Made by a program: the position numbers and the translations under genes | The notes under the pieces: model-generated | Told to the model about the DNA's origin: nothing | The model's input: the letters and a program-made list of their open reading frames with translations, nothing else | The model's database searches: none | Assembly: GCA_017442305.1 (NCBI GenBank) | Contig: JAFRZY010000006.1 | Coordinates: forward strand, 41,538-105,537 | Origin: Bacilli bacterium | GTDB taxonomy: Bacteria > Bacillota_I > Bacilli_A > RF39 > UBA660 | Direction of reading: 5' to 3' | DNA: 64,000 nucleotides | Shown here: positions 1-64,000 of the stretch, piece by piece | Position numbering within the stretch: the stretch's first letter is position 1 | Layout of the letters: the number at the start of each line of letters is the position of its first letter

Positions 1-903
1 ATAAATAAAATTACTAACATCATGAAAGACATTATAACTTGGATAGCGTAACTAGAAAATACTACCATATTACTAAATATTTCAATTTTATCTAACATAG
101 CAGCTTCATTAATTAAATAAGTACCAACCCAGTAAATGGCTAGTGATACTGAAGACATTATTGTCGACATTACTGGACTCATTATAGCCATTGCTTTTTG
201 AGTAAAAAGATTTGTTTCGGTAAGTTCACTATTAGCTTTTTCGAAACGGGCATTTTGATATTCTTCTGCGTTGTACGCTCTTACTACTCTAATCCCAGTT
301 AAATTTTCTCTTGTAATTCTATTTAGATTATCAGTTAATGTTTGAATAATTTTAAACTTTGGTAAGACAACTATAATTAATATTGTAATTAAAATTAAAA
401 CTATTACTACTCCTACCGCTGTAATAATCGAAAATTCTATTCCTTTATTCGCTATTTTACTAAGGGCTATTATAGCCATTATAGGTGCTTTTATAAGCAT
501 TTGAATACCCATAACTATAAACATTCTAACTTGTCTAATATCATTAGTTGTTCTGGTAATCAAACTACTTGTAGAAAAGCTTTTTATTTCTGCTGCACTA
601 AATTCTCCTACTTTATTAAAAATACTTTTACGCAAAGTTTTAGCATAAGAAGAACCAATATGAGCCGCTAAATATCCAACAACTACTGCTGTAGCTAAAG
701 AACCCAAAGCACATAATAGCATAAATATACCTTCTTTTAAAATGTCAGACATCAGACTGCCTTCAGTTTGAACTAAAACAGTTATTTCAGACATATAATC
801 AGGTATTTTTAATTCTAGCCAGACATTTAAAACAATAAACACTATACTAAATAAAAAAAACAATACATCTTTTTTTGTTAATTTTTTTGCTAATTTAAAC
901 ATA
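1..903 (-). CDS. ABC transporter permease/ATPase, N-terminal transmembrane domain (partial; continues beyond window start)
   Basis: Absent from the ORF track because truncated. Manual translation of the minus strand from ATG at 901-903 (GGAGGG RBS just upstream) gives MFKLAKKLTKKDVLFFLFSIVFIV...GTYLINEAAMLDKIEIF, with several hydrophobic helices typical of an ABC exporter TMD. No stop before coordinate 1. Confidence 0.55.
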
Positions 904-1042
904 TTACCCTCCTATAAATTTTATTAAATTAATTATTTATCTATTCTTTACATCATTTTAAGTATAATTTATTTTCCCGAAGCAGTCAATCTAGCTAATA
1001 TTTATTTACATAATTAAATTTAAATATTGGGGTATCCTAAAA

Positions 1043-2509
1043 ATGGTGATAAATATGAAAAATAAAAGTATATGGCTTGATATTAAACAAAAAAATATAT
1101 GTAGAAGTTTAGATAAAGATATTGAAGTCGATGTTTTAATAATTGGTGGTGGTATAACTGGAATTAGTGCTGCCTATCAACTACAAAATAAAAATCTAAA
1201 AGTATGTTTAGTGGAACAAAATGAAATTGCATCGGGAGTTACTAGTAAAACAACCGGTAAGATATCTTATATTCAAGAAAATATATATTCTAAAATTTCT
1301 AAATACCATGGAATAGAAAAAGCTAAGTTGTATTTGAAATCTCAACTTTGGGCAACTGAAGAAATCAAAAAAATCATTAAAGAAAATAACATTGATTGTA
1401 ATTTAGAAAAAGTAAGATCATATGTTATTAATAATAATTCAGAAAAATACAAAGAAGAACTAACTATTTTAAAAAATATAGGAATTCATTTAAAAGAAAG
1501 TAAAACACTACCAAATAACGAAACTGTAACTAATGCTTTTTATGTAGAAGATACTTATGTATTTCATCCACTTAAGTATCTATATGCTTTAAAGAACGTA
1601 TGCCTAGATAACAATATTTTAATTTTTGAAAATACTAAAATAATTTCAATAAGGAAAGAAAAAGTTTTTTTGTGTAGAACTAGTAATGCCACTATTAAAG
1701 CCAAATATGTTGTTTTAGCACTACATTATCCCTATTTTTTATTTCCATTTATAATGCCTATAAAATCATATATAGAGCAATCTTATATCAAAGCAACACT
1801 AACTAATCAAAACCTTAATTTTAGTAGTATTACAATTACTAACCCAGTTAGTTCATTACGATATCACGAGGATAAAGATAAAATATATGAAATAAGTTTG
1901 GCAAATTCTCATATTACTTGTCTAAAAAATAATGATAAAAATAATTTTTCGGAATTAATAAACCAAAGCAAAAAAACTCCTATTTATATATGGAGTAATA
2001 ACGATATTATGACTAATGACGCAATTCCTTTTATCGGATCACTTAATAAAGAAAATAATCTATTAATTGGAACCGGTTATAATACTTGGGGAATGACTAA
2101 CGGCGTTTTAGCAGGAAAAATACTTTCGGATATTATTTTAAAAAAAGAAAATCAATTTATTAACTTATTTAATCCATTAAGAAAAATGAATATAGGTAAA
2201 ATTCTAAATTTCCCAATAATTGTTGGAAGTAACTGCTACTCTTTTCTTAAATCAAAATTAAAAAAACAAAAAAATTGGTATTCTGATAATGTTAGGTTCG
2301 AAAGTAGAGACGGAAAAAACATAGCAATCTATACTGATGAAAATAAAAAAGAACATATTGTTTACAACGTATGTCCTCACTTAAAATGCAGTTTGATTTT
2401 TAACGAATTAGAACGTACATGGGATTGTCCTTGTCACGGTTCTAGATTCGACATTGACGGTAATGTAATTGAAGGCCCAAGTAACTATAATATAACTTAT
2501 AAAGAATAA
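1043..2509 (+). CDS. FAD-dependent oxidoreductase with C-terminal Rieske [2Fe-2S] domain (YhfW-like)
   Basis: N-terminal dinucleotide fold DVLIIGGGITGISAAY. C-terminal Rieske motifs CPHLKC...CPCHGSRFD. Confidence 0.75.
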   Translation: MVINMKNKSIWLDIKQKNICRSLDKDIEVDVLIIGGGITGISAAYQLQNKNLKVCLVEQNEIASGVTSKTTGKISYIQENIYSKISKYHGIEKAKLYLKSQLWATEEIKKIIKENNIDCNLEKVRSYVINNNSEKYKEELTILKNIGIHLKESKTLPNNETVTNAFYVEDTYVFHPLKYLYALKNVCLDNNILIFENTKIISIRKEKVFLCRTSNATIKAKYVVLALHYPYFLFPFIMPIKSYIEQSYIKATLTNQNLNFSSITITNPVSSLRYHEDKDKIYEISLANSHITCLKNNDKNNFSELINQSKKTPIYIWSNNDIMTNDAIPFIGSLNKENNLLIGTGYNTWGMTNGVLAGKILSDIILKKENQFINLFNPLRKMNIGKILNFPIIVGSNCYSFLKSKLKKQKNWYSDNVRFESRDGKNIAIYTDENKKEHIVYNVCPHLKCSLIFNELERTWDCPCHGSRFDIDGNVIEGPSNYNITYKE

Positions 2510-2517
2510 CTTTACAG

Positions 2518-2847
2518 TTATTCTTTTTCTTGTACAGATTCTAAATATATTTTTTTTGTAAAGGCACCTCGTTTTTCAGCTTTCTTTTTGGCTATTTGTA
2601 AAATCGTTTCAATATTAACAGCTTCTATTTTCGCTAAAGCTTTCATTACTTCTATTAAATCTGCTAATTCTTCTAAACGATCAGTTCCAGAGGCAGAAAT
2701 GACTTCTAAACATTCTTCTTGTAACTTTTTTTCTAGTTCTTTTTTATATTCAACATCATCTAAAATTCTTACTATTGGTTCTTCACCATTATTTTTTATT
2801 ATTTCCGGTATTTTATCTCTTACCAATTTACCATATTTATTTGACAT
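2518..2847 (-). CDS. small all-alpha NTP pyrophosphohydrolase (MazG/HisE-like)
   Basis: 109 aa, helical and acid-rich (EEL..E..KALAK.E). Pattern resembles small MazG-type house-cleaning pyrophosphatases. Weak call. Confidence 0.4.
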   Translation of the reverse strand: MSNKYGKLVRDKIPEIIKNNGEEPIVRILDDVEYKKELEKKLQEECLEVISASGTDRLEELADLIEVMKALAKIEAVNIETILQIAKKKAEKRGAFTKKIYLESVQEKE

Positions 2848-2855
2848 AAGCTCTC

Positions 2856-3188
2856 CTATTCTTTAGGCAAATCAATATTAGAAATTGCCCCTAAATCATA
2901 TGTTTTATATCCTAAGTTTTCTAATATATCGCTTGCTATTTTACTGCGATTTCCACTTTTACAATAAACAAATATTAGTTTTTCTTTGTCTAGATCAACA
3001 TCTTCATCTATTTCATCAAACGGAATATTTATAGCCCCTACTAAATGTAAAGATTCATATTCAGCTGGAGTTCTTACATCTACTATTATATGATCATTTT
3101 CATGCATTAACTTATTTAAATCAGGCTCTTCTATTTTTGTACATCCGACTAAAATAAAAATAATTAATATTAACAATATTTTTTTCAT
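2856..3188 (-). CDS. rhodanese-domain lipoprotein
   Basis: Signal peptide with lipobox LVGC. Rhodanese active-site loop YCKSGNRS. Confidence 0.75.
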   Translation of the reverse strand: MKKILLILIIFILVGCTKIEEPDLNKLMHENDHIIVDVRTPAEYESLHLVGAINIPFDEIDEDVDLDKEKLIFVYCKSGNRSKIASDILENLGYKTYDLGAISNIDLPKE

Positions 3189-3242
3189 AGCATCACCTAA
3201 TATGATTATAACACAAAAAATGGATTTAATTTAAATCCATTT

Positions 3243-3761
3243 TTAATATCCTTTTGAACCTTCTAAGGATTCATCATTTTCTATATATTCACTTACAAAA
3301 ATATGACGATATTTTTCTTTTGAATCTCTAATATAAATATCTTTGATTCCTGCATTTATAATCATTCTTTTGCATAAAGCACAAGGATTTGAGTTTTCAA
3401 CATAACTACCATCATTATGATTTTTACCACACAAGAATAATGTAGAATCAATCATTTTATTACGCTCAGCACTTATTATAGCATTTTGTTCAGCATGAAC
3501 ACTACGACATAGTTCATAACGTTCGCCTTTAGGAACATTTAATTTTTCTCTAATACAGGAATCTAGTTCACAACAATTTTTTCTACCTCTAGGAGCACCA
3601 GCATAACCAGTAGAAATTATTTCGTCATTTTTAACAATAACTGCACCATAATTTCTTCTTATACATGTTGAACGTTCTAGAGCAACTTCTGCCATATCTA
3701 AATAATAATTAATCTTATCAATTCTTTTCATTACTACCTCACTACTTTTTCTTAAATCCAT
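3243..3761 (-). CDS. dCMP deaminase (ComEB-like cytidine/deoxycytidylate deaminase)
   Basis: Zinc-binding motifs HAEQNAI and PCALCKRMIINAGI. Confidence 0.8.
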   Translation of the reverse strand: MDLRKSSEVVMKRIDKINYYLDMAEVALERSTCIRRNYGAVIVKNDEIISTGYAGAPRGRKNCCELDSCIREKLNVPKGERYELCRSVHAEQNAIISAERNKMIDSTLFLCGKNHNDGSYVENSNPCALCKRMIINAGIKDIYIRDSKEKYRHIFVSEYIENDESLEGSKGY

Positions 3762-3784
3762 TATATCACAAAAATTTTATTATT

Positions 3785-4669
3785 TTAATGATGATGATGT
3801 TTTATTGAACCCATCTTTGGCGGTTTACAATCTTTTTCTAAACATTCTTCTCCAGTTAGCTCATATTCAATGGTTGTATGAAAAACACCGTGTTCACTAA
3901 GCTCTTGTTTTACTGTTTCTTTTAATTTTTTAGAAAGTTTATTTACAACAATGTGCATAGTTGCATAGTTATTAACACCATCAATTGTCCATATATGAAT
4001 ATGATGAATATCTTTTATACCTTTAATAGCTAATAAATGTTTTTTTAAATCACTAATGCTTATTCCATCGGGAATTTTTTCTAAGAAAATATCGACAACA
4101 TTCTTTAAGTTTTTTAAAGCATTAATTAAAATAAAAATTGCCACCCCAATCGAAAGAAGGGAATCAATAATTTTAATATCGGTAAAACGCATTATTATAG
4201 CACCCACTAAAACAATCGCCCAATTTAAAACATCTTCTAGCATATGCAAATTTACAGATTTTTGATTTAAAGAATCTCCATCTTTTGTGTAATAAGATGC
4301 TAATAAGTTTACTATTATTCCCACTATTGCTAAGATAATCATCCCATTATAATTTATTGGAATTGGAAAAAATAATCTTTTAACTGCGTTAATTATAACT
4401 AAAATAGACCCTACTATTAAAATGCTTGTAGTAATAACACTACCAATTATTGAATATCTTACATAGCCATAAGTATATATATCATCCGGTTTCTTTTTGC
4501 TTATTCTTTCTAAAACAAAAGAAATAAAAATGCTTAAACAATCCCCTAAATCATGAATTGCATCAGATAATATCGCTACACTGTTAGTTATTGCTCCACC
4601 TATAAACTCAAAAATTGAAAACAATAAATTTAAAATAAACGCTATTAATATATTTTTTTCTGATTTCAT
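3785..4669 (-). CDS. cation diffusion facilitator (CDF) family metal efflux transporter
   Basis: Six TM helices, cytoplasmic C-terminal domain, His-rich tail (HHHH). CDF signature region SDAIHDLGDCLSIFISF. Confidence 0.85.
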   Translation of the reverse strand: MKSEKNILIAFILNLLFSIFEFIGGAITNSVAILSDAIHDLGDCLSIFISFVLERISKKKPDDIYTYGYVRYSIIGSVITTSILIVGSILVIINAVKRLFFPIPINYNGMIILAIVGIIVNLLASYYTKDGDSLNQKSVNLHMLEDVLNWAIVLVGAIIMRFTDIKIIDSLLSIGVAIFILINALKNLKNVVDIFLEKIPDGISISDLKKHLLAIKGIKDIHHIHIWTIDGVNNYATMHIVVNKLSKKLKETVKQELSEHGVFHTTIEYELTGEECLEKDCKPPKMGSIKHHHH

Positions 4670-4679
4670 AAATACTCCT

Positions 4680-5672
4680 TTATCTTGTTATATTATCTTT
4701 TTTATTTAATTCACGCTCATAAACAGTTTTTAAAAAGTCTACTATATTACTATTGCTTAAATAATCGGTATCTATTTCATCAAAAATTGCACTAGAATTA
4801 TTAAGTCTTCTAATAGCTAAAAACAAATCTTTTATTACTTCTAAATTAGGATAGATATTTTCTAACAACTTTATTTTAGCAATATTATTTTGAGCTTTAG
4901 CTTGTATATATATTGTAGTGATATAAACTAATTTTTTATATAGTTCAAATTTATTTTCGCCACTTAATTTATACGTTTCTAATAATAATCCTTTTAGTTC
5001 TTCGTCATTTTTTATTTCGATTTCCTGTTCATTAATCATAACAACGTAATGACAATCATCAGGATTTTCTCCTTTAAAAACGAATTTAATATTATCTTCA
5101 TAATATTCTCGAAGTAAGAAAATCATACTTACTATATCTTTATTTTTTGGTAAAGATTTAACCTCAGCATAAAACGTATATTTTTGATTAATTAATTCTT
5201 TTTCTTCATCCGTATTTGCTTCACTTAATTCTTTTAAATAAGTCATCATGATTAAATATATACGATTATTACCACCCATAATATAACATTTGCCATCTGA
5301 ATCGCGATTTAATTCAATTGGTGTATCATGCGTTGCGTAATTAGGTGATTGATTTTTTTGTTTTAGAGTTTCACTATAATAAGAAGGATTTTGATAAAAC
5401 ATCCGAACATTTTCATCTCCCCGCTTACTTTTTATAAATGACTCTAAAAAAGTTAAATCTTCGTATGTAGGATGTGACGTTCCAACAATATCTTTTAAAC
5501 AAAATGGTAATATAAAAGCTTGTGTATAAACACTTGAATATAAGAAATCTTTTTCCTCTTTGGTAAGTTCAAAAGCATAAGACTTATTTACTTTTGCAAA
5601 TTCTTTAGGTAAATTTTCTAAATCTATTCCTACATGATTTAAAAATTTTAATTTTGTTTCACTTATTTCCAT
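4680..5672 (-). CDS. hypothetical protein (330 aa), co-operonic with the DUF3841-like gene
   Basis: Long ORF with a 15-nt gap to the upstream gene. No confident family. Weak DGxxR-like GGNNR segment. Confidence 0.5.
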   Translation of the reverse strand: MEISETKLKFLNHVGIDLENLPKEFAKVNKSYAFELTKEEKDFLYSSVYTQAFILPFCLKDIVGTSHPTYEDLTFLESFIKSKRGDENVRMFYQNPSYYSETLKQKNQSPNYATHDTPIELNRDSDGKCYIMGGNNRIYLIMMTYLKELSEANTDEEKELINQKYTFYAEVKSLPKNKDIVSMIFLLREYYEDNIKFVFKGENPDDCHYVVMINEQEIEIKNDEELKGLLLETYKLSGENKFELYKKLVYITTIYIQAKAQNNIAKIKLLENIYPNLEVIKDLFLAIRRLNNSSAIFDEIDTDYLSNSNIVDFLKTVYERELNKKDNITR

Positions 5673-5687
5673 GTTTTAAAACTCCCA

Positions 5688-6359
5688 TTATAAATGTTGA
5701 TAATAATCTTCAATCCAATTAAACCTTTCGCCATTACTTCTTATATAATTATATGATCCATAGGTATACCCATCTTCTTTTAAGAATTCAATTTTTTCTA
5801 TGTCTTCTAAGTTTATACGCCAGATACATCCCTGTAAAATATCTCCATTATTTGTAATACATTTATCAAAACTTTTTCGTATTTCTTTACAAACCTCTAA
5901 AAATTCATTATCTGTACGATGATTTTCATATTTGTCTTTTCGTACATATGCTTTTAAATCATCTGAGGTAATATTATATTTAATCAATTTTTTGGCAAAT
6001 TCATTTTTATCTTTTAGATTATTAGGTATATAAGTATTGTTTAATATAAAAGAAAATAATCTATAATCGGTAATAAATACTTCTTTAACATCTTTATTAA
6101 AAGTAATTTTCACATCAAATCCCACTACTTTATTTCCCTTATGTTTTGGTGGGCAATTACCTTTTTTGCATTTTACCCAACACCACACAGGATATTTTGC
6201 ATTAGAAAAATTTTTTATTTGTTGATTCATTTTTTCTATAATCCAATCATAAGCATATCCGGATTTTTTTAAATTAATAAAATCTGGGTTACATTCTAGA
6301 TAACCTTTATACATTAAATTTTTTAATGCATCCATAGATTGAAAGGTAACTAATTTCAT
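5688..6359 (-). CDS. DUF3841-like hypothetical protein
   Basis: N-terminus MKLVTFQS..., ~220 aa with Cys/Trp-rich core. Resembles the DUF3841 family by pattern memory only. Confidence 0.45.
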   Translation of the reverse strand: MKLVTFQSMDALKNLMYKGYLECNPDFINLKKSGYAYDWIIEKMNQQIKNFSNAKYPVWCWVKCKKGNCPPKHKGNKVVGFDVKITFNKDVKEVFITDYRLFSFILNNTYIPNNLKDKNEFAKKLIKYNITSDDLKAYVRKDKYENHRTDNEFLEVCKEIRKSFDKCITNNGDILQGCIWRINLEDIEKIEFLKEDGYTYGSYNYIRSNGERFNWIEDYYQHL

Positions 6360-6394
6360 AATACCACCTACTTTAATTTTAACATAGTAAATTT

Positions 6395-6433
6395 AAAAAA
6401 ACAAAAAAAGTGAAACTGAATTTCAGTTTCACT
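6395..6433 (-). terminator. rho-independent terminator downstream of tRNA-His
   Basis: Hairpin AGTGAAACTGAA/TTCAGTTTCACT followed by a T-tract on the minus strand. Confidence 0.6.
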
Positions 6434-6445
6434 TAATCATCCTAA

Positions 6446-6522
6446 TGGGGCGAAATGTGGGAATCGAACCCACGCATAACAGAGCCACAATCTGCCGTGT
6501 TAACCACTTCACCAATTCCGCC
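6446..6522 (-). tRNA. tRNA-His (anticodon GTG) with G-1 and encoded CCA
   Basis: Manual fold: acceptor GCGGAAT/ATTTCGC plus extra 5' G pairing with discriminator C; anticodon loop TTGTGGC; T-arm GTGGGTTCGATTCCCAC. Near-identical to B. subtilis tRNA-His in the anticodon arm. Confidence 0.85.
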
Positions 6523-6594
6523 ATAAGAACATTAATAGAATATCAAATTTTTTACTAAATTGCAAGTAGTAATAACTATCAAAAAGAATTAGAC

Positions 6595-6909
6595 TTAATC
6601 TAATTCTTTTTTTGACTTATTCATTTTAGTTAAGGCTTGATTTATTTTTTGTTCTTCAGCTTCTTCTAAAGAATACCAACCATTATTAAACGCTAACTCA
6701 TAAGCTTCTCTAGCCTTATTTTTTGTCTCATTAAAAATTTTAAACACCTCTTTAAATAAGTATTTATTACTCATCTCATCAATTGCTATAGAATAATTAT
6801 TACTAACATTTTTTAATGTTAATAAAACATCATTTAAAATATCTTTATCATTCATTTCTTTAGTTGATGGTACTTCTTTCATTTTACATTCTATTTTTTT
6901 ATTATTCAT
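6595..6909 (-). CDS. spore coat protein F-like (Coat_F domain)
   Basis: Pattern D.L...L...K.....Y..A..E..N..L...F..........A...Y......GWY, typical of the CotF/YraF family. Confidence 0.45.
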   Translation of the reverse strand: MNNKKIECKMKEVPSTKEMNDKDILNDVLLTLKNVSNNYSIAIDEMSNKYLFKEVFKIFNETKNKAREAYELAFNNGWYSLEEAEEQKINQALTKMNKSKKELD

Positions 6910-6915
6910 AAATTC

Positions 6916-7119
6916 TTATCCTTCCTTTAACATATCTAATAATTGGTTATAATGGTTAGTATGCATTTTGGCAATACTAGAAATAAGTTTTTTTATTTCT
7001 TTATTACTAACCATATTTTTGTACATATGACATTTTTTAGAATAAATCATATTCCAATTTAACATATCTTCAATATAGGATAAATCTTTAGTTGATATAA
7101 TCTTAGGTATTTCATTCAT
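6916..7119 (-). CDS. small hypothetical protein, possibly a second Coat_F-like partner
   Basis: 67 aa, immediately adjacent to the CotF-like gene. Paired small Coat_F genes are common in spore formers. Confidence 0.35.
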   Translation of the reverse strand: MNEIPKIISTKDLSYIEDMLNWNMIYSKKCHMYKNMVSNKEIKKLISSIAKMHTNHYNQLLDMLKEG

Positions 7120-7209
7120 AAAATCTTTCCTTTCATTGTTAGTATGGAATAAATTTAGTTAAATAAACTAAAAACTTGCTGAAACAATAAAAATATTCTA
7201 AAATAATTA

Positions 7210-7473
7210 ATGGTGATTTTGATGGACTTAGATAAATTAATTAATAACGCAATTAATGACAATAGTTTAGTAAAAATAAATAGCAATATTTATTTAACTA
7301 AATATCAAATAGCAATACTAGATAGATTTCATATTGAATATAATAATTGTAGTGATATTAAAGAAATTTTATTTTTAATTGATGAATATTTGGAAAGTGA
7401 ATATGAAGAAGAATTAGATGAACTTGCCAAAAATTTACAGGAATTTAGTTACTATAACTTTACACATAAATAA
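7210..7473 (+). CDS. hypothetical protein (87 aa)
   Basis: ORF only. Confidence 0.3.
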   Translation: MVILMDLDKLINNAINDNSLVKINSNIYLTKYQIAILDRFHIEYNNCSDIKEILFLIDEYLESEYEEELDELAKNLQEFSYYNFTHK

Positions 7474-7538
7474 CATTTTTATTTAAAAATCATAAATTTT
7501 ATGTTAATATATTTAATACACAAAAAGGAGATGTACAT

Positions 7539-8258
7539 ATGGCTGAAAGTTTATATACAATTAAAAGAGATAGTATTTGTGTAGGAAAGGTTATTACAAA
7601 TTTTACAATTTTAGATAATAAACATAATTTACTTGGTAAACCTATGAGTTTAGGAGAATATTCAGAATGTAGAAGCATGCTTTTCGCTTCTAATGAAGGT
7701 GGATTTGCTGAAGACTTATTATACTCTACTCCACAATATCCTATATTTCGCGAATGTAATGATGTGGTCTGTAAGCAAGCTAAATTTATGATAATTGATC
7801 CTGTTAACATGGGAAAATTTCTAAAAGCAGTTGGATATGAAGAAGATGTTGAATATTTAGATGTTGAAAGAATTAGAAATAGATACTTCAAAAGATTTTA
7901 TACCACAACTCACGCAGAAGAATTTGGAATGACTGAGGTTGATATTGATATTCAATTAGCTAATGAATTAAGTCAAATGAAAAATTTAACAGAAGAACAA
8001 ATTGCATGCTATAAAAGATTAAGAAAATTTCAAAACTTTTTTGGGTTAAGAAGTCAATACGAATATTCACAAGCTATTCAAGAAACTCCATTAACTGAAA
8101 TCAGTAAATTCTTTTTACCACCAGAGTATTTTGAAATACTAAGAAAATATGGAGATAGATCAATATTTGAATTATATTTTGGATATGCTGATAAAATGAA
8201 TTCATTTAAGCCTATTAAAGAAGAAGGTCCAATTAGAAGTTTAAAAAAATACAATTAA
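7539..8258 (+). CDS. hypothetical protein (239 aa)
   Basis: Good RBS AAAGGAG upstream of ATG. No recognisable family. Confidence 0.5.
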   Translation: MAESLYTIKRDSICVGKVITNFTILDNKHNLLGKPMSLGEYSECRSMLFASNEGGFAEDLLYSTPQYPIFRECNDVVCKQAKFMIIDPVNMGKFLKAVGYEEDVEYLDVERIRNRYFKRFYTTTHAEEFGMTEVDIDIQLANELSQMKNLTEEQIACYKRLRKFQNFFGLRSQYEYSQAIQETPLTEISKFFLPPEYFEILRKYGDRSIFELYFGYADKMNSFKPIKEEGPIRSLKKYN

Positions 8259-8280
8259 TATAATTAATTGTATTTTTTAT

Positions 8281-9354
8281 TTATTTTAAATAAGAATCTA
8301 ATGGTTTTACACGATATTTTGGATCATCCATTTGACTAGTAGGAATAAATCCTGGTTTAGCATTTATTACATCAGGAATTCTATTTACAATATCAGCACA
8401 TGTAAGTTCTACTGTACAAGGTCTATCTACTACGACGCTTGTATCTGGTTCTCCATAAACTGTCCATTCGTTTTTATCAAATACATCCGGCGCATATACT
8501 TTTCCAATACACTCTGCTTCTAAAATTATTCCTTCTTTTGTCTCCGCTTTAACTACAGCGCTCATACCAATTGCCAATCCAGCTTTAATATCCATTTGTA
8601 AAGTTTCTGAATGTAAATCCTCTTCATAAGTAATTGGAACACATTTTTGACTTATTGATTCAATTGTTAAATTTAATTTATCAGCTAACCATCCTACTGT
8701 ATTCCACATATATGATGGTAAAAATTCACGATTATTAATTAAATTATTTCTTTCTTCTGTACTAATATTATCAGCAGCAGCAACTTCCCTTTCGAATTCT
8801 TCTAAAGTTAAACCTGCGCCATGAGCTTTGGCAAGAGCAATACCATAGTCTTCTACATTATAAGAAGAACTTCCCTTTATTTTAGTTATACGATGAGTAC
8901 TTCCTGCTAAAACTGTGATTAAATTACCCCAGAAAATATCTTGATAACCACAACCAGTTATTGTACAGTTATTTGCTTTAGCAAGTAAATCTAATTCTTT
9001 GTGTAGCGTTGGATTACTATTACTTGAGAAGAATGCTTCTTCGCATGTTGTAATAGCATTTACTCCGTTACTTGCACATACTCTTAAAACATCTTCAATG
9101 TCATTTAATAAACTCATTGTTGTAACAATTGCGATGTCTGGTTTAGTATTTTCTAAAACTGTATTTAGATTCTCTACTAAATCAATTTTTACTCCTTTAT
9201 TATCGCCACCCATAACGTAAGCGATATCTTTTCCAATTACTTCTGGGTTAATATCAACTGCCCCTACTATTTCAGCCCCCTTTTCGTAAACATAACGCAT
9301 AGTATATTTACTCATTTTTCCACAACCAATTTGCACTACTTTAATCTTTGTCAT
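8281..9354 (-). CDS. NAD(P)-binding dehydrogenase with DapB-N-like Rossmann fold (amine dehydrogenase / 2,4-diaminopentanoate dehydrogenase-like)
   Basis: N-terminal [14 protein letters not shown] Rossmann motif; ~350 aa architecture like the Ord/Kdd amine dehydrogenase family. Overlaps the upstream AAA gene by 14 nt. Confidence 0.4.
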
Positions 9355-10270
9355 TTAAATCAACTCCTTCATTTTTTATTATGTCTGCAAATTCAATTTT
9401 AAATCTTTCAATTTCTTTTCTTTTAGCATCTTCATATATATTCTTAGCATTACATATAGCTTTATAAAAATGTTTTAATGTTACTGTTTTACTATTGTCA
9501 TATAATGCATAAGTAAACGCATTTGCAACTATTGTAAGGCATATATCTGGATAACGACTAGCTATTTCGTATACTCTTTTATATTCATCAGTCATTTCTA
9601 CAATAAAAGCCATGATCTTTTCTGCTATAAATTCCGTATATCCTAACTTGACCCCAATTTGTTTTTCGAGTTTCGGAATCGTTCCCATTAATATTTTGAC
9701 AACAGTTGGTTTATTAGCTTCTAGCACTTCTATTTTTTGGAATCTTCGTAGAAACGCTCTATCCCTTAAAATATATTGTTCATATTCTTCAGTAGTAGTA
9801 GCTCCAATCATTTTGATTGTTCCTCTATCTAAACCTGCTTTTAACATATTAGCAAAGTCCATTCCACCACTTCTATTTACTAACAAGTGTGTCTCATCTA
9901 TAAAAAGAATCGTTTTATTCTTAGTAGCTAATTCTTTAACTAGTAAATCAACTTTACTATCTACTTGTCCTTCACTTACGGCTTGCCCCAATAAACTAGT
10001 TATATTAAGTTTGATGATTTCCCAATCTTTCAGGGCATCCGGTACTAAATTGTTTTTTATGCGATACGCTAGTCCTTCAACAATGGCAGTTTTACCTATA
10101 CCAGGTTTACCAACTAAAAGAGCACTTTTTTCTGGAGTTAAAAGAGTCAATATAGCTTGTTTGATTTCATCATCACGAGCTATAGCAGGATCTGTAATGT
10201 ATTCCTTAATTGTTAAGTTTTCACCATATCTTTCTAACATACTAATTCTTTCATTATCCATAAGTATCAC
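9341..10270 (-). CDS. standalone AAA+ ATPase resembling the Clp/Hsp100 D1 module
   Basis: LERYGENLT...DP.IARDDEI entry motif; Walker A GKPGIGKT; Walker B ILFIDETH; sensor-1 GATT; Arg finger RRFQ. No Clp N-domain or D2. Pore-loop KYRGE replaced by VSEGQ. Confidence 0.7.
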
Positions 10271-10359
10271 ATCCTATAATAAAATTATAGCATTTTACAA
10301 AATAATTTTAAATAAAATTGCTATAAGTTGACAATTTATACATACTAAAAGACAGTAAT

Positions 10360-11070
10360 TTAAATACTGTCTTTTAATTGTTTTTTGATTTTTTTTACTT
10401 TCTTTCGTAATTCTTTTTCCGCATTTTTAATTTTAACTTGCAAATCAGGGAAAGCATTATGCAAACGTTTAACAAGAATTGATTTTTCTAATAATATTTC
10501 ATGCACTTTTTCACTTATTTGTTCAGTACTATCTTTAGCAACTGTTATTATGGTATTTTTGAAAGTGTATATGATTTGAAAGGAGATAATATTATCAATT
10601 ATAAAAATTAAAAATAAAATAATTGTGATTAAATATAAATTATTAAAAGATATTTTATTAATTAAAGATAACAAATAAGGATTAACGATATAAATAATAA
10701 CTATGCCTAAGATACCAAACGCTAACATGTATTCTAGGCACACACGACCGTTAATGTTAACTTTTCGGTCAGAATAGTCCCACCAACGAGCTTTAAATAG
10801 TTTTTCCATAATATAACTAGTTGCATATTCTAATCCTGAACATATAATTAAAGACATAAAGAACAATATAATAGGATTTTTAGAAAAGTTTTGTAAACAA
10901 ATTGTTATAAGAATGCACCCTATTCCATAAATTGGACAATAGGGACCTATTAAAAATCCACGGTTTATAAATCTTTTATTTCTAATTAATCCAATACATA
11001 CTTCCATTAGCCAGCCTATAAAAGAATATAGCAAAAATAACAAGAAATAAACACAAAACAAATTCATCAT
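10360..11070 (-). CDS. polytopic membrane protein, CmpB/DUF1113-like
   Basis: FLLYSFIGWLMEV and GPYCPIYG motifs characteristic of PF06541-type membrane proteins. Confidence 0.4.
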   Translation of the reverse strand: MMNLFCVYFLLFLLYSFIGWLMEVCIGLIRNKRFINRGFLIGPYCPIYGIGCILITICLQNFSKNPIILFFMSLIICSGLEYATSYIMEKLFKARWWDYSDRKVNINGRVCLEYMLAFGILGIVIIYIVNPYLLSLINKISFNNLYLITIILFLIFIIDNIISFQIIYTFKNTIITVAKDSTEQISEKVHEILLEKSILVKRLHNAFPDLQVKIKNAEKELRKKVKKIKKQLKDSI

Positions 11071-11163
11071 ATCACCTACATAGAGTAATTATAGACTCTA
11101 CTAATAGTGTTGTCAATTTAAGAATATTTTATCACCTCTTTCCTTTTTCAATATATCTTATGC

Positions 11164-11198
11164 AAAAAAAAGACAAGCTATCATTATGCTTGTCTATA
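11164..11198 (-). terminator. rho-independent terminator of the TasA-like gene
   Basis: Hairpin AGACAAGC...GCTTGTCT followed by a T-tract on the minus strand. Confidence 0.6.
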
Positions 11199-11200
11199 AT

Positions 11201-13090
11201 TTATTCCATTACTATTTCGTAAGGTGTATTTGTATCTATTCGACCATCTCCAGTAAATTTAACGTCTGCTTTTAAGTTAATTACAGGACGAACTTTACGA
11301 CTATCCCCGATTGTTGCATCATAATTTGAAATAGAACCATTTGCAGAAACATAATATACATATAACCCATCATCAAAATCACCTACATCAAGAAAGTAGC
11401 TAGGAGTGGATGTCCAAAACGCTTCGTTACTATATAAATAATGTGTTGCATTGGAAACTACTCCGCCAGCCATTAGTACTTCATCAGCAGTTAATAATCC
11501 TATAGGTTTATCTAATAGACCATTCCCTTTCCCTTCACTTTTTGTATATCTATCGCTCTTATTTGTACATATTAATTTTGGGGCTCTGTTTCGATAAATT
11601 CTAGTATATGGATTAAAGTATACTTCACTCCATCCACTTGAACTAGGATCGGTTATTTCATTGTAATGTTCATCCCAATATCGCCCGATTGATATTTCAC
11701 GGTCATTACAGAATATTCCATCTGCTATATATTTGCCATATGTTTCCTCCAAATTATCTTCGTACCATTTATCTACTACTCCTTTGATTATACTATCCAC
11801 TTGTATTCCGTTACCATCATCATATGTATATCCGACATATTTAGAATTATAATATCCAGTGTTATAAATCGCATCTGCGATTGTCGCTGTATGTGCTACA
11901 CCATTTGCTACAGGCGCTGTTCCATCATAAACAAGCCGGATTGTACCATCGCCATTAATTCTTACAATTCGCCAATACATTGGCATTTCCTCGACATATG
12001 TTACATCGTTTACCGTACTTTCTGATGCATAACTCCCAAATTTTACGTAATTATTGGTTGGCGCTCCTCTAAAATAATATGATATGCCTAAGTCGTCTTG
12101 GGCTTTATATAAACCAGCATCACTTGCAGTCGTGCCTTCACTAAATCCATTGCTTCCTTTTATAGTTTTTGCTGTTACATAATTCCCACTTGTTCCAAAA
12201 TTTGTTACTTCATATATAGTTTGACTTTCATATGTTGAACTGACGTTTTTTATTGTGTATTTTCCACATGTTTTCGTTCCATTTCTACATTCTTCCAATG
12301 TTGCTTGTGTTAGTGTCCCTGATAATGTATAATATCCGATTTCTTTATCAAATTTATATGTTGTTCCATACCAATAACTGTTTGATGTTCCGACACTTGT
12401 TGATGCTGCTGTTATCGTTGAGGCATCTCCTTCTGTCCATTCTGCACTTAAACTTGTTATGGCATCTGCTCCTCCATAGTTAGAAAGTATATCATATGCT
12501 AATGTGCCTTCTTTATATGGATTAAATATTCCCTGACCTATTGTTACACTGATTTTACTTCTAAATGTTTTATTTTGTTCACTGATTGGGGCATTTGCAT
12601 CTATCCAGATGCGTAATTCATATGTTACAGCATCATCTTCTGTTTCGTCTGATGCGCCTGCTAATGTGCCATATGCAAGTTTATTTGATTCATATGCTTC
12701 ACTTATTGTTGGCTCTGCATTTCCTTCAGCAGTTAGTAGTTTTATTTCTTCGTTTAACGCTACTTTAATTGCGCTTGCTTTAATTGCGTTAGTACTATCT
12801 CCTATACTTTCCAAATTTACTTGATAATCAACAGATGTACTACAGTTATTTGTTACTGTAAATTCGTATGGCGTTAGTTTCATTCCTTCGGTATCACTTA
12901 ACGGAAATTGATCAATTAATTCAATATCATTCTTTTCACCACTTAATGATATATCTAAACATCCTGATGAGATTACATTTTGATTTGTTTGAGTCTTTGT
13001 TACTAACCAGTATGCATATGTTACTCCGATTATTACTAGGAGTACTGCTACTATACTTATTACAGTGATTACTGTTTTTTTATTCTTCAT
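11201..13090 (-). CDS. large secreted protein with TasA/camelysin-type N-terminal signal region and a conserved C-terminal domain of unknown function (paralog of 62925-64000)
   Basis: N-terminus KK-hydrophobic-GVTYAYW...SSGCLDISLS parallels the B. subtilis TasA GGGTWAAF...ASGTLDLS SipW-type signal region. C-terminal ~300 aa (YYFRG...WRIVRINGDGTIRLVYDGT...GIFCNDREI...LICTNKSDRYT...GLLTADE...RPVINLK...PYEIV) is shared with the ORF at the window end. Confidence 0.6.
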   Translation of the reverse strand: MKNKKTVITVISIVAVLLVIIGVTYAYWLVTKTQTNQNVISSGCLDISLSGEKNDIELIDQFPLSDTEGMKLTPYEFTVTNNCSTSVDYQVNLESIGDSTNAIKASAIKVALNEEIKLLTAEGNAEPTISEAYESNKLAYGTLAGASDETEDDAVTYELRIWIDANAPISEQNKTFRSKISVTIGQGIFNPYKEGTLAYDILSNYGGADAITSLSAEWTEGDASTITAASTSVGTSNSYWYGTTYKFDKEIGYYTLSGTLTQATLEECRNGTKTCGKYTIKNVSSTYESQTIYEVTNFGTSGNYVTAKTIKGSNGFSEGTTASDAGLYKAQDDLGISYYFRGAPTNNYVKFGSYASESTVNDVTYVEEMPMYWRIVRINGDGTIRLVYDGTAPVANGVAHTATIADAIYNTGYYNSKYVGYTYDDGNGIQVDSIIKGVVDKWYEDNLEETYGKYIADGIFCNDREISIGRYWDEHYNEITDPSSSGWSEVYFNPYTRIYRNRAPKLICTNKSDRYTKSEGKGNGLLDKPIGLLTADEVLMAGGVVSNATHYLYSNEAFWTSTPSYFLDVGDFDDGLYVYYVSANGSISNYDATIGDSRKVRPVINLKADVKFTGDGRIDTNTPYEIVME

Positions 13091-13149
13091 ACCTATCCGT
13101 CCTTCGTAAAATATATCATAGTTCTATTGTCATATTTTGTTACATTTTA

Positions 13150-13178
13150 ATAATATCAATTTAACATATCACTGTCAA
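13150..13178 (-). promoter_or_regulatory. sigma-A-type promoter P1 of the TasA-like gene (TTGACA-17-TATTAT)
   Basis: Minus-strand -35 TTGACA (plus 13173-13178), 17-nt spacer, -10 TATTAT (plus 13150-13155). Leader ~55 nt to ATG at 13090. Confidence 0.5.
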
Positions 13179-13186
13179 TGTGATAT
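13166..13186. promoter_or_regulatory. palindromic candidate operator ATATCAC-N7-GTGATAT overlapping the P1 -35
   Basis: Perfect 7-bp inverted repeat arms at 13166-13172 and 13180-13186. The spacer contains the -35 TTGACA. Confidence 0.4.
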
Positions 13187-13219
13187 CATCATTATGTCGT
13201 CTATCTATTTTACAAGGTA

Positions 13220-13247
13220 AGTATAATATACCCCCCCCGGCTGTCAA
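13220..13247 (-). promoter_or_regulatory. candidate promoter P2 with G8 homopolymer in the spacer (TTGACA-16-TATACT)
   Basis: Minus-strand -35 TTGACA (plus 13242-13247). Spacer GCC-G8-TATAT contains a C8/G8 run (13231-13238) that is exceptional in this AT-rich DNA. -10 TATACT (plus 13220-13225). Confidence 0.4.
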
Positions 13248-13258
13248 CTGTGGATAAC

Positions 13259-13283
13259 AAAAAAAGAACTATTTCTAGTTCTT
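13259..13283 (-). terminator. rho-independent terminator downstream of tRNA-Asn
   Basis: Hairpin AGAACTAG-AAA-TAGTTCT plus T5 on the minus strand. Confidence 0.6.
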
Positions 13284-13294
13284 TAGTTTTCTAA

Positions 13295-13370
13295 TGGCGC
13301 CTGATGCAGGACTCGAACCTGCGACCTAACGGTTAACAGTCGTGCGCTCTACCGACTGAGCTAATCAGGC
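13295..13370 (-). tRNA. tRNA-Asn (anticodon GTT), CCA encoded
   Basis: Acceptor GCCTGAT/ATCAGGC; D-arm GCTC-AGTCGGTA-GAGC; anticodon loop CTGTTAA; T-arm GCAGGTTCGAGTCCTGC. Anticodon stem imperfect (CACGA/CCGTT). Very similar to Firmicute tRNA-Asn. Upstream minus-strand promoter TTGACA-18-TATACT at ~13391-13420. Confidence 0.7.
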
Positions 13371-13454
13371 AAATTTCTGTGTACTCATAAAGTATATAAT
13401 AAATCATATTATTTTGTCAACTAAAATTTACCAAAAATAGTAAGAAAAAGTATC

Positions 13455-13886
13455 CTAGAGATACTTTTTCAATTCATCTAAGTTATGTTGTTCTGTTGCA
13501 AGTAGTTTTTTTGCTAAAGATACAATTTCTTCATCAGCATCATCATAGTGATTTATTTTTTCTGTTATTTCGATTATGCCTTTATTACTTCCTTCGATCA
13601 TCATTTTAGCAATAGCGTTATTTTCGCCTTTTTTAGACATCATCATCATTTCAGTCATCATATAAGAAGTTATTTTAGTTATCTTACCTAATTCTTTTTC
13701 TTCTTTACCATACTTTTTATAAATTTCTTTTGCTTCATTTAAAATAGTATCATATTCTTCTTTTTGTTCTTCCATTAAATTGGCTAATGAAGCATTATCT
13801 ACTCTATCAACTATTTGATTAATACCATTTACACCCATTTCTGCATTTTGATAAATATAGTCTAAAAATTCTATATTTTTATTCAT
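13455..13886 (-). CDS. hypothetical helical protein (143 aa)
   Basis: ORF with Met-rich helical segment TSYMMTEMMMMSKK. No confident family. Palindromic terminator at 13427-13452. Confidence 0.45.
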   Translation of the reverse strand: MNKNIEFLDYIYQNAEMGVNGINQIVDRVDNASLANLMEEQKEEYDTILNEAKEIYKKYGKEEKELGKITKITSYMMTEMMMMSKKGENNAIAKMMIEGSNKGIIEITEKINHYDDADEEIVSLAKKLLATEQHNLDELKKYL

Positions 13887-13926
13887 AAAAAATCACCCAT
13901 TAATATTATGAGTGATTTTTTTGTTT

Positions 13927-15561
13927 TTATACCTCTTGTACTACCGCAATTATCATTGGTTTACATTCAGTTTCTTGATATAAATATCTACTTAATTCTT
14001 CTCTAATTTCTACCTTGATATTATTATAATCTACATAAGTTGGAGTAATATTTCTTTCTATAATTACTTCACATATTTTTTTGATTTCTGCAATCATTTC
14101 TGATGAATCTTTAATATAAATAAAACCTCTAGTAGTAACTTCTGGACCTACTAATAATACTTTATCTTTTTTACTTACTGTTGCGCTTATTAAAACAATA
14201 CCATTTTCACTTAACATTTCACGATCTTTAATAACTAGTTCTCCTACATCATCACTACTTTTACCATCAATTAAAATATCATTAACTTTAATGTGTTCGA
14301 AATTGTCAACATATTCACCATTTTCAATTGTTACTACATCCCCATTTTGTTTTAAGAAGATGTTTTCTGGTTTCATTCCTAGTGATGTTGCCAAATTAGC
14401 ATTGCCTACTAAATAACGATATTCTCCTTTTATTGGCATATAGTATTTAGGATTCATAAGCTTTAACATTAGCATTAAGTCTTCACTTGATGCATGATGT
14501 AAAATAGATTTATCTTTTGGTAATGAAATAATATTACAGCCATACATAGCTAAATCATTTTCAATTTTAACTAAAGCTTTTTCTGTACTATCATATCTTG
14601 GTTCCGCAAATACTACCGAATCAGTTGGTTTTAATTTTATGAATTTATCATATCCATTAATAATTTTGTTCATTGTTGAATATGGATTTGCTTTATCATC
14701 ACATACAAGTAAAATACTATCTTTATCATCAATATTAGATAAATCTCCTAAAATGTCATCATTAAAATGTAAGTAACCTTCTTTTTTGCCAAAACTTACT
14801 ACATTCTGAAGTTTTTTACCCATAGTTATTACTTTACGATGTGTATTTTCTGCTCCATTAAATATATCTTGGATAGTATATAAATGCGTAGGTAATACCA
14901 TTATAATTAGTCTATTTTCTACTCGATTAATAACATCTTTAAAAAATGAAGTTAATCGATGATTTGGTGATGTATGGCCAATATGTTCAGAAAAAACAGA
15001 TTCACTTAATAAACAAAGCACTCCTTGTTTTCCAACATACGCAATTTTTCCCAAATCCATATCATAGGCGCCATTCATAGACGGATCAATAATAAAGTCT
15101 CCAGTATAACAAATTGCTCCGTCTTTAGTATTTAAAACATACATAACAGAATCTGGACAACTATGTGATACAGTTATTGGAAAAATACTTGTCTCACCAA
15201 AGCTAATTTTTTTATGCGGTTTTACATCAATTATTGAACTTTCATTTACGCCTTCTTCAACCAAAACATATTTTGTAAATTTCGTAGCGTAAATCTTAAC
15301 TTCTGGAATATCTTTTAAAAGATCTACTACTCCGCCCATATTTTCAAAATGACCATGAGTTAAAAATACTCCTTTAATTCGATTTTTATTTTTTATTAGA
15401 TAATCAAAATCTGGTATTACGTAATCAATTCCATAAAGGTTGCCACTTGCATACTTTAAACCACAATCAAAAACAAATAGTGATTCATCTACTTCAACTA
15501 TATAGGTGTTTTTGCCATTTTCATCTAATCCACCCAAACTAAAAATTTTAATTTTACTCAT
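13927..15561 (-). CDS. rnj: RNase J-family metallo-beta-lactamase/beta-CASP protein with degenerate catalytic motifs (RNase J2-like)
   Basis: Collinear with B. subtilis RNase J1 over the full length (IFSLGGLDENGKN..., CLLSES, YTGDFIID, PIKGEYRY, C-terminal domain). Motif II reads HGHFENMGG instead of HGHEDHIGG. Beta-CASP motif C reads PIKGE instead of PIHGE. Confidence 0.85.
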   Translation of the reverse strand: MSKIKIFSLGGLDENGKNTYIVEVDESLFVFDCGLKYASGNLYGIDYVIPDFDYLIKNKNRIKGVFLTHGHFENMGGVVDLLKDIPEVKIYATKFTKYVLVEEGVNESSIIDVKPHKKISFGETSIFPITVSHSCPDSVMYVLNTKDGAICYTGDFIIDPSMNGAYDMDLGKIAYVGKQGVLCLLSESVFSEHIGHTSPNHRLTSFFKDVINRVENRLIIMVLPTHLYTIQDIFNGAENTHRKVITMGKKLQNVVSFGKKEGYLHFNDDILGDLSNIDDKDSILLVCDDKANPYSTMNKIINGYDKFIKLKPTDSVVFAEPRYDSTEKALVKIENDLAMYGCNIISLPKDKSILHHASSEDLMLMLKLMNPKYYMPIKGEYRYLVGNANLATSLGMKPENIFLKQNGDVVTIENGEYVDNFEHIKVNDILIDGKSSDDVGELVIKDREMLSENGIVLISATVSKKDKVLLVGPEVTTRGFIYIKDSSEMIAEIKKICEVIIERNITPTYVDYNNIKVEIREELSRYLYQETECKPMIIAVVQEV

Positions 15562-15639
15562 TTTTCCACTCTTTTCTTATATTTAAATTAAAAGTTCTTC
15601 GAATGAGTTAATTATAGCAAAAAAAAGAAAATAAAGCAA

Positions 15640-16419
15640 TTAATTATTTTCTTCTGTTATAAGTTCGCTTAAATAGACAATTTTTAAATCTTGATATTTA
15701 ATTTGATTAATTAATAAAATAAAATCTTCTAATTTAGCAGTGCTTTTTATTAAAATAATATCTCCGCTTTCTAATCTTTTCTTTATCGATGCAAGATTAA
15801 CACTGTTAAGTTCCATTGAACTACTTACTAAATAATTTTCTTTTTCAATACATTTTTCTTTATTTGCCATTTCCACATAACAAATATGCTTATTAAGTTT
15901 TGCTTTATTTAAAAGAGATTCTAATTTTTCAAAATTATTAACATCACTATTAATAATTTCCAGTTTATCTTGTTCTTGATAATTTTCAATATTCATTAAA
16001 ATATTAGCTTTGATATTATTTTCTTTTAAGTAATTTATAATTTGGGAATTATCTTCCAAAATAAAAGAAACACTTTTTTTAAGCTTATTCCCTTTTTTTA
16101 TTATTTTATTTTTATTATTTTCAAGACTAATTTCTGGCGGTACTTGATCAAATACTAAATAGTATGAATTAAATACTTCAAAAGATTTCATTTTATCATA
16201 ACTTTTTTTTACGTTAACTGCAAGTCCGTTGATACCAGGAATTATATATTCATTTATTACCTCTGCATCTATACTAGATACAAACAAATTATTTTTAGCA
16301 TCATTTATACTAGTCATAATCGGACTTTTATTTTGAACATATAGTGCTATTTTTTCAGTATAAAAAAAACTGAAAAGCATAATAGCGCACAATCCAAAAA
16401 ACTTAAAGAATTTTTTCAT
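15640..16419 (-). CDS. membrane-anchored hypothetical protein, possibly a degenerate polysaccharide-deacetylase-like sporulation protein (YlxY/PdaB-like)
   Basis: N-terminal TM. Weak resemblance to NodB-type deacetylases (VFDQ for TFDD; GDIILIK for GxIxLxH), but catalytic His residues are missing. The B. subtilis ylxY/rnjB neighbourhood is similar. Confidence 0.25.
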   Translation of the reverse strand: MKKFFKFFGLCAIMLFSFFYTEKIALYVQNKSPIMTSINDAKNNLFVSSIDAEVINEYIIPGINGLAVNVKKSYDKMKSFEVFNSYYLVFDQVPPEISLENNKNKIIKKGNKLKKSVSFILEDNSQIINYLKENNIKANILMNIENYQEQDKLEIINSDVNNFEKLESLLNKAKLNKHICYVEMANKEKCIEKENYLVSSSMELNSVNLASIKKRLESGDIILIKSTAKLEDFILLINQIKYQDLKIVYLSELITEENN

Positions 16420-16470
16420 TATTTCACCTATTAATAATATATGAAAAAAGATTAGTTTTTTAACTAATCT

Positions 16471-16869
16471 TTAGCCAATTTTATTCTTAATTAAATCTGC
16501 GCCTCTTTTAGGATCATCTAATAAAATATCATATACAAATTTATTTTTCTTTAACTCATCTAAAAACAATAATTCTTCATTTGTTAAAGTCCTATAGTTT
16601 GTTTCATGATTTTCTACAACTTTAATTAAATTATCAGTTCCAAGTAAATAATCAGCACTTACTCCAAATAAATGCATTAAATCTATTATAGTTTCTAAGG
16701 CTGGATTTCTTGTACCGTTTTCATAACAACAAATTGAAGATTTACTTACTCCTAAAATTTCTCCTAATTCAGTTTGACTAAGATTCTTTGCTTTTCTTAA
16801 TTCCTTTAATCTTTTACCATTTATCATAAGCATCACCAACAAAATAAGTATATCTTTTATTATTTGCAA
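16471..16869 (-). CDS. XRE-family HTH transcriptional regulator
   Basis: HTH LSQTELGEILGVSKSSICCYENG. True start probably at the internal Met (MINGKRLKELR). C-terminal extension after the HTH. Confidence 0.7.
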   Translation of the reverse strand: MQIIKDILILLVMLMINGKRLKELRKAKNLSQTELGEILGVSKSSICCYENGTRNPALETIIDLMHLFGVSADYLLGTDNLIKVVENHETNYRTLTNEELLFLDELKKNKFVYDILLDDPKRGADLIKNKIG

Positions 16870-16938
16870 AACGTCGCAATTCTACTCTTGGTAAATTTTA
16901 CCGTTGTTTTTAATGTTTACTTTATGTATAATTAAATT

Positions 16939-17139
16939 GTGATGATTATGAACAAATTAAAAGAATTAAGAATTAAGAATGGTTATACAATTGCGAAAAT
17001 AGCAAAATTAATTGGATTATCTCCCACTTATTATTGGCAATTAGAAAATAAACAAAGACGGCTATATTACGAAATAGCCATTAAAATAGCTAAAGTTTTT
17101 TCCTTAAAACCAGATGATGTTTTTTATGATGATTTATAA
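16939..17139 (+). CDS. small XRE-family HTH protein (Cro/SinR-like)
   Basis: 66 aa; HTH YTIAKIAKLIGLSPTYYWQLENKQR. Divergent from the other XRE gene across a 69-bp intergenic region. Confidence 0.65.
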   Translation: MMIMNKLKELRIKNGYTIAKIAKLIGLSPTYYWQLENKQRRLYYEIAIKIAKVFSLKPDDVFYDDL

Positions 17140-17170
17140 TAAAAAAGATACATTTTTTAATGTATCTTTT

Positions 17171-17725
17171 TTATAAAGAACTATTTGATTCTCTACTTCC
17201 TAAACTACTGTAAGAATTGATTTCTCCTGGTTCGGGATCCCTAAGCGGTTGGTCAGCAGCTTTATTGTATAGTCTGAATCTTTGAATATCATTTGACTTG
17301 CAATAAGTAAATTCTGTATATAAAATTCCGTATTTTTCTGTTTCAAATTGATTTGTTTTTACACCACTAAAACAATTTGCTCCAGATGTTACAGCATAAA
17401 ATTCAAGGTCAAAATCATCTAAAATTTCTTCTATTGATCCATACCAAGAATTCATAGTAATATCAACTCTTATCGCCTTAGAATTTTCCTCGTCTTCTGC
17501 TTTTTTAGATCCTACTAAAGCTATTATTGCAATAATAACAATAATGATTATTGCTCCAATATAAATTAATTTCTTCTTACCGTATTTCTTGGTAATATCA
17601 TTAGTAATATCTTTTATTTTTTCGATATTATCAGAAGAATCATTTAATTTATATCCGCAATGAATACAATTTTTTGCAGAATCACTTACTTCTTTACCAC
17701 ATTCAGGACAATTGATTAACGCCAT
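17171..17725 (-). CDS. zinc-ribbon domain membrane protein
   Basis: N-terminal CPECGK...CIHCG zinc ribbon, single TM (IYIGAIIIIVIIAIIALV), extracytoplasmic C-terminal domain. Confidence 0.5.
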   Translation of the reverse strand: MALINCPECGKEVSDSAKNCIHCGYKLNDSSDNIEKIKDITNDITKKYGKKKLIYIGAIIIIVIIAIIALVGSKKAEDEENSKAIRVDITMNSWYGSIEEILDDFDLEFYAVTSGANCFSGVKTNQFETEKYGILYTEFTYCKSNDIQRFRLYNKAADQPLRDPEPGEINSYSSLGSRESNSSL

Positions 17726-17820
17726 TTACCTCTACTCCTTCTACCTTAAAGTATATACCATATTTATCGATAAATCAATTATATTAATTGTTTATTTTGC
17801 TTCTTAATTAAAAAGAAAGA

Positions 17821-18189
17821 TTATTCACCTTTCTTATCTTTACTACTACTTTCATTAACTTCTTCTGTTTTTTTATTAGATGATAAAAAAGTTACTTTAT
17901 CCGCTATTACTTCCATAACATATTTCTTTTCATCATCTTTTTCATAGCTTCTTGTTTGGAGTCTGCCTTTTACACCAACTACATCTCCACAACGACAATA
18001 TTCATGTGTACTAGATGCAACTCCGTTCCATAAAATGCAACGAATAAAATCTGTTTCATACAAACCATCCATATTTTTATAGGCTCTTTGGACCGCGATT
18101 GTAATTGATGTCATTTTTTTGCCATTTTCCATAGTAACAATTTCTGGATCACTTGTTAAGCGACCGACCAAAACCACCTGATTCAACAT
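17821..18189 (-). CDS. ssb: single-stranded DNA-binding protein lacking the acidic C-terminal tail (SsbB-like)
   Basis: OB-fold N-terminus MLNQVVLVGRLTSDPEIV. 122 aa with no DDDIPF tail. Confidence 0.8.
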   Translation of the reverse strand: MLNQVVLVGRLTSDPEIVTMENGKKMTSITIAVQRAYKNMDGLYETDFIRCILWNGVASSTHEYCRCGDVVGVKGRLQTRSYEKDDEKKYVMEVIADKVTFLSSNKKTEEVNESSSKDKKGE

Positions 18190-18350
18190 ATAACCTCCTT
18201 TCTTAATTGCACTTTATCAGCAAATAAGAAAAGAGTCAAATTACAAAAATTGAATTTTTGAGGCTAATAAATTACAACATTTTTTGTTTTGTTAACAATA
18301 ATAAAAATTTGGAAAACAAAAAAATTACAAATTTAAATTTTTGTAATTTT

Positions 18351-19640
18351 TTAACTTTTTAACAATCTATTAAGTTCAACTGCGTATTCCATAGGCAATT
18401 CTTTTTTAAAGTCTGCAATAAATCCCATAATTAACAACTCTTTTGCCTTTTCTTCGCTTAATCCTTTGCTCATTAAATAATTTAACTTTTCTTGATTAAC
18501 TTTAGATATAGTAGCCTCATGTTCAATATATGAAGATTTATTCTCTAAAATATTTTTGGGATAAGTATCACTTTTGGAAATATCATCTAAAAGGATAGTA
18601 TCACATTTTATATACGCTTTACTATTTAGAGCATTTTTAGTAATTCTTGTTATTCCTCTATAATTACTTTTACCACCATTTTGGGCAATAGATTTGCTAA
18701 CTATATTACTCTTTGTGTTTTTTCCAATGTGAATCATTTTAGCACCAGCATCAAGAACTTGATTTTCTTTGGCATAAGCAATACTGATAGAATTACCCAC
18801 TGAGTTATCGCCTTCTAAAATACAAGACGGATATTTCATAGTTAAACCACTGCCAATATTTCCATCTATCCATTCCATTAAACCATTTTCGCTAACTATA
18901 GCTCTTTTTGTAACCAAATTATAAACATCAGTTGACCAGTTTTGAATGGTAGAATAACGACATCTCGCATTTTTCTTAACATATATTTCAACTACTCCAG
19001 CATGTAGTGACGTTGAAGAATAACTTCTTGCTGTACAGCCTTCGATATAATCTAATTCTGAACCTTCATCCACAATTATAATTGTTCTTTCAAATTGTCC
19101 TAAATTTTCGCTATCAATTCTAAAATAACTTTGTAATGGTCTATCTAGTTTTGTATATGGAGGAATATAAATAAATGAACCACCACTCCAAACTGCACCA
19201 TTTAACGCTGTATATTTATTTTCATCATATTTTACAAGATTATTAAAATATTCTTTAAAAAGTTCAGGATACTCTTTTAATGCATCATCTGTACTCATAA
19301 AAATTATATCTTTATTAGTATTTTGCTTATGATAAACTACTTCGCTTTCGTATTGATTGGTTACTCCATCCAAATACTTTTCTTCAGCATGAATTACCCC
19401 TAAATCACAAAATGTATTTCGAATATCTTTATCAACTTTTTCCCAATCACTAACTGATTTTTCTGATTTAGATTTGTAATATAAAATTTTATCAAAGTCT
19501 ATATTTATTTCTGGACCAAATGAAGGATTATCTAACTCTTTAAACTTATCTAAAGATGCAAGACGAAAATCCAGCATCCATGCTGGCTCGTTTTTTTTCT
19601 TCGATAATTCAATTATAAAATTTTCATCTAATCTTTTCAT
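18351..19640 (-). CDS. sufB: Fe-S cluster assembly protein SufB/SufD family
   Basis: Conserved core ERTIIIVDEGSELDYIEGCTA and beta-helix region. No sufC/sufS/sufU adjacent. Confidence 0.75.
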   Translation of the reverse strand: MKRLDENFIIELSKKKNEPAWMLDFRLASLDKFKELDNPSFGPEINIDFDKILYYKSKSEKSVSDWEKVDKDIRNTFCDLGVIHAEEKYLDGVTNQYESEVVYHKQNTNKDIIFMSTDDALKEYPELFKEYFNNLVKYDENKYTALNGAVWSGGSFIYIPPYTKLDRPLQSYFRIDSENLGQFERTIIIVDEGSELDYIEGCTARSYSSTSLHAGVVEIYVKKNARCRYSTIQNWSTDVYNLVTKRAIVSENGLMEWIDGNIGSGLTMKYPSCILEGDNSVGNSISIAYAKENQVLDAGAKMIHIGKNTKSNIVSKSIAQNGGKSNYRGITRITKNALNSKAYIKCDTILLDDISKSDTYPKNILENKSSYIEHEATISKVNQEKLNYLMSKGLSEEKAKELLIMGFIADFKKELPMEYAVELNRLLKS

Positions 19641-19736
19641 AAAAATCCCTACTTATTTATAATACAATAATTTAATCTTTAAAACAATTGTATTTTTTCA
19701 CGCTTTTTGTTAAAATGATTATTATAGGAGGCTTTT

Positions 19737-20429
19737 ATGATGAACGCAGACAATCAAGAATATAATTTTAATAATTCTTATGCAATGCTTAATACTAACA
19801 TATTAGAATTATATAAAAGACAATACCAACAATTAGCTCCTATTACATGTAAAGACAACATGTTATTTTATAACGGTGAAAGTTTTCCTTTAGGATATTT
19901 CCGATTAAATCAAATAACTGTTATGATTTGCGAATTATCCGCAAAAGAGTTTTATGAAACAATAAAATTATTAGCTAGCATAGAAAATAACTTAGAAAAT
20001 GAAGATTATTATTTAGCTAATATTAATTTATTGCTTGAAAAAAATGTTTTATCTGAAGAAGATAAAAATATTATTAATGATTTTGTCAAAAACTATATAA
20101 ATCTAAAAAATCATGAAGATTTTTTAGCTGGAGTTCCTACAGTAAGTCTTAGTAAGTATCGACAAATAGTAAATAATGTCCTATATTTATGTGATCCTAC
20201 TAAATTAACTGAAGGGCAAAAAATTATAAACGATGCCATATTAGCTGAAAGTGAAAACTTTGGAGGTCGCAATAATGGAATTACGCGAGTATTAAAAAAT
20301 CCAGATATTCCAAATATGGCTCCAGATGAAGAGCAACCTTATTCTAAAGCTGGTTTTGCAAGCATTATTTTAATTATTTATACTATTATTAATGCTGCAA
20401 TAATATTAGCAATCAAATTAATAAAATAA
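19737..20429 (+). CDS. hypothetical protein with C-terminal transmembrane anchor
   Basis: ORF with hydrophobic C-terminus GFASIILIIYTIINAAIILAI. Confidence 0.45.
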   Translation: MMNADNQEYNFNNSYAMLNTNILELYKRQYQQLAPITCKDNMLFYNGESFPLGYFRLNQITVMICELSAKEFYETIKLLASIENNLENEDYYLANINLLLEKNVLSEEDKNIINDFVKNYINLKNHEDFLAGVPTVSLSKYRQIVNNVLYLCDPTKLTEGQKIINDAILAESENFGGRNNGITRVLKNPDIPNMAPDEEQPYSKAGFASIILIIYTIINAAIILAIKLIK

Positions 20430-20457
20430 AAATTCCTATAATTATAGGAATTTTTTT
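20426..20457. terminator. bidirectional terminator between convergent genes
   Basis: Perfect palindrome AATTCCTATAATTATAGGAATT flanked by A- and T-tracts. Confidence 0.6.
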
Positions 20458-20472
20458 ATAAAAAAATATAAT

Positions 20473-20733
20473 CTATTTAGATTCTACTATTAATTTAATA
20501 GCTGTTTTTTGTTCACCATTTATTTCGATATCATTAAATGCTGGTATAACAACTAAATTATCACCGCTTGGTGCAACAAATCCTCGAGTTATGGCAATTG
20601 CTTTTATTGCTTGATTTAGGGAACCTGCTCCAATAGTTTGAATTTCAACACTACCTTTTTCGCGAAAAATATTCGCTATTGCTCCCGCAACTTTACTAGG
20701 ATTTGACTTTGATGATACTTTTAAAGTTTCCAT
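20473..20733 (-). CDS. spoVS: stage V sporulation protein S
   Basis: 86 aa, near-collinear with B. subtilis SpoVS (METLKVS..SKV.AGA..IQTIGAG.LNQAIKA.AI.RGFVAPSG...IPAF.DI.I.GE..TAIKLIVE). Confidence 0.9.
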   Translation of the reverse strand: METLKVSSKSNPSKVAGAIANIFREKGSVEIQTIGAGSLNQAIKAIAITRGFVAPSGDNLVVIPAFNDIEINGEQKTAIKLIVESK

Positions 20734-20789
20734 AGTTCCTCCTTCATTTATTTATATTAAACTATATGATAAATAAATGTTTTTAGAAC

Positions 20790-21659
20790 CTATTTACTTT
20801 CCCAGCGAGCATAAATACCACAAGGAAGTATTAAATTACTATCTTTCATAGGTAATCCTAATTCATCACTAGATATAATTCCTTTATGCTTTTTGTTAAC
20901 TGTAAGCTGTAAAATATTTTCTAATACAGTCATTGATAAACCGGTAGTATATGAGTTAATTAAAAACAAAATTGGCTCTTCACTTAATAATTCACTACAT
21001 AAATCTACTAATTCATACAGACTATTTTCTATGTTCCAAACTTCGTTTTTACTTCCTCGCCCAAATGAAGGCGGATCCATTAAAATTATATCGTATTTAT
21101 TTCCTCTTCTAATTTCACGTTTAACAAATTTCAAACAATCATCAACCATATAACGAATTGGCTTTTTGTCCAACTTTGATGAAACACTATTTTCTTTTGC
21201 CCAATCCACCATTCCTCTAGATGAATCTACATGGACAACTTCAGCGCCAGCATTTAGTGCTGCCATTGATGCTGCTCCGGTATATGCAAACAAATTTAAA
21301 ACCTTTACTTTTCTATCTGTACTCTTTATTTTTTCAGATATTAAGTTCCAGTTATATGCTTGTTCTGGAAATAATCCTGTATGTTTAAAACTCATTAATT
21401 TTAAATTAAAAGTTAAATCACGATAACTAATTGTCCATCTATCTTTTAATTTTGGATTTTTTATTTCCCAAGAACCTCCGCCAGATTTACTACGATGATA
21501 AACAGCATCAATATCTTCCCATAATTCCGGATGAGCTTTTTCTTGCCAAATAATTTGGGGATCTGGTCTTAGTAATTTAACTCCATTCCAAAGTTCTAGT
21601 TTCATACCATTAGCCATATCTAATATTTGATATTCATTAAAATCTTTAACTGTTTTCAT
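20790..21659 (-). CDS. class I SAM-dependent methyltransferase (RlmI/YwbD-like rRNA methyltransferase catalytic domain)
   Basis: SAM-binding NLFAYTGAASMAA and catalytic IILMDPPSFGRG motifs. Confidence 0.7.
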   Translation of the reverse strand: MKTVKDFNEYQILDMANGMKLELWNGVKLLRPDPQIIWQEKAHPELWEDIDAVYHRSKSGGGSWEIKNPKLKDRWTISYRDLTFNLKLMSFKHTGLFPEQAYNWNLISEKIKSTDRKVKVLNLFAYTGAASMAALNAGAEVVHVDSSRGMVDWAKENSVSSKLDKKPIRYMVDDCLKFVKREIRRGNKYDIILMDPPSFGRGSKNEVWNIENSLYELVDLCSELLSEEPILFLINSYTTGLSMTVLENILQLTVNKKHKGIISSDELGLPMKDSNLILPCGIYARWESK

Positions 21660-21660
21660 A

Positions 21661-22188
21661 CTAATTTTTCTCCTTAATTAAGTTTGCTAAAGGATCTATT
21701 AAATCTAAAATACCATTGATAAAGAAAAAGTTACCCAACATTAATATTTGAATCTCCGCCGCATAGTATAAATTCACTGCAGTTAATAAACCGATTAGAA
21801 TAAATATAAATAAAGTTATAATATGCATTATCCACATGTTGTTCTTTCTATCATGATAATAATCAGCTTTTTTCAATTTTACTAAAGACATACCAAATGT
21901 CCATATTAATAAAATAAAGGCAAGGTATATTGGATTTTCCATCACATTTAATATATTTGCCAATATTAAAGATATTAAACAAACTATAGAAGTATATAAG
22001 CCTTCTCTATCCTTAGATTTTTTTACTAACAAATAATTAATTAAATTACTAACCATATAAAATAACATAATAATTATAAATGTAACTTTCACATTATTAA
22101 TACTAAGTAATGGTAATAAAATTACTATACTACTACAAATTATTAATGATAAAGATGTTATAATATCAGCTTTTGTTTTGACACTCAT
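21661..22188 (-). CDS. hypothetical polytopic membrane protein
   Basis: Multiple hydrophobic helices. Stop/start adjacency with the methyltransferase gene. Confidence 0.45.
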   Translation of the reverse strand: MSVKTKADIITSLSLIICSSIVILLPLLSINNVKVTFIIIMLFYMVSNLINYLLVKKSKDREGLYTSIVCLISLILANILNVMENPIYLAFILLIWTFGMSLVKLKKADYYHDRKNNMWIMHIITLFIFILIGLLTAVNLYYAAEIQILMLGNFFFINGILDLIDPLANLIKEKN

Positions 22189-22251
22189 ACTTTCCCTTCT
22201 TTCATATTTATTATATCAAAAAAAATATCAAGAACAAATATAAACACAAAC

Positions 22252-22770
22252 TTATTTTTTCAAAATATTATCTAATACTGCTTGATTTTCTTCATAAAAT
22301 ATCTGCCAATTCATTGCTTCTTTATGTTCTTCCGATAACATTTTAAATAAAGTATCCCTATCTACAAAACAAATTTTAAAATTTTCTTTTATTTCACCTT
22401 CAGTAAGATTCATGTTATTTATATTAATTGTTTGATCGGTTTTAACATAATAATATGTAGTAATTGTATATCTTGGTCTAACCATGTTCGTTCTATAATC
22501 TATAGCGTTGTCATACATAGTCTCTAGTTCTAAAACCTCTTGAAAATCGTCAGCAGCCAAAATCATACCGGTTTCTTCTCTAATTTCCCTTTGAATGGCA
22601 GATAAATTATCTTCATCCTTATTGCATTTTCCACCAGGAAATATATATTTACCAGCTTCACTACTTATTGCAATACAACCATCTTTATTTTCAATAACCG
22701 CTCTAACTTTTCTAAATGTTTGCCATGAATCGTCTGGTATTAAGTTTTTAGGATTTATCAATATTTTCAT
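22252..22770 (-). CDS. NUDIX hydrolase
   Basis: Nudix box GGKCNKDEDNLSAIQREIREETGM. Confidence 0.8.
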   Translation of the reverse strand: MKILINPKNLIPDDSWQTFRKVRAVIENKDGCIAISSEAGKYIFPGGKCNKDEDNLSAIQREIREETGMILAADDFQEVLELETMYDNAIDYRTNMVRPRYTITTYYYVKTDQTININNMNLTEGEIKENFKICFVDRDTLFKMLSEEHKEAMNWQIFYEENQAVLDNILKK

Positions 22771-22807
22771 ATAATATTCCTCCAGTTTTTATTATAGCAG
22801 AAATTTA

Positions 22808-22832
22808 TAAAAAAAACGAACCTACGGTTCGT
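22808..22832 (-). terminator. rho-independent terminator downstream of tRNA-Leu
   Basis: Hairpin ACGAACC-GTA-GGTTCGT followed by T8 on the minus strand. Confidence 0.6.
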
Positions 22833-22843
22833 ATCAAATCTAA

Positions 22844-22930
22844 TGGTGCCTGTGGTGGGACTCGAACCCACACGATATTGCTACCACTGGATTTTGAGTC
22901 CAGCGCGTCTACCAATTCCGCCACACAGGC
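22844..22930 (-). tRNA. tRNA-Leu (anticodon CAA), long variable arm, CCA encoded
   Basis: Acceptor GCCTGTG/CACAGGC; anticodon stem-loop CTGGA-CTCAAAA-TCCAG; variable arm GTGGTAGCAATATCGTG; T-arm GTGGGTTCGAGTCCCAC. 87 nt. Confidence 0.85.
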
Positions 22931-22994
22931 ATAAATTAATTATAACAAAAAAGTAGATAAATATCTACTTTTTTGTTAATGTTATTATAATTAG

Positions 22995-23573
22995 TTAAGC
23001 TATTTGCTTTTCTTCATTATTTTCTTTATAAATAGATGTGAATAATTCTTTTTCGTCTTCAGCATTTTTATTTTCTTTTATTTCTGGCAAATCTGCTAAT
23101 GTGGCAAGACCAAAGTAATCTAAGAATTCGCTTGTTGTTTTATATAGATTCGGTCTACCCGGCATCTCACTTTTACCTGCTTCTTTAACTAATCCCTTCG
23201 CAACTAATTTTCTAATTATATGCGAACAACTCACCCCTCTAAGTTCATCAATTTCAACCCTCGTAATTGGTTGATTATACGCAATAATTGCTAAAGTTTC
23301 TAAAGCTGCGTTAGATAATAGATTAGTATTTGGATTTTCTATTAGTTTTTCATAATACTCTTTATGTTCCTTTTTTGTTGTCAGTTTAAAGGCATCGCCT
23401 AAATAACTAATTCTTATTCCTCGCTCCTCTTTTTCGTATGAAGCTCGAAGTTCTAACAACAAAGATTTTGCTTCTTCAGCGCTTATGTTCATAATTTCAC
23501 AAACTGCATTCAAAGTAATACCTTCATCTCCTACCACAAAAAGTATTCCTTCTAAAACTCCTAATAAATTCAT
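22995..23573 (-). CDS. scpB: segregation and condensation protein B
   Basis: N-terminus MNLLGVLEGILFVVGDEGITL; winged-helix repeats. Follows scpA with a 1-nt overlap. Confidence 0.85.
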   Translation of the reverse strand: MNLLGVLEGILFVVGDEGITLNAVCEIMNISAEEAKSLLLELRASYEKEERGIRISYLGDAFKLTTKKEHKEYYEKLIENPNTNLLSNAALETLAIIAYNQPITRVEIDELRGVSCSHIIRKLVAKGLVKEAGKSEMPGRPNLYKTTSEFLDYFGLATLADLPEIKENKNAEDEKELFTSIYKENNEEKQIA

Positions 23574-24307
23574 TAAAACTCCCTACTTTCAATTGTTATC
23601 GGACTAAAGTTGTTTTCCTGTTCAATAATTATTTCATTATTTTTACTCATATTAAGAATTGATAAAAAAGTAACAACAACATATTCTTTAGTTACTATGT
23701 CAAATAAATCTACAAAATTTATTTTCTTTTTAACCTTTAAGATGTCTCTAATATTAGTAATTCTCTCAGATACACTTAATTCCTTTTTTGTAATTCTAGT
23801 ATTAACAGGTTTACTTGCTTTTAATCTATCCTTCATCATTAAAAACGCATTAACTAAATCATCAATAGTAACATCACTATTATTTATTACCGATTCTCCC
23901 ATATATTCAGTCAAATTTTCTGGTAATTTTGTATAATAATCTTGTCTATTTAGTTCTAATTCTTTGAACGATTCTGTTGCATTTTTATATTTTTCATATT
24001 CAATTAATTTTTGTTTTAAATCTTCTTCACTGTTAATGGCATAATCATCTTGCTCATCTGGTTCTTCTTCAATGTTTAAAAGCATTTTACTTTTTAAATG
24101 TAATAACTCTGCTGCCATAACCAAATATGAACTTGCTATATCAATGTTTTTTTCTTGCATCTCATTAATAAAATTTAAATATTCTTCAATAATAATTGAC
24201 GTTTTTATTTCATAAATATCCATTTCACTACTTTTTACTAAATGCAATAGTAAATCAAGCGGACCTTCGAAATCATTTATGCAAAAATTATATGTCAAGC
24301 TAATCAC
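23573..24307 (-). CDS. scpA: segregation and condensation protein A
   Basis: ScpA N-terminal motif FEGPLDLLLHLVK. Confidence 0.85.
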   Translation of the reverse strand: MISLTYNFCINDFEGPLDLLLHLVKSSEMDIYEIKTSIIIEEYLNFINEMQEKNIDIASSYLVMAAELLHLKSKMLLNIEEEPDEQDDYAINSEEDLKQKLIEYEKYKNATESFKELELNRQDYYTKLPENLTEYMGESVINNSDVTIDDLVNAFLMMKDRLKASKPVNTRITKKELSVSERITNIRDILKVKKKINFVDLFDIVTKEYVVVTFLSILNMSKNNEIIIEQENNFSPITIESREF

Positions 24308-24313
24308 TTCCTA

Positions 24314-25282
24314 CTAATTACAATTAAATCCGTTTGACTCCATTTCAAATTTAACTGTTTTTACATTTGTTTTATAATTGTAATAATAATTATTTTCTAT
24401 ATTTGTTAAATCAACATTTTGTAAATCCAATAAAGCATTAAATGTAAATCCTGTTTCATTATTAATTAAAGTTGCGCTTACTCCATCATAATTATTATAA
24501 GTAGCAGCATTAAGTTGATAATTTTTTAATAGTTCTGAATAAGCTATTGTATTTTCAAATGGATAGTTAATAACATCATTAATACTTATTAACATTGAAT
24601 TTCCAAATGTATATGTTATTTTTTCATATTTATTTTCACAAACTAAAATTCCTTTACCATCTTCATTTAGAGTTAAATTCACTTCAGGATAATCAGCTTC
24701 GGTTTTAGTACTTATTAGTAATTTAGAAACATTTCCACTTACATTATCATCTAAAACATATTCATAATTTTTAACGCTACTAACATCAATCGTCCCAAAA
24801 CTTATTTTTATTCTTTGTAACAAAGTGTTATCACTAGAATATATTTCTAAAAATTGTTTTTTTTCTTTCATATCAAGAACTGCATCTGTATTGTTTTTTA
24901 AATCAAAATATATTTTATTTTCAGAAATGATAATATTAGACATTGTAAATGATTCATGGTTAATAGCTAAATCTTCTGTATAATCATAATATACTGGATT
25001 TTCTTGTTCGTTAGGCAATTGTTCTTTATCTACATCTTCCGGCTCATTAACAGCTGGTTTATTAGTAATATTTGTATTATTACCGTTTAAATATGCTTCA
25101 ATATAATTTGTTATATCTGGCATAAAAATTGCAACTGCAATAAAAATTATAAAAATAATTATTAGTAAAACTGGACTTTTCTCACTTTTGTCTAGTTTTC
25201 CAATTATTGTTGGAGTTAATTCTTTATCCACAATCACTATATTTTCATTCTTTTTCTTTGCCATATTATCCCTTCTTACCAT
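24314..25282 (-). CDS. hypothetical membrane-anchored protein (N/Y-rich ectodomain)
   Basis: N-terminal TM LLIIIFIIFIAVAIFM. No family assignment. Immediately upstream of scpA. Confidence 0.45.
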   Translation of the reverse strand: MVRRDNMAKKKNENIVIVDKELTPTIIGKLDKSEKSPVLLIIIFIIFIAVAIFMPDITNYIEAYLNGNNTNITNKPAVNEPEDVDKEQLPNEQENPVYYDYTEDLAINHESFTMSNIIISENKIYFDLKNNTDAVLDMKEKKQFLEIYSSDNTLLQRIKISFGTIDVSSVKNYEYVLDDNVSGNVSKLLISTKTEADYPEVNLTLNEDGKGILVCENKYEKITYTFGNSMLISINDVINYPFENTIAYSELLKNYQLNAATYNNYDGVSATLINNETGFTFNALLDLQNVDLTNIENNYYYNYKTNVKTVKFEMESNGFNCN

Positions 25283-25323
25283 AATTAATTATAACAAAAA
25301 ACAAATAAAATAAAAAGGACTAA

Positions 25324-25674
25324 TTAGTCCTTTGGTTTAAAGATAAAACTTAATATTGCTGAAAATACAACAGCACTTACTATGGCAGCTGAAGCTTTAG
25401 TTAAAAGATGCGTAAAACACCCAATTAATCCGGATTCATTTAATCCTATTAAACCACCTTGATAAAGCATATGGCCAAAATTTGAAATTAAAACTGTTGC
25501 ACCTGCCCCTGCAAAATCTATTAATTTTTCATAAAGCCCCAAAAATGATAGTATTGCTCCTAAAACTGTGAACAAACTTGTAACATGACCCGGAGTTAGA
25601 TTGGTGTTATCAAGTATCATTTGGGCTATAGCACATACTAATCCCGAGAAAATAAATGCCGAAAAAAATATCAT
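25324..25674 (-). CDS. spoVAEB: stage V sporulation protein AEB
   Basis: 116 aa; collinear with B. subtilis SpoVAEB (MIF..AF..G..C.I.Q...D...LTP.H..S...V.GA.L...GLYE.L...AGAG). Confidence 0.8.
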   Translation of the reverse strand: MIFFSAFIFSGLVCAIAQMILDNTNLTPGHVTSLFTVLGAILSFLGLYEKLIDFAGAGATVLISNFGHMLYQGGLIGLNESGLIGCFTHLLTKASAAIVSAVVFSAILSFIFKPKD

Positions 25675-26648
25675 TATATGACCTCCAAACTAACAGCGTG
25701 AGCAATTGCTGGAATTGTATTTTTTTGATTAATTAATGATACTGTATGCAAAGAACCGGTCCCAATTATTAAGATTTTTTTATACTTATTGGTTTTTAAG
25801 ATTCTATTAAAAAGTACTAATGGCAAAGCAACTGGACCACTAGCTCCAGCATATGTTTCTTGGTTATCTAAATAAAGTTCGCTTCCAGCATCAATATGTT
25901 TTTTTAACTTCAAATCATAACTACGTTTAATATATTCTCTAAATATTTTTGTACCAATTTCTCCTAAATCCCCCGTTAATATTAAATCATAATAATCACT
26001 ACTACGTTTTAAATCTAATAAATGGCGTGCCAACGTTTCTGCAGCTGCTGGAGCCATAACCGCTCCCATGTTATTTGCATCTTTCATTCCCATATCTATC
26101 GGAATACCTATTGTTGCTGAATCAACTCGAATTTTACTTTTTTCATTAGTTAATAAAGCTCCTACACAACCTGTAGCAGTAAATGTTGCTGTATGAGGCT
26201 TAGGAGCACCATATTCAACCGGAAAACGAAATTGTTTTTCGCTATTTAGATTATGACTACTTGTTACTGCAATTATATTATTTGCTTGTTTACTATTTAT
26301 CAAATTTGCTCCTACAGAAACACTTTCTACAAATGTAGCACAAGCACTATATAGTCCTAAAAAAGGGATTTGATAATATTTTGCACTATAACTAGAAATA
26401 GCAATTTGATTATATAATTCCCCGCCAATTAAATAATCTATATCTCCATCTAACAATTTATTTTGTAATAGCAAATTATCAATTACTATTCGTTGCATTT
26501 TAATTTCTGCTTGTTCAAAAGTCTTTTCTCTATAATAATAATCATCCATAGTTAAATCAAACTTTTTTATTTGCCCATTTTTTTCAAGCGGACCTGCAAT
26601 ACTAAAACTATTTTTTATATAAACATTATCAAATTTTAAACTAGACAT
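25674..26648 (-). CDS. spoVAD: stage V sporulation protein AD (thiolase-like)
   Basis: ~325 aa thiolase-fold protein in spoVAC-AD-AEB order. Overlaps neighbours by 1 and 13 nt. Confidence 0.85.
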   Translation of the reverse strand: MSSLKFDNVYIKNSFSIAGPLEKNGQIKKFDLTMDDYYYREKTFEQAEIKMQRIVIDNLLLQNKLLDGDIDYLIGGELYNQIAISSYSAKYYQIPFLGLYSACATFVESVSVGANLINSKQANNIIAVTSSHNLNSEKQFRFPVEYGAPKPHTATFTATGCVGALLTNEKSKIRVDSATIGIPIDMGMKDANNMGAVMAPAAAETLARHLLDLKRSSDYYDLILTGDLGEIGTKIFREYIKRSYDLKLKKHIDAGSELYLDNQETYAGASGPVALPLVLFNRILKTNKYKKILIIGTGSLHTVSLINQKNTIPAIAHAVSLEVI

Positions 26649-27079
26649 TCTATAACCATCCTTATCATAAGTAACAGAAAAGCGCTTAATATACCATAAA
26701 GAATAACACTTCCTGCAAGTTTGAAAAAGTTTGCTCCAAGTCCTGTAATTAAACCATCTTTTTTATAATCAAGAGCACTACTACTAATAGAATGAGCAAA
26801 TCCGGTAGTAGGAATTATTAATCCTGCTTTAAATTTTGTTACTAAATTATCAAAAAAACCCAAGGAAGTTAAAAAACATCCAATAAATATTAAACTAATA
26901 CAGAGCCAAATAAAAGCTTCAGTTCTTGATACTCCGCAAAAATTCATAAGTATATAGATTTCTAATTCTCCTAAAACACCAACAATACCGCCACTTAGAA
27001 ATGCTAGCAAGGTATTTTTTACTTTGTTTTCTTTGGGAGTTAAAGACTTTACTAATTTTTTATATTCATCTTTATTCAT
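26636..27079 (-). CDS. spoVAC: stage V sporulation protein AC
   Basis: Collinear with B. subtilis SpoVAC (KKLVKS..PK..V.N.L.AFL.GG..., IPTTGFAHSISSSALDYKKDGLITGLGANFFKLAG). Confidence 0.85.
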   Translation of the reverse strand: MNKDEYKKLVKSLTPKENKVKNTLLAFLSGGIVGVLGELEIYILMNFCGVSRTEAFIWLCISLIFIGCFLTSLGFFDNLVTKFKAGLIIPTTGFAHSISSSALDYKKDGLITGLGANFFKLAGSVILYGILSAFLLLMIRMVIECLV

Positions 27080-27095
27080 ATTATTCCTCCACCTT

Positions 27096-27124
27096 TATTA
27101 TGTAAAAGCTATTAATTTTTATGC
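27096..27124 (-). promoter_or_regulatory. forespore sigma-G/F-type promoter upstream of spoVAC (GCATA-17-CATAATA)
   Basis: Minus-strand -35 GCATA (plus 27120-27124), 17-nt spacer, -10 CATAATA (plus 27096-27102). Matches the B. subtilis sigma-G consensus GHATR-17/18-CATnnTA. RBS AAGGTGGAGG follows. Confidence 0.55.
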
Positions 27125-27141
27125 AAATAAAAAATGCATCA
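27103..27141 (-). terminator. rho-independent terminator after the sigF-like gene
   Basis: Imperfect 12-bp stem TGCGTCAATACA/TGTAGTGATGCA plus T6 on the minus strand, immediately after the sigma stop codon. Confidence 0.5.
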
Positions 27142-27789
27142 CTACATAGTCATGTATTGACGCATTTTTTCTATTCCCTTTTTCTCATAACGCGAAACCA
27201 TTACTTGAGTCATATTTAAAGTTCTTGCTACCTCGCTTTGAGTCATATCTTTATAATATCTCGCTTTTATGATTTCTCTTTCTCTATCATCAAGTCTATC
27301 TAAAGAATCAAATATATCTATTCTTTCTTCCATAGATATATTTTCTCTACATCCCACTGTTTCATAATAACTTCTTTCATTATCCGGTTGTTCATCTAAT
27401 GATTTAACAGCTTCCATGCAGCTAGTTGCTTGATTAATAATTTCTTCATCCAATTCAAGATATAATGCTAACTCTTGATTAGTTGGAATTTTTCCATATT
27501 TTTGAGCTAAATCATAACGAGTTCTTTCGGCTAATTTTCTAACCTTTAAAAGATATTGATTTATTTTTAATGGATTATTATTACTTACTAATGTATACAT
27601 TGCTCCATAAATATATGGATAAGCATAAGTGCTAAATTTAGTAGTTCCATCACTTTTATAATTTTTATAAGCTTGAAGCAAAGCTCCTACTCCAACTTGA
27701 AATAAATCCTCAAAATCAGCATTATAAAATTTTTTACAAACATTTAATATTAATCCCTTATTCGCTTCAATTATTTCTTCCGGTGTCAT
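27142..27789 (-). CDS. sporulation sigma factor, SigF/SigG-family (sigma-70 regions 2-4; short N-terminus)
   Basis: DLFQVGVGALLQAYKNY...FSTYAYPYIYG (region 2) and REREIIKARYYKDMTQSEVARTLNMTQVMVSRYEKK (region 4), near-identical in pattern to B. subtilis SigF/SigG. Only 215 aa. Confidence 0.85.
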   Translation of the reverse strand: MTPEEIIEANKGLILNVCKKFYNADFEDLFQVGVGALLQAYKNYKSDGTTKFSTYAYPYIYGAMYTLVSNNNPLKINQYLLKVRKLAERTRYDLAQKYGKIPTNQELALYLELDEEIINQATSCMEAVKSLDEQPDNERSYYETVGCRENISMEERIDIFDSLDRLDDREREIIKARYYKDMTQSEVARTLNMTQVMVSRYEKKGIEKMRQYMTM

Positions 27790-27798
27790 ATATGCCTC

Positions 27799-28131
27799 CT
27801 AGACTTCAATTAATTCTAGCGCTGTTAGTTCATTAGCAGTTTTTTTAATTTTTATTCTTTTCATATTTTTTTCTAACTCTTTTGACACTTCACATAAACA
27901 GATTTTCCCTTTATTAGTACGAATAGCACATTTAGTATTTAAAATTGCATCAAGTCCTGATTCATCAATGCCCTCAAGTAAATACATGTTATATACTAAA
28001 TATTTTATTTTATGTTTTAAAATAACAGGTACTAAGTAATTATTTAATTTATAACTACTACGGCGATTTAATATTCCATCCAATCTTACAAATAAGATAC
28101 CTTTACTATATTCCAAATCCATTTTTAACAT
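27799..28131 (-). CDS. anti-sigma factor antagonist, STAS domain (SpoIIAA-like)
   Basis: STAS pattern with conserved phosphorylatable Ser in DESGLD (cf. SpoIIAA DSSGLG). 9-nt gap to the sigma gene. Confidence 0.75.
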   Translation of the reverse strand: MLKMDLEYSKGILFVRLDGILNRRSSYKLNNYLVPVILKHKIKYLVYNMYLLEGIDESGLDAILNTKCAIRTNKGKICLCEVSKELEKNMKRIKIKKTANELTALELIEV

Positions 28132-28225
28132 ATTATCACCTTGCTAATTTAATATAGTAAAATTTCTTTACATTTTAAACAAATTCGACAAAACATGCTA
28201 AAAAAATACCAGTATAAACTGGCAT

Positions 28226-29638
28226 TTAATTTAATATACTATGTAATTTTTCTTGAGCGCTGGATACTGATTCTGGATCAGGAACCATTACATATAATTT
28301 ACTTGCAGAATGGGTATAGGTGTAATCATAACTATCTGTACCATTTAAATTTATAGTTTCAAAACTCCACGATTCATTATTTTCAAGCTGTTTTTTTATA
28401 ATTGATGTAATATCTTTATCTTCCATATTAGTAACAAAGCTGCCCTCTAAAGAATTTAATAGTCCACTGTATTTTGTTATTATAGTTGGAGATAACGCTT
28501 TATTAATAATAGCTTCTAACACTAATTGTTGGTTTTCTCCTCTTACTCTATCACCATCTTTAAAAGCTTTTCGCTCACGAACAAACGATAAGGCTTCTTT
28601 ACCATTTAAGTAGTTTTCTCCTTTTTGATAGTGATATCCGTCTCGTGATGTAAAACTATAGTTAGAATTTACTTTAATACCACCTAGTTCATTTACAACT
28701 TTTATTAAAGAAGTAAAGTTTACTTTTAAATAGTAATTAATATCTATATCTAATAAATCTTCGATAGTTTGAACTGACTTTTCAATACCATAAACTCCAG
28801 CATGAGTAAGTTTGTCTTTGTACCCTTTAGTACCATGCAATTGAACATAGTAATCTCTCGGAATCGAAGTTAATACTATTTCATTTGTATTAGGATTAAC
28901 AGTTACAACAATATTAACATCACTTCTTGATACACTGGTAATTTTACCATAAGAATCAATACCAGAAATATAAATGTTAAACGCATCTTTGGTTACATCA
29001 ACTTTTTTATCAATACTTTCTACTTCGATATCAATAGAAAATTTATAAATTTCTTTTACTTTAGAATTTAGTTCTTCATTTTCTTCAGAAATAATTAAGT
29101 ACTTAGATTCTTCAATTACCATGGCATCAATCTCTTTGTTTAGCAAAGCATCAACAATTTTTTCAATACTACTGTATTCTTTTTTCTTAAACGAAACGCT
29201 TTTTGATAAAGTTTTTGTCGCCATATCTATATTTTCATCAACTAAGATTCCTATTTTTTTGTCTTCTAAATCTTTTATTTCAATTGATTTACTAGATTTT
29301 AATACTAATACATTATAATTTAAAGTTTTATAATTAAATTTACCAAAATCTCCAAAAAAATCTAAAGTGGTAAATTCAAAAAAAGCTCCTATTAACATAA
29401 CTATGGAAATTACTAGTGACATTACTATCCCTATTAATCTAGTAATTTTTTTCTTACTGTGTATAAATTTGATTGTTAATAAATCAATTATAACTAATAC
29501 GCCTAATATTATTAAAAAATATTTTAATGGTACAACATTCAAAAGAATTGTTAAACCTATAAATAAAATGTTTATAACCAAAAGTATAATTGTAAATATT
29601 TTTGATACAAGTTTTCTCTTTTTACTTTTTCTTGCCAT
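28226..29638 (-). CDS. LytR-CpsA-Psr (LCP) family cell-envelope phosphotransferase
   Basis: N-terminal TMs plus LCP core LTSIPRDYYVQLHGTKGYKDKLTHAGVYG...YYLKVNF. Confidence 0.85.
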   Translation of the reverse strand: MARKSKKRKLVSKIFTIILLVINILFIGLTILLNVVPLKYFLIILGVLVIIDLLTIKFIHSKKKITRLIGIVMSLVISIVMLIGAFFEFTTLDFFGDFGKFNYKTLNYNVLVLKSSKSIEIKDLEDKKIGILVDENIDMATKTLSKSVSFKKKEYSSIEKIVDALLNKEIDAMVIEESKYLIISEENEELNSKVKEIYKFSIDIEVESIDKKVDVTKDAFNIYISGIDSYGKITSVSRSDVNIVVTVNPNTNEIVLTSIPRDYYVQLHGTKGYKDKLTHAGVYGIEKSVQTIEDLLDIDINYYLKVNFTSLIKVVNELGGIKVNSNYSFTSRDGYHYQKGENYLNGKEALSFVRERKAFKDGDRVRGENQQLVLEAIINKALSPTIITKYSGLLNSLEGSFVTNMEDKDITSIIKKQLENNESWSFETINLNGTDSYDYTYTHSASKLYVMVPDPESVSSAQEKLHSILN

Positions 29639-29725
29639 AATAGCACCTTCTTTGTATAAATATTATAACACTTTTACTACCCAAAGAAAAAATACATTAA
29701 CATTTTATTGTCAATGTATTGTAAG

Positions 29726-30886
29726 TTAATTAGTAATCAAACTTTTTCCGCTAGTTATTTCATTTAAATTTCTTTTAAATAAATCCCATAAATTAGCTTT
29801 TTTAATATCTTCCTTTATAGTTATTTTACTTTCTATAACTATATGTCCTTCGTTATCTATTATTTCGACAGTTCCGATAATATCACCGTTTTTGACTGGA
29901 GCTTTTATTTTTTTATTAAGCAACGTGTTAAATGTATAATTAGATTCTTTATCAGTAACTTTTAGTAGTTCAGTTGCATCATTTAATAAAACTACTGTTC
30001 CATATTCTTGCTTACCATTTAGAATTCTAACTTTACCTAACTCTTGTTTTTTATTTAATATCACTTTTAATTTATAAGTATTAAATCCATAGTCAAGTAA
30101 ATTTACTGTATCACTACTTCGTTTGTCAGCTGTTTCTACTCCCATAACTACAGAAATAAGTCTTAAGTCTTTTTTTTGAGCAGTAGCAGTTAAGCAATAT
30201 CCAGCTCCAGAAGTAAATCCAGTCTTTAGTCCATCTACGCCATCATAAAATCTTACTAAACGATTAGTATTAACTAGCCAAGTAGTTGATCCATCAGGTT
30301 TAGGCATGTAGTATTCATATATACTTGTAAACTCTAAAATCTTAGAATATTTTAAAAGTTCTTGAGCAATAATTGCCATATCATGAGCTGTTGTATAATG
30401 ATTTTCTTCATCTAACCCATGAGGATTTACAAAATTAGTATTTAAAAGACCTAATTCTTTGGCTCTATTGTTCATCATTTTAACAAAAGCCTCTGTAGAT
30501 CCCGCAACTTTTTCAGCCATTGCAACAACAGCATCATTTCCGGACGCTATAGCAATTCCTTTTAACAATTCCTCTACTGTGTATATTTCGCCTGCCTCTA
30601 AAAACACTTGACTTCCACCCATACTAGACGCATTTTCAGATATAGTGACTTCTTCTTGCATATTAATCTTTTCATCATCAACAGCTTCCATTATTAAAAG
30701 CATACTCATTACTTTAGTCATAGATGCTGGAGCTAGTTTTTCGTTAGAGTTTTTTTCAAACAAAATTTTTCCGGTTGTTTGTTCTATTAATATAGCACTT
30801 TTTGAGTTAGGAGCTAAATCTTCTTGAGCGTTAATTTGACTCATAAAAACAAACAAAGAAAAAATTAAGAATACAATTTTTTTCAT
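29726..30886 (-). CDS. D-alanyl-D-alanine carboxypeptidase (PBP5/DacF-type, S11)
   Basis: Signal peptide; SxxK (ASMTK), SxN (ASGND), KTG (LKTGFT) motifs; C-terminal domain. Sits upstream of spoIIAA-like, as dacF does in Bacillus. Confidence 0.85.
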   Translation of the reverse strand: MKKIVFLIFSLFVFMSQINAQEDLAPNSKSAILIEQTTGKILFEKNSNEKLAPASMTKVMSMLLIMEAVDDEKINMQEEVTISENASSMGGSQVFLEAGEIYTVEELLKGIAIASGNDAVVAMAEKVAGSTEAFVKMMNNRAKELGLLNTNFVNPHGLDEENHYTTAHDMAIIAQELLKYSKILEFTSIYEYYMPKPDGSTTWLVNTNRLVRFYDGVDGLKTGFTSGAGYCLTATAQKKDLRLISVVMGVETADKRSSDTVNLLDYGFNTYKLKVILNKKQELGKVRILNGKQEYGTVVLLNDATELLKVTDKESNYTFNTLLNKKIKAPVKNGDIIGTVEIIDNEGHIVIESKITIKEDIKKANLWDLFKRNLNEITSGKSLITN

Positions 30887-30934
30887 AGAACACCTCTACT
30901 TAAAAATATGCATTTTAATTTTCTTTATTCGTAT

Positions 30935-32836
30935 TTATCTCCGAGAAATGTTTTCTTCATCTAGAAGCTCTCTAGTTTCTTGAATTTCTCCTTCTATACT
31001 TCTAATTTCTGCTTTACTAGAATGGCTTAACAGTAATTTGCCTAACCGCTTTTTTTCTTCATTAGCTAATTTAACGGCTTCTAATTCACGTTTCAACCAT
31101 AATAATCTGTTTCTCAATTCTTCTTTATCTAATTTTTTTAATTCTTCTAGTTCTTCTAATCTATTTAGCTTATTTGTTGATTTTGCAAGTCCTACAGCAG
31201 ATAAAATACCAAATAATACTGCTGCAGAAACCATTATTAATTGATTATTAAATTTTATAACATACTCTTTTTTTGCATCATAAATTAATTGATCGACCCT
31301 TTTTTCTACATCAAACTCTTCTTTTATTTCTGCTTCAACTGGTGTTATTAATGTGTCATATACATCAGAATGAATTTGAGGCAATATTAAATGAGCATCA
31401 TTTTCAATAATTATATCCATATCAACCACATCACTAGTCAATTGGTCCAAGTAAGTAGCATCAACATAAAAATATTCATTATCAACTTTTACTAAATTAT
31501 AAGCATGATACTCGCTGCCGACAGTATAAGCTTCTACACCAAAGCGATTTAATAAAATTTCCATCAATGCTGCATAATTACCACAAATAACTTTACCATT
31601 TTCATCTAAAATTCCATATAAATAACCATCTTGATAACTTTTTTTAGTTTCTTCAACCAAAGCTTCTGGTTGTTGGCCAAAAATATTTGCTTCCACTCCT
31701 TCTTCTTCTTGAATTTTAGCTGAATCTTCATTATATGATAAATTTTTTAATACATACTCCAATATGATATTTAATTTTTCTTTATTACTGGCTTTTTCAT
31801 CAATATGAATTTCTTTAACTATATTATCTACCATATCATATATCCTATTTACTTCATCTATATATTCATCTAGTTTATAACCAACAGTATCTACTCGAAT
31901 TTCCATGTTTGATTTAAAAAGTTTATTAAAATCTTCTCTACTAAAAATTAAAGGAATGTCATATTTACCATTTCCAGAGTCAGGAAAAATTTCTAAAGTA
32001 TAAAAATTCATTAATTTATTTATATCAACATTTTGACTTCTTACACCAAAATTAAGTAAAGATAAATGTGCTATTCCATTTTTCGTTTCAATCCATTTTT
32101 GAAGAAATTCACTGTTTAACGAAAATATTGTAGAATCCAACTTAAGAACATTTAAATTAGGGCAATTATTTAAAAATCCAAAATAATCTTCATCTACGGA
32201 AAGGGCTTGGCCAGTATATCTTCTTTGATTAGCTTTTACTTCTAATCGATTCAAATTAGGTAAAGATTTAATTTGTTTCAAACACTCTTCTGCTCCAGGA
32301 TTTTGAAATTCTATACTTAATTTGTATAAATTTTCACAATAATTTAACCATGAAATATCAGAATCATCATAAATATCAATTTCATTAATCCAGTCTAATT
32401 CTTGAATTTGTTTTAAATCACCAACTGTTATAACGCATTCCGGATCTTCTTCTTTATTTAATGATCTTAAAATACTGCTTTTAAACGACGAATTAATATT
32501 AACAACATCACTATCTTGTTTGTTAGCAGCATATATTAAGTTTTTTGGCTTTTCTTCTTTTTTTTCTTCGGTTAAGTTTTTTTCATAATTATTTATTATT
32601 AGGTCTTTAAATAAAGTTTCTTCATTTGTAATTAAATCTATTGAATTTGTCGTAGTTGTATAAGTTCTTCCCATATCATCTACAACTTTAATTTGATGTT
32701 CCTTTATAATATTAGAATATATAAAAAGTGTTACAGTGCTTACAACTCCAGCTAAGGATACTGATAATACAGTTTTACCGGCTTTTACTAATTTTTGTAA
32801 TGTTGCCTTTTTGTGTTCAGGATTACATGTTATCAT
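30935..32836 (-). CDS. large membrane protein with transglutaminase-like Cys-His-Asp core
   Basis: N-terminal TM. Core VICGNYAALMEILLNRFGVEAYTVGSEYHAYNLVKVDNEYFYVDATY (C/H/D). C-terminal TM plus coiled coil. Confidence 0.5.
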   Translation of the reverse strand: MITCNPEHKKATLQKLVKAGKTVLSVSLAGVVSTVTLFIYSNIIKEHQIKVVDDMGRTYTTTTNSIDLITNEETLFKDLIINNYEKNLTEEKKEEKPKNLIYAANKQDSDVVNINSSFKSSILRSLNKEEDPECVITVGDLKQIQELDWINEIDIYDDSDISWLNYCENLYKLSIEFQNPGAEECLKQIKSLPNLNRLEVKANQRRYTGQALSVDEDYFGFLNNCPNLNVLKLDSTIFSLNSEFLQKWIETKNGIAHLSLLNFGVRSQNVDINKLMNFYTLEIFPDSGNGKYDIPLIFSREDFNKLFKSNMEIRVDTVGYKLDEYIDEVNRIYDMVDNIVKEIHIDEKASNKEKLNIILEYVLKNLSYNEDSAKIQEEEGVEANIFGQQPEALVEETKKSYQDGYLYGILDENGKVICGNYAALMEILLNRFGVEAYTVGSEYHAYNLVKVDNEYFYVDATYLDQLTSDVVDMDIIIENDAHLILPQIHSDVYDTLITPVEAEIKEEFDVEKRVDQLIYDAKKEYVIKFNNQLIMVSAAVLFGILSAVGLAKSTNKLNRLEELEELKKLDKEELRNRLLWLKRELEAVKLANEEKKRLGKLLLSHSSKAEIRSIEGEIQETRELLDEENISRR

Positions 32837-33110
32837 TATTTAACTCCTCATAAATTCTATTTACCATTTCTAATTCTTCAGCACTTAAATTAGCATCAAA
32901 ATCTTCGCTAATACTTTTTTTGAATTTTGCGGCATACATCTTATTATTGTTTAAATCTTTATAAACTATATAATTATATCCATTACTAGTAAATGATAAA
33001 ATCAATTCCATTAATGTTTTATTTCCATCTGCATCATATATGTTAATTAAACTTTTTTCCATTTTGTAACACCTCAATTTTATTATAGCATTTTTTAAAA
33101 TCTGTACCAT
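32823..33110 (-). CDS. small hypothetical protein (DUF1292-like)
   Basis: 95 aa, acidic, pattern similar to the YrzB/DUF1292 family. Weak. Confidence 0.3.
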   Translation of the reverse strand: MVQILKNAIIKLRCYKMEKSLINIYDADGNKTLMELILSFTSNGYNYIVYKDLNNNKMYAAKFKKSISEDFDANLSAEELEMVNRIYEELNNDNM

Positions 33111-33246
33111 AGCACTTGTAAACGCAATGTCTACAAAACGTTAACAAAGTCTATTTTAAATAGCATTGTTTTATCTTAAATATTCACAATTTTTGTATAT
33201 AAATTAATTAATAATGATATAATGTTCTTGAACAAGGAGTGATGTT

Positions 33247-34332
33247 ATGAAAATAAAAATTAATTTTTTAAAAATTTTACTTATAGCTATTTTACTCTGC
33301 GGATTTGCTTTTATTGCCAAAAAACTATTTATAACTGAAAGTTCATATAACAATGATGCTATAGCAATAATGAAAGAACTCAATATATATGACAAAGTAG
33401 ATCAAAACAAATACTCAAAAACTTTAGAAGAAATGCTTATTAATAATAGTTTTAATTCAAAATATGTGGATGTTTATACTGAAATTAATTTTGTAAATAA
33501 ATCTAATTTTCTAAATGTTGTCAACACTTTGCTAGAAAAAGAATATAGTGCCAGTGAAATTAATATGATACTTGCCAATTTAAGTGATAATAACATTGAT
33601 AATTTACTAGAATTAGAATATCTAAGTTTAGAAGATTTTTATTTAATAAAAAATTTAAATGTCCTAAAAATTAATGAATACAATCAATACAAAAAAGAAA
33701 ATAGTGTAACAACAGAAGAAGCGGTAACCCAAGTAAATATAGGACTTAATAATAAATACTATACAAATATTATAGAAGTAGAAAATCCTGATGATTTACT
33801 AGTATTGGTAAATAAATATCGAGCATTGCCTGCAGATTATATTCCAGAAGATTTAGTAAGTTTATCAAATGGTAGTCAATTCCAATTAAGACGCGTTGCT
33901 GCCGAAGCTTATGAAAAATTAATTGATTATGCTAGCGACAACGGTATTGAAGTTTTACCTTTTAGTGGATATCGATCATATAACACTCAGAAAGTTATTT
34001 ATAATAACCATGTTAATAACAATGGGCGTGATAGAGCTGATACGTACTCTGCTCGTCCAGGACACTCTGAACATCAATTAGGACTTGCAGTTGATATTCG
34101 TTCTAAAGATTACGAACTCAAAAGACTTACACCAGATGATGCTAAATGGATTAACGAAAATTGTAGTCAATTTGGATTTATTGTTCGCTACACAAAAGAA
34201 GATGAATTTATTACCGGGTATATGGAAGAAACTTGGCATTTAAGATATGTTGGCATTGAAGTAGCAAAAAAAGTAATGGATTTAGGAATCACTTACGACG
34301 AATACTATGATTTATATATTGAAAAACACTAA
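33247..34332 (+). CDS. D-alanyl-D-alanine carboxypeptidase, VanY/M15B family, membrane-anchored
   Basis: N-terminal TM. M15 motifs SGYRSYNTQ and PGHSEHQLGLAVDI. Confidence 0.8.
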   Translation: MKIKINFLKILLIAILLCGFAFIAKKLFITESSYNNDAIAIMKELNIYDKVDQNKYSKTLEEMLINNSFNSKYVDVYTEINFVNKSNFLNVVNTLLEKEYSASEINMILANLSDNNIDNLLELEYLSLEDFYLIKNLNVLKINEYNQYKKENSVTTEEAVTQVNIGLNNKYYTNIIEVENPDDLLVLVNKYRALPADYIPEDLVSLSNGSQFQLRRVAAEAYEKLIDYASDNGIEVLPFSGYRSYNTQKVIYNNHVNNNGRDRADTYSARPGHSEHQLGLAVDIRSKDYELKRLTPDDAKWINENCSQFGFIVRYTKEDEFITGYMEETWHLRYVGIEVAKKVMDLGITYDEYYDLYIEKH

Positions 34333-34360
34333 AAAAGGATTATTTACTAATCCTTTTTCT
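34331..34360. repeat. 30-bp direct repeat copy 1 (hairpin terminator AAAAAAGGATTATTTACTAATCCTTTTTCT)
   Basis: Identical 30-mer recurs at 35849-35878. Contains the AGGATTA/TAATCCT hairpin flanked by A- and T-tracts. Overlaps the stop of ORF 34347-34793. Confidence 0.8.
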
Positions 34361-34793
34361 CTAACTTTCTAATTAATTTCAAGCCAGAACTCTCTTTTGC
34401 CAACATAATTTCTATTTTTTTAAAACACTCATTTCTCGAATCGAACTTCAAACCCACCAATTCTTTTTCGCTTACCAAAAACATTTTTGAGATTAAACAA
34501 TCATGATAATGTTCTAATATATTTCCGTCCGCATCAATATGATCATGTGAATGGCCTTTTTCTGAATCAGATGAAACATAAACATCTAAAGTACCATCTG
34601 CTCTTTCTCTTACTGTATAATCAGTTTGCCCATATGTTCCTGAATTTCCATACGTTCTATTTCCATCATATCCTGGTTCAGATAATTCATCTCCATCTTC
34701 TTTTTCCCTAGCAGTTTCTATATTAGCGTCCCAAAACCATCCCATATTACTTATTCCTTTCTGATAACCATATATTTCTTGTATAAGAACCAT
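34347..34793 (-). CDS. hypothetical protein; C-terminus (EKKD-stop) encoded by the repeated terminator sequence
   Basis: ORF; probable real start at the internal Met MGWFWD (~34743). Last four codons and stop lie inside the 30-bp repeat, as pnp's do. Confidence 0.35.
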   Translation of the reverse strand: MVLIQEIYGYQKGISNMGWFWDANIETAREKEDGDELSEPGYDGNRTYGNSGTYGQTDYTVRERADGTLDVYVSSDSEKGHSHDHIDADGNILEHYHDCLISKMFLVSEKELVGLKFDSRNECFKKIEIMLAKESSGLKLIRKLEKKD

Positions 34794-35070
34794 ATAATTT
34801 ATTATTTTCTATTTTATAACCATAATCGGGTCCAAAATTAGGAATGTTAGGTTTCATATCTACAAAAAACATTTCTATATCGGTATATTTTAAATTATCG
34901 TTAACTGCATTTGCTAAAATTTCGTACTCATATTCTGTTATATTTGATAAATCAAAAATAAAATCTTTCTCATATTCATACTTAATTATTGGCACAATTA
35001 TTGTTTCAACTTTTTGTGTTTTTGAATTTTCTATTTCTATTTGTGCATTCATAAAATCACCCTTTCGCAA
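34747..35070 (-). CDS. hypothetical protein (107 aa)
   Basis: ORF only. Confidence 0.3.
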   Translation of the reverse strand: MRKGDFMNAQIEIENSKTQKVETIIVPIIKYEYEKDFIFDLSNITEYEYEILANAVNDNLKYTDIEMFFVDMKPNIPNFGPDYGYKIENNKLYGSYTRNIWLSERNK

Positions 35071-35072
35071 AT

Positions 35073-35717
35073 TTAAATTTTATCTCTTATTCTACAATAT
35101 TCTTCTTGTGAAATTTCTAAACCTAGATCTAATCGTTTATTAAAATCAATGTGATGAAATAAATAATCTTTACTATACTTTGATATATAATTTATTCCCC
35201 AAAATTTTTCTAGTGGAAAAAAACAAATTGAATTAACAAAGCTATAATCCGCAACACATAACTCTCTATATTCTTTTTCAATTATATCAAATAATTTCAT
35301 ATCAGACAGTATTTCTGTAGCATTTAATATTATTCTACAAGATTGTAGCTCTGCTTGTCTTTCTATCGGATTAACAAAATACATATCTTTACTATATAAT
35401 TTGTTTTCTTTTAATTTTTTTTCTAATTGAGATGCGTCTACCAAAATCTTTGTTTCAAAGTTATTGTGACCAGTAATCATTTTTTCTTCTTGTTTTATAT
35501 GTTCTATTTCATGAAGTAAAACTCTTATTATATGTAAATTTAAATATAATAACTTGTGAAAATAGTCACTACCAAATAAACGTTTTGAACAATCGACTCC
35601 TATAGCAAATATTAATTTTAGATAATTAATATATATTGTTTTTGTATCTATAGAATAACGTGCAAGAAAATCACTTTTGTAATTAGATATAATTATATTA
35701 TTGACATATAAATTCAA
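35073..35717 (-). CDS. hypothetical protein with HExxH zinc-metallopeptidase motif (ImmA/SprT-like?)
   Basis: Motif LLHEIEHIKQ. No other family evidence. Confidence 0.35.
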   Translation of the reverse strand: MNLYVNNIIISNYKSDFLARYSIDTKTIYINYLKLIFAIGVDCSKRLFGSDYFHKLLYLNLHIIRVLLHEIEHIKQEEKMITGHNNFETKILVDASQLEKKLKENKLYSKDMYFVNPIERQAELQSCRIILNATEILSDMKLFDIIEKEYRELCVADYSFVNSICFFPLEKFWGINYISKYSKDYLFHHIDFNKRLDLGLEISQEEYCRIRDKI

Positions 35718-35848
35718 ATTATATTTAGAAACAAAAAATTCTAATATATATCTAATAATGTTTTCATCGATTATTTTTTCTTTTTTTGTAAATTCATAAA
35801 CTAACTTAACTATATTCTCTATAATACACCACCCATATTAATTAACGC

Positions 35849-35878
35849 AAAAAAGGATTATTTACTAATCCTTTTTCT
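35849..35878. repeat. 30-bp direct repeat copy 2 (pnp 3' end plus terminator hairpin)
   Basis: Identical to 34331-34360. pnp stop codon (35865-35867) lies inside the hairpin. Confidence 0.8.
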
Positions 35879-38045
35879 TTTTATCTTTCTTTTCTTTTTT
35901 GTCTTCTTTTTCTGATTTTGCAGGTTTTGGTAAAGCTTCTTTACGAGATAAGTTTAATCTTCCACGATTATCATATCCTAAAGCCTTAACAACTATTTCA
36001 TCTCCAATTTTAAATAAGTCACTAACTTTTTCTACTCTTTCATAAGCTAATTGAGATACATGTACTAACCCTTCGCAATTAGGCCATAATTCAACAAAGC
36101 AACCAAATTCTTCTACTTTAACAACCTTTCCAGTATAAATAGTTCCAGGTTCAACAACTTTTACTATATCTTCAATCATCTTACGAGTCTTAGCAATAAT
36201 ACTAGCATCAGTATGATAAATAATTACTCTACCATCATCTTCTAAATCAACTTTTACTGCATCCTTATCATTTACTGCTGTAACATTACTAGCTTCTAAA
36301 ATAATTTTAGTAATCATTTCTCCGCCACGGCCAATTACATCTTTAATTTTTTCAGGATCAATGTGGAATACATCAATCTTAGGTGCATATTGACTTAATT
36401 CTTTTCTTGGTTCTGGAATAGCAGTAGTCATAACATCAAGTATTTCTAAACGGGCTTTTTTAGCTTGCGCTAAGGCTTCTTTTAATATTGCTTTAGTTAC
36501 ACCTTTAATTTTAATATCCATTTGAAGCGCTGTAATACCGCTTGCTGTACCCGCAACTTTAAAGTCCATGTCTCCCATGTGATCTTCTAATCCTTGAATA
36601 TCAGTTAGAATTGTATATTTTTTACCATTTTGAATTAATCCCATAGCAATACCTGCTACTGGAGCTTTAATTGGAACTCCTGCCGCCATAAGCGATAAAC
36701 AACCAGCACAAATAGTTGCTTGTGAACTAGAACCATTACTTTCTAGAATTTCACTAACTACACGAATTGTATATGGGAATTCATCTTCACTAGGAATTAC
36801 TTGAGCTAAAGCTCTTTCACCTAATGCTCCATGACCAATCTCTCTTCTTCCTGGTGAACCATATCTTCCTGTTTCACCAACAGAGAATGCAGGGAAATTA
36901 TAATGTAACATAAAACGTTTTGTATCTTCTAAACCTAGACCATCTAACACTTGGTGTTCACCAATAGCCCCTAAAGTTGTAGTCGCTAAACTTTGAGTTT
37001 CTCCTCTTGTAAATACTGCTGAACCGTGAGTGCGAGGAAGTAAGTCAACAAATGCTGAAAGCGGTCTTATTTCATCCATCTTTCTTCCATCTGGTCTAAC
37101 TTTTTTATCAGTTATTAATCTTCTTACTTCATTAGCTTCAATTAAATCAACAACCTTTTTTACTTGTTTTAATTTTTCTTCAGCATCCTCATCTTCTGCA
37201 TAAACTTCCGCAAAGTTTTCTAATGTTTGTTCTTTAACTTCATCAATACGAGCATATTTTGCTAATTTATCTTTGATTTGAATTGCTTCAAGCATATCTT
37301 TTGTAGCATAAGCTTCAACAGCTTCCTTAATTTCTGGATTAATTTCAGCAAGTGGGAGCTCAACTTTTTCTGCTCCAATTTCAGCAATAATTTTTTCTTG
37401 GAATTCACATAACATCTTTATGTGGTCATGTCCAAACATTAATGCTTCAAGCATATCCTTTTCACTAATTTCCTCAGCTCCAGCTTCAACCATGCAGATG
37501 GCATCTTTTGTTCCCGCTACTGTTAAATTAAGAACACTTTGTTCTAACTCTTCAGCTGTTGGATTAATCACAAACTTTTTACCAATTTTACCAACTACTA
37601 CACCAGCAACCGGACCATCGAATGGAATATTACTAATTCCTAAACATAGAGATGAACCAAATAACGCAGTCATAACTGGAGAGTTATTTTGGTCAACTGA
37701 TAGTACTGTGTTAATAACTTGAATTTCATTACGTAGGTTTTCATCAAACATTGGTCTAATTGGACGGTCAATAATACGAGCAGCTAATGTAGCTTCATCA
37801 CTAGGACGCCCTTCTCTTTTTATGAACCCTCCTGGAATTTTACCTACAGAATATAACTTTTCTTGATATAAAACTTGTAATGGAAAGAAATCTTGTGTTA
37901 CTTGATTTTTACCCATTACACATACAGATAATATTACTGTATCGCCATATCTAACTAAAACGGATCCATTAGTTTGTTTAGCAAGCTCTCCCGTTTCTAC
38001 AACTAATTCTCTTCCTAAGAAGTCAAACTTAAATACTTTCTTCAT
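35865..38045 (-). CDS. pnp: polynucleotide phosphorylase
   Basis: 726 aa; two RNase PH domains, KH and S1 domains. N-terminus [31 protein letters not shown]. Lys-rich C-terminal tail. Confidence 0.95.
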
Positions 38046-38094
38046 TTTCTACCTCCAATTTCTAAAATAAAAGACACTTAAAAACATTAAGTGC

Positions 38095-38364
38095 CTATTT
38101 TCTAATATTTAATTTTTCAATTAGTTCTCTGTAACTAACAACATCTTTATTTTTTAAGTAGTTTAATAATTTTCTTCTTCTACCAACTTTCATAAGTAAA
38201 CCTCTTTTTGAATGGAAGTCATGCTTATGTTCTTTTAGATGTTCTGTTAAATCATTAATTTCTTTTGTTAAAATTGCAATTTGAACTTCAGAACTTCCGC
38301 AGTCTTTTTCGTTTTTTGCAAATTCCTTAATGATTTTTGCTTTTTCTTCCTTTTGTAAAGCCAT
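38095..38364 (-). CDS. rpsO: 30S ribosomal protein S15
   Basis: 89 aa classical S15 ([48 protein letters not shown]). Confidence 0.95.
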
Positions 38365-38500
38365 TTTTCTTTTCCTCCTTTATATAATAATCGGTTTAAT
38401 CCTAGTAAAGAATTGGAGTATTTCTAAACCACGAATAAACTTTCTATAACATTATATTATAAAATGTTTTAAAAATCAACCAAAAACTTGAGTTTACTTA

Positions 38501-38529
38501 TTGTGTAACATATAGCTATATAGTATAAT
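38501..38529 (+). promoter_or_regulatory. sigma-A-type promoter of the small-peptide transcript (TTGTGT-17-TATAAT)
   Basis: -35 38501-38506; -10 38524-38529; predicted TSS ~38536. Confidence 0.45.
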
Positions 38530-38537
38530 TTTTACTA

Positions 38538-46782: not shown

Positions 46783-47895
46783 TTATCTATTGCCTTCCTC
46801 TTGGATTTGTACCAATGTTTTTACATCAATTTTATATTTTGTTAATTTGCTAGCTAATTTTACATTACTTCCTTTTTTACCAATAGCTAAACTTAAATTT
46901 TCGTCATTAACAATAGCTAATGCTTCTTTTTTTACTGCATCAGTGATATTAACTATTACATCTTTAGCAGGACTTAAAGCATTCTTAATAAAGTCTTCTG
47001 GATTCTCGTTATATAAAACTAAATCTACTTTTTCGCCATTTAATTCTTTTAGAATACTACCTATTCTTGAACCACGTTCACCAATACAAGCTCCGATAGG
47101 ATCTACTTTTTCGTTAGTAGAATATACTGCTACTTTACTACGAATTCCAGCTTCTCTAGCTACAGCATATAATTCGATAGTTCCATCTTGTAATTCTGGT
47201 ATTTCTGATTCAAATAATCTTTTAACAAAGCCATAATGCTTTCTTGATAAAAGAATAAGCGGTCCTTTTGTTCCATTTTCAACTTTTGTAATATAAACTT
47301 TGATGTTAGAACCCATTTTTATTTCTTCACCTGGAATACATTCGCTCTTAGCTAGAATTCCTCTAGTTCTTCCTAAATCAATATAGTAGTTTTTAGAATC
47401 TTCCATTGCTACTAGCCCAAGCATAAGTTCAAATTCTTTATCAGCAAATTCTTCAATAATACTATTTTTTTCTGCTTCTCTAACCTTTTGTGTTAATACT
47501 TGTTTAGCTGTACCTGCAGCAACTCTACCAAAATCTTTAGGAGTTACTTCTACTTCAATTGTTTCACCAATTTCAATATTCGGAACTATTTCACGAGCTT
47601 CTTCCAAAGTAATTTGAGCATCCAAATTAATTTCTGGAGCAATTCTTACGATGTTTCCTTCTTCGTCTTCTTCTTCAGTACCAAAATCTAAGTCTTCAAC
47701 AACTATTTGATAAGAAAATACTTTAATATCGCCTGTTTCACGGTTAATATCAACTCTAACATTTGTTTTAGAATCAAAATTCTTTTTGTATGCAGTTTGA
47801 AGCGCTAATTCCATAGCTTCAAAAACAACATCTTTACTTATATTTTTTTCTTCCACAATGTGATCTAATGCTTTTATAAATTCTTTACTATTCAT
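46783..47895 (-). CDS. nusA: transcription termination/antitermination factor NusA
   Basis: N-terminal RNAP-binding domain, S1, KH1 and KH2; 370 aa. Confidence 0.95.
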   Translation of the reverse strand: MNSKEFIKALDHIVEEKNISKDVVFEAMELALQTAYKKNFDSKTNVRVDINRETGDIKVFSYQIVVEDLDFGTEEEDEEGNIVRIAPEINLDAQITLEEAREIVPNIEIGETIEVEVTPKDFGRVAAGTAKQVLTQKVREAEKNSIIEEFADKEFELMLGLVAMEDSKNYYIDLGRTRGILAKSECIPGEEIKMGSNIKVYITKVENGTKGPLILLSRKHYGFVKRLFESEIPELQDGTIELYAVAREAGIRSKVAVYSTNEKVDPIGACIGERGSRIGSILKELNGEKVDLVLYNENPEDFIKNALSPAKDVIVNITDAVKKEALAIVNDENLSLAIGKKGSNVKLASKLTKYKIDVKTLVQIQEEGNR

Positions 47896-48151
47896 TTAAA
47901 TCATTCCTCTCTTTACTAATTACATCAAGAATAAATTCATCATCAATCATGTCCCATTTATCAACAATTGGATTAATAATATTAGTAGCTTCTACAATAG
48001 TATCCAAGTCAATTCCATTTACTTTATCTAAGGTAATAGTCAAAAATTTATAATTACCATTTTTTTCTAAAGTAACATTATCAACTATAATATCCATATC
48101 TTTAAGTGATTTTTGAACACTCATTTTTAATTCCTCTAATTTTTGTTGCAT
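47888..48151 (-). CDS. rimP: ribosome maturation factor RimP (short form)
   Basis: 87 aa RimP-N-like sequence. Overlaps nusA start by 8 nt, in the canonical rimP-nusA position. Confidence 0.55.
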   Translation of the reverse strand: MQQKLEELKMSVQKSLKDMDIIVDNVTLEKNGNYKFLTITLDKVNGIDLDTIVEATNIINPIVDKWDMIDDEFILDVISKERNDLNE

Positions 48152-48171
48152 AACTCACCTCTAACTATAAA

Positions 48172-48240
48172 TAAAAGTGGGAATTTCTGCCCACTTAAAT
48201 CTGTTGCTCATATTATAGCACAATTTGTTAATAATTCAAA
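48172..48240 (-). promoter_or_regulatory. rimP-nusA-infB operon promoter (TTGAAT-16-TGcTATAAT) and leader hairpin with U-tract
   Basis: Minus-strand -35 at plus 48234-48239. Extended -10 TGcTATAAT at plus 48212-48220. Leader hairpin AAGTGGGCAGAAATTCCCACTT (plus 48176-48195) followed by UUUU, then RBS GAGGTGAG. Confidence 0.5.
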
Positions 48241-48312
48241 GAAAATTCATATCTTTGCTAATTTTTAGTTAACTTCCCACTAAGATACGCTTTATTAACA
48301 AACATAAAATAA

Positions 48313-48822
48313 TTATTTTATATAACCGTTTACTACAAATTTACTATCACTAACTACCACAAAAGCATTTTTATCATGTTTATTTATTAATGATTTTAAA
48401 GATTTCACACTACTATTATTAACCTCAATAAAAAGCATTTCTTTTTTTTCTTCGTTAGAATCCTTTTTTAGTGCAATAATTGATATTCCATAACCAGCCT
48501 TTTTTATAGCATTTATTAGCTTTGTATTATTTTTATCTGTGATTACTTGAACCGCACACATACTTTTTATAAATTTATTTGATATCCAGGTACCAATTAA
48601 AGAACCAATAGCGTATCCCGCAGCATAAGAAACAGGAACCCATAGACTATCTGTTTCGGTTTTTAATGCTTCTTCCACGACCATTAACCATACCAAAACT
48701 TCAAAAAAGCCTAAGATAGCTGGTAATATTTTTTGACCTTTAACCAAGACCATAGTTCGAAATGTTGCCAAAGAAACATCTAATAATCGCGCAAAAAAAA
48801 TTCTAATACATAATAAAAGCAT
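48313..48822 (-). CDS. small membrane protein with DUF2179-like (YitT C-terminal) domain
   Basis: Two N-terminal TMs plus a soluble ~80-aa domain resembling the YitT-family C-terminus. Weak. Confidence 0.3.
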   Translation of the reverse strand: MLLLCIRIFFARLLDVSLATFRTMVLVKGQKILPAILGFFEVLVWLMVVEEALKTETDSLWVPVSYAAGYAIGSLIGTWISNKFIKSMCAVQVITDKNNTKLINAIKKAGYGISIIALKKDSNEEKKEMLFIEVNNSSVKSLKSLINKHDKNAFVVVSDSKFVVNGYIK

Positions 48823-48866
48823 AATATCACCTAATTATATTATGCTTTTATAATCGTCATTTATTC

Positions 48867-49151
48867 TTACGCAAAAAATTTTATAAAAGCAATTATTACA
48901 ATAATTATAAATACTCCAAATATAATAATCGCTCCTAATAACTTATTTTCTTTTTTTGTTTCAGATTCATATTTAAAGTTATCTTTATTAACCCCATATT
49001 TTTGCGACATAAGATTTACTGTATTAGGCTTATTTTGAATCTCTTGCCACTTTTTTTGTTCTTCCAATTGTTCTTTACTCATCATAGCACCACATTGCTT
49101 ACAAATAGCCCCTTCACCAGGCAGTGCAGCACCACATCTTTTGCAAAACAT
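48867..49151 (-). CDS. zinc-ribbon protein with C-terminal TM anchor
   Basis: CKRCGA...CKQCGA zinc ribbon; C-terminal TM LLGAIIIFGVFIIIVIIAFIKF. Confidence 0.5.
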   Translation of the reverse strand: MFCKRCGAALPGEGAICKQCGAMMSKEQLEEQKKWQEIQNKPNTVNLMSQKYGVNKDNFKYESETKKENKLLGAIIIFGVFIIIVIIAFIKFFA

Positions 49152-49263
49152 ATTATCACCTAATATAATAATAACAAACTAATTAAGAATAGGAAACTAT
49201 TTTAATACTTATTATTGTCAACTACTTAGCATCAATATTGATGGTAATAGTACCTATTTTATC

Positions 49264-49665
49264 TCATTTTACAGGTGTTTTTATCGTCTTCTCTGGATTA
49301 TTTACCAATTCCAATTTTAATAAATAATCTGTGTAATTGACATCTCCCGCAACAGCTATATCATCTGTTAAAACGTTTCCAGTCATTTTATGCCATCCTG
49401 CACCAGGTTCTAAATAATAATATTTTCCTGCTTCAAATGCGGGTGAACTATTTTCTTCACTTAATGTACATTTAGAATCTGTATATAACTTAAATCCAGC
49501 ATTTACTGTGTTATTAAAAACAAATTCTTCTTCAATTGCTGCACATCTATTAACAAGTCCTTCATAATAAAAGTTGGCATCGACAAAATCATAATCACTT
49601 TCACTTGTCCAGCTTATTGTTGGTATTATTGAACCATTTTGTGATCTATCACTAATACTAATCAT
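49264..49665 (-). CDS. hypothetical protein (133 aa)
   Basis: ORF. No RBS evident upstream, so possibly N-terminally incorrect. Confidence 0.3.
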   Translation of the reverse strand: MISISDRSQNGSIIPTISWTSESDYDFVDANFYYEGLVNRCAAIEEEFVFNNTVNAGFKLYTDSKCTLSEENSSPAFEAGKYYYLEPGAGWHKMTGNVLTDDIAVAGDVNYTDYLLKLELVNNPEKTIKTPVK

Positions 49666-49810
49666 TTCACAATGACCTAGCTCTTCTGAACATCAATGAT
49701 GCAAATGATAAACCTTAGTATAAATAATTTCTGAATAATTATTAAAAAATAAAAAAGAAGTTAGCAAAAAAGGTTAACTTCTATTGATTTTATAGTATCT
49801 ATTTTCATGT

Positions 49811-50959
49811 TTATTTTATTTTTATTAAATCATAGATATTGTATGTATTAATTTGATTATCTAACATTTTAACATTTAAATTTTCTGGTGATTTTAACTC
49901 TCCATTAATAATATATTCTATTTCACCAAAGTTATAATAAATTTTTAATACTTGTTCACTTATCGCTTTAATCCCAACTACGTCTTTATTCGATTTAATA
50001 TCATCATAATATTTTATTTCTGTTTTATTATTTATATCATATTGATAAATAGAGACATTATCTTTCATATAATATAATTTTCCATTATATATATCAGATA
50101 TTGCAAAATATTTTTCTCGAGAAATATTAGAAATAAAATTTGTTTCTTTGGTATTTACATCTAATATATATAATTTATGATAAGGTGTACAATTACAAGA
50201 ATATATTTTATTATAATTAGAATCATATAAATCACTTTCTAAATAATAATAAATTATTTTATTATCAACATATTTTATTGATTCAGCATCACGATATTTA
50301 TCATGTTCTAGTAGTTGATTCTTTGTTTTATTTTTAATGTTATAAACTTTTGGAACAACTTTAGTATTTGGGGTATATTCTGGAACGTAATATATGTTAA
50401 GTTCATCTTCGCTAAACCACCAATCAGACATATCATTATCGTCTAAAACTTTTATCGCTTCACTAATGTCTTTCGCATTCATTTTCAGAGAATATAACCC
50501 CATACCCCCAGCACTATAACTAAAATACATATTATCTTTTACAATAACCGCTTTAGTAATTAAATAATCACCGTCATCATATCCATCTATATTCGGTTTG
50601 GAAATCCATTGTTTTTCTTTCAAAGTATTTTCTGATAAATCAATATAATTTATCTTATCATTTTGTGTATAATAAATTTTATTATCATACACTCCTATAT
50701 AATTACTATCATCTATATCATAAACGACATCATATGTATCTTTTTCTTTTGATACAATGTATTTTTTCTGTTTTTTTTCATCATTTAAAACATAATATTC
50801 CTTGTTTATATTTTCTTGTTCATCTTTTAATTCTTCTTTAAAGTCGGTTGTATAATTATTTGTCAAAATCACTTTATCATAAAATATATATGCTGCTAAT
50901 ATAATAGCTAACAATACAAATACAACTAAAAATATTTTTAACTTTTTTTCTTTGTTCAC
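49811..50959 (-). CDS. membrane-anchored repeat protein (Tyr-rich beta-propeller-like repeats, DUF5050-like)
   Basis: N-terminal TM. Recurring KIYYT/NMYFSY/KIIYYY/KLYIL/GKLYYM blades. Confidence 0.4.
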   Translation of the reverse strand: MNKEKKLKIFLVVFVLLAIILAAYIFYDKVILTNNYTTDFKEELKDEQENINKEYYVLNDEKKQKKYIVSKEKDTYDVVYDIDDSNYIGVYDNKIYYTQNDKINYIDLSENTLKEKQWISKPNIDGYDDGDYLITKAVIVKDNMYFSYSAGGMGLYSLKMNAKDISEAIKVLDDNDMSDWWFSEDELNIYYVPEYTPNTKVVPKVYNIKNKTKNQLLEHDKYRDAESIKYVDNKIIYYYLESDLYDSNYNKIYSCNCTPYHKLYILDVNTKETNFISNISREKYFAISDIYNGKLYYMKDNVSIYQYDINNKTEIKYYDDIKSNKDVVGIKAISEQVLKIYYNFGEIEYIINGELKSPENLNVKMLDNQINTYNIYDLIKIK

Positions 50960-51032
50960 TCTAACTCCTACTTTCTATAGGAAATTATATCATAAAAACT
51001 ATAAAAAAACTATCAGATTTCTGATAGTTTTT

Positions 51033-51590
51033 TTAATATCCTTTTTTCTTATAACGTTCATATAATTCTTTAAAACGATTAAAGTGAACTACTTCTCTTT
51101 GTCTTAACCATAGTAGTGGTCTTAGTACATCTTCATCATTTGTTAAATCAATTAAGTTTTCATATACTGCTCTCGCTTTTTGTTCAGCTGCCATGTCTTC
51201 CATTAAATCTGCTATTGGGTCAGCTGTTACTGCAAAATATGTAGCTGTAAACGGTACACCTGAAGCGTCAGTTGGATATACTCCTTTATTATGATCAGCA
51301 TAATATGAACCTAAACCAGCTTGTTCTAATTCTTTTACAGTTGCATCTTTAGTAAGTTGATGAACCATTGAACAAATCATTTCACAGTGACCTAACTCTT
51401 CAGTTGCAATATCATTAAGTAGAGCTTTACCATATTCATCTGGCATTGTAAACTTTTGAGAGAAGTAACGCATTGCTGCAGCTAGCTCACCATTAGCACC
51501 ACCAAATTGTGTTAATAAATATTTAGCCATTTTTAAATCTTTTTTTCGTATATTAATTGGAAAGTTAGTGTGTTTTACATATTTAAACAT
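51033..51590 (-). CDS. cotJC: spore coat protein CotJC (Mn-catalase family)
   Basis: Collinear with B. subtilis CotJC (QFGGANGELAAAMRY, TEELGHCEMI, PFTATY, PIADLMEDMAAEQKAR). Start chosen at internal Met MFKYV, which has a GGAGG RBS. The track ORF begins 14 codons further upstream. Confidence 0.85.
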   Translation of the reverse strand: MFKYVKHTNFPINIRKKDLKMAKYLLTQFGGANGELAAAMRYFSQKFTMPDEYGKALLNDIATEELGHCEMICSMVHQLTKDATVKELEQAGLGSYYADHNKGVYPTDASGVPFTATYFAVTADPIADLMEDMAAEQKARAVYENLIDLTNDEDVLRPLLWLRQREVVHFNRFKELYERYKKKGY

Positions 51591-52095
51591 ACATTGAACC
51601 TCCTTCGTTATCCCAAGGCCATGGATTTTCAAGCCATTTATATTTGTTTCCTACTTCATCATTAATTGTTAATGGACCATACATCTTGTTAAATTCTTCT
51701 TTTAGTTTTTTCTCTTCCATAATGTACTGTCTTAGAAGTCTAACTCCTTCTTGATCATCAGGATATAAATCCAAATATAAATTTAAATCTGTAATTGCAA
51801 AACATAAAGCCATAATATCGTATAACTTTTTCTCTCTTTCTGTCTTCGGATTTAATGGTAGATAAGTTAAATTTTTATAAGGCTTATATTCATCGCGAAA
51901 CATGTTACCACGCATAAAACCCTCTTTCACTGAAAATAGTTCGTTATTTTCTCTAGGAATGTCATTAAAATTACTGCCGGGAATTTCAAAAAAAGTTAAA
52001 TTAACATCATAATCGTTATTATCAAATAACATATAAAAAATACCTCCTACATTATAGTATGAGGTTTTATAAAGTTGGGTTGTGCTAATACCCAA
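51583..52095 (-). CDS. CotJA-CotJB fusion protein
   Basis: N-terminal half resembles CotJA. C-terminal half carries CotJB motifs LNLYLDLYPDD ... YGPL ... WPW. Stop overlaps the cotJC start (ATGTTTAA). Confidence 0.6.
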   Translation of the reverse strand: MGISTTQLYKTSYYNVGGIFYMLFDNNDYDVNLTFFEIPGSNFNDIPRENNELFSVKEGFMRGNMFRDEYKPYKNLTYLPLNPKTEREKKLYDIMALCFAITDLNLYLDLYPDDQEGVRLLRQYIMEEKKLKEEFNKMYGPLTINDEVGNKYKWLENPWPWDNEGGSMYV

Positions 52096-52159
52096 GTATT
52101 ATTTTTAGAAAATTCCGTCAAATTACTGGCCTATTAAATAGTTTTATTGTATAATTATT

Positions 52160-54385
52160 ATGGTGAATAATATGGCAAAGAAAAAGAAAACAAAAGATTC
52201 AGAAGCTAAAAGCTTTACATATAGTGTTGAGTTAACAGGATTAATTTTAATACTAATCGGTATTATTGGATTTGGTTTTGGTCCAGTTGGTTCTATCATC
52301 AAAAAATTCTCAATGTTCTTAGTTGGTGGTTGGGCATGGATATTTTTACTTTTAATAACTTCATTTTTAGGTTTATATATGTTAGTTAAAAGAAAAATGC
52401 CAAAATTCTTCTCAACAAAAATGTTAGGATTTTATATTATATGTTTAATATTATTAGTAGCAAGTCATTTTGGTTTTGTAGAAAAATGTGCTGACGCAAA
52501 AGAAATATTTCAAGTAACCTTTGATAATTATATGGACAGGATAAGTTCTATAAGTGGTACTACAGCATTATTTACATCCGGAACTACTACTATTGAAATT
52601 GGTGGTGGAATAATTGGTGCCACTTTCTCTGTACTATTTTCTTCTTTATTTGGTATTACAGGAACAAAAATAGTATTATTCATTTTATTATTATTTGGTT
52701 TTATTTTATTCTTTAATGTTACGTTTAGTGACATGTTCTCAAAAATTAAGTCATTCTTTAGTAAATTTAAACTTGTTAGAAAAGAAAAGAATAACAAAGA
52801 ATTTAATACTAAAACTTTAGAATATGATGAAGAAGAAAAGAAAAAAGATGACAAGATTATTATTACTAGTGTAGAAGAGTTAAAAACTAATATGGTTAAA
52901 GAAACTGCTAATTATGAAACTGCAGATAATACAAATGCTTCTTATAGACTCCCTTCACTTGCTCTATTAGAAGATCCAGTACAAAATAAAAAAGTTAATT
53001 CAAATAATTTTACTAGAGCAAACAAAGAAACTTTAGAAAGAGTTTTAAACGATTTCCAAATAAAAGGACAAGTTGTTGAAATTCATATAGGACCCGCAGT
53101 TACACAATATGAGGTTGTTGTCCCTGCTGGAACTAAAGTTAGTAGAATATTAAGTATTAATAAAGAAATTGCTTTGGCACTAGCTGCTAAAGATGTTCGT
53201 ATTCAAGCTCCAATTCCCGGAAAAAGTACTATTGGAGTAGAAATACCTAATCCAAATATTAGTATGGTAAAAATAAAAGAAGTTTTGGGTTCAAGAGATT
53301 TTGAACAAAAAGGATCAAAAGTATTAGTTGCTTTAGGTAAAGATATCATGGGAAAAACTCAAGCAATGGATATTGCTAAGACCCCTCACCTTTTAGTTGC
53401 AGGTTCTACTGGTTCTGGTAAATCCGTTTGTATTAATACAATGTTAGCCTCTATACTAATGCGTTATAGACCAGATGAAGTAAAGCTTATGCTGGTTGAC
53501 CCTAAAAAAGTTGAATTATCAAACTATAACGGAGTCCCTCACTTACTTTGTCCAGTTGTAACAGATCCAAAAAAAGCTTCTATAATGTTACAAAAGATAG
53601 TTCAAGAAATGGAAGATAGATATAATCTATTTAGTGATAAAGGCGTTAAAAACATTGGGACTTATAATGAATGGGTTGAAAAAGAAAATAATAAGCATCC
53701 AGAAACCCAAATAAAGAAAATGCCGTATGTTGTTGTTATTATTGATGAACTTGCTGATTTAATGCTAGTTGCATCAAAAGAAGTTGAAGATTCTATTATG
53801 CGAATTACACAAATGGCTCGTGCAGCTGGTATTCATTTAATAGTAGCTACTCAAAGACCATCAACAGATGTTATTACTGGCGTGGTTAAAGCAAATATTC
53901 CTTCAAGAATTTCATTTGCAGTTGCTTCGCAAATTGATTCACGTACTATTTTAGATATGCCAGGAGCTGAAAAATTATTAGGTAAAGGTGATATGTTATT
54001 CTTACCGATGGGCGAAAATGTTCCTATACGTATTCAAGGATGTTTTATTTCAGATAATGAAATTGCTAAAGTAATAGATTATGTATGTAAAGAACAAATT
54101 GCTAAATATGATGAGAAAATGACTACTAACATTGATAATCAACCTGTTGCTCCAGGAAGTGATCCTGAAAACTATGATGATCCAATGTATAATGAAGTTG
54201 TTGAATTCGCTATTCAAACTGGTAAAATCAGTGCTAGCTTAATTCAAAGAAGATTTAGATTCGGATATAACCGTGCAGCTAGAATTATTGACTTGTTAGA
54301 AGATCGTGGTATAGTTGGACCGCAAAATGGTTCTAAACCTCGTGAAGTACTTGTCAAATTACAAGAATCTGAAAATAATGATTAA
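52160..54385 (+). CDS. ftsK: DNA translocase FtsK/SpoIIIE
   Basis: N-terminal TMs, linker, motor domain with Walker A GSTGSGKSV and DELADLM Walker B, C-terminal gamma winged-helix. Confidence 0.9.
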   Translation: MVNNMAKKKKTKDSEAKSFTYSVELTGLILILIGIIGFGFGPVGSIIKKFSMFLVGGWAWIFLLLITSFLGLYMLVKRKMPKFFSTKMLGFYIICLILLVASHFGFVEKCADAKEIFQVTFDNYMDRISSISGTTALFTSGTTTIEIGGGIIGATFSVLFSSLFGITGTKIVLFILLLFGFILFFNVTFSDMFSKIKSFFSKFKLVRKEKNNKEFNTKTLEYDEEEKKKDDKIIITSVEELKTNMVKETANYETADNTNASYRLPSLALLEDPVQNKKVNSNNFTRANKETLERVLNDFQIKGQVVEIHIGPAVTQYEVVVPAGTKVSRILSINKEIALALAAKDVRIQAPIPGKSTIGVEIPNPNISMVKIKEVLGSRDFEQKGSKVLVALGKDIMGKTQAMDIAKTPHLLVAGSTGSGKSVCINTMLASILMRYRPDEVKLMLVDPKKVELSNYNGVPHLLCPVVTDPKKASIMLQKIVQEMEDRYNLFSDKGVKNIGTYNEWVEKENNKHPETQIKKMPYVVVIIDELADLMLVASKEVEDSIMRITQMARAAGIHLIVATQRPSTDVITGVVKANIPSRISFAVASQIDSRTILDMPGAEKLLGKGDMLFLPMGENVPIRIQGCFISDNEIAKVIDYVCKEQIAKYDEKMTTNIDNQPVAPGSDPENYDDPMYNEVVEFAIQTGKISASLIQRRFRFGYNRAARIIDLLEDRGIVGPQNGSKPREVLVKLQESENND

Positions 54386-54436
54386 TAAATAATTACTATT
54401 AGAAATATTTTATGATAAAATTATATAGTAGGAAGG

Positions 54437-54988
54437 TTGATAGAAATGGCAAAGAAAAAAAGTTTGAAATATATACCAACTAAAAATTATATTATTGCAG
54501 CTTTGTTAATAGCAGTTTCTATATTCTTAGTATTTTATTTGTTTGAATGGTATAAAGTTAAACAAATTGATAAGTATGGTAGAAGTTATTTAATGGAAAG
54601 TAATACTTTAAATTTAGAAATTAAAAGTTTTGAAGAAATACCAATAGTACTTATGGAAGCTCCATCAGATTATTTTGTGTTTATAAATTATCTAAATGAA
54701 AAAGCAAATTACAAATTAGAAAAAAATCTAAAAAAAATTATTGATGATTACAACTTAAAAGATATTTTCTATTACATGAATGTTACTGATATCAGAGAAA
54801 AAGATGATGATTATATAAATAATTTAAATAAACATTTTAATAGTGATGATAAAATTAAAAATGTTCCTGTAATACTTTATTATCGCAGCGGAAAACTTAC
54901 AGAAGTAATTAATTCCAACGAAGATAATATAATATCAGCATCAGAGCTAAAAAAAATATTAGAAATATACGAAATAAAAAAGCCATAA
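54437..54988 (+). CDS. hypothetical membrane-anchored protein (183 aa)
   Basis: Single N-terminal TM. No family recognised. Confidence 0.4.
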   Translation: MIEMAKKKSLKYIPTKNYIIAALLIAVSIFLVFYLFEWYKVKQIDKYGRSYLMESNTLNLEIKSFEEIPIVLMEAPSDYFVFINYLNEKANYKLEKNLKKIIDDYNLKDIFYYMNVTDIREKDDDYINNLNKHFNSDDKIKNVPVILYYRSGKLTEVINSNEDNIISASELKKILEIYEIKKP

Positions 54989-55057
54989 GGCTTTTTTTAT
55001 TGCTATTTTTACTATTTTAAAATATAATCTATTTAGATTTGTAAATGAGGGATAATT

Positions 55058-55576
55058 ATGTTAAATGTTGTTTTATTTGAACCAGAAATACCAGGAAATA
55101 CTGGTAATATTATGCGAACTTGTATTGCATGCAATGCTCGCCTTCACCTTATCAAACCATTAGGATTCTCTTTAGATGAAAAATATATTCGTCGTAGTGG
55201 TGTAAATTATATTGATCATTGTGATTATACTGTTTACGAAAATATTGAGGATTTCTTTAGCAAAAATAAAGGCAAGTTTTTCTTCTCTACTCGTTATGGT
55301 CACAAACCACATACAAGTTTTGATTTTAGCGATAATTCAGAAAACATCTATTTTGTCTTCGGAAAAGAAAGTACAGGAATACCTCGAGATATTTTAAAAC
55401 CACATTTAGATACATGTATGCGTTTACCTATGACAAGAAACGTAAGAAGTCTTAATCTTTCAAATACAGTAGCAATTGTTCTTTATGAAGCTCTAAGACA
55501 GCAAAACTATAATGATTTATTATTTGATGAACCACACAAAAGTAACACATTTATTGAAGATTATGAAACCGAGTAG
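55058..55576 (+). CDS. trmL: tRNA (cytidine/uridine-2'-O)-methyltransferase TrmL (SpoU family)
   Basis: LFEPEIPGNTGNIMRTCIACNARLHLIKP and ESTGIP motifs of SPOUT TrmL. Confidence 0.8.
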   Translation: MLNVVLFEPEIPGNTGNIMRTCIACNARLHLIKPLGFSLDEKYIRRSGVNYIDHCDYTVYENIEDFFSKNKGKFFFSTRYGHKPHTSFDFSDNSENIYFVFGKESTGIPRDILKPHLDTCMRLPMTRNVRSLNLSNTVAIVLYEALRQQNYNDLLFDEPHKSNTFIEDYETE

Positions 55577-55591
55577 AAATCTACTCGGTTT

Positions 55592-64000: not shown

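Follow-up and report, generated by a model that had tools for sequence, protein, structure and literature searches.

Two overlapping genes on the minus strand occupy positions 8281 to 10270 of the window (the whole 64,000-nt stretch of DNA that was analysed), in an uncultured low-GC gut Bacilli/'Tenericutes'-type genome. The upstream gene (9341..10261) codes for a Clp-D1-type AAA+ ATPase of 306 aa counted from its ATG, and the downstream gene (8281..9354) for a 357-aa protein, here called DH, that we assign by homology to the native amine dehydrogenase (nat-AmDH) family, with an N-terminal Rossmann motif (IGCGKMS), a catalytic-Glu region (TTCEEAFF) and a DAP_DH_C domain. The codons read in the sequence place the DH start (ATG, 9354-9352) ahead of the AAA+ stop (TAA, 9343-9341), giving an overlap of 14 nt (9341..9354, minus strand, ATGACAAAGATTAA). 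The initial annotation had described both ORFs and the overlap in the same way, and needs only a minor correction. The AAA+ ORF opens at GTG 10270, which adds three codons to the ATG at 10261, but the real start is probably this ATG, since the homologues are 305 to 311 aa long and begin with M-(D/N/E), and an AGGA precedes it by 10 nt.

The signals around the two genes would make them a self-contained bicistronic unit running from promoter to AAA+ gene, DH and terminator. A promoter-like site (TTTAAA, a 17-nt spacer and the extended -10 TG-n-TATAAT; 10284..10312, minus strand) precedes the AAA+ ATG by 22 nt and matches the consensus at 10 of 12 positions with a TG before the -10, this being a consensus match only, of a kind no commoner across the region than in shuffled sequence. 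Between it and the CmpB-like gene upstream (stop at 10360) there is a 12-bp palindrome (10346..10376, assigned to neither strand), a candidate terminator or insulator that may set that gene apart from the unit. The Shine-Dalgarno sequence of DH (AAGGAG, 9364..9369, minus strand, read from the sequence) lies inside the AAA+ gene at its 3' end, 9 nt ahead of the ATG at 9354. Directly after the DH stop, a perfect hairpin of 16 bp, made of A and T only and with A/U runs in its arms (8244..8278, also assigned to neither strand) has a folding energy of -11.5 kcal/mol (z=-5.0), equalled by 0 of 200 shuffles; it is likely a bidirectional terminator common to DH and the convergent ORF 7539..8258(+). 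In this genome, as in many relatives, the two genes would be transcribed together, and their translation is possibly coupled. Heat-shock regulation of the AAA+ gene was considered and rejected: there is no CIRCE element in the whole window and no CtsR box near this gene or near clpC, the CtsR-like matches in the window being at chance level.

The AAA+ protein is a complete Clp D1 module, made of the large subdomain and the lid, in which Walker A (GKPGIGKT), Walker B (LFIDETH), sensor-1 (GATT) and the Arg fingers (RRF) are all intact; these ATPase motifs are invariant in alignments of 21 and of 14 family sequences. A Pfam search returned PF00004 alone (47.7 bits, cut-off 21.2), with no Clp_N, AAA_lid_9 or AAA_2, and the NCBIfam models for ClpA, ClpB and ClpV align to it over the D1 region only, with about 160 bits against cut-offs of 885 to 1417 (ClpA 164.9 vs 993; ClpB 158.8 vs 1232; ClpV 155.2 vs 885). 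Alignments to Clp proteins show that its N-terminus corresponds to the linker between the N-domain and D1. The AlphaFold2 model (pLDDT 88.8, pTM 0.86) predicts a complete fold with a compact lid and no coiled coil, and its alpha/beta large subdomain and helical lid superpose in Foldseek on the solved D1 of ClpB, ClpC1 and ClpA, lid included (TMq 0.70-0.76, probability 1.00), and on the 268-residue ClpC1 chain 8yd1_E (TMt 0.86). What distinguishes class-I Clp/Hsp100 proteins beyond D1 is missing: the protein is a single module of 306 aa instead of D1 and D2 in one polypeptide, it has neither Clp_N nor the coiled-coil M-domain of ClpB and ClpC, and, as D2 is absent, it has no IGF/LGF-type ClpP-docking loop, which in class-I Clps sits in D2. 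The initial annotation, which saw in this ORF only the first AAA module of a Clp protein, devoid of N-domain, second module and ClpP loop, is borne out by Pfam, NCBIfam and the alignments. The protein would thus keep what ATP hydrolysis in an oligomer needs (Walker A and B, sensor-1, trans Arg fingers and lid), and we infer a single-ring assembly that is active as an ATPase.

The same annotation had also noticed a replacement in the pore-1 loop, and HMMER places VSEGQ of the AAA+ protein exactly under KYRGE of ClpB D1. None of the 81 orthologues has an aromatic residue in this loop, a hallmark of class-I Clp D1 (KYRG); instead, it is conserved as a polar and acidic S-(E/D)-G-Q-x-E-N-R. Together with the absent N-domain, M-domain, D2 and ClpP loop, the loss of the aromatic pore-1 residue would leave none of the elements by which Clps unfold proteins or partner a protease. 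There are AAA+ rings that translocate substrates although they have no canonical pore-1 aromatic. A nucleotide site that is intact beside a pore-1 loop without aromatics suggests, by analogy to p97/Cdc48 D1 and NSF D2, a role other than threading. From these residues, the protein is probably a non-threading single-ring derivative of Clp, which may work as an ATP-dependent switch or remodeller, with surfaces other than a hydrophobic pore for threading.

DH is homologous over its full length to solved native amine dehydrogenases (CfusAmDH 6IAU, E=1.4e-89 over query residues 4-346; MsmeAmDH 6IAQ, 1.5e-65; MATOUAmDH2 7R09, 2.5e-40) and matches PF19328 DAP_DH_C in Pfam. Its TTCEEAFF aligns with ITIGEEAFY of CfusAmDH, and the EE pair is kept in all 117 members of the clade. 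The catalytic Glu of active-site position P3 is found in DH; which Glu of the pair occupies it we take from E108, as an assumption. A Glu at this position has been called critical in nat-AmDHs (PMC11164908). DH would be an NAD(P)H-dependent native amine dehydrogenase that reductively aminates carbonyls or oxidatively deaminates amines. The initial annotation had proposed a DapB-fold amine dehydrogenase similar to 2,4-diaminopentanoate dehydrogenase (Ord); the fold and the amine-dehydrogenase kind hold (6IAU, PF19328), but Ord itself was discarded, with 128.5 bits against an equivalog cut-off of 400 (NF040740), as was DapB (21 vs 122). No ornithine-fermentation genes were found near DH. DH also carries a lineage-specific insertion of about 16 aa, which occurs with or without an adjacent AAA+ gene and is therefore ruled out as a marker of interaction with it.

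The AAA+ ORF has thousands of database homologues, the top 120 being at least 78% identical and about 306 aa long, and is hence not a chance reading frame. A protein of about 306 aa is encoded in up to 371 species genomes, and across hundreds of species its length is steady (305-311 aa) at 76-93% identity. Among the best 80, its identity (76-84%) exceeds that of both RNase J (65-79%) and DH (58-75%) of the same loci. Relatives at 55-66% identity adjoin YitT/Tex, IleRS/TrmB and other genes, which are unrelated housekeeping contexts, and in the neighbourhoods examined DH was never found beside them, several contigs of distant relatives being too short to show gene context. In relatives that are more distant still, about 500 aa long, the YRG pore loop is retained and an N-terminal domain is present. 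Some relatives appear as long fused proteins, whose extensions are low-complexity tails with a DDFF(E/D) motif at the end; an alternative genetic code was set aside as their explanation, given these tails and the fact that the long genes of the window read through under table 11. The protein belongs to an undescribed orphan family that is widespread and goes back to the first Clp/Hsp100 ring, and full-text literature searches turned up no account of a family of D1-only Clps. Its role would be a housekeeping one, independent of DH. We put forward tentatively, as a serious possibility rather than an expectation, that it represents a new class of single-ring machines descended from Hsp100, whose pore is acidic and free of aromatics, acting independently of DH as a core gene of genome-reduced gut Bacilli.

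A search for defence-system or phage origins of either gene gave nothing but generic AAA or Clp matches, and both origins were rejected. In PADLOC, the AAA+ protein had weak generic matches (TRIP13 2e-8, IetA 3e-6) and in PHROGs it matched phrog_4871, a generic Clp model; DH had no match in either. A tblastn search of the AAA+ protein against phages and plasmids recovered only full-length Clps at less than 41% identity, one of them an 'AAA family ATPase' of 692 aa from M. hyopneumoniae that is read as a two-ring ClpB by its length alone.

The AAA+ gene is the most frequent neighbour of the DH clade, and gene-neighbourhood analysis found the pair in at least 62 other loci, contrary to the possibility raised initially that it never recurs. 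Counted in the flanking regions of the loci, DH is present at 38 of 81 AAA+ loci (window included). The gap between the two genes is 20 nt or less in 34 of these 38 pairs, the window's among them (15 of the 34 overlap), 13 of the 38, again with the window, share the -14 overlap, and adjacency is kept in at least seven flanking contexts, which are spread among several clades deep in the AAA+ tree. Adjacency with such short gaps and overlaps is typical of selected operons and leaves room for a functional link. The D1-only ring could thus be a dedicated partner of DH (assembly factor, activase, scaffold or regulator), the two acting together even where their genes lie apart; the position of the DH Shine-Dalgarno sequence inside the AAA+ gene would also fit this, as would the physiological role of nat-AmDHs, which is still a puzzle (PMC11164908). 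We nevertheless regard such a partnership as unlikely. There is no DH within at least 1.5 kb downstream at 36 of the 81 AAA+ loci, and the AAA+ gene, present at 25 of 60 DH loci, is absent within about 4 kb at the other 35; it is moreover the more conserved of the two and reaches lineages and contexts that lack DH, and the DH insertion is indifferent to its presence. We know of no activase that acts on a folded enzyme and lacks pore-loop aromatics, which is a weak argument. Members of the nat-AmDH family, including those from gut genomes, show activity in extracts of E. coli that expresses them on their own, with no partner, and a context analysis of the family with NetSyn, a synteny-clustering tool, gave no conserved partner (PMC11164908). 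Our full-text literature searches found no link between this AAA+ family and nat-AmDHs either. The chaperone or activase offered by the initial annotation, or an obligate module, is not supported by these observations, nor by the unrelated contexts of the 55-66% identical relatives. An activase dedicated to DH seems quite improbable, and we give equally little credence to an ancestral module in which a non-threading Clp derivative with a single ring serves DH as assembly factor, activator or regulator. If such a module existed, nat-AmDHs would gain a first lead to their physiology, and a Clp-D1 ring dedicated to one particular metabolic enzyme would be known for the first time. Since loci with only one of the two genes are about as frequent as loci with both, the proteins probably work independently, and their linkage, probably ancestral, would be dispensable.

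Two other explanations concern the AAA+ protein and its relation to full-length Clps. It could be the decaying fragment of a disrupted ClpB or ClpC gene, with an accidental DH overlap, an idea for which nothing but the resemblance to the D1 of full-length Clps speaks and which is extremely improbable, being refuted by the conservation of the gene. The initial annotation had named a frameshifted fragment as the case that would undo its reading, and what we found is a conserved stand-alone gene: length and identity are maintained over hundreds of species, all catalytic motifs are invariant, the predicted fold is confident and complete, and DH starts immediately downstream, with no space for remnants of D2. 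The 80 genome loci contain no similarity to D2 or to the N-domain, which also eliminates a split Clp with a D2-only partner nearby, and an intact ClpC of 713 aa, with the pore loop GTKYRGEFEE, is encoded elsewhere in the window. This ClpC could itself be the partner of the D1-only protein, which would act on it or on another Hsp100 by co-assembly, as a cap, by titration or as an ATP-dependent regulator or adaptor, DH being a mere neighbour. The protein is clearly paralogous to Clp D1, with 36% identity to that of the window's ClpC, and its Arg fingers and inter-subunit elements are conserved; the genome also encodes ClpC, and the distant relatives of about 500 aa suggest descent from a working Clp. 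However, among 80 loci there is no conserved linkage of the AAA+ gene to clpC, clpP or adaptor genes, no CtsR or CIRCE operator was found upstream, mixed rings are uncertain at such identity, and literature searches found no experimental precedent, so that we rate this explanation as rather unlikely. The reading that we prefer, and consider fairly probable, is that of a co-transcribed but functionally separable pair, formed by a non-threading single-ring Clp derivative and a native amine dehydrogenase, whose functional independence is suggested by the distribution of both genes.

Clp/Hsp100 proteins are the textbook threading machines, and here the first ring stands alone, stripped of every element for threading and partner docking. 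The strong conservation of this protein among hundreds of uncultured species of the gut implies a function that depends on ATP, is under strong selection and has gone unrecognised, in bacteria that are very common members of animal gut microbiomes. With DH, a family of enzymes that interest biocatalysis, and whose natural role is still to be found, gains a large gut clade; that this clade has the AAA+ gene as its commonest neighbour is not a clue to its pathway on present evidence.

Among known systems, DH resembles CfusAmDH from end to end, including the EEAF catalytic-Glu region and the active-site stretch GxGYQD(I/V)FWGN, but CfusAmDH lacks the insertion of about 16 aa. It differs from the characterised nat-AmDHs in its source, uncultured gut Bacilli, and in that its activity is predicted from sequence. 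With Ord and DapB it has a fold superfamily in common (a DapB-like N-terminal Rossmann domain and the PF19328 C-terminal domain), although it scores far below both cut-offs and has no ornithine-fermentation genes nearby. The best sequence and structure matches of the AAA+ protein are the D1 modules of class-I Clp/Hsp100 (ClpB, ClpC/ClpC1 and ClpA), with which it shares the pre-Walker linker (LERYG..DP.I.RD.EI), Walker A and B, sensor-1, the double Arg finger and the lid helix, where in our comparison RYPD corresponds to the Clp motif LPDKAID. It departs from them as a single ring of 306 aa without Clp_N, M-domain, D2 or ClpP-docking loop, with an acidic non-aromatic loop in place of KYR in 81 of 81 sequences and scores 5-10 times below the NCBIfam Clp cut-offs. 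Class-II single-ring Clp/Hsp100 proteins (ClpX, HslU and human CLPB/Skd3) likewise have one AAA+ module per chain. Their modules are of the D2/HCLR type with aromatic pore loops, whereas the protein described here is of the D1 type (classic-clade-like) and has no aromatic pore residue. An analogy may also be drawn with p97/Cdc48 D1 and NSF D2, rings with degenerate pore loops and structural or regulatory roles, in which an intact nucleotide site also accompanies a non-aromatic pore-1 loop. To our knowledge, such rings occur only in fusion with another ring that is functional, while in this family the module stands alone.

The region between positions 8281 and 10270 contains two ORFs, both on the minus strand, which confirms the pair and the 14-nt overlap described in the initial annotation. 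The upstream ORF opens at a GTG codon (10270). Since all homologs of this ATPase are 305 to 311 aa long, with the N-terminus M-(D/N/E)-x-x-(I/V)-S-M-L-E-R-Y-G, and an AGGA lies 10 nt 5' of the ATG at 10261, the gene was taken as 9341..10261 (306 aa). The dehydrogenase ORF (8281..9354, 357 aa) begins 14 nt ahead of the ATPase stop (overlap ATGACAAAGATTAA) and has its own AAGGAG at 9369-9364, 9 nt 5' of its ATG. Plausible transcription signals are an extended -10 promoter-like site on the minus strand 5' of the ATPase gene (10312-10284; TTTAAA, 17 nt, TG-n-TATAAT), a 12-bp palindrome (10346-10376) between the upstream CmpB-like membrane-protein gene and the unit, and, 3' of the dehydrogenase, a perfectly paired 16-bp hairpin of A and T only, with A/U runs on its flanks (8244-8278; -11.5 kcal/mol, z=-5.0). 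The unit has the appearance of a two-gene operon complete in itself, in a window of 24-34% G+C where the minus strand carries nearly all genes.

Downstream of the dehydrogenase is a species-specific region (4680..6359, minus strand, and 7539..8258, plus strand) that encodes a 223-aa DUF3841 protein and two proteins without a family match, one of 330 aa and a convergent one of 239 aa; defense-system models matched nothing there. Two paralogs of 629 and 349 aa (11201..13090 and 62925..63974, both minus strand) share the block MYWRI(V/I)RINGDGTIR...GLLTADE...RPVINLK. The longer copy, with an N-terminal signal anchor as judged by eye and no match in Pfam, NCBIfam, PADLOC or PHROGs, is inserted, relative to other species, between the CmpB-like gene and a DUF2383-like gene 3' of RNase J. 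The gene at 1043..2509 (488 aa), on the plus strand like few others within the first 50 kb, encodes an FAD-dependent oxidoreductase (DAO) with a Rieske [2Fe-2S] domain fused at its C-terminus. GC skew is positive only at 52001..56000 (+0.07 to +0.14, versus about -0.2 elsewhere in the window); no sign of a replication origin was noticed.

PF00004 was the sole Pfam match of the ATPase, with none to Clp_N, AAA_lid_9 or AAA_2. The NCBIfam models of ClpA, ClpB and ClpV1 align to it only by their D1 (first AAA+ ring) segment (e.g., ClpA profile positions 161-372), with scores of ~155-165 bits, 5-10 times under the cut-offs, and all 44 matches among PDB sequences were to the D1 of ClpB, Hsp104, ClpC, ClpA or ClpE. 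An AF2 model built from a 21-sequence alignment was confident (pLDDT 88.8, pTM 0.86) and lacks the coiled-coil insertion; in Foldseek, the predicted structure superposes on the D1 of ClpB, ClpC1 and ClpA, lid included (TMq 0.70-0.76; TMt 0.86 against a 268-residue ClpC1 chain). Walker A, Walker B (D-E), sensor-1 (GATT) and the double arginine finger (RRF) are invariant in relatives down to 37% identity, and the module is complete and apparently hydrolysis-competent. The adaptor-, DnaK- and ClpP-docking elements are all missing. In the alignment to solved D1 structures, VSEGQVDSK falls exactly opposite KYRGEFEER. The earlier reading of a D1-only protein with a nonaromatic pore loop and neither N-domain nor D2 (second ring) was right. 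The pore-1 position is nonaromatic in 81/81 orthologs examined, and the loop, nonaromatic and acidic, is itself conserved (S-[ED]-G-Q-x-E-N-R-[IV]). Because the deeper relatives (~40% identity, ~500 aa, with an additional N-terminal region of ~200 aa) mostly retain Y-(R/V/I)-G, the alignments suggest that it was a D1-only lineage that lost the tyrosine.

The dehydrogenase adds a new member to the known family of native amine dehydrogenases (nat-AmDHs). It matches PF19328, with subthreshold matches to Ord (2,4-diaminopentanoate dehydrogenase) and DapB, and aligns end to end with CfusAmDH 6IAU (E=1.4e-89), MsmeAmDH 6IAQ (1.5e-65) and 7R09 (2.5e-40). The region of the catalytic glutamate (EEAF), a residue critical in nat-AmDHs (P3; PMC11164908), and the stretch GYQD(I/V)FWGN are kept in 117/117 clade members collected. 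The most likely reaction of the enzyme is an NAD(P)H-dependent conversion between a carbonyl compound and an amine. Compared with CfusAmDH, it carries a lineage-specific insertion of ~16 aa (residues ~195-211), conserved across the gut clade with or without an adjacent ATPase.

The ATPase has thousands of homologs in the protein database (the best 120 at least 78% identical and ~306 aa) and up to 371 related loci in a scan where a single genome stood for each species. The best 80 of these, from human, rabbit, ruminant, chicken and mouse gut MAGs of "uncultured Bacilli/Tenericutes", are full length and 76-84% identical to the window copy, versus 65-79% for RNase J and 58-75% for the dehydrogenase in the same loci; for this reason, the ATPase is, by sequence conservation, among the most constrained genes of the region, with the whole protein evidently under very strong purifying selection. 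That the ORF is a pseudogene is thus hardly conceivable. A Clp fragment left by a frameshift, as the initial annotation had considered, does not fit the retained length of ~306 aa, nor the absence of D2-like or Clp_N-like coding sequence near the gene (0/80 loci), which also rules out that the gene is one part of a split Clp with the other part in cis. The window contains a complete ClpC-like gene (60703..62844, minus strand; 713 aa) with two Clp_N domains, a D1 with the pore loop GTKYRGEFEE, AAA_lid_9 and AAA_2; therefore, the genome has a normal two-ring Clp besides the orphan D1. The ATPase might be a regulator associated with this ClpC, to whose D1 it is 36% identical, but we consider this unlikely.

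ORFs were called and clustered in the 80 loci plus the window (81 ATPase loci). The dehydrogenase is present at 38, with a gap of ≤20 nt in 34 (15 overlapping, with an overlap of exactly 14 nt in 13), and, in a metagenome scan with the dehydrogenase (80 loci, 65-89% identity), the ATPase lies directly upstream in 25 of the 60 loci with at least 1 kb of upstream sequence. The pair thus co-occurs elsewhere, and the linkage is real and tight where present. It is preserved in at least seven flanking contexts and, in a neighbor-joining tree of the ATPase, appears in several deep clades with differing upstream genes (superoxide reductase, a PadR-associated membrane protein, CmpB-like as in the window, and others); the linkage is probably ancestral, and one large clade has lost it in this tree. 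However, 36/81 ATPase loci have no dehydrogenase despite at least 1.5 kb of downstream sequence, and 35/60 dehydrogenase loci have no ATPase within ~4 kb, so that, in the locus flanks covered, the linkage is dispensable in both directions. Where the dehydrogenase is missing, the gene after the ATPase is GroEL-like and convergent at 17 loci, LigD-like at 7 and of another kind otherwise, and the gene before it is mostly glycosyltransferase-like; where the ATPase is missing, the dehydrogenase is preceded by rplKAJL-mtnN, a small XRE-like gene or others. ATPase relatives of 55-66% identity adjoin YitT/Tex, IleRS/TrmB or Mbeg1-like/Mn-catalase genes, with no dehydrogenase beside those looked up. 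As for the functional coupling proposed initially, an obligatory one is, on balance, unlikely, and a dedicated partner of the dehydrogenase is an improbable role for the ATPase. nat-AmDHs, including those from gut genomes, show activity when E. coli expresses them on their own, and their gene contexts, analyzed with NetSyn, offered no clear hint of a metabolic role (PMC11164908); on present evidence, the pairing leaves that question unopened.

In the 17 species where it replaces a linked dehydrogenase as neighbor of the ATPase (loci L001-L020, e.g., L019 6918..8468, minus strand), the convergent GroEL/Cpn60-like gene is divergent in sequence (~516 aa) and is followed by three conserved function-unassigned genes. 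In rumen metagenomes (loci L095-L126), ATPase ORFs 5' of the dehydrogenase have 340-516 open codons, a hint that the protein may be extended at its N-terminus in some rumen lineages.

We favor a housekeeping role for the ATPase that would be independent of the dehydrogenase. Its arginine fingers are of the trans-acting kind, functional in AAA+ proteins only within an oligomer, and the orphan ATPase would form a single ring. It would work as an ATP-driven switch or remodeler whose acting surfaces are not a hydrophobic threading pore, by analogy with degenerate-pore rings like p97 D1 and NSF D2. Some relatives of 54-59% identity (P0124, P0136, P0138 and P0143; loci L082 and L086-L088) carry low-complexity tails of ~170-540 residues, reaching about 660 in the relative P0271, with a conserved acidic-aromatic motif at their ends (DDFFED, DDFFEEE, DDFYDK, DDFYE), which resembles a short docking peptide held by a disordered tether.

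The orphan family is moderately surprising. We found no description of such a D1-only Clp family in the literature, nothing specific for it in PADLOC or PHROGs, and only full-length Clps, at <41% identity, in phage and plasmid collections. It is not a member of class II (D2-type) Clps either; with class I Clps, where it failed every other defining test, it has the D1 fold and the catalytic motifs in common.

Follow-up and report, generated by a model that had tools for sequence, protein, structure and literature searches.

A length-variable G tract within a promoter-like spacer shared by a predicted surface-protein family of uncultured gut Bacilli

The window, by which we mean the whole 64-kb stretch of DNA analysed in this study, belongs to an uncultured low-GC metagenome-assembled genome (MAG) from the ruminant gut, named 'Bacilli bacterium' (locus tags IJN03_). 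The minus strand carries at 11201..13090 an open reading frame (ORF) for a 629-aa protein (MBQ6687180.1, IJN03_01495), whose translation is predicted to comprise a helix and beta-rich ectodomains. The start of the gene, given previously as the ATG at 13090, was confirmed by the conserved N-terminus of the homologues. The neighbouring genes encode a CmpB-like protein, an AAA ATPase, RNase J, and a DUF2383 protein.

Upstream of this gene, a tRNA-Asn(GTT) gene (13295-13370, minus strand) was detected by ARAGORN, with a score of 67 bits in Rfam. A promoter scan assigned to this tRNA a promoter of its own, TTGACA-18-TATACT, at 13420-13391 (-), and the tRNA was followed by a putative terminator (13256..13284, minus strand), consisting of a stem-loop at 13263-13284 with a 9-bp stem and a folding energy of -8.4 kcal/mol and a subsequent run of U7. 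The tRNA lies immediately 5' of a candidate promoter, P2, at 13220..13257 (-), where the minus strand reads ttatccacag-TTGACA-gcc-GGGGGGGG-tatat-TATACT. The -35 hexamer TTGACA (13247-13242) and the -10 hexamer TATACT (13225-13220), the latter with a 5/6 match, gave a score of 11/12 in the consensus scan; the same -10 variant was found in the tRNA-Asn promoter (13396-13391). The spacer of P2 consists of gcc, G8, and tatat, giving a total of 16 nt of which 8 are G, and the G8 tract occupies 13238-13231 on the sense strand (C8 on the plus strand). Judging from its sequence, the tRNA terminator insulates P2 from upstream transcription. Since a tRNA with its own promoter and terminator is located directly 5' of P2, P2 opens a new transcription unit.

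A second candidate promoter, P1, was found closer to the gene at 13150..13178 (-). It comprises a -35 hexamer TTGACA (13178-13173), a 17-nt spacer that ends in TGa and contains no homopolymer, and a -10 hexamer TATTAT (13155-13150), and it also scored 11/12, with a TG extension. The -35 hexamer of P1 is located in the loop of a perfect inverted repeat, ATATCAC-N7-GTGATAT (13166..13186), so that the repeat encloses, and thus overlaps, a core promoter element; this stretch reads gatg-ATATCAC-attgaca-GTGATAT-gttaaattga-TATTAT on the minus strand. When the sequence was read again, P2, P1, and the palindrome were found exactly at the positions given in the preliminary description. The 5' leader 3' of P2 (13091..13219, minus strand) is approximately 95 nt longer than the leader of approximately 40 nt typical of the paralogs described below, and its predicted RNA fold had a z score of -2.8. 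In an Rfam scan of 12500-14000 (E <= 1), the tRNA was the single match, and the leader contained no known riboswitch or sRNA.

We next consider how unusual these features are in the window, whose GC content is 27.6%. No G/C run other than the C8 at 13231-13238 exceeded 5 in the window, and approximately 0.03 runs of this kind are expected per window from the base composition; the rarity noted earlier for this tract therefore held. Promoter-like sites with a score of at least 11/12 numbered 8 in the window versus 7.1 +/- 2.5 in shuffled sequences, which is the level expected by chance; four of the eight clustered at 11088-13420 (-), each just 5' of a gene or the tRNA. Perfect inverted repeats with 7-bp arms and loops of 3-12 nt were found 242 times, including 78 with at least two G/C per arm. 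Among the features of P2, P1, and the palindrome, the G tract alone stands out statistically.

The 629-aa protein had been described as TasA-like. However, no Pfam family was found at E <= 0.01, thus no match to TasA/camelysin, and a sequence-profile search of the PDB gave 0 hits. The match to the model for SipW-dependent-type signals (TIGR04088) reached 14.2 bits (E value of 0.036), short of the cut-off of 19. A structure predicted by AF2 from 37 homologues (pLDDT 86) showed a helix at the N-terminus (residues 3-32) with beta-rich domains after it, and a Foldseek comparison of this model with the PDB yielded nothing but meaningless whole-chain matches. A TasA-like fold was not found, and the designation is therefore not supported. 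A defensible description of the product is an uncharacterised, membrane-anchored or secreted, beta-rich protein with predicted surface exposure. Members of the family carry a membrane helix at the N-terminus and lack a lipobox.

More than 1000 homologues of the 629-aa protein were found in databases, many of them on the same contigs, and genomes of this group carry many paralogs each. The C-terminal part of a second paralog was located at 62925..64000 (-) of the window by tblastn (54% identity over residues 316-629), with its promoter beyond the window end. Distant relatives (30-41% identity) were abundant in gut MAGs named 'uncultured Bacilli', 'Mycoplasma sp. CAG:776/472/956', and 'uncultured Tenericutes'; these were found by an alignment-based scan of genome contigs, whereas a query with the single protein had found none. 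The first 35 residues were nearly the same among paralogs that were otherwise 55-72% identical. Variable surface-protein families typically have a homogenised 5' module of this kind. Genes for SpoIVA, SpoVIF, and YqfD adjoin some of the paralogs and mark the organism as spore-forming.

Exact-protein look-ups of five paralogs led to contigs from the same ruminant-gut samples, and the region upstream of each family gene on these contigs was compared with P2. The cassette TTGACA-nnn-G8/9-TATAT-TATACT was present 5' of all ten paralogs examined in this organism, and each of the ten cassettes was followed by a member of the family (hmmsearch E <= 1e-109). Both hexamers, including the -35 TTGACA in 10/10, the TATAT, and the uninterrupted G run were invariant, while the three bases between the -35 hexamer and the tract varied (gcc, ggc, gga, aat, gaa, and agc). 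In seven of the ten loci, a distance of only 45-49 nt separated the ATG from the tract start, and consequently the cassette is the only possible promoter of these seven. Moreover, every G/C run of at least 6 in approximately 122 kb of non-redundant sequence of the organism sits in such a cassette. The view that P2 is a promoter module with a poly-G in its spacer was thus supported, as the same cassette is conserved at ten paralog loci. The exact cassette pattern gave 0 matches in a metagenome contig collection that does not include this species.

Nine of the ten loci were in the G8 state, and the remaining one (the P0003 locus) was G9 in both samples. Two regularities of the cassettes may be recorded here. 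In all of the tracts the sense strand has the G, and TAT comes directly after it, which a pure spacing model leaves unexplained. The modal state of G8 gives a sub-optimal spacer of 16 nt, and this is also unexplained.

The preliminary description had called for a comparison of tract lengths among closely related populations, and such variation was indeed found. The lengths given below were taken from assembly consensus sequences compared between samples, not from read pile-ups. Across five assemblies, the window tract was G7 (L005), G8 (L001/L003 and L004), or G9 (L002). These assemblies, which contain identical 629-aa or neighbouring proteins, showed 0-2 differences each from the window over 3-8 kb. 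In pairwise comparisons of approximately 133 kb, 4 single-base indels were observed, and 2 of these fell in the window tract; the probability of this concentration was about 3e-7 for this tract and about 1e-5 for any tract, and indels were enriched more than 1000-fold at the tract. When further alleles of the window locus were sought by means of the RNase J and CmpB-like neighbours, the same three or four assemblies were recovered. A difference was also seen in a related species, where the locus of an identical 625-aa protein was G8, G8, G8, and G9 in four metagenomes.

Elsewhere the tracts changed little. In 21 cross-sample comparisons covering eight loci, the length was unchanged in 18, these being at the seven loci other than that of the window, and together with the prevalence of G8 at nine of the ten loci this indicates that switching is not rampant at the level of the consensus. 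In the assembly with G7 (ERZ28019354), serS likewise lacks 1 nt, so that some of the indel calls there may be errors. The assemblies that gave the differences in the window tract agreed in length at every other tract.

Subsequently, family genes in other species were examined using loci from one genome per species. A G run of at least 9 was present within 250 nt upstream of 7/85 family genes versus 1/130 other ORFs (Fisher P = 0.007), with lengths of G9-G10 upstream of the family genes. The run lengths were bimodal, being either 5 or less or 9 or more, and the flanking sequences were non-homologous. Two loci (L016 and L119) had TTGACA-18-TATACT, with a G9 or G10 included in the spacer, at 60 nt from the ATG. 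A contig from sheep rumen (L150) showed exactly the architecture of the window, TTGACG-gaa-G8-tatgt-TATTAT. In three further loci (L142, L143, and L164), the signal-anchor codons of a family member contained a G10; at G10 the ORF is out of frame and stops after 19 codons, and at G9 a 405-aa protein would be read in frame. This intragenic tract can act by frameshift only. These findings argue for selection that maintains long, unbroken G runs in the family's 5' control region.

P1 and the palindrome were also traced through the family. In an alignment of the paralogs, both were present in three with a long leader, namely, the window gene, L093:5966, and L095:1364. The P1 module, TTGACAG(T/C)GATA...AAATTGATA...ATTAAAAT(G/A)TAA, was also encountered in L191 and L104, which represent two other species; there it was the sole promoter of family genes and was not accompanied by a G tract. 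Because it alone precedes family genes in these two species, P1 is regarded as a genuine and older promoter module, consistent with the promoter function proposed for it.

The palindrome had been proposed as a likely repressor operator, and the results were less favourable to this proposal. It is no rarer than chance, as the counts above indicate, and it was kept, with arms of 6-7 bp, in the three long-leader paralogs only. Its left arm was not conserved in L191 and L104 despite the presence of the P1 module, and L104 has a direct repeat instead. There was no second copy in the window, and when up to 2 mismatches were allowed, one poor match was found at 7338 and none near the XRE genes at 16471-17139. 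An operator is possible, but apart from the retention of the palindrome in the three paralogs nothing was found in its support. Two other roles considered for the palindrome were rejected: as a terminator, its hairpin of -6.9 kcal/mol was not significant (z -1.3) and was not followed by a U tract, and as a regulon motif, it occurred a single time in the window and did not exceed the level expected by chance.

Taken together, these findings make it fairly probable that the G8 forms the length-variable segment within the spacer in a sigma-A-type cassette, TTGACA-nnn-G(n)-TATAT-TATACT, which is shared by the surface-protein family and would place expression under slipped-strand control. According to this mechanism, slipped-strand mispairing at replication would add or remove a G. 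The spacing read from the sequence is 15 nt for G7, 16 nt for G8, and 17 nt for G9, and one extra G in P2 gives 17 nt as had been pointed out; in terms of promoter strength these would be poor, sub-optimal, and optimal, respectively. Each change of spacing would move the transcription of the paralog concerned up or down, independently of the others and heritably, and the outcome would be phase variation of the contingency-locus or 'volume-control' kind with surface diversity in the population. Possibly phase-variable expression had been proposed in the preliminary description, and the structural part of this proposal, the conservation of the cassette and the polymorphism in length, was borne out by our comparisons. 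We infer from these patterns, rather than observe, that RNA polymerase uses the hexamers, that the tract length affects transcription, and that switching is frequent and reversible. At the window locus, the near-consensus, TG-extended P1 lies approximately 70 nt downstream of P2, between P2 and the gene, and any on/off effect of the tract should therefore be blunted unless P1 is repressed. The tract would thus probably modulate the expression here without turning it fully off.

The position of P1 also raises the question whether it is the working promoter at this locus, with the poly-G cassette as a redundant duplicate and the G7/G8/G9 series as a sign of relaxed constraint instead of adaptive switching. 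P1 scores 11/12 with an extended -10 TG, family genes in L191 and L104 have its module as their only promoter, and the most variable tract is found at one of the three loci with two promoters. However, the other two tandem-promoter loci showed no variation, the tract at a locus in the related species where the cassette is the sole promoter varies as well (G8 vs G9), and the hexamers of P2 are fully intact at the window locus. We accordingly regard this explanation as unlikely. Somewhat more doubtful still is the idea that the uninterrupted G run is a fixed promoter element, contacted for instance by an alternative sigma factor (a GGGTAT -10 of sigma-B type) or by a regulator, and that the length differences are neutral noise or errors of sequencing or assembly. 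Nearly all of the tracts run into TAT, producing GGGTAT, and the G is always on the sense strand; L028 and L033 read GTTTGT-N12/13-GGGTAT, G8 is found at 9/10 loci, and unrelated 1-nt indels occur in the same assemblies. A sigma-B-type promoter (GTTTAA-N12-15-GGGTAT) was nevertheless rejected for the window cassette for want of a -35 match, as the hexamers located 12-15 nt 5' of its GGGTAT (acagtt, cacagt, ccacag, and tccaca) do not resemble GTTTAA. A fixed element is also difficult to reconcile with tract lengths that range from 8 to 10 across species and paralogs, or with the intragenic G10 in L142, for which a frameshift is the one way of acting. Moreover, the more than 1000-fold enrichment of indels at the tract is accompanied by concordant lengths in the other 17 tract comparisons.

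It remains to consider whether AT-rich intergenic DNA could have given rise to the promoter-like hexamers, the G run, and the palindrome by chance. Sites scoring at least 11/12 are as common in shuffled sequences as in the window, and inverted repeats with 7-bp arms are common. Nevertheless, a cassette with invariant hexamers and a tract recurs 5' of ten paralogs, G/C runs of 8 are hardly expected in a window of this composition, and the P1 module is conserved across species. A chance origin of the whole arrangement is therefore highly improbable; it is refuted for P2 and P1 and is live for the palindrome only.

Slipped-strand control of a poly-G promoter spacer, the reading we favour, has close precedents. 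In porA of Neisseria meningitidis and tp0126 of Treponema pallidum, a poly-G between the -35 and -10 elements sets the strength of the promoter, which is best at a spacing of 17 nt (PMC7864442). The present cassette resembles these in having a G tract between sigma-70-type -35 and -10 elements of a surface-protein gene, and a G9 tract would give the same 17 nt. It differs in that their hosts are Gram-negative or spirochaete pathogens, whereas the present organism is a low-GC, spore-forming gut commensal of a Gram-positive lineage, and in that one cassette is common to at least ten paralogs. The tpr family of T. pallidum (tprE, G, J, F, I, and L) is controlled by promoter poly-G tracts of approximately 7-11 nt that vary within and between isolates, with 8 G's as a common permissive state (PMC7864442). 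In both cases a multigene family encodes putative surface proteins, and several of its genes carry a promoter poly-G of their own; however, the tpr tract is located just 5' of the transcription start site, not between clear -35 and -10 elements, and the Tpr proteins are unrelated to the family described here.

The low-GC bacterium Campylobacter jejuni offers another comparison: its long G/C runs are confined to surface-related genes, both intragenic and intergenic (PMC8355987). As in the present organism, such runs are otherwise absent from a low-GC genome, but most of the tracts of C. jejuni lie within genes, and these genes are unrelated to one another, whereas a single duplicated promoter cassette of a single family is involved here. 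A further comparison is with the Vlp system, for which Rosengarten & Wise are cited in PMC11868660. The Vlp proteins of Mycoplasma hyorhinis are surface lipoproteins whose genes have conserved 5' regions, consisting of the promoter and the signal sequence, and divergent bodies, and a homopolymer (poly-A) in the promoter spacer of each gene brings about combinatorial expression. A spacer homopolymer for each gene, a conserved 5' module, and divergent bodies are all found in the present family. However, the Vlp system involves poly-A and lipoproteins, while here the homopolymer is poly-G, the proteins lack a lipobox and begin with a membrane helix, and the tract is intragenic in some of the relatives.

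Phase variation by simple-sequence repeats is textbook knowledge for mucosal pathogens. To our knowledge, it is hardly documented in commensal gut Firmicutes, for which invertible promoters dominate the literature. Our literature search found no description of this family, nor of simple-sequence-repeat switches in RF39-like or uncultured gut Bacilli. The mechanism is classical; a multigene surface family of uncultured commensal gut Bacilli that is apparently under poly-G control, with the tract either in the promoter or in the coding region, was not encountered in the literature searched.

On this basis we tentatively put forward a broader interpretation, namely, that the tracts allow combinatorial variation of the cell surface. 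Dozens of membrane-anchored paralogs with homogenised 5' ends may each be governed by a separate poly-G, located in the promoter spacer or, in some species, in the signal-anchor codons. Most of them would be kept at the low-expression spacing of 16 nt (G8), with one or a few at the optimal 17 nt (G9). Such an arrangement might be the commensal Firmicute counterpart of Mycoplasma Vlp, Treponema Tpr, and Neisseria Opa.

The family has more than 1000 relatives in databases, no Pfam domain, and many copies per genome, and it occurs in a widespread uncultured lineage of the ruminant and human gut. If the proposed control is correct, the signature TTGACA-N3-Gn-TATATTATACT could be counted in metagenomic reads to follow the switching in vivo, and the assemblies and gene calls of these MAGs would be expected to break or frameshift at the tracts. 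The proteins would then be the main variable surface antigens of the organism, or the targets of its interaction with phages or the host.

Throughout the tabulated cassettes, the promoter modules with a poly-G tract in the spacer upstream of the family genes, poly-G was always found on the sense strand and poly-C never was. In almost every case, the intragenic one included, TAT directly followed the tract on its 3' side. Neither the strand bias nor the following TAT is accounted for by a model based purely on spacing.

The intragenic tract is a G10 located within the codons for the signal anchor of a family member of 405 aa (MKRKVIILSTALLIVVGGG|YLK...), at positions 1179-1188 of contig L142 and also in L143 and L164. 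The reading frame of this gene is open at G9 and broken at G10, and the out-of-frame state was observed in all three metagenome assemblies (3/3) with the intragenic G10. G runs were found at other places as well: a G7 occupies the RBS position, 7 nt before the ATG, of a gene that lies downstream of a family member (2875-2881 in contigs L147/L149), and a G10 adjoins a transposase-like ORF (4785-4794 in contig L083).

Many metagenome contigs break off at the G run or no more than 60 nt away from it (contig starts: L089, L118, L066, L190, L094, L189, and L097); the distance is 0 nt for L118, 2 nt for L089, and 7 nt for L066. These breaks could be due to collapse of the shared cassette as a repeat or to heterogeneity of the tract. 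Single-nucleotide deletions were also observed outside G runs. In assembly ERZ28654059 (L004), a T4 to T3 deletion at window position 12074 breaks the 629-aa gene into ORFs of 348 and 259 aa, which is either an assembly error or a true knockout carried by one population. The gene serS, encoding seryl-tRNA synthetase, is split by a T3 to T2 deletion in ERZ28019354 (L100, approximately position 9148), which is also the source of the G7 allele; the deletion calls for caution over indel errors. A larger difference between samples was found in a tandem repeat (19260-19630 in contig L098), whose copy number differs from that in L099 by 99 nt within a 358/325-aa ORF that had no match in Pfam.

In the window, a second family paralog (62925-64000, minus strand; 54% identical in the C-terminal 314 aa) is cut by the window end, and consequently its own promoter is out of view. 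A perfect consensus promoter (12/12, TTGACA-17-TATAAT) is located at 11088-11116 on the minus strand, upstream of a CmpB-like membrane protein gene (10360-11070). The minus-strand tRNA-Asn has A at position 13340 in the window and in Logan contig L006 and G in all other assemblies, giving an A.C mismatch and a G-C pair, respectively, at anticodon-stem pair 31-39. A mini-ORF, ATG ATG ATA TCA CAT TGA (MMISH-stop; 13172-13189, minus strand), overlaps both the palindrome and the -35 element of P1 and is kept as MIISH-stop in both other long leaders. Because no Shine-Dalgarno sequence accompanies it, the mini-ORF is probably meaningless.

L189 and L186 encode the identical 625-aa protein, yet the cassette in front of it differs, reading TTGACG-aat-G8-ttata... 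in L189 and TTGACG-gaa-G8-agg-tatgt... in L186. The difference suggests that promoter modules are swapped between paralogs by recombination or gene conversion.

Follow-up and report, generated by a model that had tools for sequence, protein, structure and literature searches.

What does a bacterium use an RNase J for when part of its metal-binding site has been replaced? This question is raised by a gene at positions 13927..15561 (minus strand) of the window, the 64,000-nucleotide stretch of DNA analyzed here, which comes from a low-GC gut Bacilli bacterium that forms spores and is uncultured. The gene has an ATG start and encodes a protein of 544 amino acids; it was recognized as a candidate rnjB-like gene, encoding an RNase J2-type paralog, from its open reading frame, Pfam, TIGR00649 and PDB matches, and an AF2 model searched with Foldseek. 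The initial annotation of the sequence had considered the product a pseudo-enzyme or an RNase J2-like protein. It had left two possibilities side by side: the gene could be the only RNase J copy of an organism with unusual mRNA decay, or a specialized J2 that accompanies a J1.

The gene is a member of the RNase J family, with collinear MBL, beta-CASP and RNase J C-terminal domains and the RNase J fold. Pfam domains follow in the order Lactamase_B (residues 15–157), RNase_J_b_CASP (216–320), RMMBL (355–392) and RNase_J_C (443–544), the last being a well-kept C-terminal oligomerization domain (PF17770, E 3.6e-25). Residues 5–544 align with residues 10–555 of Bacillus subtilis J1 (PDB 3zq4, E 3.7e-97), and this alignment and the domain order agree with the collinearity with RNase J1 described in the initial annotation. 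The TIGR00649 cut-off of 400 bits is passed narrowly (421.1 bits), and the best PDB sequence match is a staphylococcal J2 (E 3e-100). In Foldseek searches, the AF2 single-chain model (pLDDT 83.5) matches all RNase J structures with a probability of 1.00 and TM scores of 0.72–0.78, which rise to 0.88–0.90 for the catalytic core. The top match is chain 9a5v_A, the B. subtilis RNJ2 of an RNJ2–RNJ1 model, at 33% identity; the core of Staphylococcus epidermidis J2 superposes on the model with a TM score of 0.88–0.90 and an rmsd of about 2.5 Å.

The translation contains FLTHGHFENMGG, VSHSCPDS, TGDFII, LLSESV and YMPIKGEY, and motifs I, III, IV and A are retained. Motif II (residues 69–74; 15340..15357, minus strand) has HGHFEN where J1 has HGHEDH, with His69 and His71 unchanged, the Asp exchanged for Glu73 and the following His for Asn74. 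Beta-CASP motif C (residues 376–380; 14422..14436, minus strand) reads PIKGE, with Lys378 in place of the metal-ligand His. Motif III His133 (SHS; 15163..15165, minus strand) and motif IV Asp155 (GDF; 15097..15099, minus strand), a metal ligand and the bridging ligand, respectively, are invariant in both the J2-like and the J1 sets; staphylococcal J2 has a Glu at the latter position. The readings of motifs II, III, IV and C, and the SES of motif A, are those given in the initial annotation. It did not mention that the neighborhood of motif B (residues 352–357; 14491..14508, minus strand) is degenerate as well: the HTSGHA of J1 has become SILHHA, with loss of the Ser-Gly and retention of the last His (His356).

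The window protein does not have the full canonical set of seven metal ligands, formed by HxHxDH, the motif III His, the motif IV Asp and the motif C His. Four ligands are identical (His69, His71, His133 and Asp155), one is conservatively changed (Asp to Glu73), and two are lost outright (His to Asn74 in motif II and His to Lys378 in motif C). The earlier count of two lost ligands out of seven holds for Asn74 and Lys378, with Glu73 as a third, milder change; likewise, the third His of motif II is indeed gone, as had been stated, but the Asp reported lost with it has a conservative replacement. Judged by these residues, one complete metal site is kept (His69, His71, His133 and Asp155, with Glu73 nearby) and the second site is lost.

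That these changes reflect a sequencing or assembly artefact, or a decaying pseudogene, has a practically negligible probability, and nothing was found that speaks for it. An identical protein is encoded on eight contigs from independent metagenome samples, and the signature H-[GS]-H-x-E-N is present in all of the 120 closest database homologs (x is Tyr or Phe in 118, and the motif C position is Lys or Glu), so that the deviations are neither chance nor error. The motif is also conserved across 220 species-level genome matches. For comparison, 118 of 120 J1 proteins of the lineage have HGHEDHIGG, and all have the motif C His. Within the clade of the window protein, Glu73, Asn74, His356, Cys533 and Lys534 are each found in 61/61 aligned members, and at motif C, 50 of these 61 proteins have Lys and 11 have Glu, versus His in 60/60 J1 proteins. 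The reading frame is intact over its 544 codons, and with a dN/dS of 0.024–0.027 the J2-like gene is under strong purifying selection; between same-genome pairs, the J2-like proteins share 70–74% identity versus 75–80% for J1. The eight contigs, the 120 homologs and the dN/dS values together exclude a sequencing error in motif II, which had been named at the outset as grounds for giving up the reading.

The lineage has a second, canonical enzyme, and the organism itself probably does too. In four related species (loci L007, L008, L027 and L051), the contig with the J2-like gene carries another RNase J, no more than 10 kb away. This copy has intact HGHEDH, HTSGH and PMHGE motifs and scores 636 bits against the J1 structures of both B. 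subtilis and S. epidermidis versus 427 against J2. With the NCBIfam RnjA model (NF047419, cut-off 820 bits) it reaches 754–782 bits, S. epidermidis J2 642 bits and the window protein 428 bits; the score of the last, together with HGHFEN, SILHH and PIKGE, sets it outside RNase J1. Five further J1/J2 pairs are linked through an identical assembly statistic, many J1 homologs are known from the same clade and sample series, and an RNase Y gene adjoins J1 in one locus (L095). The Mollicutes, which are kin of these metagenome-assembled genomes (MAGs), all have J1 plus J2.

It is therefore very improbable that the window gene is the organism's only RNase J and that 5'-3' RNA decay is absent or unusual, given the intact J1 that shares a contig with the J2-like gene in four relatives, the RNase Y gene beside J1 in L095 and the J1 homologs of the clade and sample series. 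The points in its favor are that the 64-kb window holds no second RNase J and that the J1 of this very genome was not located; the window, however, is a small fraction of the genome. BLASTN comparison of the J1 loci with the window gave no overlap. None of the candidate lineage J1 proteins (P0125, P0131, P0130, P0135, P0133 and P0129) comes from samples with the window protein, and by their NCBI accessions they belong to other MAGs. The only pair from a single sample (P0003/P0135, JGI 3300031555) was set aside as an unreliable J1 link: P0003 shares 95% identity with the window protein, whereas between the J1 P0135 and the other group of candidate J1 proteins identity is just 82%. The second RNase J with HGHEDH that the initial annotation had proposed to search for is thus found in four related species and not within the window. 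Its notion of a sole copy with unusual mRNA decay lacks support, and its alternative, a specialized J2 beside a J1, is supported by the same-contig J1 copies and by the degenerate sites of characterized J2 proteins. We infer that J1 is also present in this exact genome.

Compared with RNase J1 (RnjA; 3zq4, 6k6s), the window protein is collinear over its full length, has the same three-domain fold, and shares the His of motif B as well as motifs I, III, IV and A. Identity to J1 is only about 30%, however; the sixth residue of motif II and the motif C ligand are no longer His, HTSGH has lost its Ser-Gly, and two J1 loops, GSQGEP and SSSPIPGN, are absent. The lineage also contains a separate, true J1 ortholog.

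B. subtilis J2 (RnjB/YmfA) is among the closest known counterparts of the window protein. Both are full-length paralogs that coexist with J1, which in the window lineage was seen in relatives, and B. subtilis J2 is the best Foldseek match (9a5v_A). Motif II of B. subtilis J2 (74-HGHDEN-79) has Glu as its fifth and Asn as its sixth residue, as does HGHFEN. An H76A mutation in this motif is without effect on target decay: the catalytic site of B. subtilis J2 is dispensable, and the protein acts as a specificity cofactor of J1 through subunit contact. The two proteins differ in that identity is about 33%, position 4 of motif II is Asp in B. subtilis and Phe or Tyr in the window clade, and the motif B segment of the window protein is SILHH. 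They also differ at a salt-bridge residue. In B. subtilis J2, Arg544 and Asp449 are residues of inter-subunit salt bridging, and mutation of Arg544 abolishes J2 function; in the window clade, the position of Arg544 is taken by Cys533, which does not vary, and the next residue, Lys534, is invariant too. The equivalent of Asp449, Asp438, is invariant in both paralogs, and the lineage J1 keeps both the partner Arg and the Asp. The conserved Asp speaks for a J2-type pairing with J1, and the replaced Arg against it.

The staphylococcal J2 proteins (PDB 6k6w, 8yyf–8yyk) are the best PDB sequence match, with a core TM score of 0.9 and an rmsd of 2.5 Å. They, too, depart from J1 at motif C and at the fifth and sixth positions of motif II, and one metal site is left: S. 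epidermidis J2 has His, Ala, Glu and Gln where J1 has Asp78, His79, Asp164 and His389, and it binds a single Mn. The details differ, with HGHEHA and a motif C Gln (PVQGE) in both S. aureus and S. epidermidis J2, a motif IV that is also changed (GEF) and HASSH near motif B, against HGHFEN, PIKGE, GDF and SILHH in the window protein, and the two do not cluster jointly in the neighbor-joining (NJ) tree described below. In S. aureus, deletion of J2 has a phenotype and an active-site mutant has none, and a structural role was proposed for the protein because of the latter. S. epidermidis J2 is reported to be mainly a monomer, with weak endonuclease activity.

Against this background, the window gene probably encodes an RNase J2-type (RnjB-like) paralog that serves as a partner or specificity subunit of J1 and has at most slight exonuclease activity itself. 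The altered metal site would hold a single metal ion, and given the loss of the second site together with the SILHH segment, the protein would most likely be almost or entirely inactive as a 5'-3' exonuclease and no more than a weak one-metal endonuclease. It is predicted to form a heteromer with the canonical J1 of the same cell and to modulate the stability or the substrate choice of J1; a J1-partner role has been shown for J2 in both S. aureus and B. subtilis. The term pseudo-enzyme, used in the initial annotation, is too strong, since one full metal site is kept and weak endonuclease activity is known from staphylococcal J2, whose site is similar.

The same residues could be taken to describe a nuclease in its own right, namely a J1-independent, one-metal endoribonuclease with a His-His-His-Asp site that is assisted by Glu73, Lys378 or both. 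His69, His71, Glu73, His133 and Asp155 offer potential ligands at all five Mn positions of staphylococcal J2. The invariance of the substituted residues and the dN/dS of about 0.025 can be read as selection on the pocket itself, and an autonomous role is conceivable because S. epidermidis J2 was reported to be predominantly monomeric and to have endonuclease activity. Binding of RNA, or of a metal with a structural role, could however explain the conservation of the pocket equally well. In vivo, S. aureus and B. subtilis can do without the catalytic site of J2 but require the protein itself and its contact with J1, and the oligomerization domain (PF17770) is well conserved in the window protein. 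We therefore consider an autonomous nuclease rather unlikely.

The surroundings of the gene bear on its orthology to rnjB. The features given below with coordinates, and infB, lie on the minus strand, like the gene itself. An extended −10 promoter-like element, TGCTATAAT (15611..15619), recognized purely by its match to the consensus, is located about 50 nt upstream of the ATG, and a purine-rich, Shine-Dalgarno-like sequence, AAAAGAGTGG (15566–15575), was read between the two. Directly upstream is a ylxY-like gene (15640..16419, 259 amino acids), whose product weakly resembles YlxY, a sporulation protein of the polysaccharide deacetylase family (TIGR02873, E 6e-13, far below cut-off); it occupies this place, on the same strand, in 44/80 species loci. 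Downstream, 40 nt past the stop codon, a gene of 143 amino acids (13455..13886) belongs to the DUF2383 family by a Pfam score of 31.3 bits against a cut-off of 30.8. It is the next gene on the same strand in 41/80 loci and is probably co-transcribed with the rnjB-like gene; a terminator-like hairpin with a T-run (13444..13470) is found at its end. The Rfam scan of the window returned three tRNAs only, none associated with the rnjB-like gene. Farther upstream are pnpA, encoding PNPase (35865..38045; Pfam RNase_PH, PNPase and S1), at about 20 kb, and infB at 28 kb. In B. subtilis, rnjB lies downstream of infB, pnpA and ylxY. In S. aureus, the PNPase gene SAR1250 adjoins the RNase J2 gene SAR1251. 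On a larger scale, the order in the window, where infB, pnpA and a ylxY-like gene precede the rnjB-like gene on one strand, resembles the setting of rnjB in these two species, with some 20 kb between pnpA and the rnjB-like gene.

The phylogenetic position is less straightforward. In an NJ tree, which left out B. subtilis J2 and, as a distance method applied to fast-evolving sequences, is prone to long-branch attraction, the window clade joined the characterized Bacilli J2 proteins (S. epidermidis and Floricoccus) in 0/100 bootstraps. In the same tree, it grouped with two other degenerate clades, 'SMHA/PxKGE' and 'PVIGE', in 100/100. These clades from uncultured Bacilli are the closest relatives outside the window clade (35–38% identity), recurrently have Lys or Arg at motif C and have also lost the third His of motif II. 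They differ in the motif B neighborhood and the details of motif II, are uncharacterized and are annotated just as 'ribonuclease J'. A one-residue deletion before motif B is common to all degenerate clades, including Bacilli J2, which is weak evidence. Two indels shared with S. epidermidis J2 were considered as signs of orthology and dropped after a wider alignment; the first is an ancestral state, because the deletion is specific to J1.

This topology could be read to mean that the gene is part of a distinct and older group of degenerate RNase J paralogs that is not orthologous to RnjB and has a function of its own, possibly tied to the conserved ylxY-like and DUF2383 neighbors and to sporulation. 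In addition to the bootstrap values, the ylxY-like/J2-like/DUF2383 cluster, kept in 41–44 of the 80 species loci, speaks for such a family. However, a distance tree of fast sequences is prone to long-branch attraction, H-x-H-x-E-N corresponds to the HGHDEN of B. subtilis J2, the deletion before motif B is shared with Bacilli J2, the pnpA/ylxY synteny fits rnjB, and the top structural match is B. subtilis RNJ2, which makes a non-RnjB family distinctly improbable. A bolder form, which we regard as unlikely, unites the window, 'SMHA/PxKGE' and 'PVIGE' clades in one large, uncharacterized paralog family of uncultured Bacilli and of lineages related to Mollicutes. It would be distinct from the RnjB of Bacillales and Lactobacillales, with a conserved cationic side chain, the motif C Lys or Arg, replacing the second metal ion. 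If this were true, the proteins would either cleave RNA by a new mechanism that combines one metal with a lysine, or be non-catalytic subunits dedicated to handling RNA, possibly in partnership with the conserved ylxY-like and DUF2383 neighbors.

Taken together, the gene is real and functional, and its degenerate pattern is one already known for J2; it is an ordinary gene, because its relatives also have a normal J1 copy. Its annotation should read RNase J2-type (RnjB-like) paralog and not generic 'ribonuclease J', and its degenerate metal site should not be taken as a loss of 5'-3' RNA decay in the organism. A representative search shows that the diversity of degenerate RNase J paralogs, often with a motif C Lys, goes far beyond the small number studied so far. 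The H-x-H-x-E-N signature, which B. subtilis J2 shares, is fixed in hundreds of species of uncultured gut Bacilli and is under strong purifying selection, which fits the emerging view of J2 as a conserved, largely non-catalytic cofactor of J1.

The open reading frame at 13927..15561 (-) starts with ATG and encodes a 544-aa protein, whose translation contains FLTHGHFENMGG, VSHSCPDS, TGDFII, LLSESV, and YMPIKGEY, in agreement with the motifs given in the initial annotation. Its Pfam domains follow the order Lactamase_B, RNase_J_b_CASP, RMMBL, and RNase_J_C, with the C-terminal domain kept (E 3.6e-25). In NCBIfam, the protein scores 421 bits against the RNase J family model TIGR00649 (cut-off 400) and 428 bits against the J1-specific model NF047419 (cut-off 820). 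The best PDB match is RNase J2 of S. epidermidis (6k6w, E 3e-100). Next come the J1 enzymes of B. subtilis (3zq4, E 4e-97) and S. epidermidis (E 1e-89), and each of the three alignments is full-length, which bears out the proposed collinearity with RNase J1.

The active site was analyzed in an alignment that also contained J1 of B. subtilis, both S. epidermidis paralogues (J1 and J2), and the intact J1 copy of related species (lineage J1). The Asp of motif I (Asp32), the His of motif III (His133), and the Asp of motif IV (Asp155) are kept, whereas the canonical HGHEDH of motif II reads HGHFEN, the SDS of motif A reads SES, and the His of motif C is Lys378. The motif B segment HTSGH is replaced by SILHH, in which His356 is kept, and the beta-CASP loops GSQGEP and SSSPIPGN are replaced by DDKANP and AEPRYDST. 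Of the two Mn ions of S. epidermidis J1, the first is bound by His74, His76, His142, and Asp164, and the other by Asp78, His79, Asp164, and His390. By homology, the window protein would keep all ligands of the first metal site, and its second site would comprise only the bridging Asp and a Glu replacing Asp78. The same pattern of ligand loss, with a degenerate second site, is found in staphylococcal J2, where His, Ala, Glu, and Gln take the place of the J1 residues Asp78, His79, Asp164, and His389 and a single Mn is bound. B. subtilis J2 follows this pattern as well; its motif II (74-HGHDEN-79) and the HGHFEN of the window protein have the Glu-Asn pair in common.

Eight contigs from independent metagenome assemblies encode a protein identical to the window protein, which excludes the read or assembly error that had been considered as a source of the altered motif. 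When a single genome from each species was scanned, 220 species-level matches were obtained; nearly all belong to "Bacilli bacterium" or "Tenericutes" MAGs of uncultured gut bacteria, Ca. Onthocola and Ca. Coprovivens among them. The motif H-[GS]-H-x-E-N occurs in each of the 120 closest proteins, with Tyr or Phe as x in 118, and the motif C residue of these proteins is Lys or Glu. In a conservation alignment of 61 J2-like and 60 J1 sequences, Glu73, Asn74, His133, Asp155, His356, Cys533, and Lys534 are invariant within the J2-like set. The dN/dS of the window gene is 0.027 and 0.024 relative to orthologues with 97% and 95% identity, respectively. Between genomes with both paralogues, the J2-like proteins are 70-74% and the J1 proteins 75-80% identical, so that constraint on the J2-like protein is close to that on J1. 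Judged from these sequence comparisons, the window gene is real and under selection.

An AlphaFold2 model based on a 121-sequence alignment (mean pLDDT 83.5) matches the catalytic core of S. epidermidis J2 with TM 0.88-0.90 and rmsd 2.3-2.8 Å. Foldseek against the PDB ranked the B. subtilis RNJ2 chain of 9a5v, an integrative RNJ2-RNJ1 model, first (33% identity), followed by RNJ1, 3zq4, and then the remaining RNase J structures. We counted this top match in favor of orthology with RnjB (J2), together with the H-x-H-x-E-N signature common to the J2-like clade and B. subtilis J2, and a one-residue deletion before motif B that the J2-like clade shares with the Bacilli J2 clade. Synteny points the same way: the gene directly upstream weakly matches the sporulation protein YlxY, pnpA (PNPase; 35865-38045, -) and infB (IF-2; 43863-45974, -) lie further upstream in the same orientation, with ftsK/spoIIIE (52160-54385, +) nearby. 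This arrangement resembles the B. subtilis gene order, which we take to be infB...pnpA-ylxY...rnjB...spoIIIE. It also resembles S. aureus, where pnpA adjoins rnjB. The flanks additionally contain spoVS, spoVA, and Coat_F genes; together, these genes indicate a spore-forming member of the Bacilli whose macro-synteny around rnjB resembles that of B. subtilis. In a neighbor-joining tree of 146 representatives other than B. subtilis J2, the window clade (bootstrap 93%) joined other degenerate paralogue clades in every replicate (100%) and never grouped with the S. epidermidis/Floricoccus J2 clade, a grouping for which long-branch attraction is a plausible cause. We therefore use the label RNase J2-type to describe function and architecture; it makes no claim of strict RnjB orthology.

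Degenerate RNase J proteins are also found more widely. When 1.84 billion representatives were searched exhaustively, 1275 proteins matched at E <= 1e-30, and about one-third of the best 150 have degenerate motifs. Frequent states are Lys or Arg in motif C and H-G-H-D-D-x in motif II. In a few full-length homologues (P0268, P0311, P0343, and P0366), almost none of the motif II metal ligands are left (KAADDC, NPSAYN, KVSAEN, KSKKDS); these are likely true pseudo-enzymes, more extreme than the window protein. The only named degenerate representatives are annotated as "ribonuclease J [Bacilli bacterium]". All Mollicutes have been reported to retain both J1 and J2.

The window gene lies in a tightly spaced cluster (13455-16419, -) between a 259-aa ylxY-like gene (weak TIGR02873 match) and a 143-aa DUF2383 gene, which starts 40 nt after the window gene and has a terminator-like hairpin at its end. 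An extended -10-like element, TGCTATAAT, and a purine-rich SD-like sequence are predicted 5' of the ATG. The trio is kept in 41-44 of 80 species loci (L007-L086). A tRNA-Asn (GTT; 13295-13370, -) is located directly downstream of the DUF2383 terminator, and two more tRNAs are found at 6449-6521 and 22847-22930. Beyond the tRNA-Asn, a 629-aa ORF (11201-13090, -) has an N-terminal hydrophobic segment and gave no match in Pfam and NCBIfam. It is exchanged for ORFs of 348 and 259 aa (L002) or 554 aa (L092) on two otherwise syntenic contigs, where the J2-like gene is identical or 97% identical to that of the window; the site is thus a strain-variable locus adjoining tRNA-Asn.

TBLASTN with the window protein detected no second RNase J within the 64-kb window. 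Across all fetched loci, a second copy, about 30% identical, was found on the same contig less than 10 kb away in four related species (L007, L008, L027, and L051). Its translation contains ITHGHEDHIGG, THS, GDF, SDS, HTSGHA, and PMHGE, and it scores 636 bits to the J1 structures of B. subtilis and S. epidermidis alike, 427 bits to J2, and 754-782 bits against the RnjA (J1) model. HGHEDHIGG is present in 118 of the 120 close homologues of lineage J1 retrieved from the database. For five of these homologues, the length of the longest contig is the same as that recorded for a J2-like protein. Of the two scenarios in the initial annotation, these data from related species support a specialized J2 beside J1, and we reject a lone degenerate copy with unusual mRNA decay as very unlikely. 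In the four species, J1 and ftsY-ylxM(-ffh) are divergent neighbors, with the J2-like gene a few kb away. The same divergent arrangement of J1 occurs in L087-L091, L094, and L101, and in some species J1 adjoins sufU-sufS-sufD-sufC. A 53-nt stretch just past a gene end in the window (38763-38814) recurs with 91-94% identity immediately after sufU in J1 loci of relatives (L087, 12027-12079; also L088-L091). It folds as small hairpins (z = -2.5) and may be a shared terminator or small repeat element. In the closest relatives of the window, J1 and the J2-like gene are on separate contigs or regions. As look-ups of six candidate lineage J1 proteins placed none of them in samples carrying the window protein, the presence of J1 in the window's own genome is something we infer. 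In L095, an RNase Y gene adjoins J1, and the lineage thus appears to be equipped with the RNA decay enzymes usual in Firmicutes.

The exonuclease of B. subtilis J2 is ~1000-fold weaker, its H76A mutation leaves target half-lives unchanged, and for a subset of mRNAs the protein stimulates J1 via a subunit contact involving Arg544. In the J2-like clade, the equivalent of Arg544 is instead an invariant Cys-Lys, whereas B. subtilis D449 is matched by the invariant Asp438; lineage J1 retains the partner Arg. S. epidermidis J2 acts as a weak one-metal endonuclease, and the main alternative reading of the window protein is a one-metal endonuclease that acts autonomously. In S. aureus, J2 deletion has a phenotype but a J2 active-site mutant has none, and the authors proposed that the active site comes from J1 and that the role of J2 is structural. 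We consider it probable that the window protein would similarly act as a partner or specificity subunit of J1, with no meaningful exonuclease and at most weak endonuclease activity of its own.

Follow-up and report, generated by a model that had tools for sequence, protein, structure and literature searches.

The SpoIIE/SpoIIAA/SpoIIAB switch is the textbook account of how cell-specific expression is set up after asymmetric division, and to our knowledge the kinase and anti-sigma factor SpoIIAB and the phosphatase SpoIIE have been regarded as universal in spore formers, being kept even by Candidatus Arthromitus with its extremely streamlined genome. The locus described here raises the question of how a SigF-type sigma factor might be controlled where the gene for its SpoIIAA-like partner is followed directly by the sigma gene. 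It lies in a window (the whole stretch of DNA that was analysed, 64,000 nucleotides) from an uncultured, low-GC lineage of Bacilli with reduced genomes. Among the relatives of the window organism is one named 'Mycoplasma sp. CAG:776' (order RF39), and CAG-776 has been placed in RF39/UBA660 (PMC13155120); the window organism itself is assigned to RF39 through such relatives. The genes of the locus are the following:

29726..30886, minus strand: family S11 DD-carboxypeptidase (Peptidase_S11 1.5e-83, and PBP5_C)
28226..29638, minus strand: LCP (LytR-CpsA-Psr) glycopolymer transferase gene, between the carboxypeptidase and STAS genes
27799-28131, minus strand: SpoIIAA-type single-domain STAS gene, 110 aa (Pfam STAS E = 2.9e-11)
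27790..27798, minus strand: STAS-sigma spacer of 9 nt, with a Shine-Dalgarno sequence AGGAGG (27795-27800) overlapping the STAS stop codon
27142-27789, minus strand: SigF-like sigma gene, 215 aa, with sigma-70 regions 2, 3, and 4
26636-27079, minus strand: spoVAC (Pfam and NCBIfam), downstream of the sigma gene
25674-26648, minus strand: spoVAD (Pfam and NCBIfam)
25324-25674, minus strand: spoVAEB (Pfam and NCBIfam), closing a spoVAC/AD/AEB block at 25324..27079

The distance of 9 nt between the STAS and sigma genes, given in a preliminary description of this DNA, is exact; the spacer holds a ribosome-binding site and is too small for another gene. The same description had stated that no SpoIIAB gene stands between antagonist and sigma genes, and this is borne out by the 9-nt gap and by a layout that is repeated across assemblies and species. 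The insertion of an LCP gene upstream is also confirmed, the family assignment being made by HMMs; this gene is found at loci L001, L007, L008, L049, and L086, and is absent from L009 and L010. As for the carboxypeptidase, which had been called DacF-like, its HMMs identify it as an S11 DD-carboxypeptidase, whereas orthology with DacF is positional and putative, and no DacF-specific model was matched. The gene stands where dacF stands in Bacillus. Other spore genes of the window are those coding for CoatF, CotJB, CotJC, and SpoIIIE, whereas the SpoVS call comes solely from L001, a locus identical to this one; three tRNAs were all that Rfam and tRNA searches detected in the window. The S11 carboxypeptidase and LCP genes on the upstream side, the spoVA genes on the downstream side, and a Spo0A box ahead of the STAS gene support a reading of the locus as the counterpart, by position, of the spoIIA operon.

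The STAS protein had been described as SpoIIAA-like, and both the coordinates and the assignment hold. Besides the Pfam STAS match, its best NCBIfam model is that of spoIIAA (TIGR02886), with 40.1 bits, under the curated equivalog cut-off of 114.75; against the superfamily model TIGR00377 it reaches 39.5 bits, under the cut-off of 53.45. Its AF2 model (pLDDT 93, pTM 0.84) has as top Foldseek match the SpoIIAA chain 1THN_B (TM 0.92, rmsd 1.5 A, 30% identity), and the single-domain STAS fold (beta-alpha, four helices) is present according to Pfam, AF2, and Foldseek. The SpoIIAA hallmark of a gene directly upstream of spoIIAB is absent, the STAS gene adjoining the sigma gene here as in 80/80 relatives. 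For the sigma protein, the NCBIfam scores fall from SigF (TIGR02885, 140 bits, curated cut-off 321.45) through SigBFG (TIGR02980, 134.6 bits, cut-off 234.35) to SigG (113) and SigB (60), and the sigma-70 superfamily model is the only one whose cut-off is passed; in Pfam, regions 2 and 4 match and region 3 is slightly under cut-off. The closest solved structure is sigma-F (1L0O_C, 99 bits), SigA reaching 56 bits. The earlier assignment to the SigF/G family therefore stands, with SigF as best model and sigma-F as best structure, and a place outside the sporulation sigma family finds no support. The shortness of the protein (215 aa), also noted at that time, corresponds to the loss of ~30 N-terminal residues relative to SigF: the alignment begins at residue 31 of 1L0O_C, and the 252-position SigF/G model is matched from position 35 on. 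In relatives, the length of the sigma protein is 212-220 aa. Judged by these models, the sigma protein is closest to SigF, yet the pair falls outside strict SigF and SpoIIAA family membership.

The layout had been taken as real, and its conservation agrees with this. Six independent assemblies, made from different samples and with different assemblers, show it unchanged, and the STAS gene lies directly before the sigma gene in 80/80 of the related species representatives examined, with a gap of -29 to +18 nt (mode -1). An assembly or annotation artefact, for example a collapsed deletion, is refuted by this agreement of six assemblies with 80 other species and can be regarded as next to impossible. 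Relatives at 76-53% sigma identity retain the pair even with different flanks. The order STAS-sigma-spoVA, again free of any HATPase gene, recurs in another STAS clade that is only distantly related (~36% identity) and whose sigma proteins reach 171-190 bits against the SigF model. Hundreds of related species have sigF beside spoIIAA in this way, and STAS-sigma pairs are available from more than 450 species. The dN/dS values are 0.03-0.15 for STAS and 0.04-0.20 for sigma, and relative to the window proteins, STAS has a median identity of 65% and sigma one of 50%. In one lineage (L071/L072), STAS looks decaying (dN/dS 0.5) while sigma is still constrained; therefore, STAS is not indispensable to sigma.

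The second peculiarity of the pair concerns the site at which the classical switch works. Ser58 is the phosphorylated residue of B. subtilis SpoIIAA, and an acidic residue at this position mimics there the phosphorylated, SpoIIAB-inactive form. The corresponding codon of the window gene is:

27961..27963, minus strand: Glu57 codon GAA, in the column of B. subtilis SpoIIAA Ser58, at the N-terminus of helix alpha-2

The correspondence between Glu57 and Ser58 comes from a phmmer alignment to 1TH8_B, 1TID_B, and 1AUZ_A; the column is the site mutated to Ala in 1TID, and the AF2 model of the STAS protein has a helix at 57-72. A phosphorylatable Ser had been claimed in DESGLD, but this claim was off by one, since the Ser of the DESG motif aligns with Ser59 and not with Ser58. 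The replacement extends over the clade, where the Ser58 column holds E in 70, D in 6, and N in 4 sequences (80/83), and the residue after it is S in 46, A in 18, and D in 5, with no conserved Ser. Among 130 representatives of the wider family, the Ser58 column is freely variable.

The partners of the classical switch were searched for around the pair. No SpoIIAB-like sequence was found in ~83 kb around the locus nor in the first 90 related loci (~10 kb each), and when SpoIIAB of B. subtilis and of G. stearothermophilus was used as tblastn query, the window and these 90 loci gave only chance matches (E of at least 1.8); the sequence taken for B. subtilis was confirmed only as a close SpoIIAB homologue (232 bits to 1TIL_A). 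Pfam found no HATPase or PP2C domain in the window ORFs scanned nor in ~19 kb of flanks, and no SpoIIE-type PP2C phosphatase among the window ORFs scanned. Small unannotated ORFs at 34347-35717 were considered as a hidden anti-sigma factor and rejected, as they have no Pfam match and are not conserved beside the pair in relatives. Natural fusions of STAS and sigma were also looked for with the concatenated proteins, as Rosetta-stone evidence, and no true fusion was obtained: the two full-length matches are both artefacts. In one (P0271), translation table 4 turns into Trp an in-frame TGA that is a genuine stop in the clade, and in the other (P0272), the STAS is frameshifted. [quoted passage not shown] For whole genomes, the absence of SpoIIAB is taken from this one survey. 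The preliminary description had left a choice between spoIIAB elsewhere and a different wiring; clade-wide loss of the serine and this survey favour the different wiring, and they speak against a kinase/phosphatase partner switch that still operates.

The regulatory motifs of the locus are the following:

28200..28222, minus strand: hairpin CCAGT-TTAT-ACTGG, then TATTTTTTT (T-run on the minus strand); stem found by scan
28184..28192, minus strand: Spo0A-box-like motif TTTGTCGAA, 59 nt upstream of the STAS start codon
28151..28179, minus strand: sigma-A-like promoter hexamers TTTAAA-17-TATATT, directly downstream of the 0A box (consensus scan)
27096..27124, minus strand: forespore-type (sigma-F/G-like) promoter motif GCATA-N17-CATAATA, upstream of spoVAC

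The 0A-box consensus is well established, and a perfect TGTCGAA is present at -58 to -66 in 75/80 related loci, versus 2.8% of background 200-nt windows; the motif is also seen in L092-L094. Spo0A would bind at this conserved box ahead of the STAS gene. The sigma-A-like hexamers are a putative promoter, and blocks of GTTTAAAA and CTATATT are conserved among the related loci compared. The hairpin is likely the terminator of the LCP gene, and because it would end transcription of that gene, STAS and sigF may form a separate transcription unit. Further downstream, GYATA-N17/18-CATAATA is conserved ahead of spoVAC as a putative forespore-type promoter: the pattern G[ACT]AT[AG]-N16-19-CATN[ACT]TA, a consensus derived from B. 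subtilis sigma-F/G promoters, is found in 25/36 loci with spoVAC versus 0.46% in the background.

We therefore hold it to be very probable that this is a spoIIA (sigF) operon which has been reduced throughout the lineage, with a Spo0A-box promoter, STAS, an N-terminally shortened sigF, and spoVA behind a forespore-type promoter, and with neither spoIIAB nor the acceptor serine. Because spoIIAB is gone and the acceptor serine is lost, the SpoIIAB/SpoIIE partner switch cannot operate on this STAS protein. At the same time, STAS must keep a role tied to SigF, because it is under strong purifying selection, is conserved above sigF, and in nearly all cases lies a few nucleotides from the start of sigF or overlaps it. 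Most likely, STAS would act directly on SigF or on a non-kinase anti-sigma factor. Of these two, direct binding to SigF is the mechanism that we favour, although it is a tentative proposal and, taken by itself, less probable than not. We know of no experimental precedent for direct binding between a STAS protein and a sigma factor, and the lack of natural fusions and the decaying STAS of L071/L072 count against the proposal. According to this proposal, STAS would be made in step with SigF and would bind SigF itself, acting independently of phosphorylation to hold it or as an anti-sigma factor, and the activity of SigF would be timed by relief from STAS and not by a phosphatase. The locus might have arisen by one deletion that took away spoIIAB and, with it, the first ~30 codons of sigF; the missing spoIIAB and the short sigma could be explained together because a single deletion would remove both. 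To the whole explanation, a reduced, phosphorylation-free spoIIA operon with binding between STAS and SigF, we give a probability of about 0.5.

Other explanations have to be weighed against this one. STAS could be an anti-anti-sigma factor for a non-kinase anti-SigF protein encoded elsewhere, with control by ligand, redox state, proteolysis or abundance. The SpoIIAA fold is almost perfectly kept (TM 0.92 to SpoIIAA from SpoIIAB complexes), selection on STAS is strong, and precedents are HsbA/FlgM, with a non-kinase anti-sigma factor, and RsfA, with no phosphorylation. However, no third gene is conserved beside the pair, STAS and sigma being all that stays the same where the flanks differ, and residue 57, which varies freely across the wider family, suggests a classical docking centre that has been freed from its old constraint, so that this arrangement is unlikely, although it is to be taken seriously. 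The classical switch, with a perhaps very divergent SpoIIAB and with SpoIIE encoded elsewhere in the genome, would have to work on a STAS protein whose acidic residue mimics, in B. subtilis, the SpoIIAB-inactive form. It would also have to work in a clade where the acceptor serine is replaced in 80/83 members, where the following residue is no conserved Ser, and whose first 90 related loci gave zero SpoIIAB-like matches. The data covered ~83 kb of the genome and ~10 kb per relative, and the wording 'reduced presence or complete absence' lets some RF39 members keep the genes (PMC10868615); even so, we strongly doubt that the classical switch operates here.

The pair might alternatively be a paralogous SigB-like or SigG-like STAS/sigma module, the true spoIIA operon lying elsewhere. 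The scores far under the curated SigF, SigBFG, and SpoIIAA cut-offs would fit such a module, but the SigF model is on top (140 bits, versus 113 for SigG and 60 for SigB), the distant clade gives 171-190 bits with SigF, the best solved structure is sigma-F, the neighbouring spoVA and S11 carboxypeptidase genes are arranged as in Bacillus, and a Spo0A box is in front of the pair; a paralogue is thus very improbable. If endospore formation had been lost in the lineage, the operon would be a remnant or would be re-used, SigF working like any other alternative sigma factor and STAS having an unrelated role. The machine-learning tool SpoMAG scored RF39 genomes 0% for sporulation (PMC12536801), spoIIE, spoVD, and spoVB are reported missing in RF39 (PMC10868615), and no cultured spore-former is known in RF39, where spores have never been observed. 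On the other hand, RF39 has been predicted to be able to sporulate (PMC10868615), and genome-based predictors that treat spoIIAB as universal (PMC12536801) will by their design score these organisms as non-sporulating. The locus itself also speaks against this loss, with purifying selection on STAS and sigma, the Spo0A box at a fixed position in 75/80 species, the forespore-type promoter motif ahead of spoVAC, and a contig that still carries intact spoVA, cotJ, coat F, spoVS, and spoIIIE genes, and we consider such a loss rather improbable.

The reduced operon proposed here can be compared with several known systems. It shares with the B. subtilis spoIIA operon a promoter that would be controlled by Spo0A, a SpoIIAA-fold STAS first and a SigF-type sigma last, spoVA directly downstream, and a DD-carboxypeptidase (dacF in B. 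subtilis) upstream. It differs from it in being without SpoIIAB, in the change of Ser58 to Glu, in a sigma factor ~30 residues shorter N-terminally, in the inserted LCP gene, and in two proteins that are well under the family cut-offs; furthermore, B. subtilis has the SpoIIE phosphatase, which is reported as reduced or absent in RF39. The RsbV-RsbW-SigB system and other GHKL partner-switching modules also have a single-domain STAS encoded with a group-3 sigma factor, but they always involve an RsbW-type kinase/anti-sigma factor, a PP2C phosphatase, and a phosphorylatable Ser/Thr on STAS, none of which was found at the window locus. Another example is the STAS antagonist RsfA of mycobacteria, which is redox-regulated with no phosphorylation, and a further one is the STAS antagonist HsbA of Pseudomonas, which binds the non-kinase anti-sigma factor FlgM. 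In both, as proposed here, STAS control of a sigma factor dispenses with phosphorylation or goes through a non-GHKL anti-sigma factor; however, they have a known anti-sigma partner and control non-sporulation genes, whereas the window locus shows no such partner. Finally, a physical link between STAS and sigma has been described in Actinoplanes missouriensis, where sigma-SsdA has a fused STAS domain to which the anti-sigma domain of SipA binds (PMC10733313). The link is there by fusion, whereas the STAS and sigma of the window are separate proteins, with no true fusions and no SipA-like partner seen.

The known system is thus the spoIIA operon, and what is new is its lineage-wide form without SpoIIAB and without the acceptor serine. 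A broad and abundant gut lineage would have kept a Spo0A-controlled sigF and spoIIAA under selection while it lost the kinase together with the acceptor serine and, as reported, the phosphatase as well. It is possible, if on balance doubtful, that RF39 and the second related clade still sporulate with a two-protein, phosphorylation-free module in which STAS holds SigF and replaces both SpoIIAB and SpoIIE. The biological significance lies in two outcomes: either forespore-specific transcription would be set up by another route, which would make this lineage a natural experiment on a minimal switch, or the module may have been re-used for something else.

The operon of the window keeps a developmental promoter, a STAS gene and a sigma gene, and is devoid of both the kinase/anti-sigma gene and the phosphorylation site. 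The positions of the pair claimed in the preliminary description agree with the window sequence, including the 9-nt distance that leaves no spoIIAB between antagonist and sigma factor.

27096-27124: forespore-type promoter motif GCATA-N17-CATAATA, between sigF and spoVAC
27142-27789, minus strand: sigma factor gene (215 aa; sigma-70 regions 2, 3 and 4)
27790-27798, minus strand: STAS-sigma spacer (9 nt)
27799-28131, minus strand: STAS protein gene (110 aa; Pfam STAS, E = 2.9e-11)

A ribosome-binding site (AGGAGG) overlaps the STAS stop codon. According to Pfam and NCBIfam, the genes spoVAC, spoVAD, and spoVAEB lie downstream of the sigma gene, and genes for an LCP transferase and a family S11 DD-carboxypeptidase lie upstream of the STAS gene. 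Farther upstream, the 633-aa protein of 30935-32836 (minus strand), with only a weak transglutaminase-like (DUF553) match and a long charged coiled C-terminus, is encoded between the S11 gene and a VanY-type carboxypeptidase gene (33247-34332, plus strand), and is absent there in the related loci L007 and L008. Three small ORFs follow one another between the VanY gene and PNPase (34347-35717, minus strand); the ORF finder gives them 214, 107, and 148 aa, none matches a Pfam family, and this region differs in L007.

The layout is not an assembly artefact. Against a collapsed deletion hiding spoIIAB, the same arrangement was found throughout, both in at least six independently assembled contigs from different samples and assemblers and in the best 80 of 451 relatives retrieved by a one-genome-per-species scan. 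The STAS gene immediately precedes the sigma gene in 78 of these 80 (tblastn), and a more divergent STAS-like ORF (98-105 aa) occupies the same site in the other two; the gap ranges from -29 to +18 nt, a 1-nt overlap being the commonest. In four relatives with sigma identities of 76%, 62%, 53%, and 53%, a 110-aa STAS gene directly precedes a 212-217-aa sigma gene, and the pair is kept, with no spoIIAB inside it, even where the flanking genes wholly differ. In the 62%-identical relative (L008, 4803-5559), two small membrane-protein genes (DUF4234 and DUF2752) are inserted between the LCP and STAS genes; therefore, the operon's upstream flank is fluid and the STAS-sigma junction is not. Another related locus, L083, has a second, distant sigma-like sequence at 3286-3813, which shares 28% identity with the sigma of the window and is located some 2.2 kb upstream of the STAS-sigma pair.

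Regarding family assignment, the best curated model for the STAS protein is the anti-sigma-F antagonist SpoIIAA (TIGR02886; 40 bits vs a cut-off of 115). The sigma factor scores best with SigF (TIGR02885; 140 bits), followed by SigB/F/G (135), SigF/G (130), SigG (113/104), FliA (87), and SigB (60), all under the respective cut-offs; its placement nearest to SigF is upheld. Against solved structures, its top match is the sigma-F of the SpoIIAB complex 1L0O (99 bits; SigA 56, FliA 46). The alignments begin at residue 31 of that chain and at position 35 of 252 in the SigF/G model; therefore, about 30 N-terminal residues are missing, in accordance with the reported shortness. Judged by the curated cut-offs, both proteins fall outside the SpoIIAA and SigF equivalog families; their fold, best matches, synteny, and promoter mark them as divergent orthologues of SpoIIAA and SigF. 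The AlphaFold model of the STAS protein (pLDDT 93, pTM 0.84), in which residue 57 starts helix alpha-2, best matches the SpoIIAA chains of SpoIIAB-SpoIIAA complexes (TM 0.92, rmsd 1.5 A), and the fold, as predicted, is intact.

The serine of DESGLD had been proposed as phosphorylatable, and this does not hold. In phmmer comparisons with known structures, GIDESGLDAIL aligns without gaps to FMDSSGLGVIL of SpoIIAA, thus placing Glu57 on the first serine of FMDSSG (Ala in the 1TID/1TIL chains), which is Ser58 of B. subtilis SpoIIAA. Among 83 clade members, this acceptor column holds Glu in 70, Asp in six, and Asn in four, and no conserved serine is present in the next column either (Ser 46, Ala 18, Asp 5). 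With the STAS protein of the window as query, 242 relatives were retrieved from 1.84 billion representative proteins. In the 130 that are full-length, I-D-x-x-G is retained around the acceptor column, the column itself admits nearly any residue (E, K, I, L, N, S, D, Q, Y, M, V, T, R, A, G), and the canonical FMDSSG occurs only once.

The loss of the acceptor serine points, as independent sequence evidence, in the same direction as the absence of spoIIAB. With SpoIIAB queries, of which the B. subtilis one was confirmed by a PDB search as a close SpoIIAB homologue, the lowest tblastn E-value across the window and the first 90 related loci was 1.8. Pfam scans of the window ORFs detected neither a HATPase-type nor a PP2C domain, nor was there any such gene among the gene calls of about 19 kb past both window ends. 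Titles of the relatives' records ("uncultured Bacilli," "Tenericutes," "Mycoplasma sp. CAG:776") include CAG-776, a genus of the RF39 family UBA660 (PMC13155120); the window GC is 25-30%, and from its relatives we infer that the organism belongs to RF39 or is closely related to it. In RF39, spoIIAB and spoIIE have been described as reduced or absent in a single sentence of one published survey, which annotated high-quality Bacilli genomes (PMC10868615). Turicibacter, a relative in the same tree region, has the canonical SpoIIAA-SpoIIAB-SigF trio (PMC13492147). In the literature searched, no description was found of how the operon is built, of a SpoIIAA that is kept yet cannot be phosphorylated, of the shortened SigF, of the conserved Spo0A box, or of the layout extending to a second clade.

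Several results indicate that the module is still in use. The dN/dS of the STAS gene is 0.03-0.15 in 11 of 12 species pairs, as low as or lower than that of the sigma gene (0.04-0.20). In 75 of 80 loci, a perfect Spo0A-box core, TGTCGAA (28184-28190 in the window, inside TTTGTCGAA), precedes the STAS start by 58-66 nt; among 200-nt background windows, only 2.8% have this core. Conserved GTTTAAAA and CTATATT blocks lie downstream of it. The motif GCATA-N17-CATAATA fits the B. subtilis forespore (sigma-F/G) promoter type, and G[ACT]AT[AG]-N16-19-CATN[ACT]TA occurs in 25 of the 36 loci having spoVAC there (background 0.46%). Other spore genes share the contig; therefore, the organism keeps a sizeable spore gene set.

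6595-6909: coat F
between 20429 and 20790: spoVS (called on L001, a locus identical to that of the window)
51033-52095: cotJB and cotJC (Mn catalase)
52160-54385: ftsK/spoIIIE

The 322-aa product of 24314-25282 (minus strand) has a membrane segment at its N-terminus, matches no Pfam family, and may be an undescribed sporulation-associated protein; in relatives, its gene keeps its place between spoVAEB and scpA (L001 and L007, 316 aa; L008, 298 aa). We know of no observed RF39 spores, and one predictor, SpoMAG, scores RF39 as non-sporulating (PMC12536801).

Among the distant STAS clusters, the largest comprises proteins of 115 aa with about 36% identity to the window protein; a profile search with it gave 575 relatives. 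Three members on long contigs (L092-L094) show a Spo0A box, the STAS gene, and then a 219-222-aa sigma gene, followed by spoVAC/AD/AEB in two (L093 and L094), and no HATPase gene was found in any of the three loci. Their sigma factors reach 171-194 bits on the SigF and SigB/F/G models, above the window sigma, always with SigF over SigG and with alignments starting at about position 34 of the SigF/G model. Thus, two or more deep clades of uncultured Bacilli share the reduced operon, which is not confined to one species. Separately, a STAS-sigma fusion in the protein record P0271 (L091 779-1747, GCA_037193545.1, a genome labelled mycoplasma-like) was rejected: an in-frame TGA is read there as Trp, apparently under translation table 4. 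In the clade TGA is a genuine stop, ending 19 of 84 sigma genes at normal length, and the wrong genetic code has probably been used to annotate some relatives.

In B. subtilis, removal of SpoIIAB unleashes SigF, and removal of SpoIIE or SpoIIAA silences it. The STAS protein is more conserved than the sigma factor (median identity to the window protein 65% vs 50%), its gene is the only one always beside the sigma gene, and the close spacing means that translation of the two is probably coupled; direct SigF binding is therefore judged its likeliest role. The STAS protein would thus bind and hold SigF without phosphorylation, as a holding or anti-sigma factor, a tentative reading with a probability of about 0.35. 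The main alternative, that it still antagonises some non-kinase anti-sigma factor, appears rather unlikely. Speculatively, one deletion that began in spoIIAB and reached the 5' part of sigF could explain the absent gene together with the shortened sigma factor. In one sub-lineage (L071 5691-5936 and L072 367-669), the STAS-like ORF is down to 106 and 100 aa, no longer has the I-D motif, and shows a dN/dS of 0.5, next to a sigma gene that is still constrained (0.15). This looks like ongoing gene loss, and suggests that the STAS protein is a regulator that can be dispensed with, not an obligatory assembly factor. In a lineage without SpoIIAB and SpoIIE, the control of SigF must be different or absent.

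Follow-up and report, generated by a model that had tools for sequence, protein, structure and literature searches.

A probable old insertion of a three-gene operon at the pnp/VanY junction of uncultured Bacilli, with duplication of the pnp terminator

Integron cassettes carry attC sites with RYYYAAC and GTTRRRY motifs and work with intI and attI; the dif modules of Acinetobacter plasmids are Xer-dependent and have 11-6-11 arms. CIMEs, known from streptococci, are integrase-less, att-flanked elements derived from integrative elements. Their repeats are attL and attR sites that belong to a known family of integrases, with one att sequence found at every integration of related elements. Genes may also lie between direct repeats as the result of insertion with long target duplication, the mechanism of which is, to our knowledge, still unexplained. 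Such insertions were described for restriction–modification genes (Nobusato et al. 2000, Gene 259:99; Furuta, Abe & Kobayashi 2010, NAR, PMC2853133). An example from H. influenzae has a 46-bp repeat that overlaps 15 bp of HI0105, and the published criterion is a repeat of >30 bp together with a demonstrated empty site (PMC2853133). DNA breakage by the restriction–modification systems has been proposed as the driver of these insertions (PMC2853133). Here we analyse a locus in an uncultured Bacilli bacterium from the gut at which three small genes are bounded by copies of the end of pnp.

The window (i.e. the whole 64-kb stretch of DNA analysed) contains one long perfect direct repeat only. The 30-mer AAAAAAGGATTATTTACTAATCCTTTTTCT is present in exactly two copies, R1 on the VanY side (34331–34360) and R2 on the pnp side (35849–35878), and no further copy was found in the window at up to three mismatches. 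The edges of identity are sharp (t at 34330 versus c at 35848, and c at 34361 versus t at 35879). The 30-mer had no exact match in the JGI metagenomes or IMG/VR. On the minus strand, R2 contains the pnp codons K-K-D and the TAG stop (35865–35867), and R1 contains the same K-K-D and TAG as the last three codons and stop (34347–34349) of an open reading frame, gene A. Relatives have an orthologue of the pnp-coding 5' part of the repeat, the K-rich end of pnp. Both copies form a hairpin of 11–12 bp, with arms AAAAAGGATTA/TAATCCTTTTT, that folds on both strands (34332–34358 in R1 and 35850–35876 in R2), with a dG of −9.5 to −12.9 kcal/mol and a z-score of −3.8 to −5.1 across the two strands. The hairpin and a T6 run stand at the 3' ends of pnp, gene A and VanY. 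From its fold and position, the repeat is predicted to be a bidirectional terminator hairpin, albeit one with only two G–C pairs in the stem, at which a terminator consensus scan made no call. An earlier note on this DNA had reported the pair of 30-mers at these positions and had placed a hairpin and the last codons and stop of pnp within it; the folding and the codon positions agree with both statements. The search for more copies that it proposed yielded none beyond these two in the 64-kb window and the JGI and IMG/VR exact scans. A dispersed hairpin element of the MITE or REP type was rejected as an identity for the repeat: it occurs only twice in 64 kb, and in other genomes the copies are restricted to cassette borders.

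Three genes on the minus strand, in the order C, B and A, lie between the repeats. Upstream of them is pnp (35865–38045, minus strand), which encodes a polynucleotide phosphorylase of 726 aa and from whose 3' end the duplicated target sequence is derived. A gene for a VanY-family D-Ala-D-Ala carboxypeptidase (33247–34332, plus strand) converges with pnp and the cassette, and the first two bases of R1 belong to its stop codon. Gene C (35073–35822, 249 aa) encodes a zincin-like protein in which the motifs HExxHxxQ and NPxERxAE are invariant; its start is a conserved ATA codon (35822–35820) rather than the TTG at 35717. Gene B (34747–35052, 101 aa) encodes a small acidic protein with conserved YTDIEMFF and PNFGPDY motifs, is invariably located between C and A, and is known in one natural B–A fusion (P0021). 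Gene A (34347–34745, 132 aa) is conserved over its N-terminal ∼85 residues (SGTYGQSDYTVRER...GHSHDHID..GN...YHD; beta-rich by prediction), followed by a variable tail that is fused in frame to the pnp-derived codons in R1. A 148-aa version of A that extends to 34793 is an over-extension, and the 132-aa version is preferred. The junction between R2 and C (35823–35848, minus strand; GCGTTAATTAATATGGGTGGTGTATT) measures 26 nt up to the ATA start, contains only an SD-like GGTGGTG and leaves no room for a promoter, so the window cassette has none of its own. The first ∼12 nt of this junction are kept in all four of the four lineages that bear the pnp insertion. The cassette was found once only in the 64-kb window. 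A foreign base composition was considered and rejected (25% GC in the cassette versus 27.6% in the window). The three minus-strand open reading frames of the earlier note are thus real, with new limits for A, B and C; the frame that it placed at 34347–34793 does stop within R1 but has its 5' limit at 34745. Three gene models are corrected for annotation in this way, including the conserved ATA start.

C–B–A is a conserved operon, with this gene order, in related gut and rumen Bacilli, and the C family comprises at least 150 clusters. A word-indexed search for homologues of C returned its own cluster only, and the homologues were recovered by a full HMMER scan. In an alignment of 37 sequences, residues H103, E104, H107 and E153 are invariant or nearly so; the HExxH motif first noticed in the window is accordingly invariant across the family. 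The structural model of C (pLDDT 94.7) gave best Foldseek matches to selecase (4qhi and 4qhh, probabilities 0.97 and 0.92) and to phage SprT-like proteins (probability 0.99), all of them weak, with E-values of 0.05 or higher and TM-scores of 0.2–0.45. Searches of A, B and C against Pfam, PADLOC, PHROGs and NCBIfam gave nothing significant, in line with the initial impression of genes with no recognisable function, and their alignment profiles had no match among PDB sequences. A fold search with A returned only weak single-layer beta-sheet look-alikes; an HNH-like reading of its GHSHDH...GN...H pattern was considered and found no support. The model suggests that C is a zincin-like HExxH protein with putative metallopeptidase activity. 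Together, the three genes define a new conserved module of a zincin-like protein and two small partners that belongs to no curated family.

We then compared the pnp locus among related genomes. The insertion at pnp is common to two sister species, L011/L012 (pnp 95% identical at the amino acid level) and L120–123; the L120 species has a perfect 33-bp repeat and the other sister species a degraded one. Within the window species the cassette is fixed in every assembly, and no polymorphism with an empty or alternative site was found among at least seven assemblies. The dS values of C, B and A are 0.84–1.07 (0.42–1.74 in the flanking genes), and their dN/dS ratios are 0.16–0.36. Since dS lies within the range of the flanks and dN/dS is low, C, B and A appear to be old, vertically inherited, functional genes. 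Judged by these sequence comparisons, the cassette at the pnp locus is old and fixed, probably an insertion, and not recently mobile there. The nearest outgroups with pnp–VanY–PBP5 synteny, L022 and L032, lack C–B–A and have a DUF1653 gene in the slot, and in more distant relatives neither VanY nor C–B–A adjoins pnp. A clean empty site (i.e. pnp, a single repeat and VanY) was not found among the related genomes. A comparison of the region downstream of pnp, as the earlier note had suggested, therefore does show the cassette to be absent from outgroups, but with DUF1653 in its place and not as an empty-site allele.

Each lineage carries its own variant bases in the repeat, and carries them in both of its copies: GAAAAAGG in the window, AAATAAGG in L120 and L124, and TAGTT..AACTAA in L011. 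This points to concerted evolution, and we infer gene conversion between 30-bp repeats that lie 1.5 kb apart. Two further comparisons point to exchange of content. L124 and L120 are 95% identical in their flanks, and L124 contains gene B only, at 78% nucleotide identity; homology between the two ends 3–12 nt from the inner edges of the repeats. In L106 and L109, the C–B–A coding block, at 92.6% identity, has been exchanged between unrelated flanks. Occasional recombination or gene conversion probably keeps R1 equal to R2, and the same short homology would permit deletion or exchange of what lies between them. An exact 1548-bp Logan contig was considered as evidence of a circular form and rejected, being a k=31 graph break at the 30-bp repeat.

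Among related Bacilli of gut and rumen, the operon occupies no fewer than seven different sites on the chromosome. Two to three of the other sites have flanking duplications of their own, which are site-specific: 26 bp in L019–21 and 52 bp in L112, where the 3' coding end of a sigma-factor gene forms the right copy. The repeats at three sites (AGGATTAGTAAATAATCCT / AGTAGTAGCAATACTACT / ...GGAGCATTTTAATTAATGCTC) are unrelated and share no common core, and the length of the duplication ranges from 18 to 52 bp across events. Successive gene blocks in L015 and L112, neighbouring genes included, are bounded by a single hairpin in three copies, and for the neighbouring HTH gene the comparison of single copy with flanking copy holds between L015 and L019. 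At other sites, C is preceded by a TTGACA-N17-TATAAT-like promoter. Homologues of A end natively at about ...IRKL(K/R) or ..LIKK and lack KKD, whereas A of the window and of L011 reads into the repeat. No flanking repeats were detected at the Cse60, peptidase M18/Fic, PBP/T2SSE (L111 group) and SpoIVB sites. In a third clade (L111–118), with a LemA/T2SSE context, the operon adjoins the same downstream gene with no repeat, so that either block may be the one that moved there.

What we observe here, namely the structure and age of the locus, the target origin of its repeat, the homogenization of the copies and the duplications at other sites, is probably best read as an ancient insertion of C–B–A into the pnp/VanY junction with a long target duplication. 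The repeat is taken to be duplicated target DNA because the cassette is promoterless and A runs into pnp-derived codons; the orthologous K-rich end of pnp and the A homologues that end without KKD support the same reading. An insertion is indicated by the presence of the same operon at other sites with other duplications and by outgroups that lack the cassette. Because these outgroups have another gene in the slot, the event could also have been a substitution and not a pure insertion. Counted against the reading are the lack of a clean empty site, a repeat of 30 bp that is barely as long as the duplications termed long in the literature, the four sites without a repeat and the repeat-less L111–118. 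Of the earlier suggestion of an insertion at, or a duplication of, the pnp/VanY terminator, the insertion and the origin of the repeat from the pnp 3' end and terminator are retained, with the qualification that the element is not recently mobile at this locus.

A possible sequence of events is as follows. In an ancestor of at least three sister species, before they diverged, one copy of C–B–A would have entered the very short convergent junction between pnp and VanY without a promoter, stop codon or terminator of its own. Its insertion would have duplicated ∼30 bp of target, comprising the last three to four codons and the stop of pnp and the shared bidirectional terminator, either through a staggered break with fill-in or through single-crossover integration of a circle that carried a copy of the target. 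The inserted operon would have brought no recombinase. Today, R2 would still terminate pnp, and R1 would terminate both the cassette and VanY and encode the end of protein A. Expression of C–B–A may then depend only on read-through of the weak R2 hairpin and on the weak ATA start codon.

A transposon or insertion sequence was rejected as the agent of this event: there is no transposase, there are no terminal inverted repeats inside the direct repeats, and the duplication has no fixed length (18–52 bp). Precomputed Pfam hits show no integrase or transposase within ∼6 kb of the cassette, nor did 10 further open reading frames of the window, and C, B and A have no matches to mobility families. 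Around the operon at its various sites, no integrase, transposase or Xer-like gene was found within 6–8 kb.

Another route to the same arrangement is a homology-mediated, Campbell-type single crossover of a circle that already carried the pnp end and terminator, to which we give a low probability. Such a circle might, for example, have come from a related strain, as a cassette cut out of the same site there and acquired by transformation. The final structure would equal that of insertion with long target duplication, the duplication arising from homologous recombination and not from a staggered break. A repeat near the minimum length for RecA-type recombination, repeat lengths that vary by site, the signs of recombination at or near the repeats and the swap of the C–B–A block in L106/L109 all agree with a crossover. 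However, homologous recombination works very poorly on 30 bp, the first joining of a target copy to the cassette is left unexplained, and the present sequence gives no distinction from insertion with target duplication. The three mechanisms named in the earlier note (an att-like site, a target-site duplication and a homology-mediated insertion) are not fully separable by sequence alone.

Alternatively, the repeats could be att-like sites of an integrase-less cassette, mobilized by a recombinase that is encoded elsewhere and recognizes the hairpin structure rather than its sequence. This too seems unlikely. The repeats are perfect, hairpin-forming and homogenized within each lineage, homology between L124 and L120 breaks at them with differing content in between, the triple hairpins of L015 and L112 resemble a short array, and the cassette is as promoterless as those of integrons. 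Yet the three sites share no common core and differ in repeat length; one L112 copy is no more than the coding end of a sigma factor gene; the gene searches within 6–8 kb at all sites and in the 10 window frames gave no candidate recombinase; the assemblies of the species show no empty or alternative site; and neither the JGI metagenomes nor IMG/VR contain the 30-mer. The att-like site put forward in the earlier note is improbable as a sequence-specific site, because the repeats differ completely between sites; no integrase or transposase was seen within ∼6 kb of the cassette or among the 10 further window frames. A bolder variant, which we consider speculative and rather improbable, is that C–B–A is a recombinase-less selfish cassette, akin to restriction–modification or toxin–antitoxin modules, that repeatedly invades convergent junctions in gut Bacilli, directed by the hairpin or terminator and duplicating the terminator each time. 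If true, this would be an integron-like shuffling of genes with ordinary intrinsic terminators as recombination sites, building short terminator-bounded arrays (L015 and L112) that are later exchanged via the repeats.

It is very improbable that no insertion occurred, i.e. that C–B–A is ancestral at pnp, its terminator was later copied to the other end, and the outgroups lost C–B–A and gained DUF1653. The missing empty site and a cassette as old as its flanks by dS would fit such a history, but the operon is found at seven or more sites in related genomes, the promoter seen elsewhere has been lost here with the last gene fused to pnp codons, distant relatives have neither VanY nor C–B–A beside pnp, and copying 30 bp into a dissimilar site would in any case be an insertion-type event. 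Finally, a chance resemblance of two terminators, or the collapsed assembly that the earlier note named as a refutation, has a negligible probability and both were rejected: although both copies are A/T-rich terminator-like hairpins and assemblies made with k=31 are interrupted at the repeat, 100 shuffles produced no match, an orthologous repeat pair is present in two further species, and k141 and scaffolded assemblies have an identical layout, which recurs in independent assemblies (MEGAHIT and others) of five or more samples, among them a contig of 216 kb.

Among proteins with a described fold, C resembles the selecase (minigluzincin) and SprT-like zincins in its invariant HExxH on a long helix and its conserved downstream Glu (in NPxERxAE). 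It differs in being twice their size, in its extra helical domains and in its constant partners B and A, and it has no sequence match in Pfam, NCBIfam or PDB.

As a genetic unit, the cassette is like integron cassettes and dif modules in that promoterless blocks lie between imperfect palindromes, form short arrays (L015 and L112) and swap their content (L124 versus L120). Here, however, neither intI nor a dedicated Xer partner is found nearby, and RYYYAAC/GTTRRRY motifs and 11-6-11 arms are absent; the hairpins, which differ by site, are predicted intrinsic terminators of the ordinary kind or even coding sequence. With CIMEs it shares a short block without recombination genes and identical direct repeats that restore the 3' end of a housekeeping gene. 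The repeats nevertheless differ per site, and an integrase was not found in the tested window frames or in the flanks of the related loci.

The likeness to insertions with long target duplication is broader. In both cases, few genes with no integrase or transposase lie between direct repeats of tens of bp, and these repeats (i) are duplicated target DNA, often over the 3' end of a neighbouring gene, and unique in the genome (judged for the window repeat within 64 kb at up to three mismatches and by the JGI and IMG/VR scans), (ii) vary in length between events and (iii) are able to support amplification or loss. Differences concern the repeat length, which in the window is exactly 30 bp and thus at the published threshold rather than above it (33 bp in L120 and 52 bp in L112), and the empty site, which is part of the published criterion and was not found for pnp/VanY. 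The cargo there is restriction–modification, whereas here it is an uncharacterized zincin-like protein and two small proteins. Because the module recurs at new sites, it is a candidate selfish or conflict system, a function that we infer only. Our reading would extend long target duplication from restriction–modification genes, mostly of Proteobacteria, to an unrelated operon in uncultured gut and rumen Bacilli. A literature search turned up no relevant earlier account of terminator duplication. It also differs from the described cases in what was duplicated: the segment is predicted to be a working terminator with copies in concerted evolution, which suggests that a terminator pair can be recruited from such a duplication and kept identical over species-level divergence.

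The perfect 30-bp repeat AAAAAAGGATTATTTACTAATCCTTTTTCT occurs at exactly two sites in the window, next to the VanY gene (R1, 34331–34360) and next to pnp (R2, 35849–35878), as the earlier note had reported. No third copy exists in the 64-kb window with up to three mismatches allowed, none of 100 dinucleotide-preserving shuffles matched the 30-mer, and the window has no other direct repeat that is both long and perfect; identity breaks off sharply at each edge of the copies. Either strand of the repeat folds into a hairpin of 11–12 bp with a T-run (dG -9.5 to -12.9 kcal/mol, z -3.8 to -5.1); its stem has only two G–C pairs, and a consensus terminator scan did not call it. On the minus strand, R2 carries the pnp codons K-K-D and the pnp TAG, R1 carries K-K-D and the TAG of A, the final cassette gene, and the first bases of R1 fall within the stop codon of the convergent VanY gene. 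Folding and codon reading thus bear out the description of the repeat as a hairpin joined to the last codons and stop of pnp and to the stop of the last ORF, and the observation is confirmed.

The repeat is not a collapsed assembly artefact, which had been named as a possible refutation: the same arrangement, with repeat copies identical throughout, is found by exact-protein look-ups in independent assemblies from five or more samples, a 216-kb MEGAHIT contig among them. Logan contigs (k=31) end precisely at the 30–33-bp repeat (L010, 1548 bp; L122, 1540 bp; L123, 1538 bp; and the end of L003), and L010 comprises the cassette and both repeat copies. Such cassette-only contigs are open to misreading as a circular element. 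A stand-alone contig that starts and ends with the repeat is no sign of a circle here: its ends are a graph property of k=31 against a 30–33-bp repeat.

The three small minus-strand ORFs and the HExxH motif described earlier stand, but the ORF limits were corrected using gene callers and homologues: A spans 34347–34745 (132 aa) and B spans 34747–35052 (101 aa). The frame of C (the HExxH protein) is open up to 35834 with no in-frame ATG, and automatic gene calls shorten C to 214 or 209 aa. Homologue N-termini (M-E-x-I-x-K/R-L-V/I-Y) align to the ATA codon at 35822–35820, so C is placed at 35073–35822 with an ATA start, 4 nt ahead of which lies a Shine–Dalgarno-like GGTGGTG. In the sister species L011, C has the same non-canonical ATA start (about 7228–7230), likewise 4 nt after a GGTGGTG; in a third species, L120, an ATG lies two codons before that position. 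The gap between R2 and the start of C is just 26 nt, too short to hold a promoter; where the operon lies elsewhere, a TTGACA-N17-TATAAT-like promoter precedes it. Within the window species, one strain variant (L006, 8994–9311) carries a 12-nt in-frame duplication in B (IIVP twice, 105 aa). In one same-species assembly (L001, 8619–10797), pnp is called as two ORFs of 274 and 381 aa, which is a frameshift, gap or assembly error. Elsewhere in the window, a 10-bp hairpin with a T-run lies between rpsO and pnp (38072–38096, minus strand), at the position of the classical rpsO terminator/pnp leader structure, and two coding segments 51.7 kb apart (11458–11982 and 63158–63676, ∼78% identical) are probably paralogous genes.

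Proteins A, B and C have no match in Pfam, PADLOC, PHROGs, NCBIfam or PDB sequences. Homologues of C form at least 150 clusters in a full HMMER scan, and an alignment of 37 sequences yields the motifs HExxHxxQ ... NPxERxAE, in which H103, H107, Q110, E153 and A156 are invariant and E104, P151 and R154 nearly so. In fold searches, the confident AlphaFold model of C (pLDDT 94.7) matched best to the minigluzincin selecase and to phage SprT-like or lethal-factor-like proteins (probabilities 0.9–0.99, with weak E-values). From these motifs and the fold matches of the model, C is predicted to be, and probably is, a zincin-type metallopeptidase. In A, a highly conserved N-terminal region of ∼85 residues, predicted to be beta-rich and including a GHSHDHID cluster, is followed by a variable tail; B is a small acidic protein. 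A metagenome protein (P0021, 178 aa), in which B and A are naturally fused in one polypeptide, suggests that the two act together. The gene order C-B-A is constant at all loci examined.

In its 5' half, the repeat corresponds to the orthologous lysine-rich pnp end, and pnp terminators overlapping the last codons are common in relatives (e.g. L025 and L028). Homologues of A terminate at ...IRKL(K/R) or ...LIKK; A runs on into the repeat in the window (EKKD*) and in L011 (KLKGD*), and the stop of A in L120 is a TAA within the repeat, in a frame that differs from that of pnp. At a different site (L112) the operon is flanked by a 52-bp repeat, of which the right copy coincides with the 3' coding end of a sigma-factor gene (sigma-70 family, region 4), and the left copy is a non-coding duplicate that forms the terminator of the upstream gene. 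On this sequence evidence, the repeat is read as duplicated target DNA. The pnp-orthologous half and the extension of A into the repeat support the general reading already proposed, namely an insertion that would have duplicated the pnp end and its terminator.

The same pnp|C-B-A|VanY layout is found in the sister species represented by L011/L012, whose pnp is 95% identical to that of the window species at the amino acid level (C 48%, B 77%, A 60%, VanY 66%, PBP5 81%). Between these two species, dS is 1.02 for C, 0.84 for B and 1.07 for A, inside the span of values for the genes on either side (rpsO 0.42, pnp 0.66, VanY 1.13, PBP5 1.74), and dN/dS of the three genes is 0.16–0.36; from these values we infer that the cassette dates back to the speciation and that purifying selection acts on its genes. 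In a third species (L120–123) the layout recurs with a repeat of 33 bp, also perfect (AAAAAAATAAGGATTAGTAAATAATCCTTTTTT). C-B-A is absent from the next relatives with pnp-VanY-PBP5 synteny or similar pnp, L022 (82%) and L032 (79%), in which the start codon (ATG) of a DUF1653 gene (8192–8413 and from about 1620, respectively; Pfam E = 2e-18) shares bases with the pnp stop codon. What follows pnp thus varies between genomes, and in more distant relatives other genes occupy this position. Comparison of this region in relatives, as proposed earlier, thus revealed presence and absence of the cassette but no clean empty pnp/VanY site among the relatives compared. Presence in sister species and absence from the next relatives indicate an old, fixed insertion that is a derived trait of a small clade.

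We aligned eight repeat copies from four lineages. Both copies share a lineage state in the window (GAAAAAGG) and in L120 and L124 (AAATAAGG); in L011 they share TAGTT..AACTAA and have otherwise diverged, with drift that includes a compensatory GGG/CCC stem change. Since dS between species is near 1, copy identities of 30/30 and 33/33 do not stem from independent evolution; as judged from the alignment, the copies must have undergone recombination or gene conversion with each other, or else been duplicated anew. In L124, which is closely related to L120, VanY is 95% identical to that of L120, and B alone (78% nucleotide identity to L120 B) lies between repeats at 77–109 and 429–461 that differ by one G-to-A change. 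This B (104 aa) enters the repeat in a third frame, and L124/L120 homology ends within 3–12 nt of the inner repeat edges. What lies between the repeats is thus replaced at a higher rate than the sequence around them.

Besides the pnp/VanY position of the window clade, C-B-A is found between a TPM-domain or PBP gene and a T2SSE ATPase gene, between GNAT and sigma-factor genes, after Cse60, between a peptidase M18 gene and Fic, and before RecD2, UvrB or SpoIVB, usually ahead of a convergent gene. Two loci with unrelated flanks (L106, 4138–5673; L109, 463–1997) share 92.6% nucleotide identity over exactly the C-B-A coding block, and homology stops within 5–7 nt of the ORFs, so the block was exchanged or moved as a unit. 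Positions 1–49 of L109 repeat a stretch inside uvrB (2535–2583), downstream of the cassette; this is either a further long target duplication or an artefact of the contig end.

Smith–Waterman alignment of the 300 nt preceding C against the 200 nt that follow A gave scores above the highest shuffle in the window (66 against 32), L120 (66, 29), L124 (61, 36), L011 (38, 31), L019 (53, 40), L015 (48, 33) and L112 (111, 40), and was not significant at the remaining C-B-A sites. In a human-gut species (L015–L018), the same terminator hairpin occurs three times (18–21-bp copies at 5344–5361, 6636–6653 and 8348–8365), flanking both C-B-A and a 400-aa HTH_3 (RstR-like) gene that is bordered by the extra copy and missing in the related L019–L021. 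L112 also has three copies, two of 52 bp around C-B-A (2617–2668 and 4323–4374) and one of 25 bp farther upstream (1214–1238) bordering a two-gene block (a 280-aa gene and a GNAT gene); serial target duplications do not fully explain this layout. Other gene-flanking repeats are few in an exhaustive scan of 1.33 Mb of loci, and are mainly 18–20-bp matches, paralogue leaders and repeats in distant G+C-rich genomes. In L024, two paralogous genes each have the same ∼100-nt leader with a G9-run hairpin GGGGGGGGGTATAAACCCTC (2975–3090 and 6528–6640).

The earlier note also considered an att-like recombination site. A specific att site is not supported: the repeats are unrelated in sequence from site to site and measure anywhere from 18 to 52 bp, and no integrase or transposase was found near any C-B-A site or among the window ORFs tested, all of which argues against a sequence-specific att site and a transposase. 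Active mobility at the pnp/VanY locus is likewise not supported. A possible route is a break at or around the terminator palindrome, whose repair would capture the operon as the staggered end is filled in; alternatively, a circle bearing a target copy could have integrated by a single crossover. Insertions that duplicate the terminator might preferentially survive because the upstream gene is still terminated and the convergent downstream gene still shielded. Present-day R1 and R2 may both work as terminators, with C-B-A expressed via read-through and the weak ATA start.

The pattern matches 'insertion with long target duplication', described for restriction-modification genes, where cases include 46-bp repeats overlapping the 3' end of a neighbouring gene and where amplification and loss via the long repeats have been proposed (PMC2853133). 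In contrast to those cases, the cargo here is not a set of restriction-modification genes but an uncharacterised, widely scattered three-gene module.
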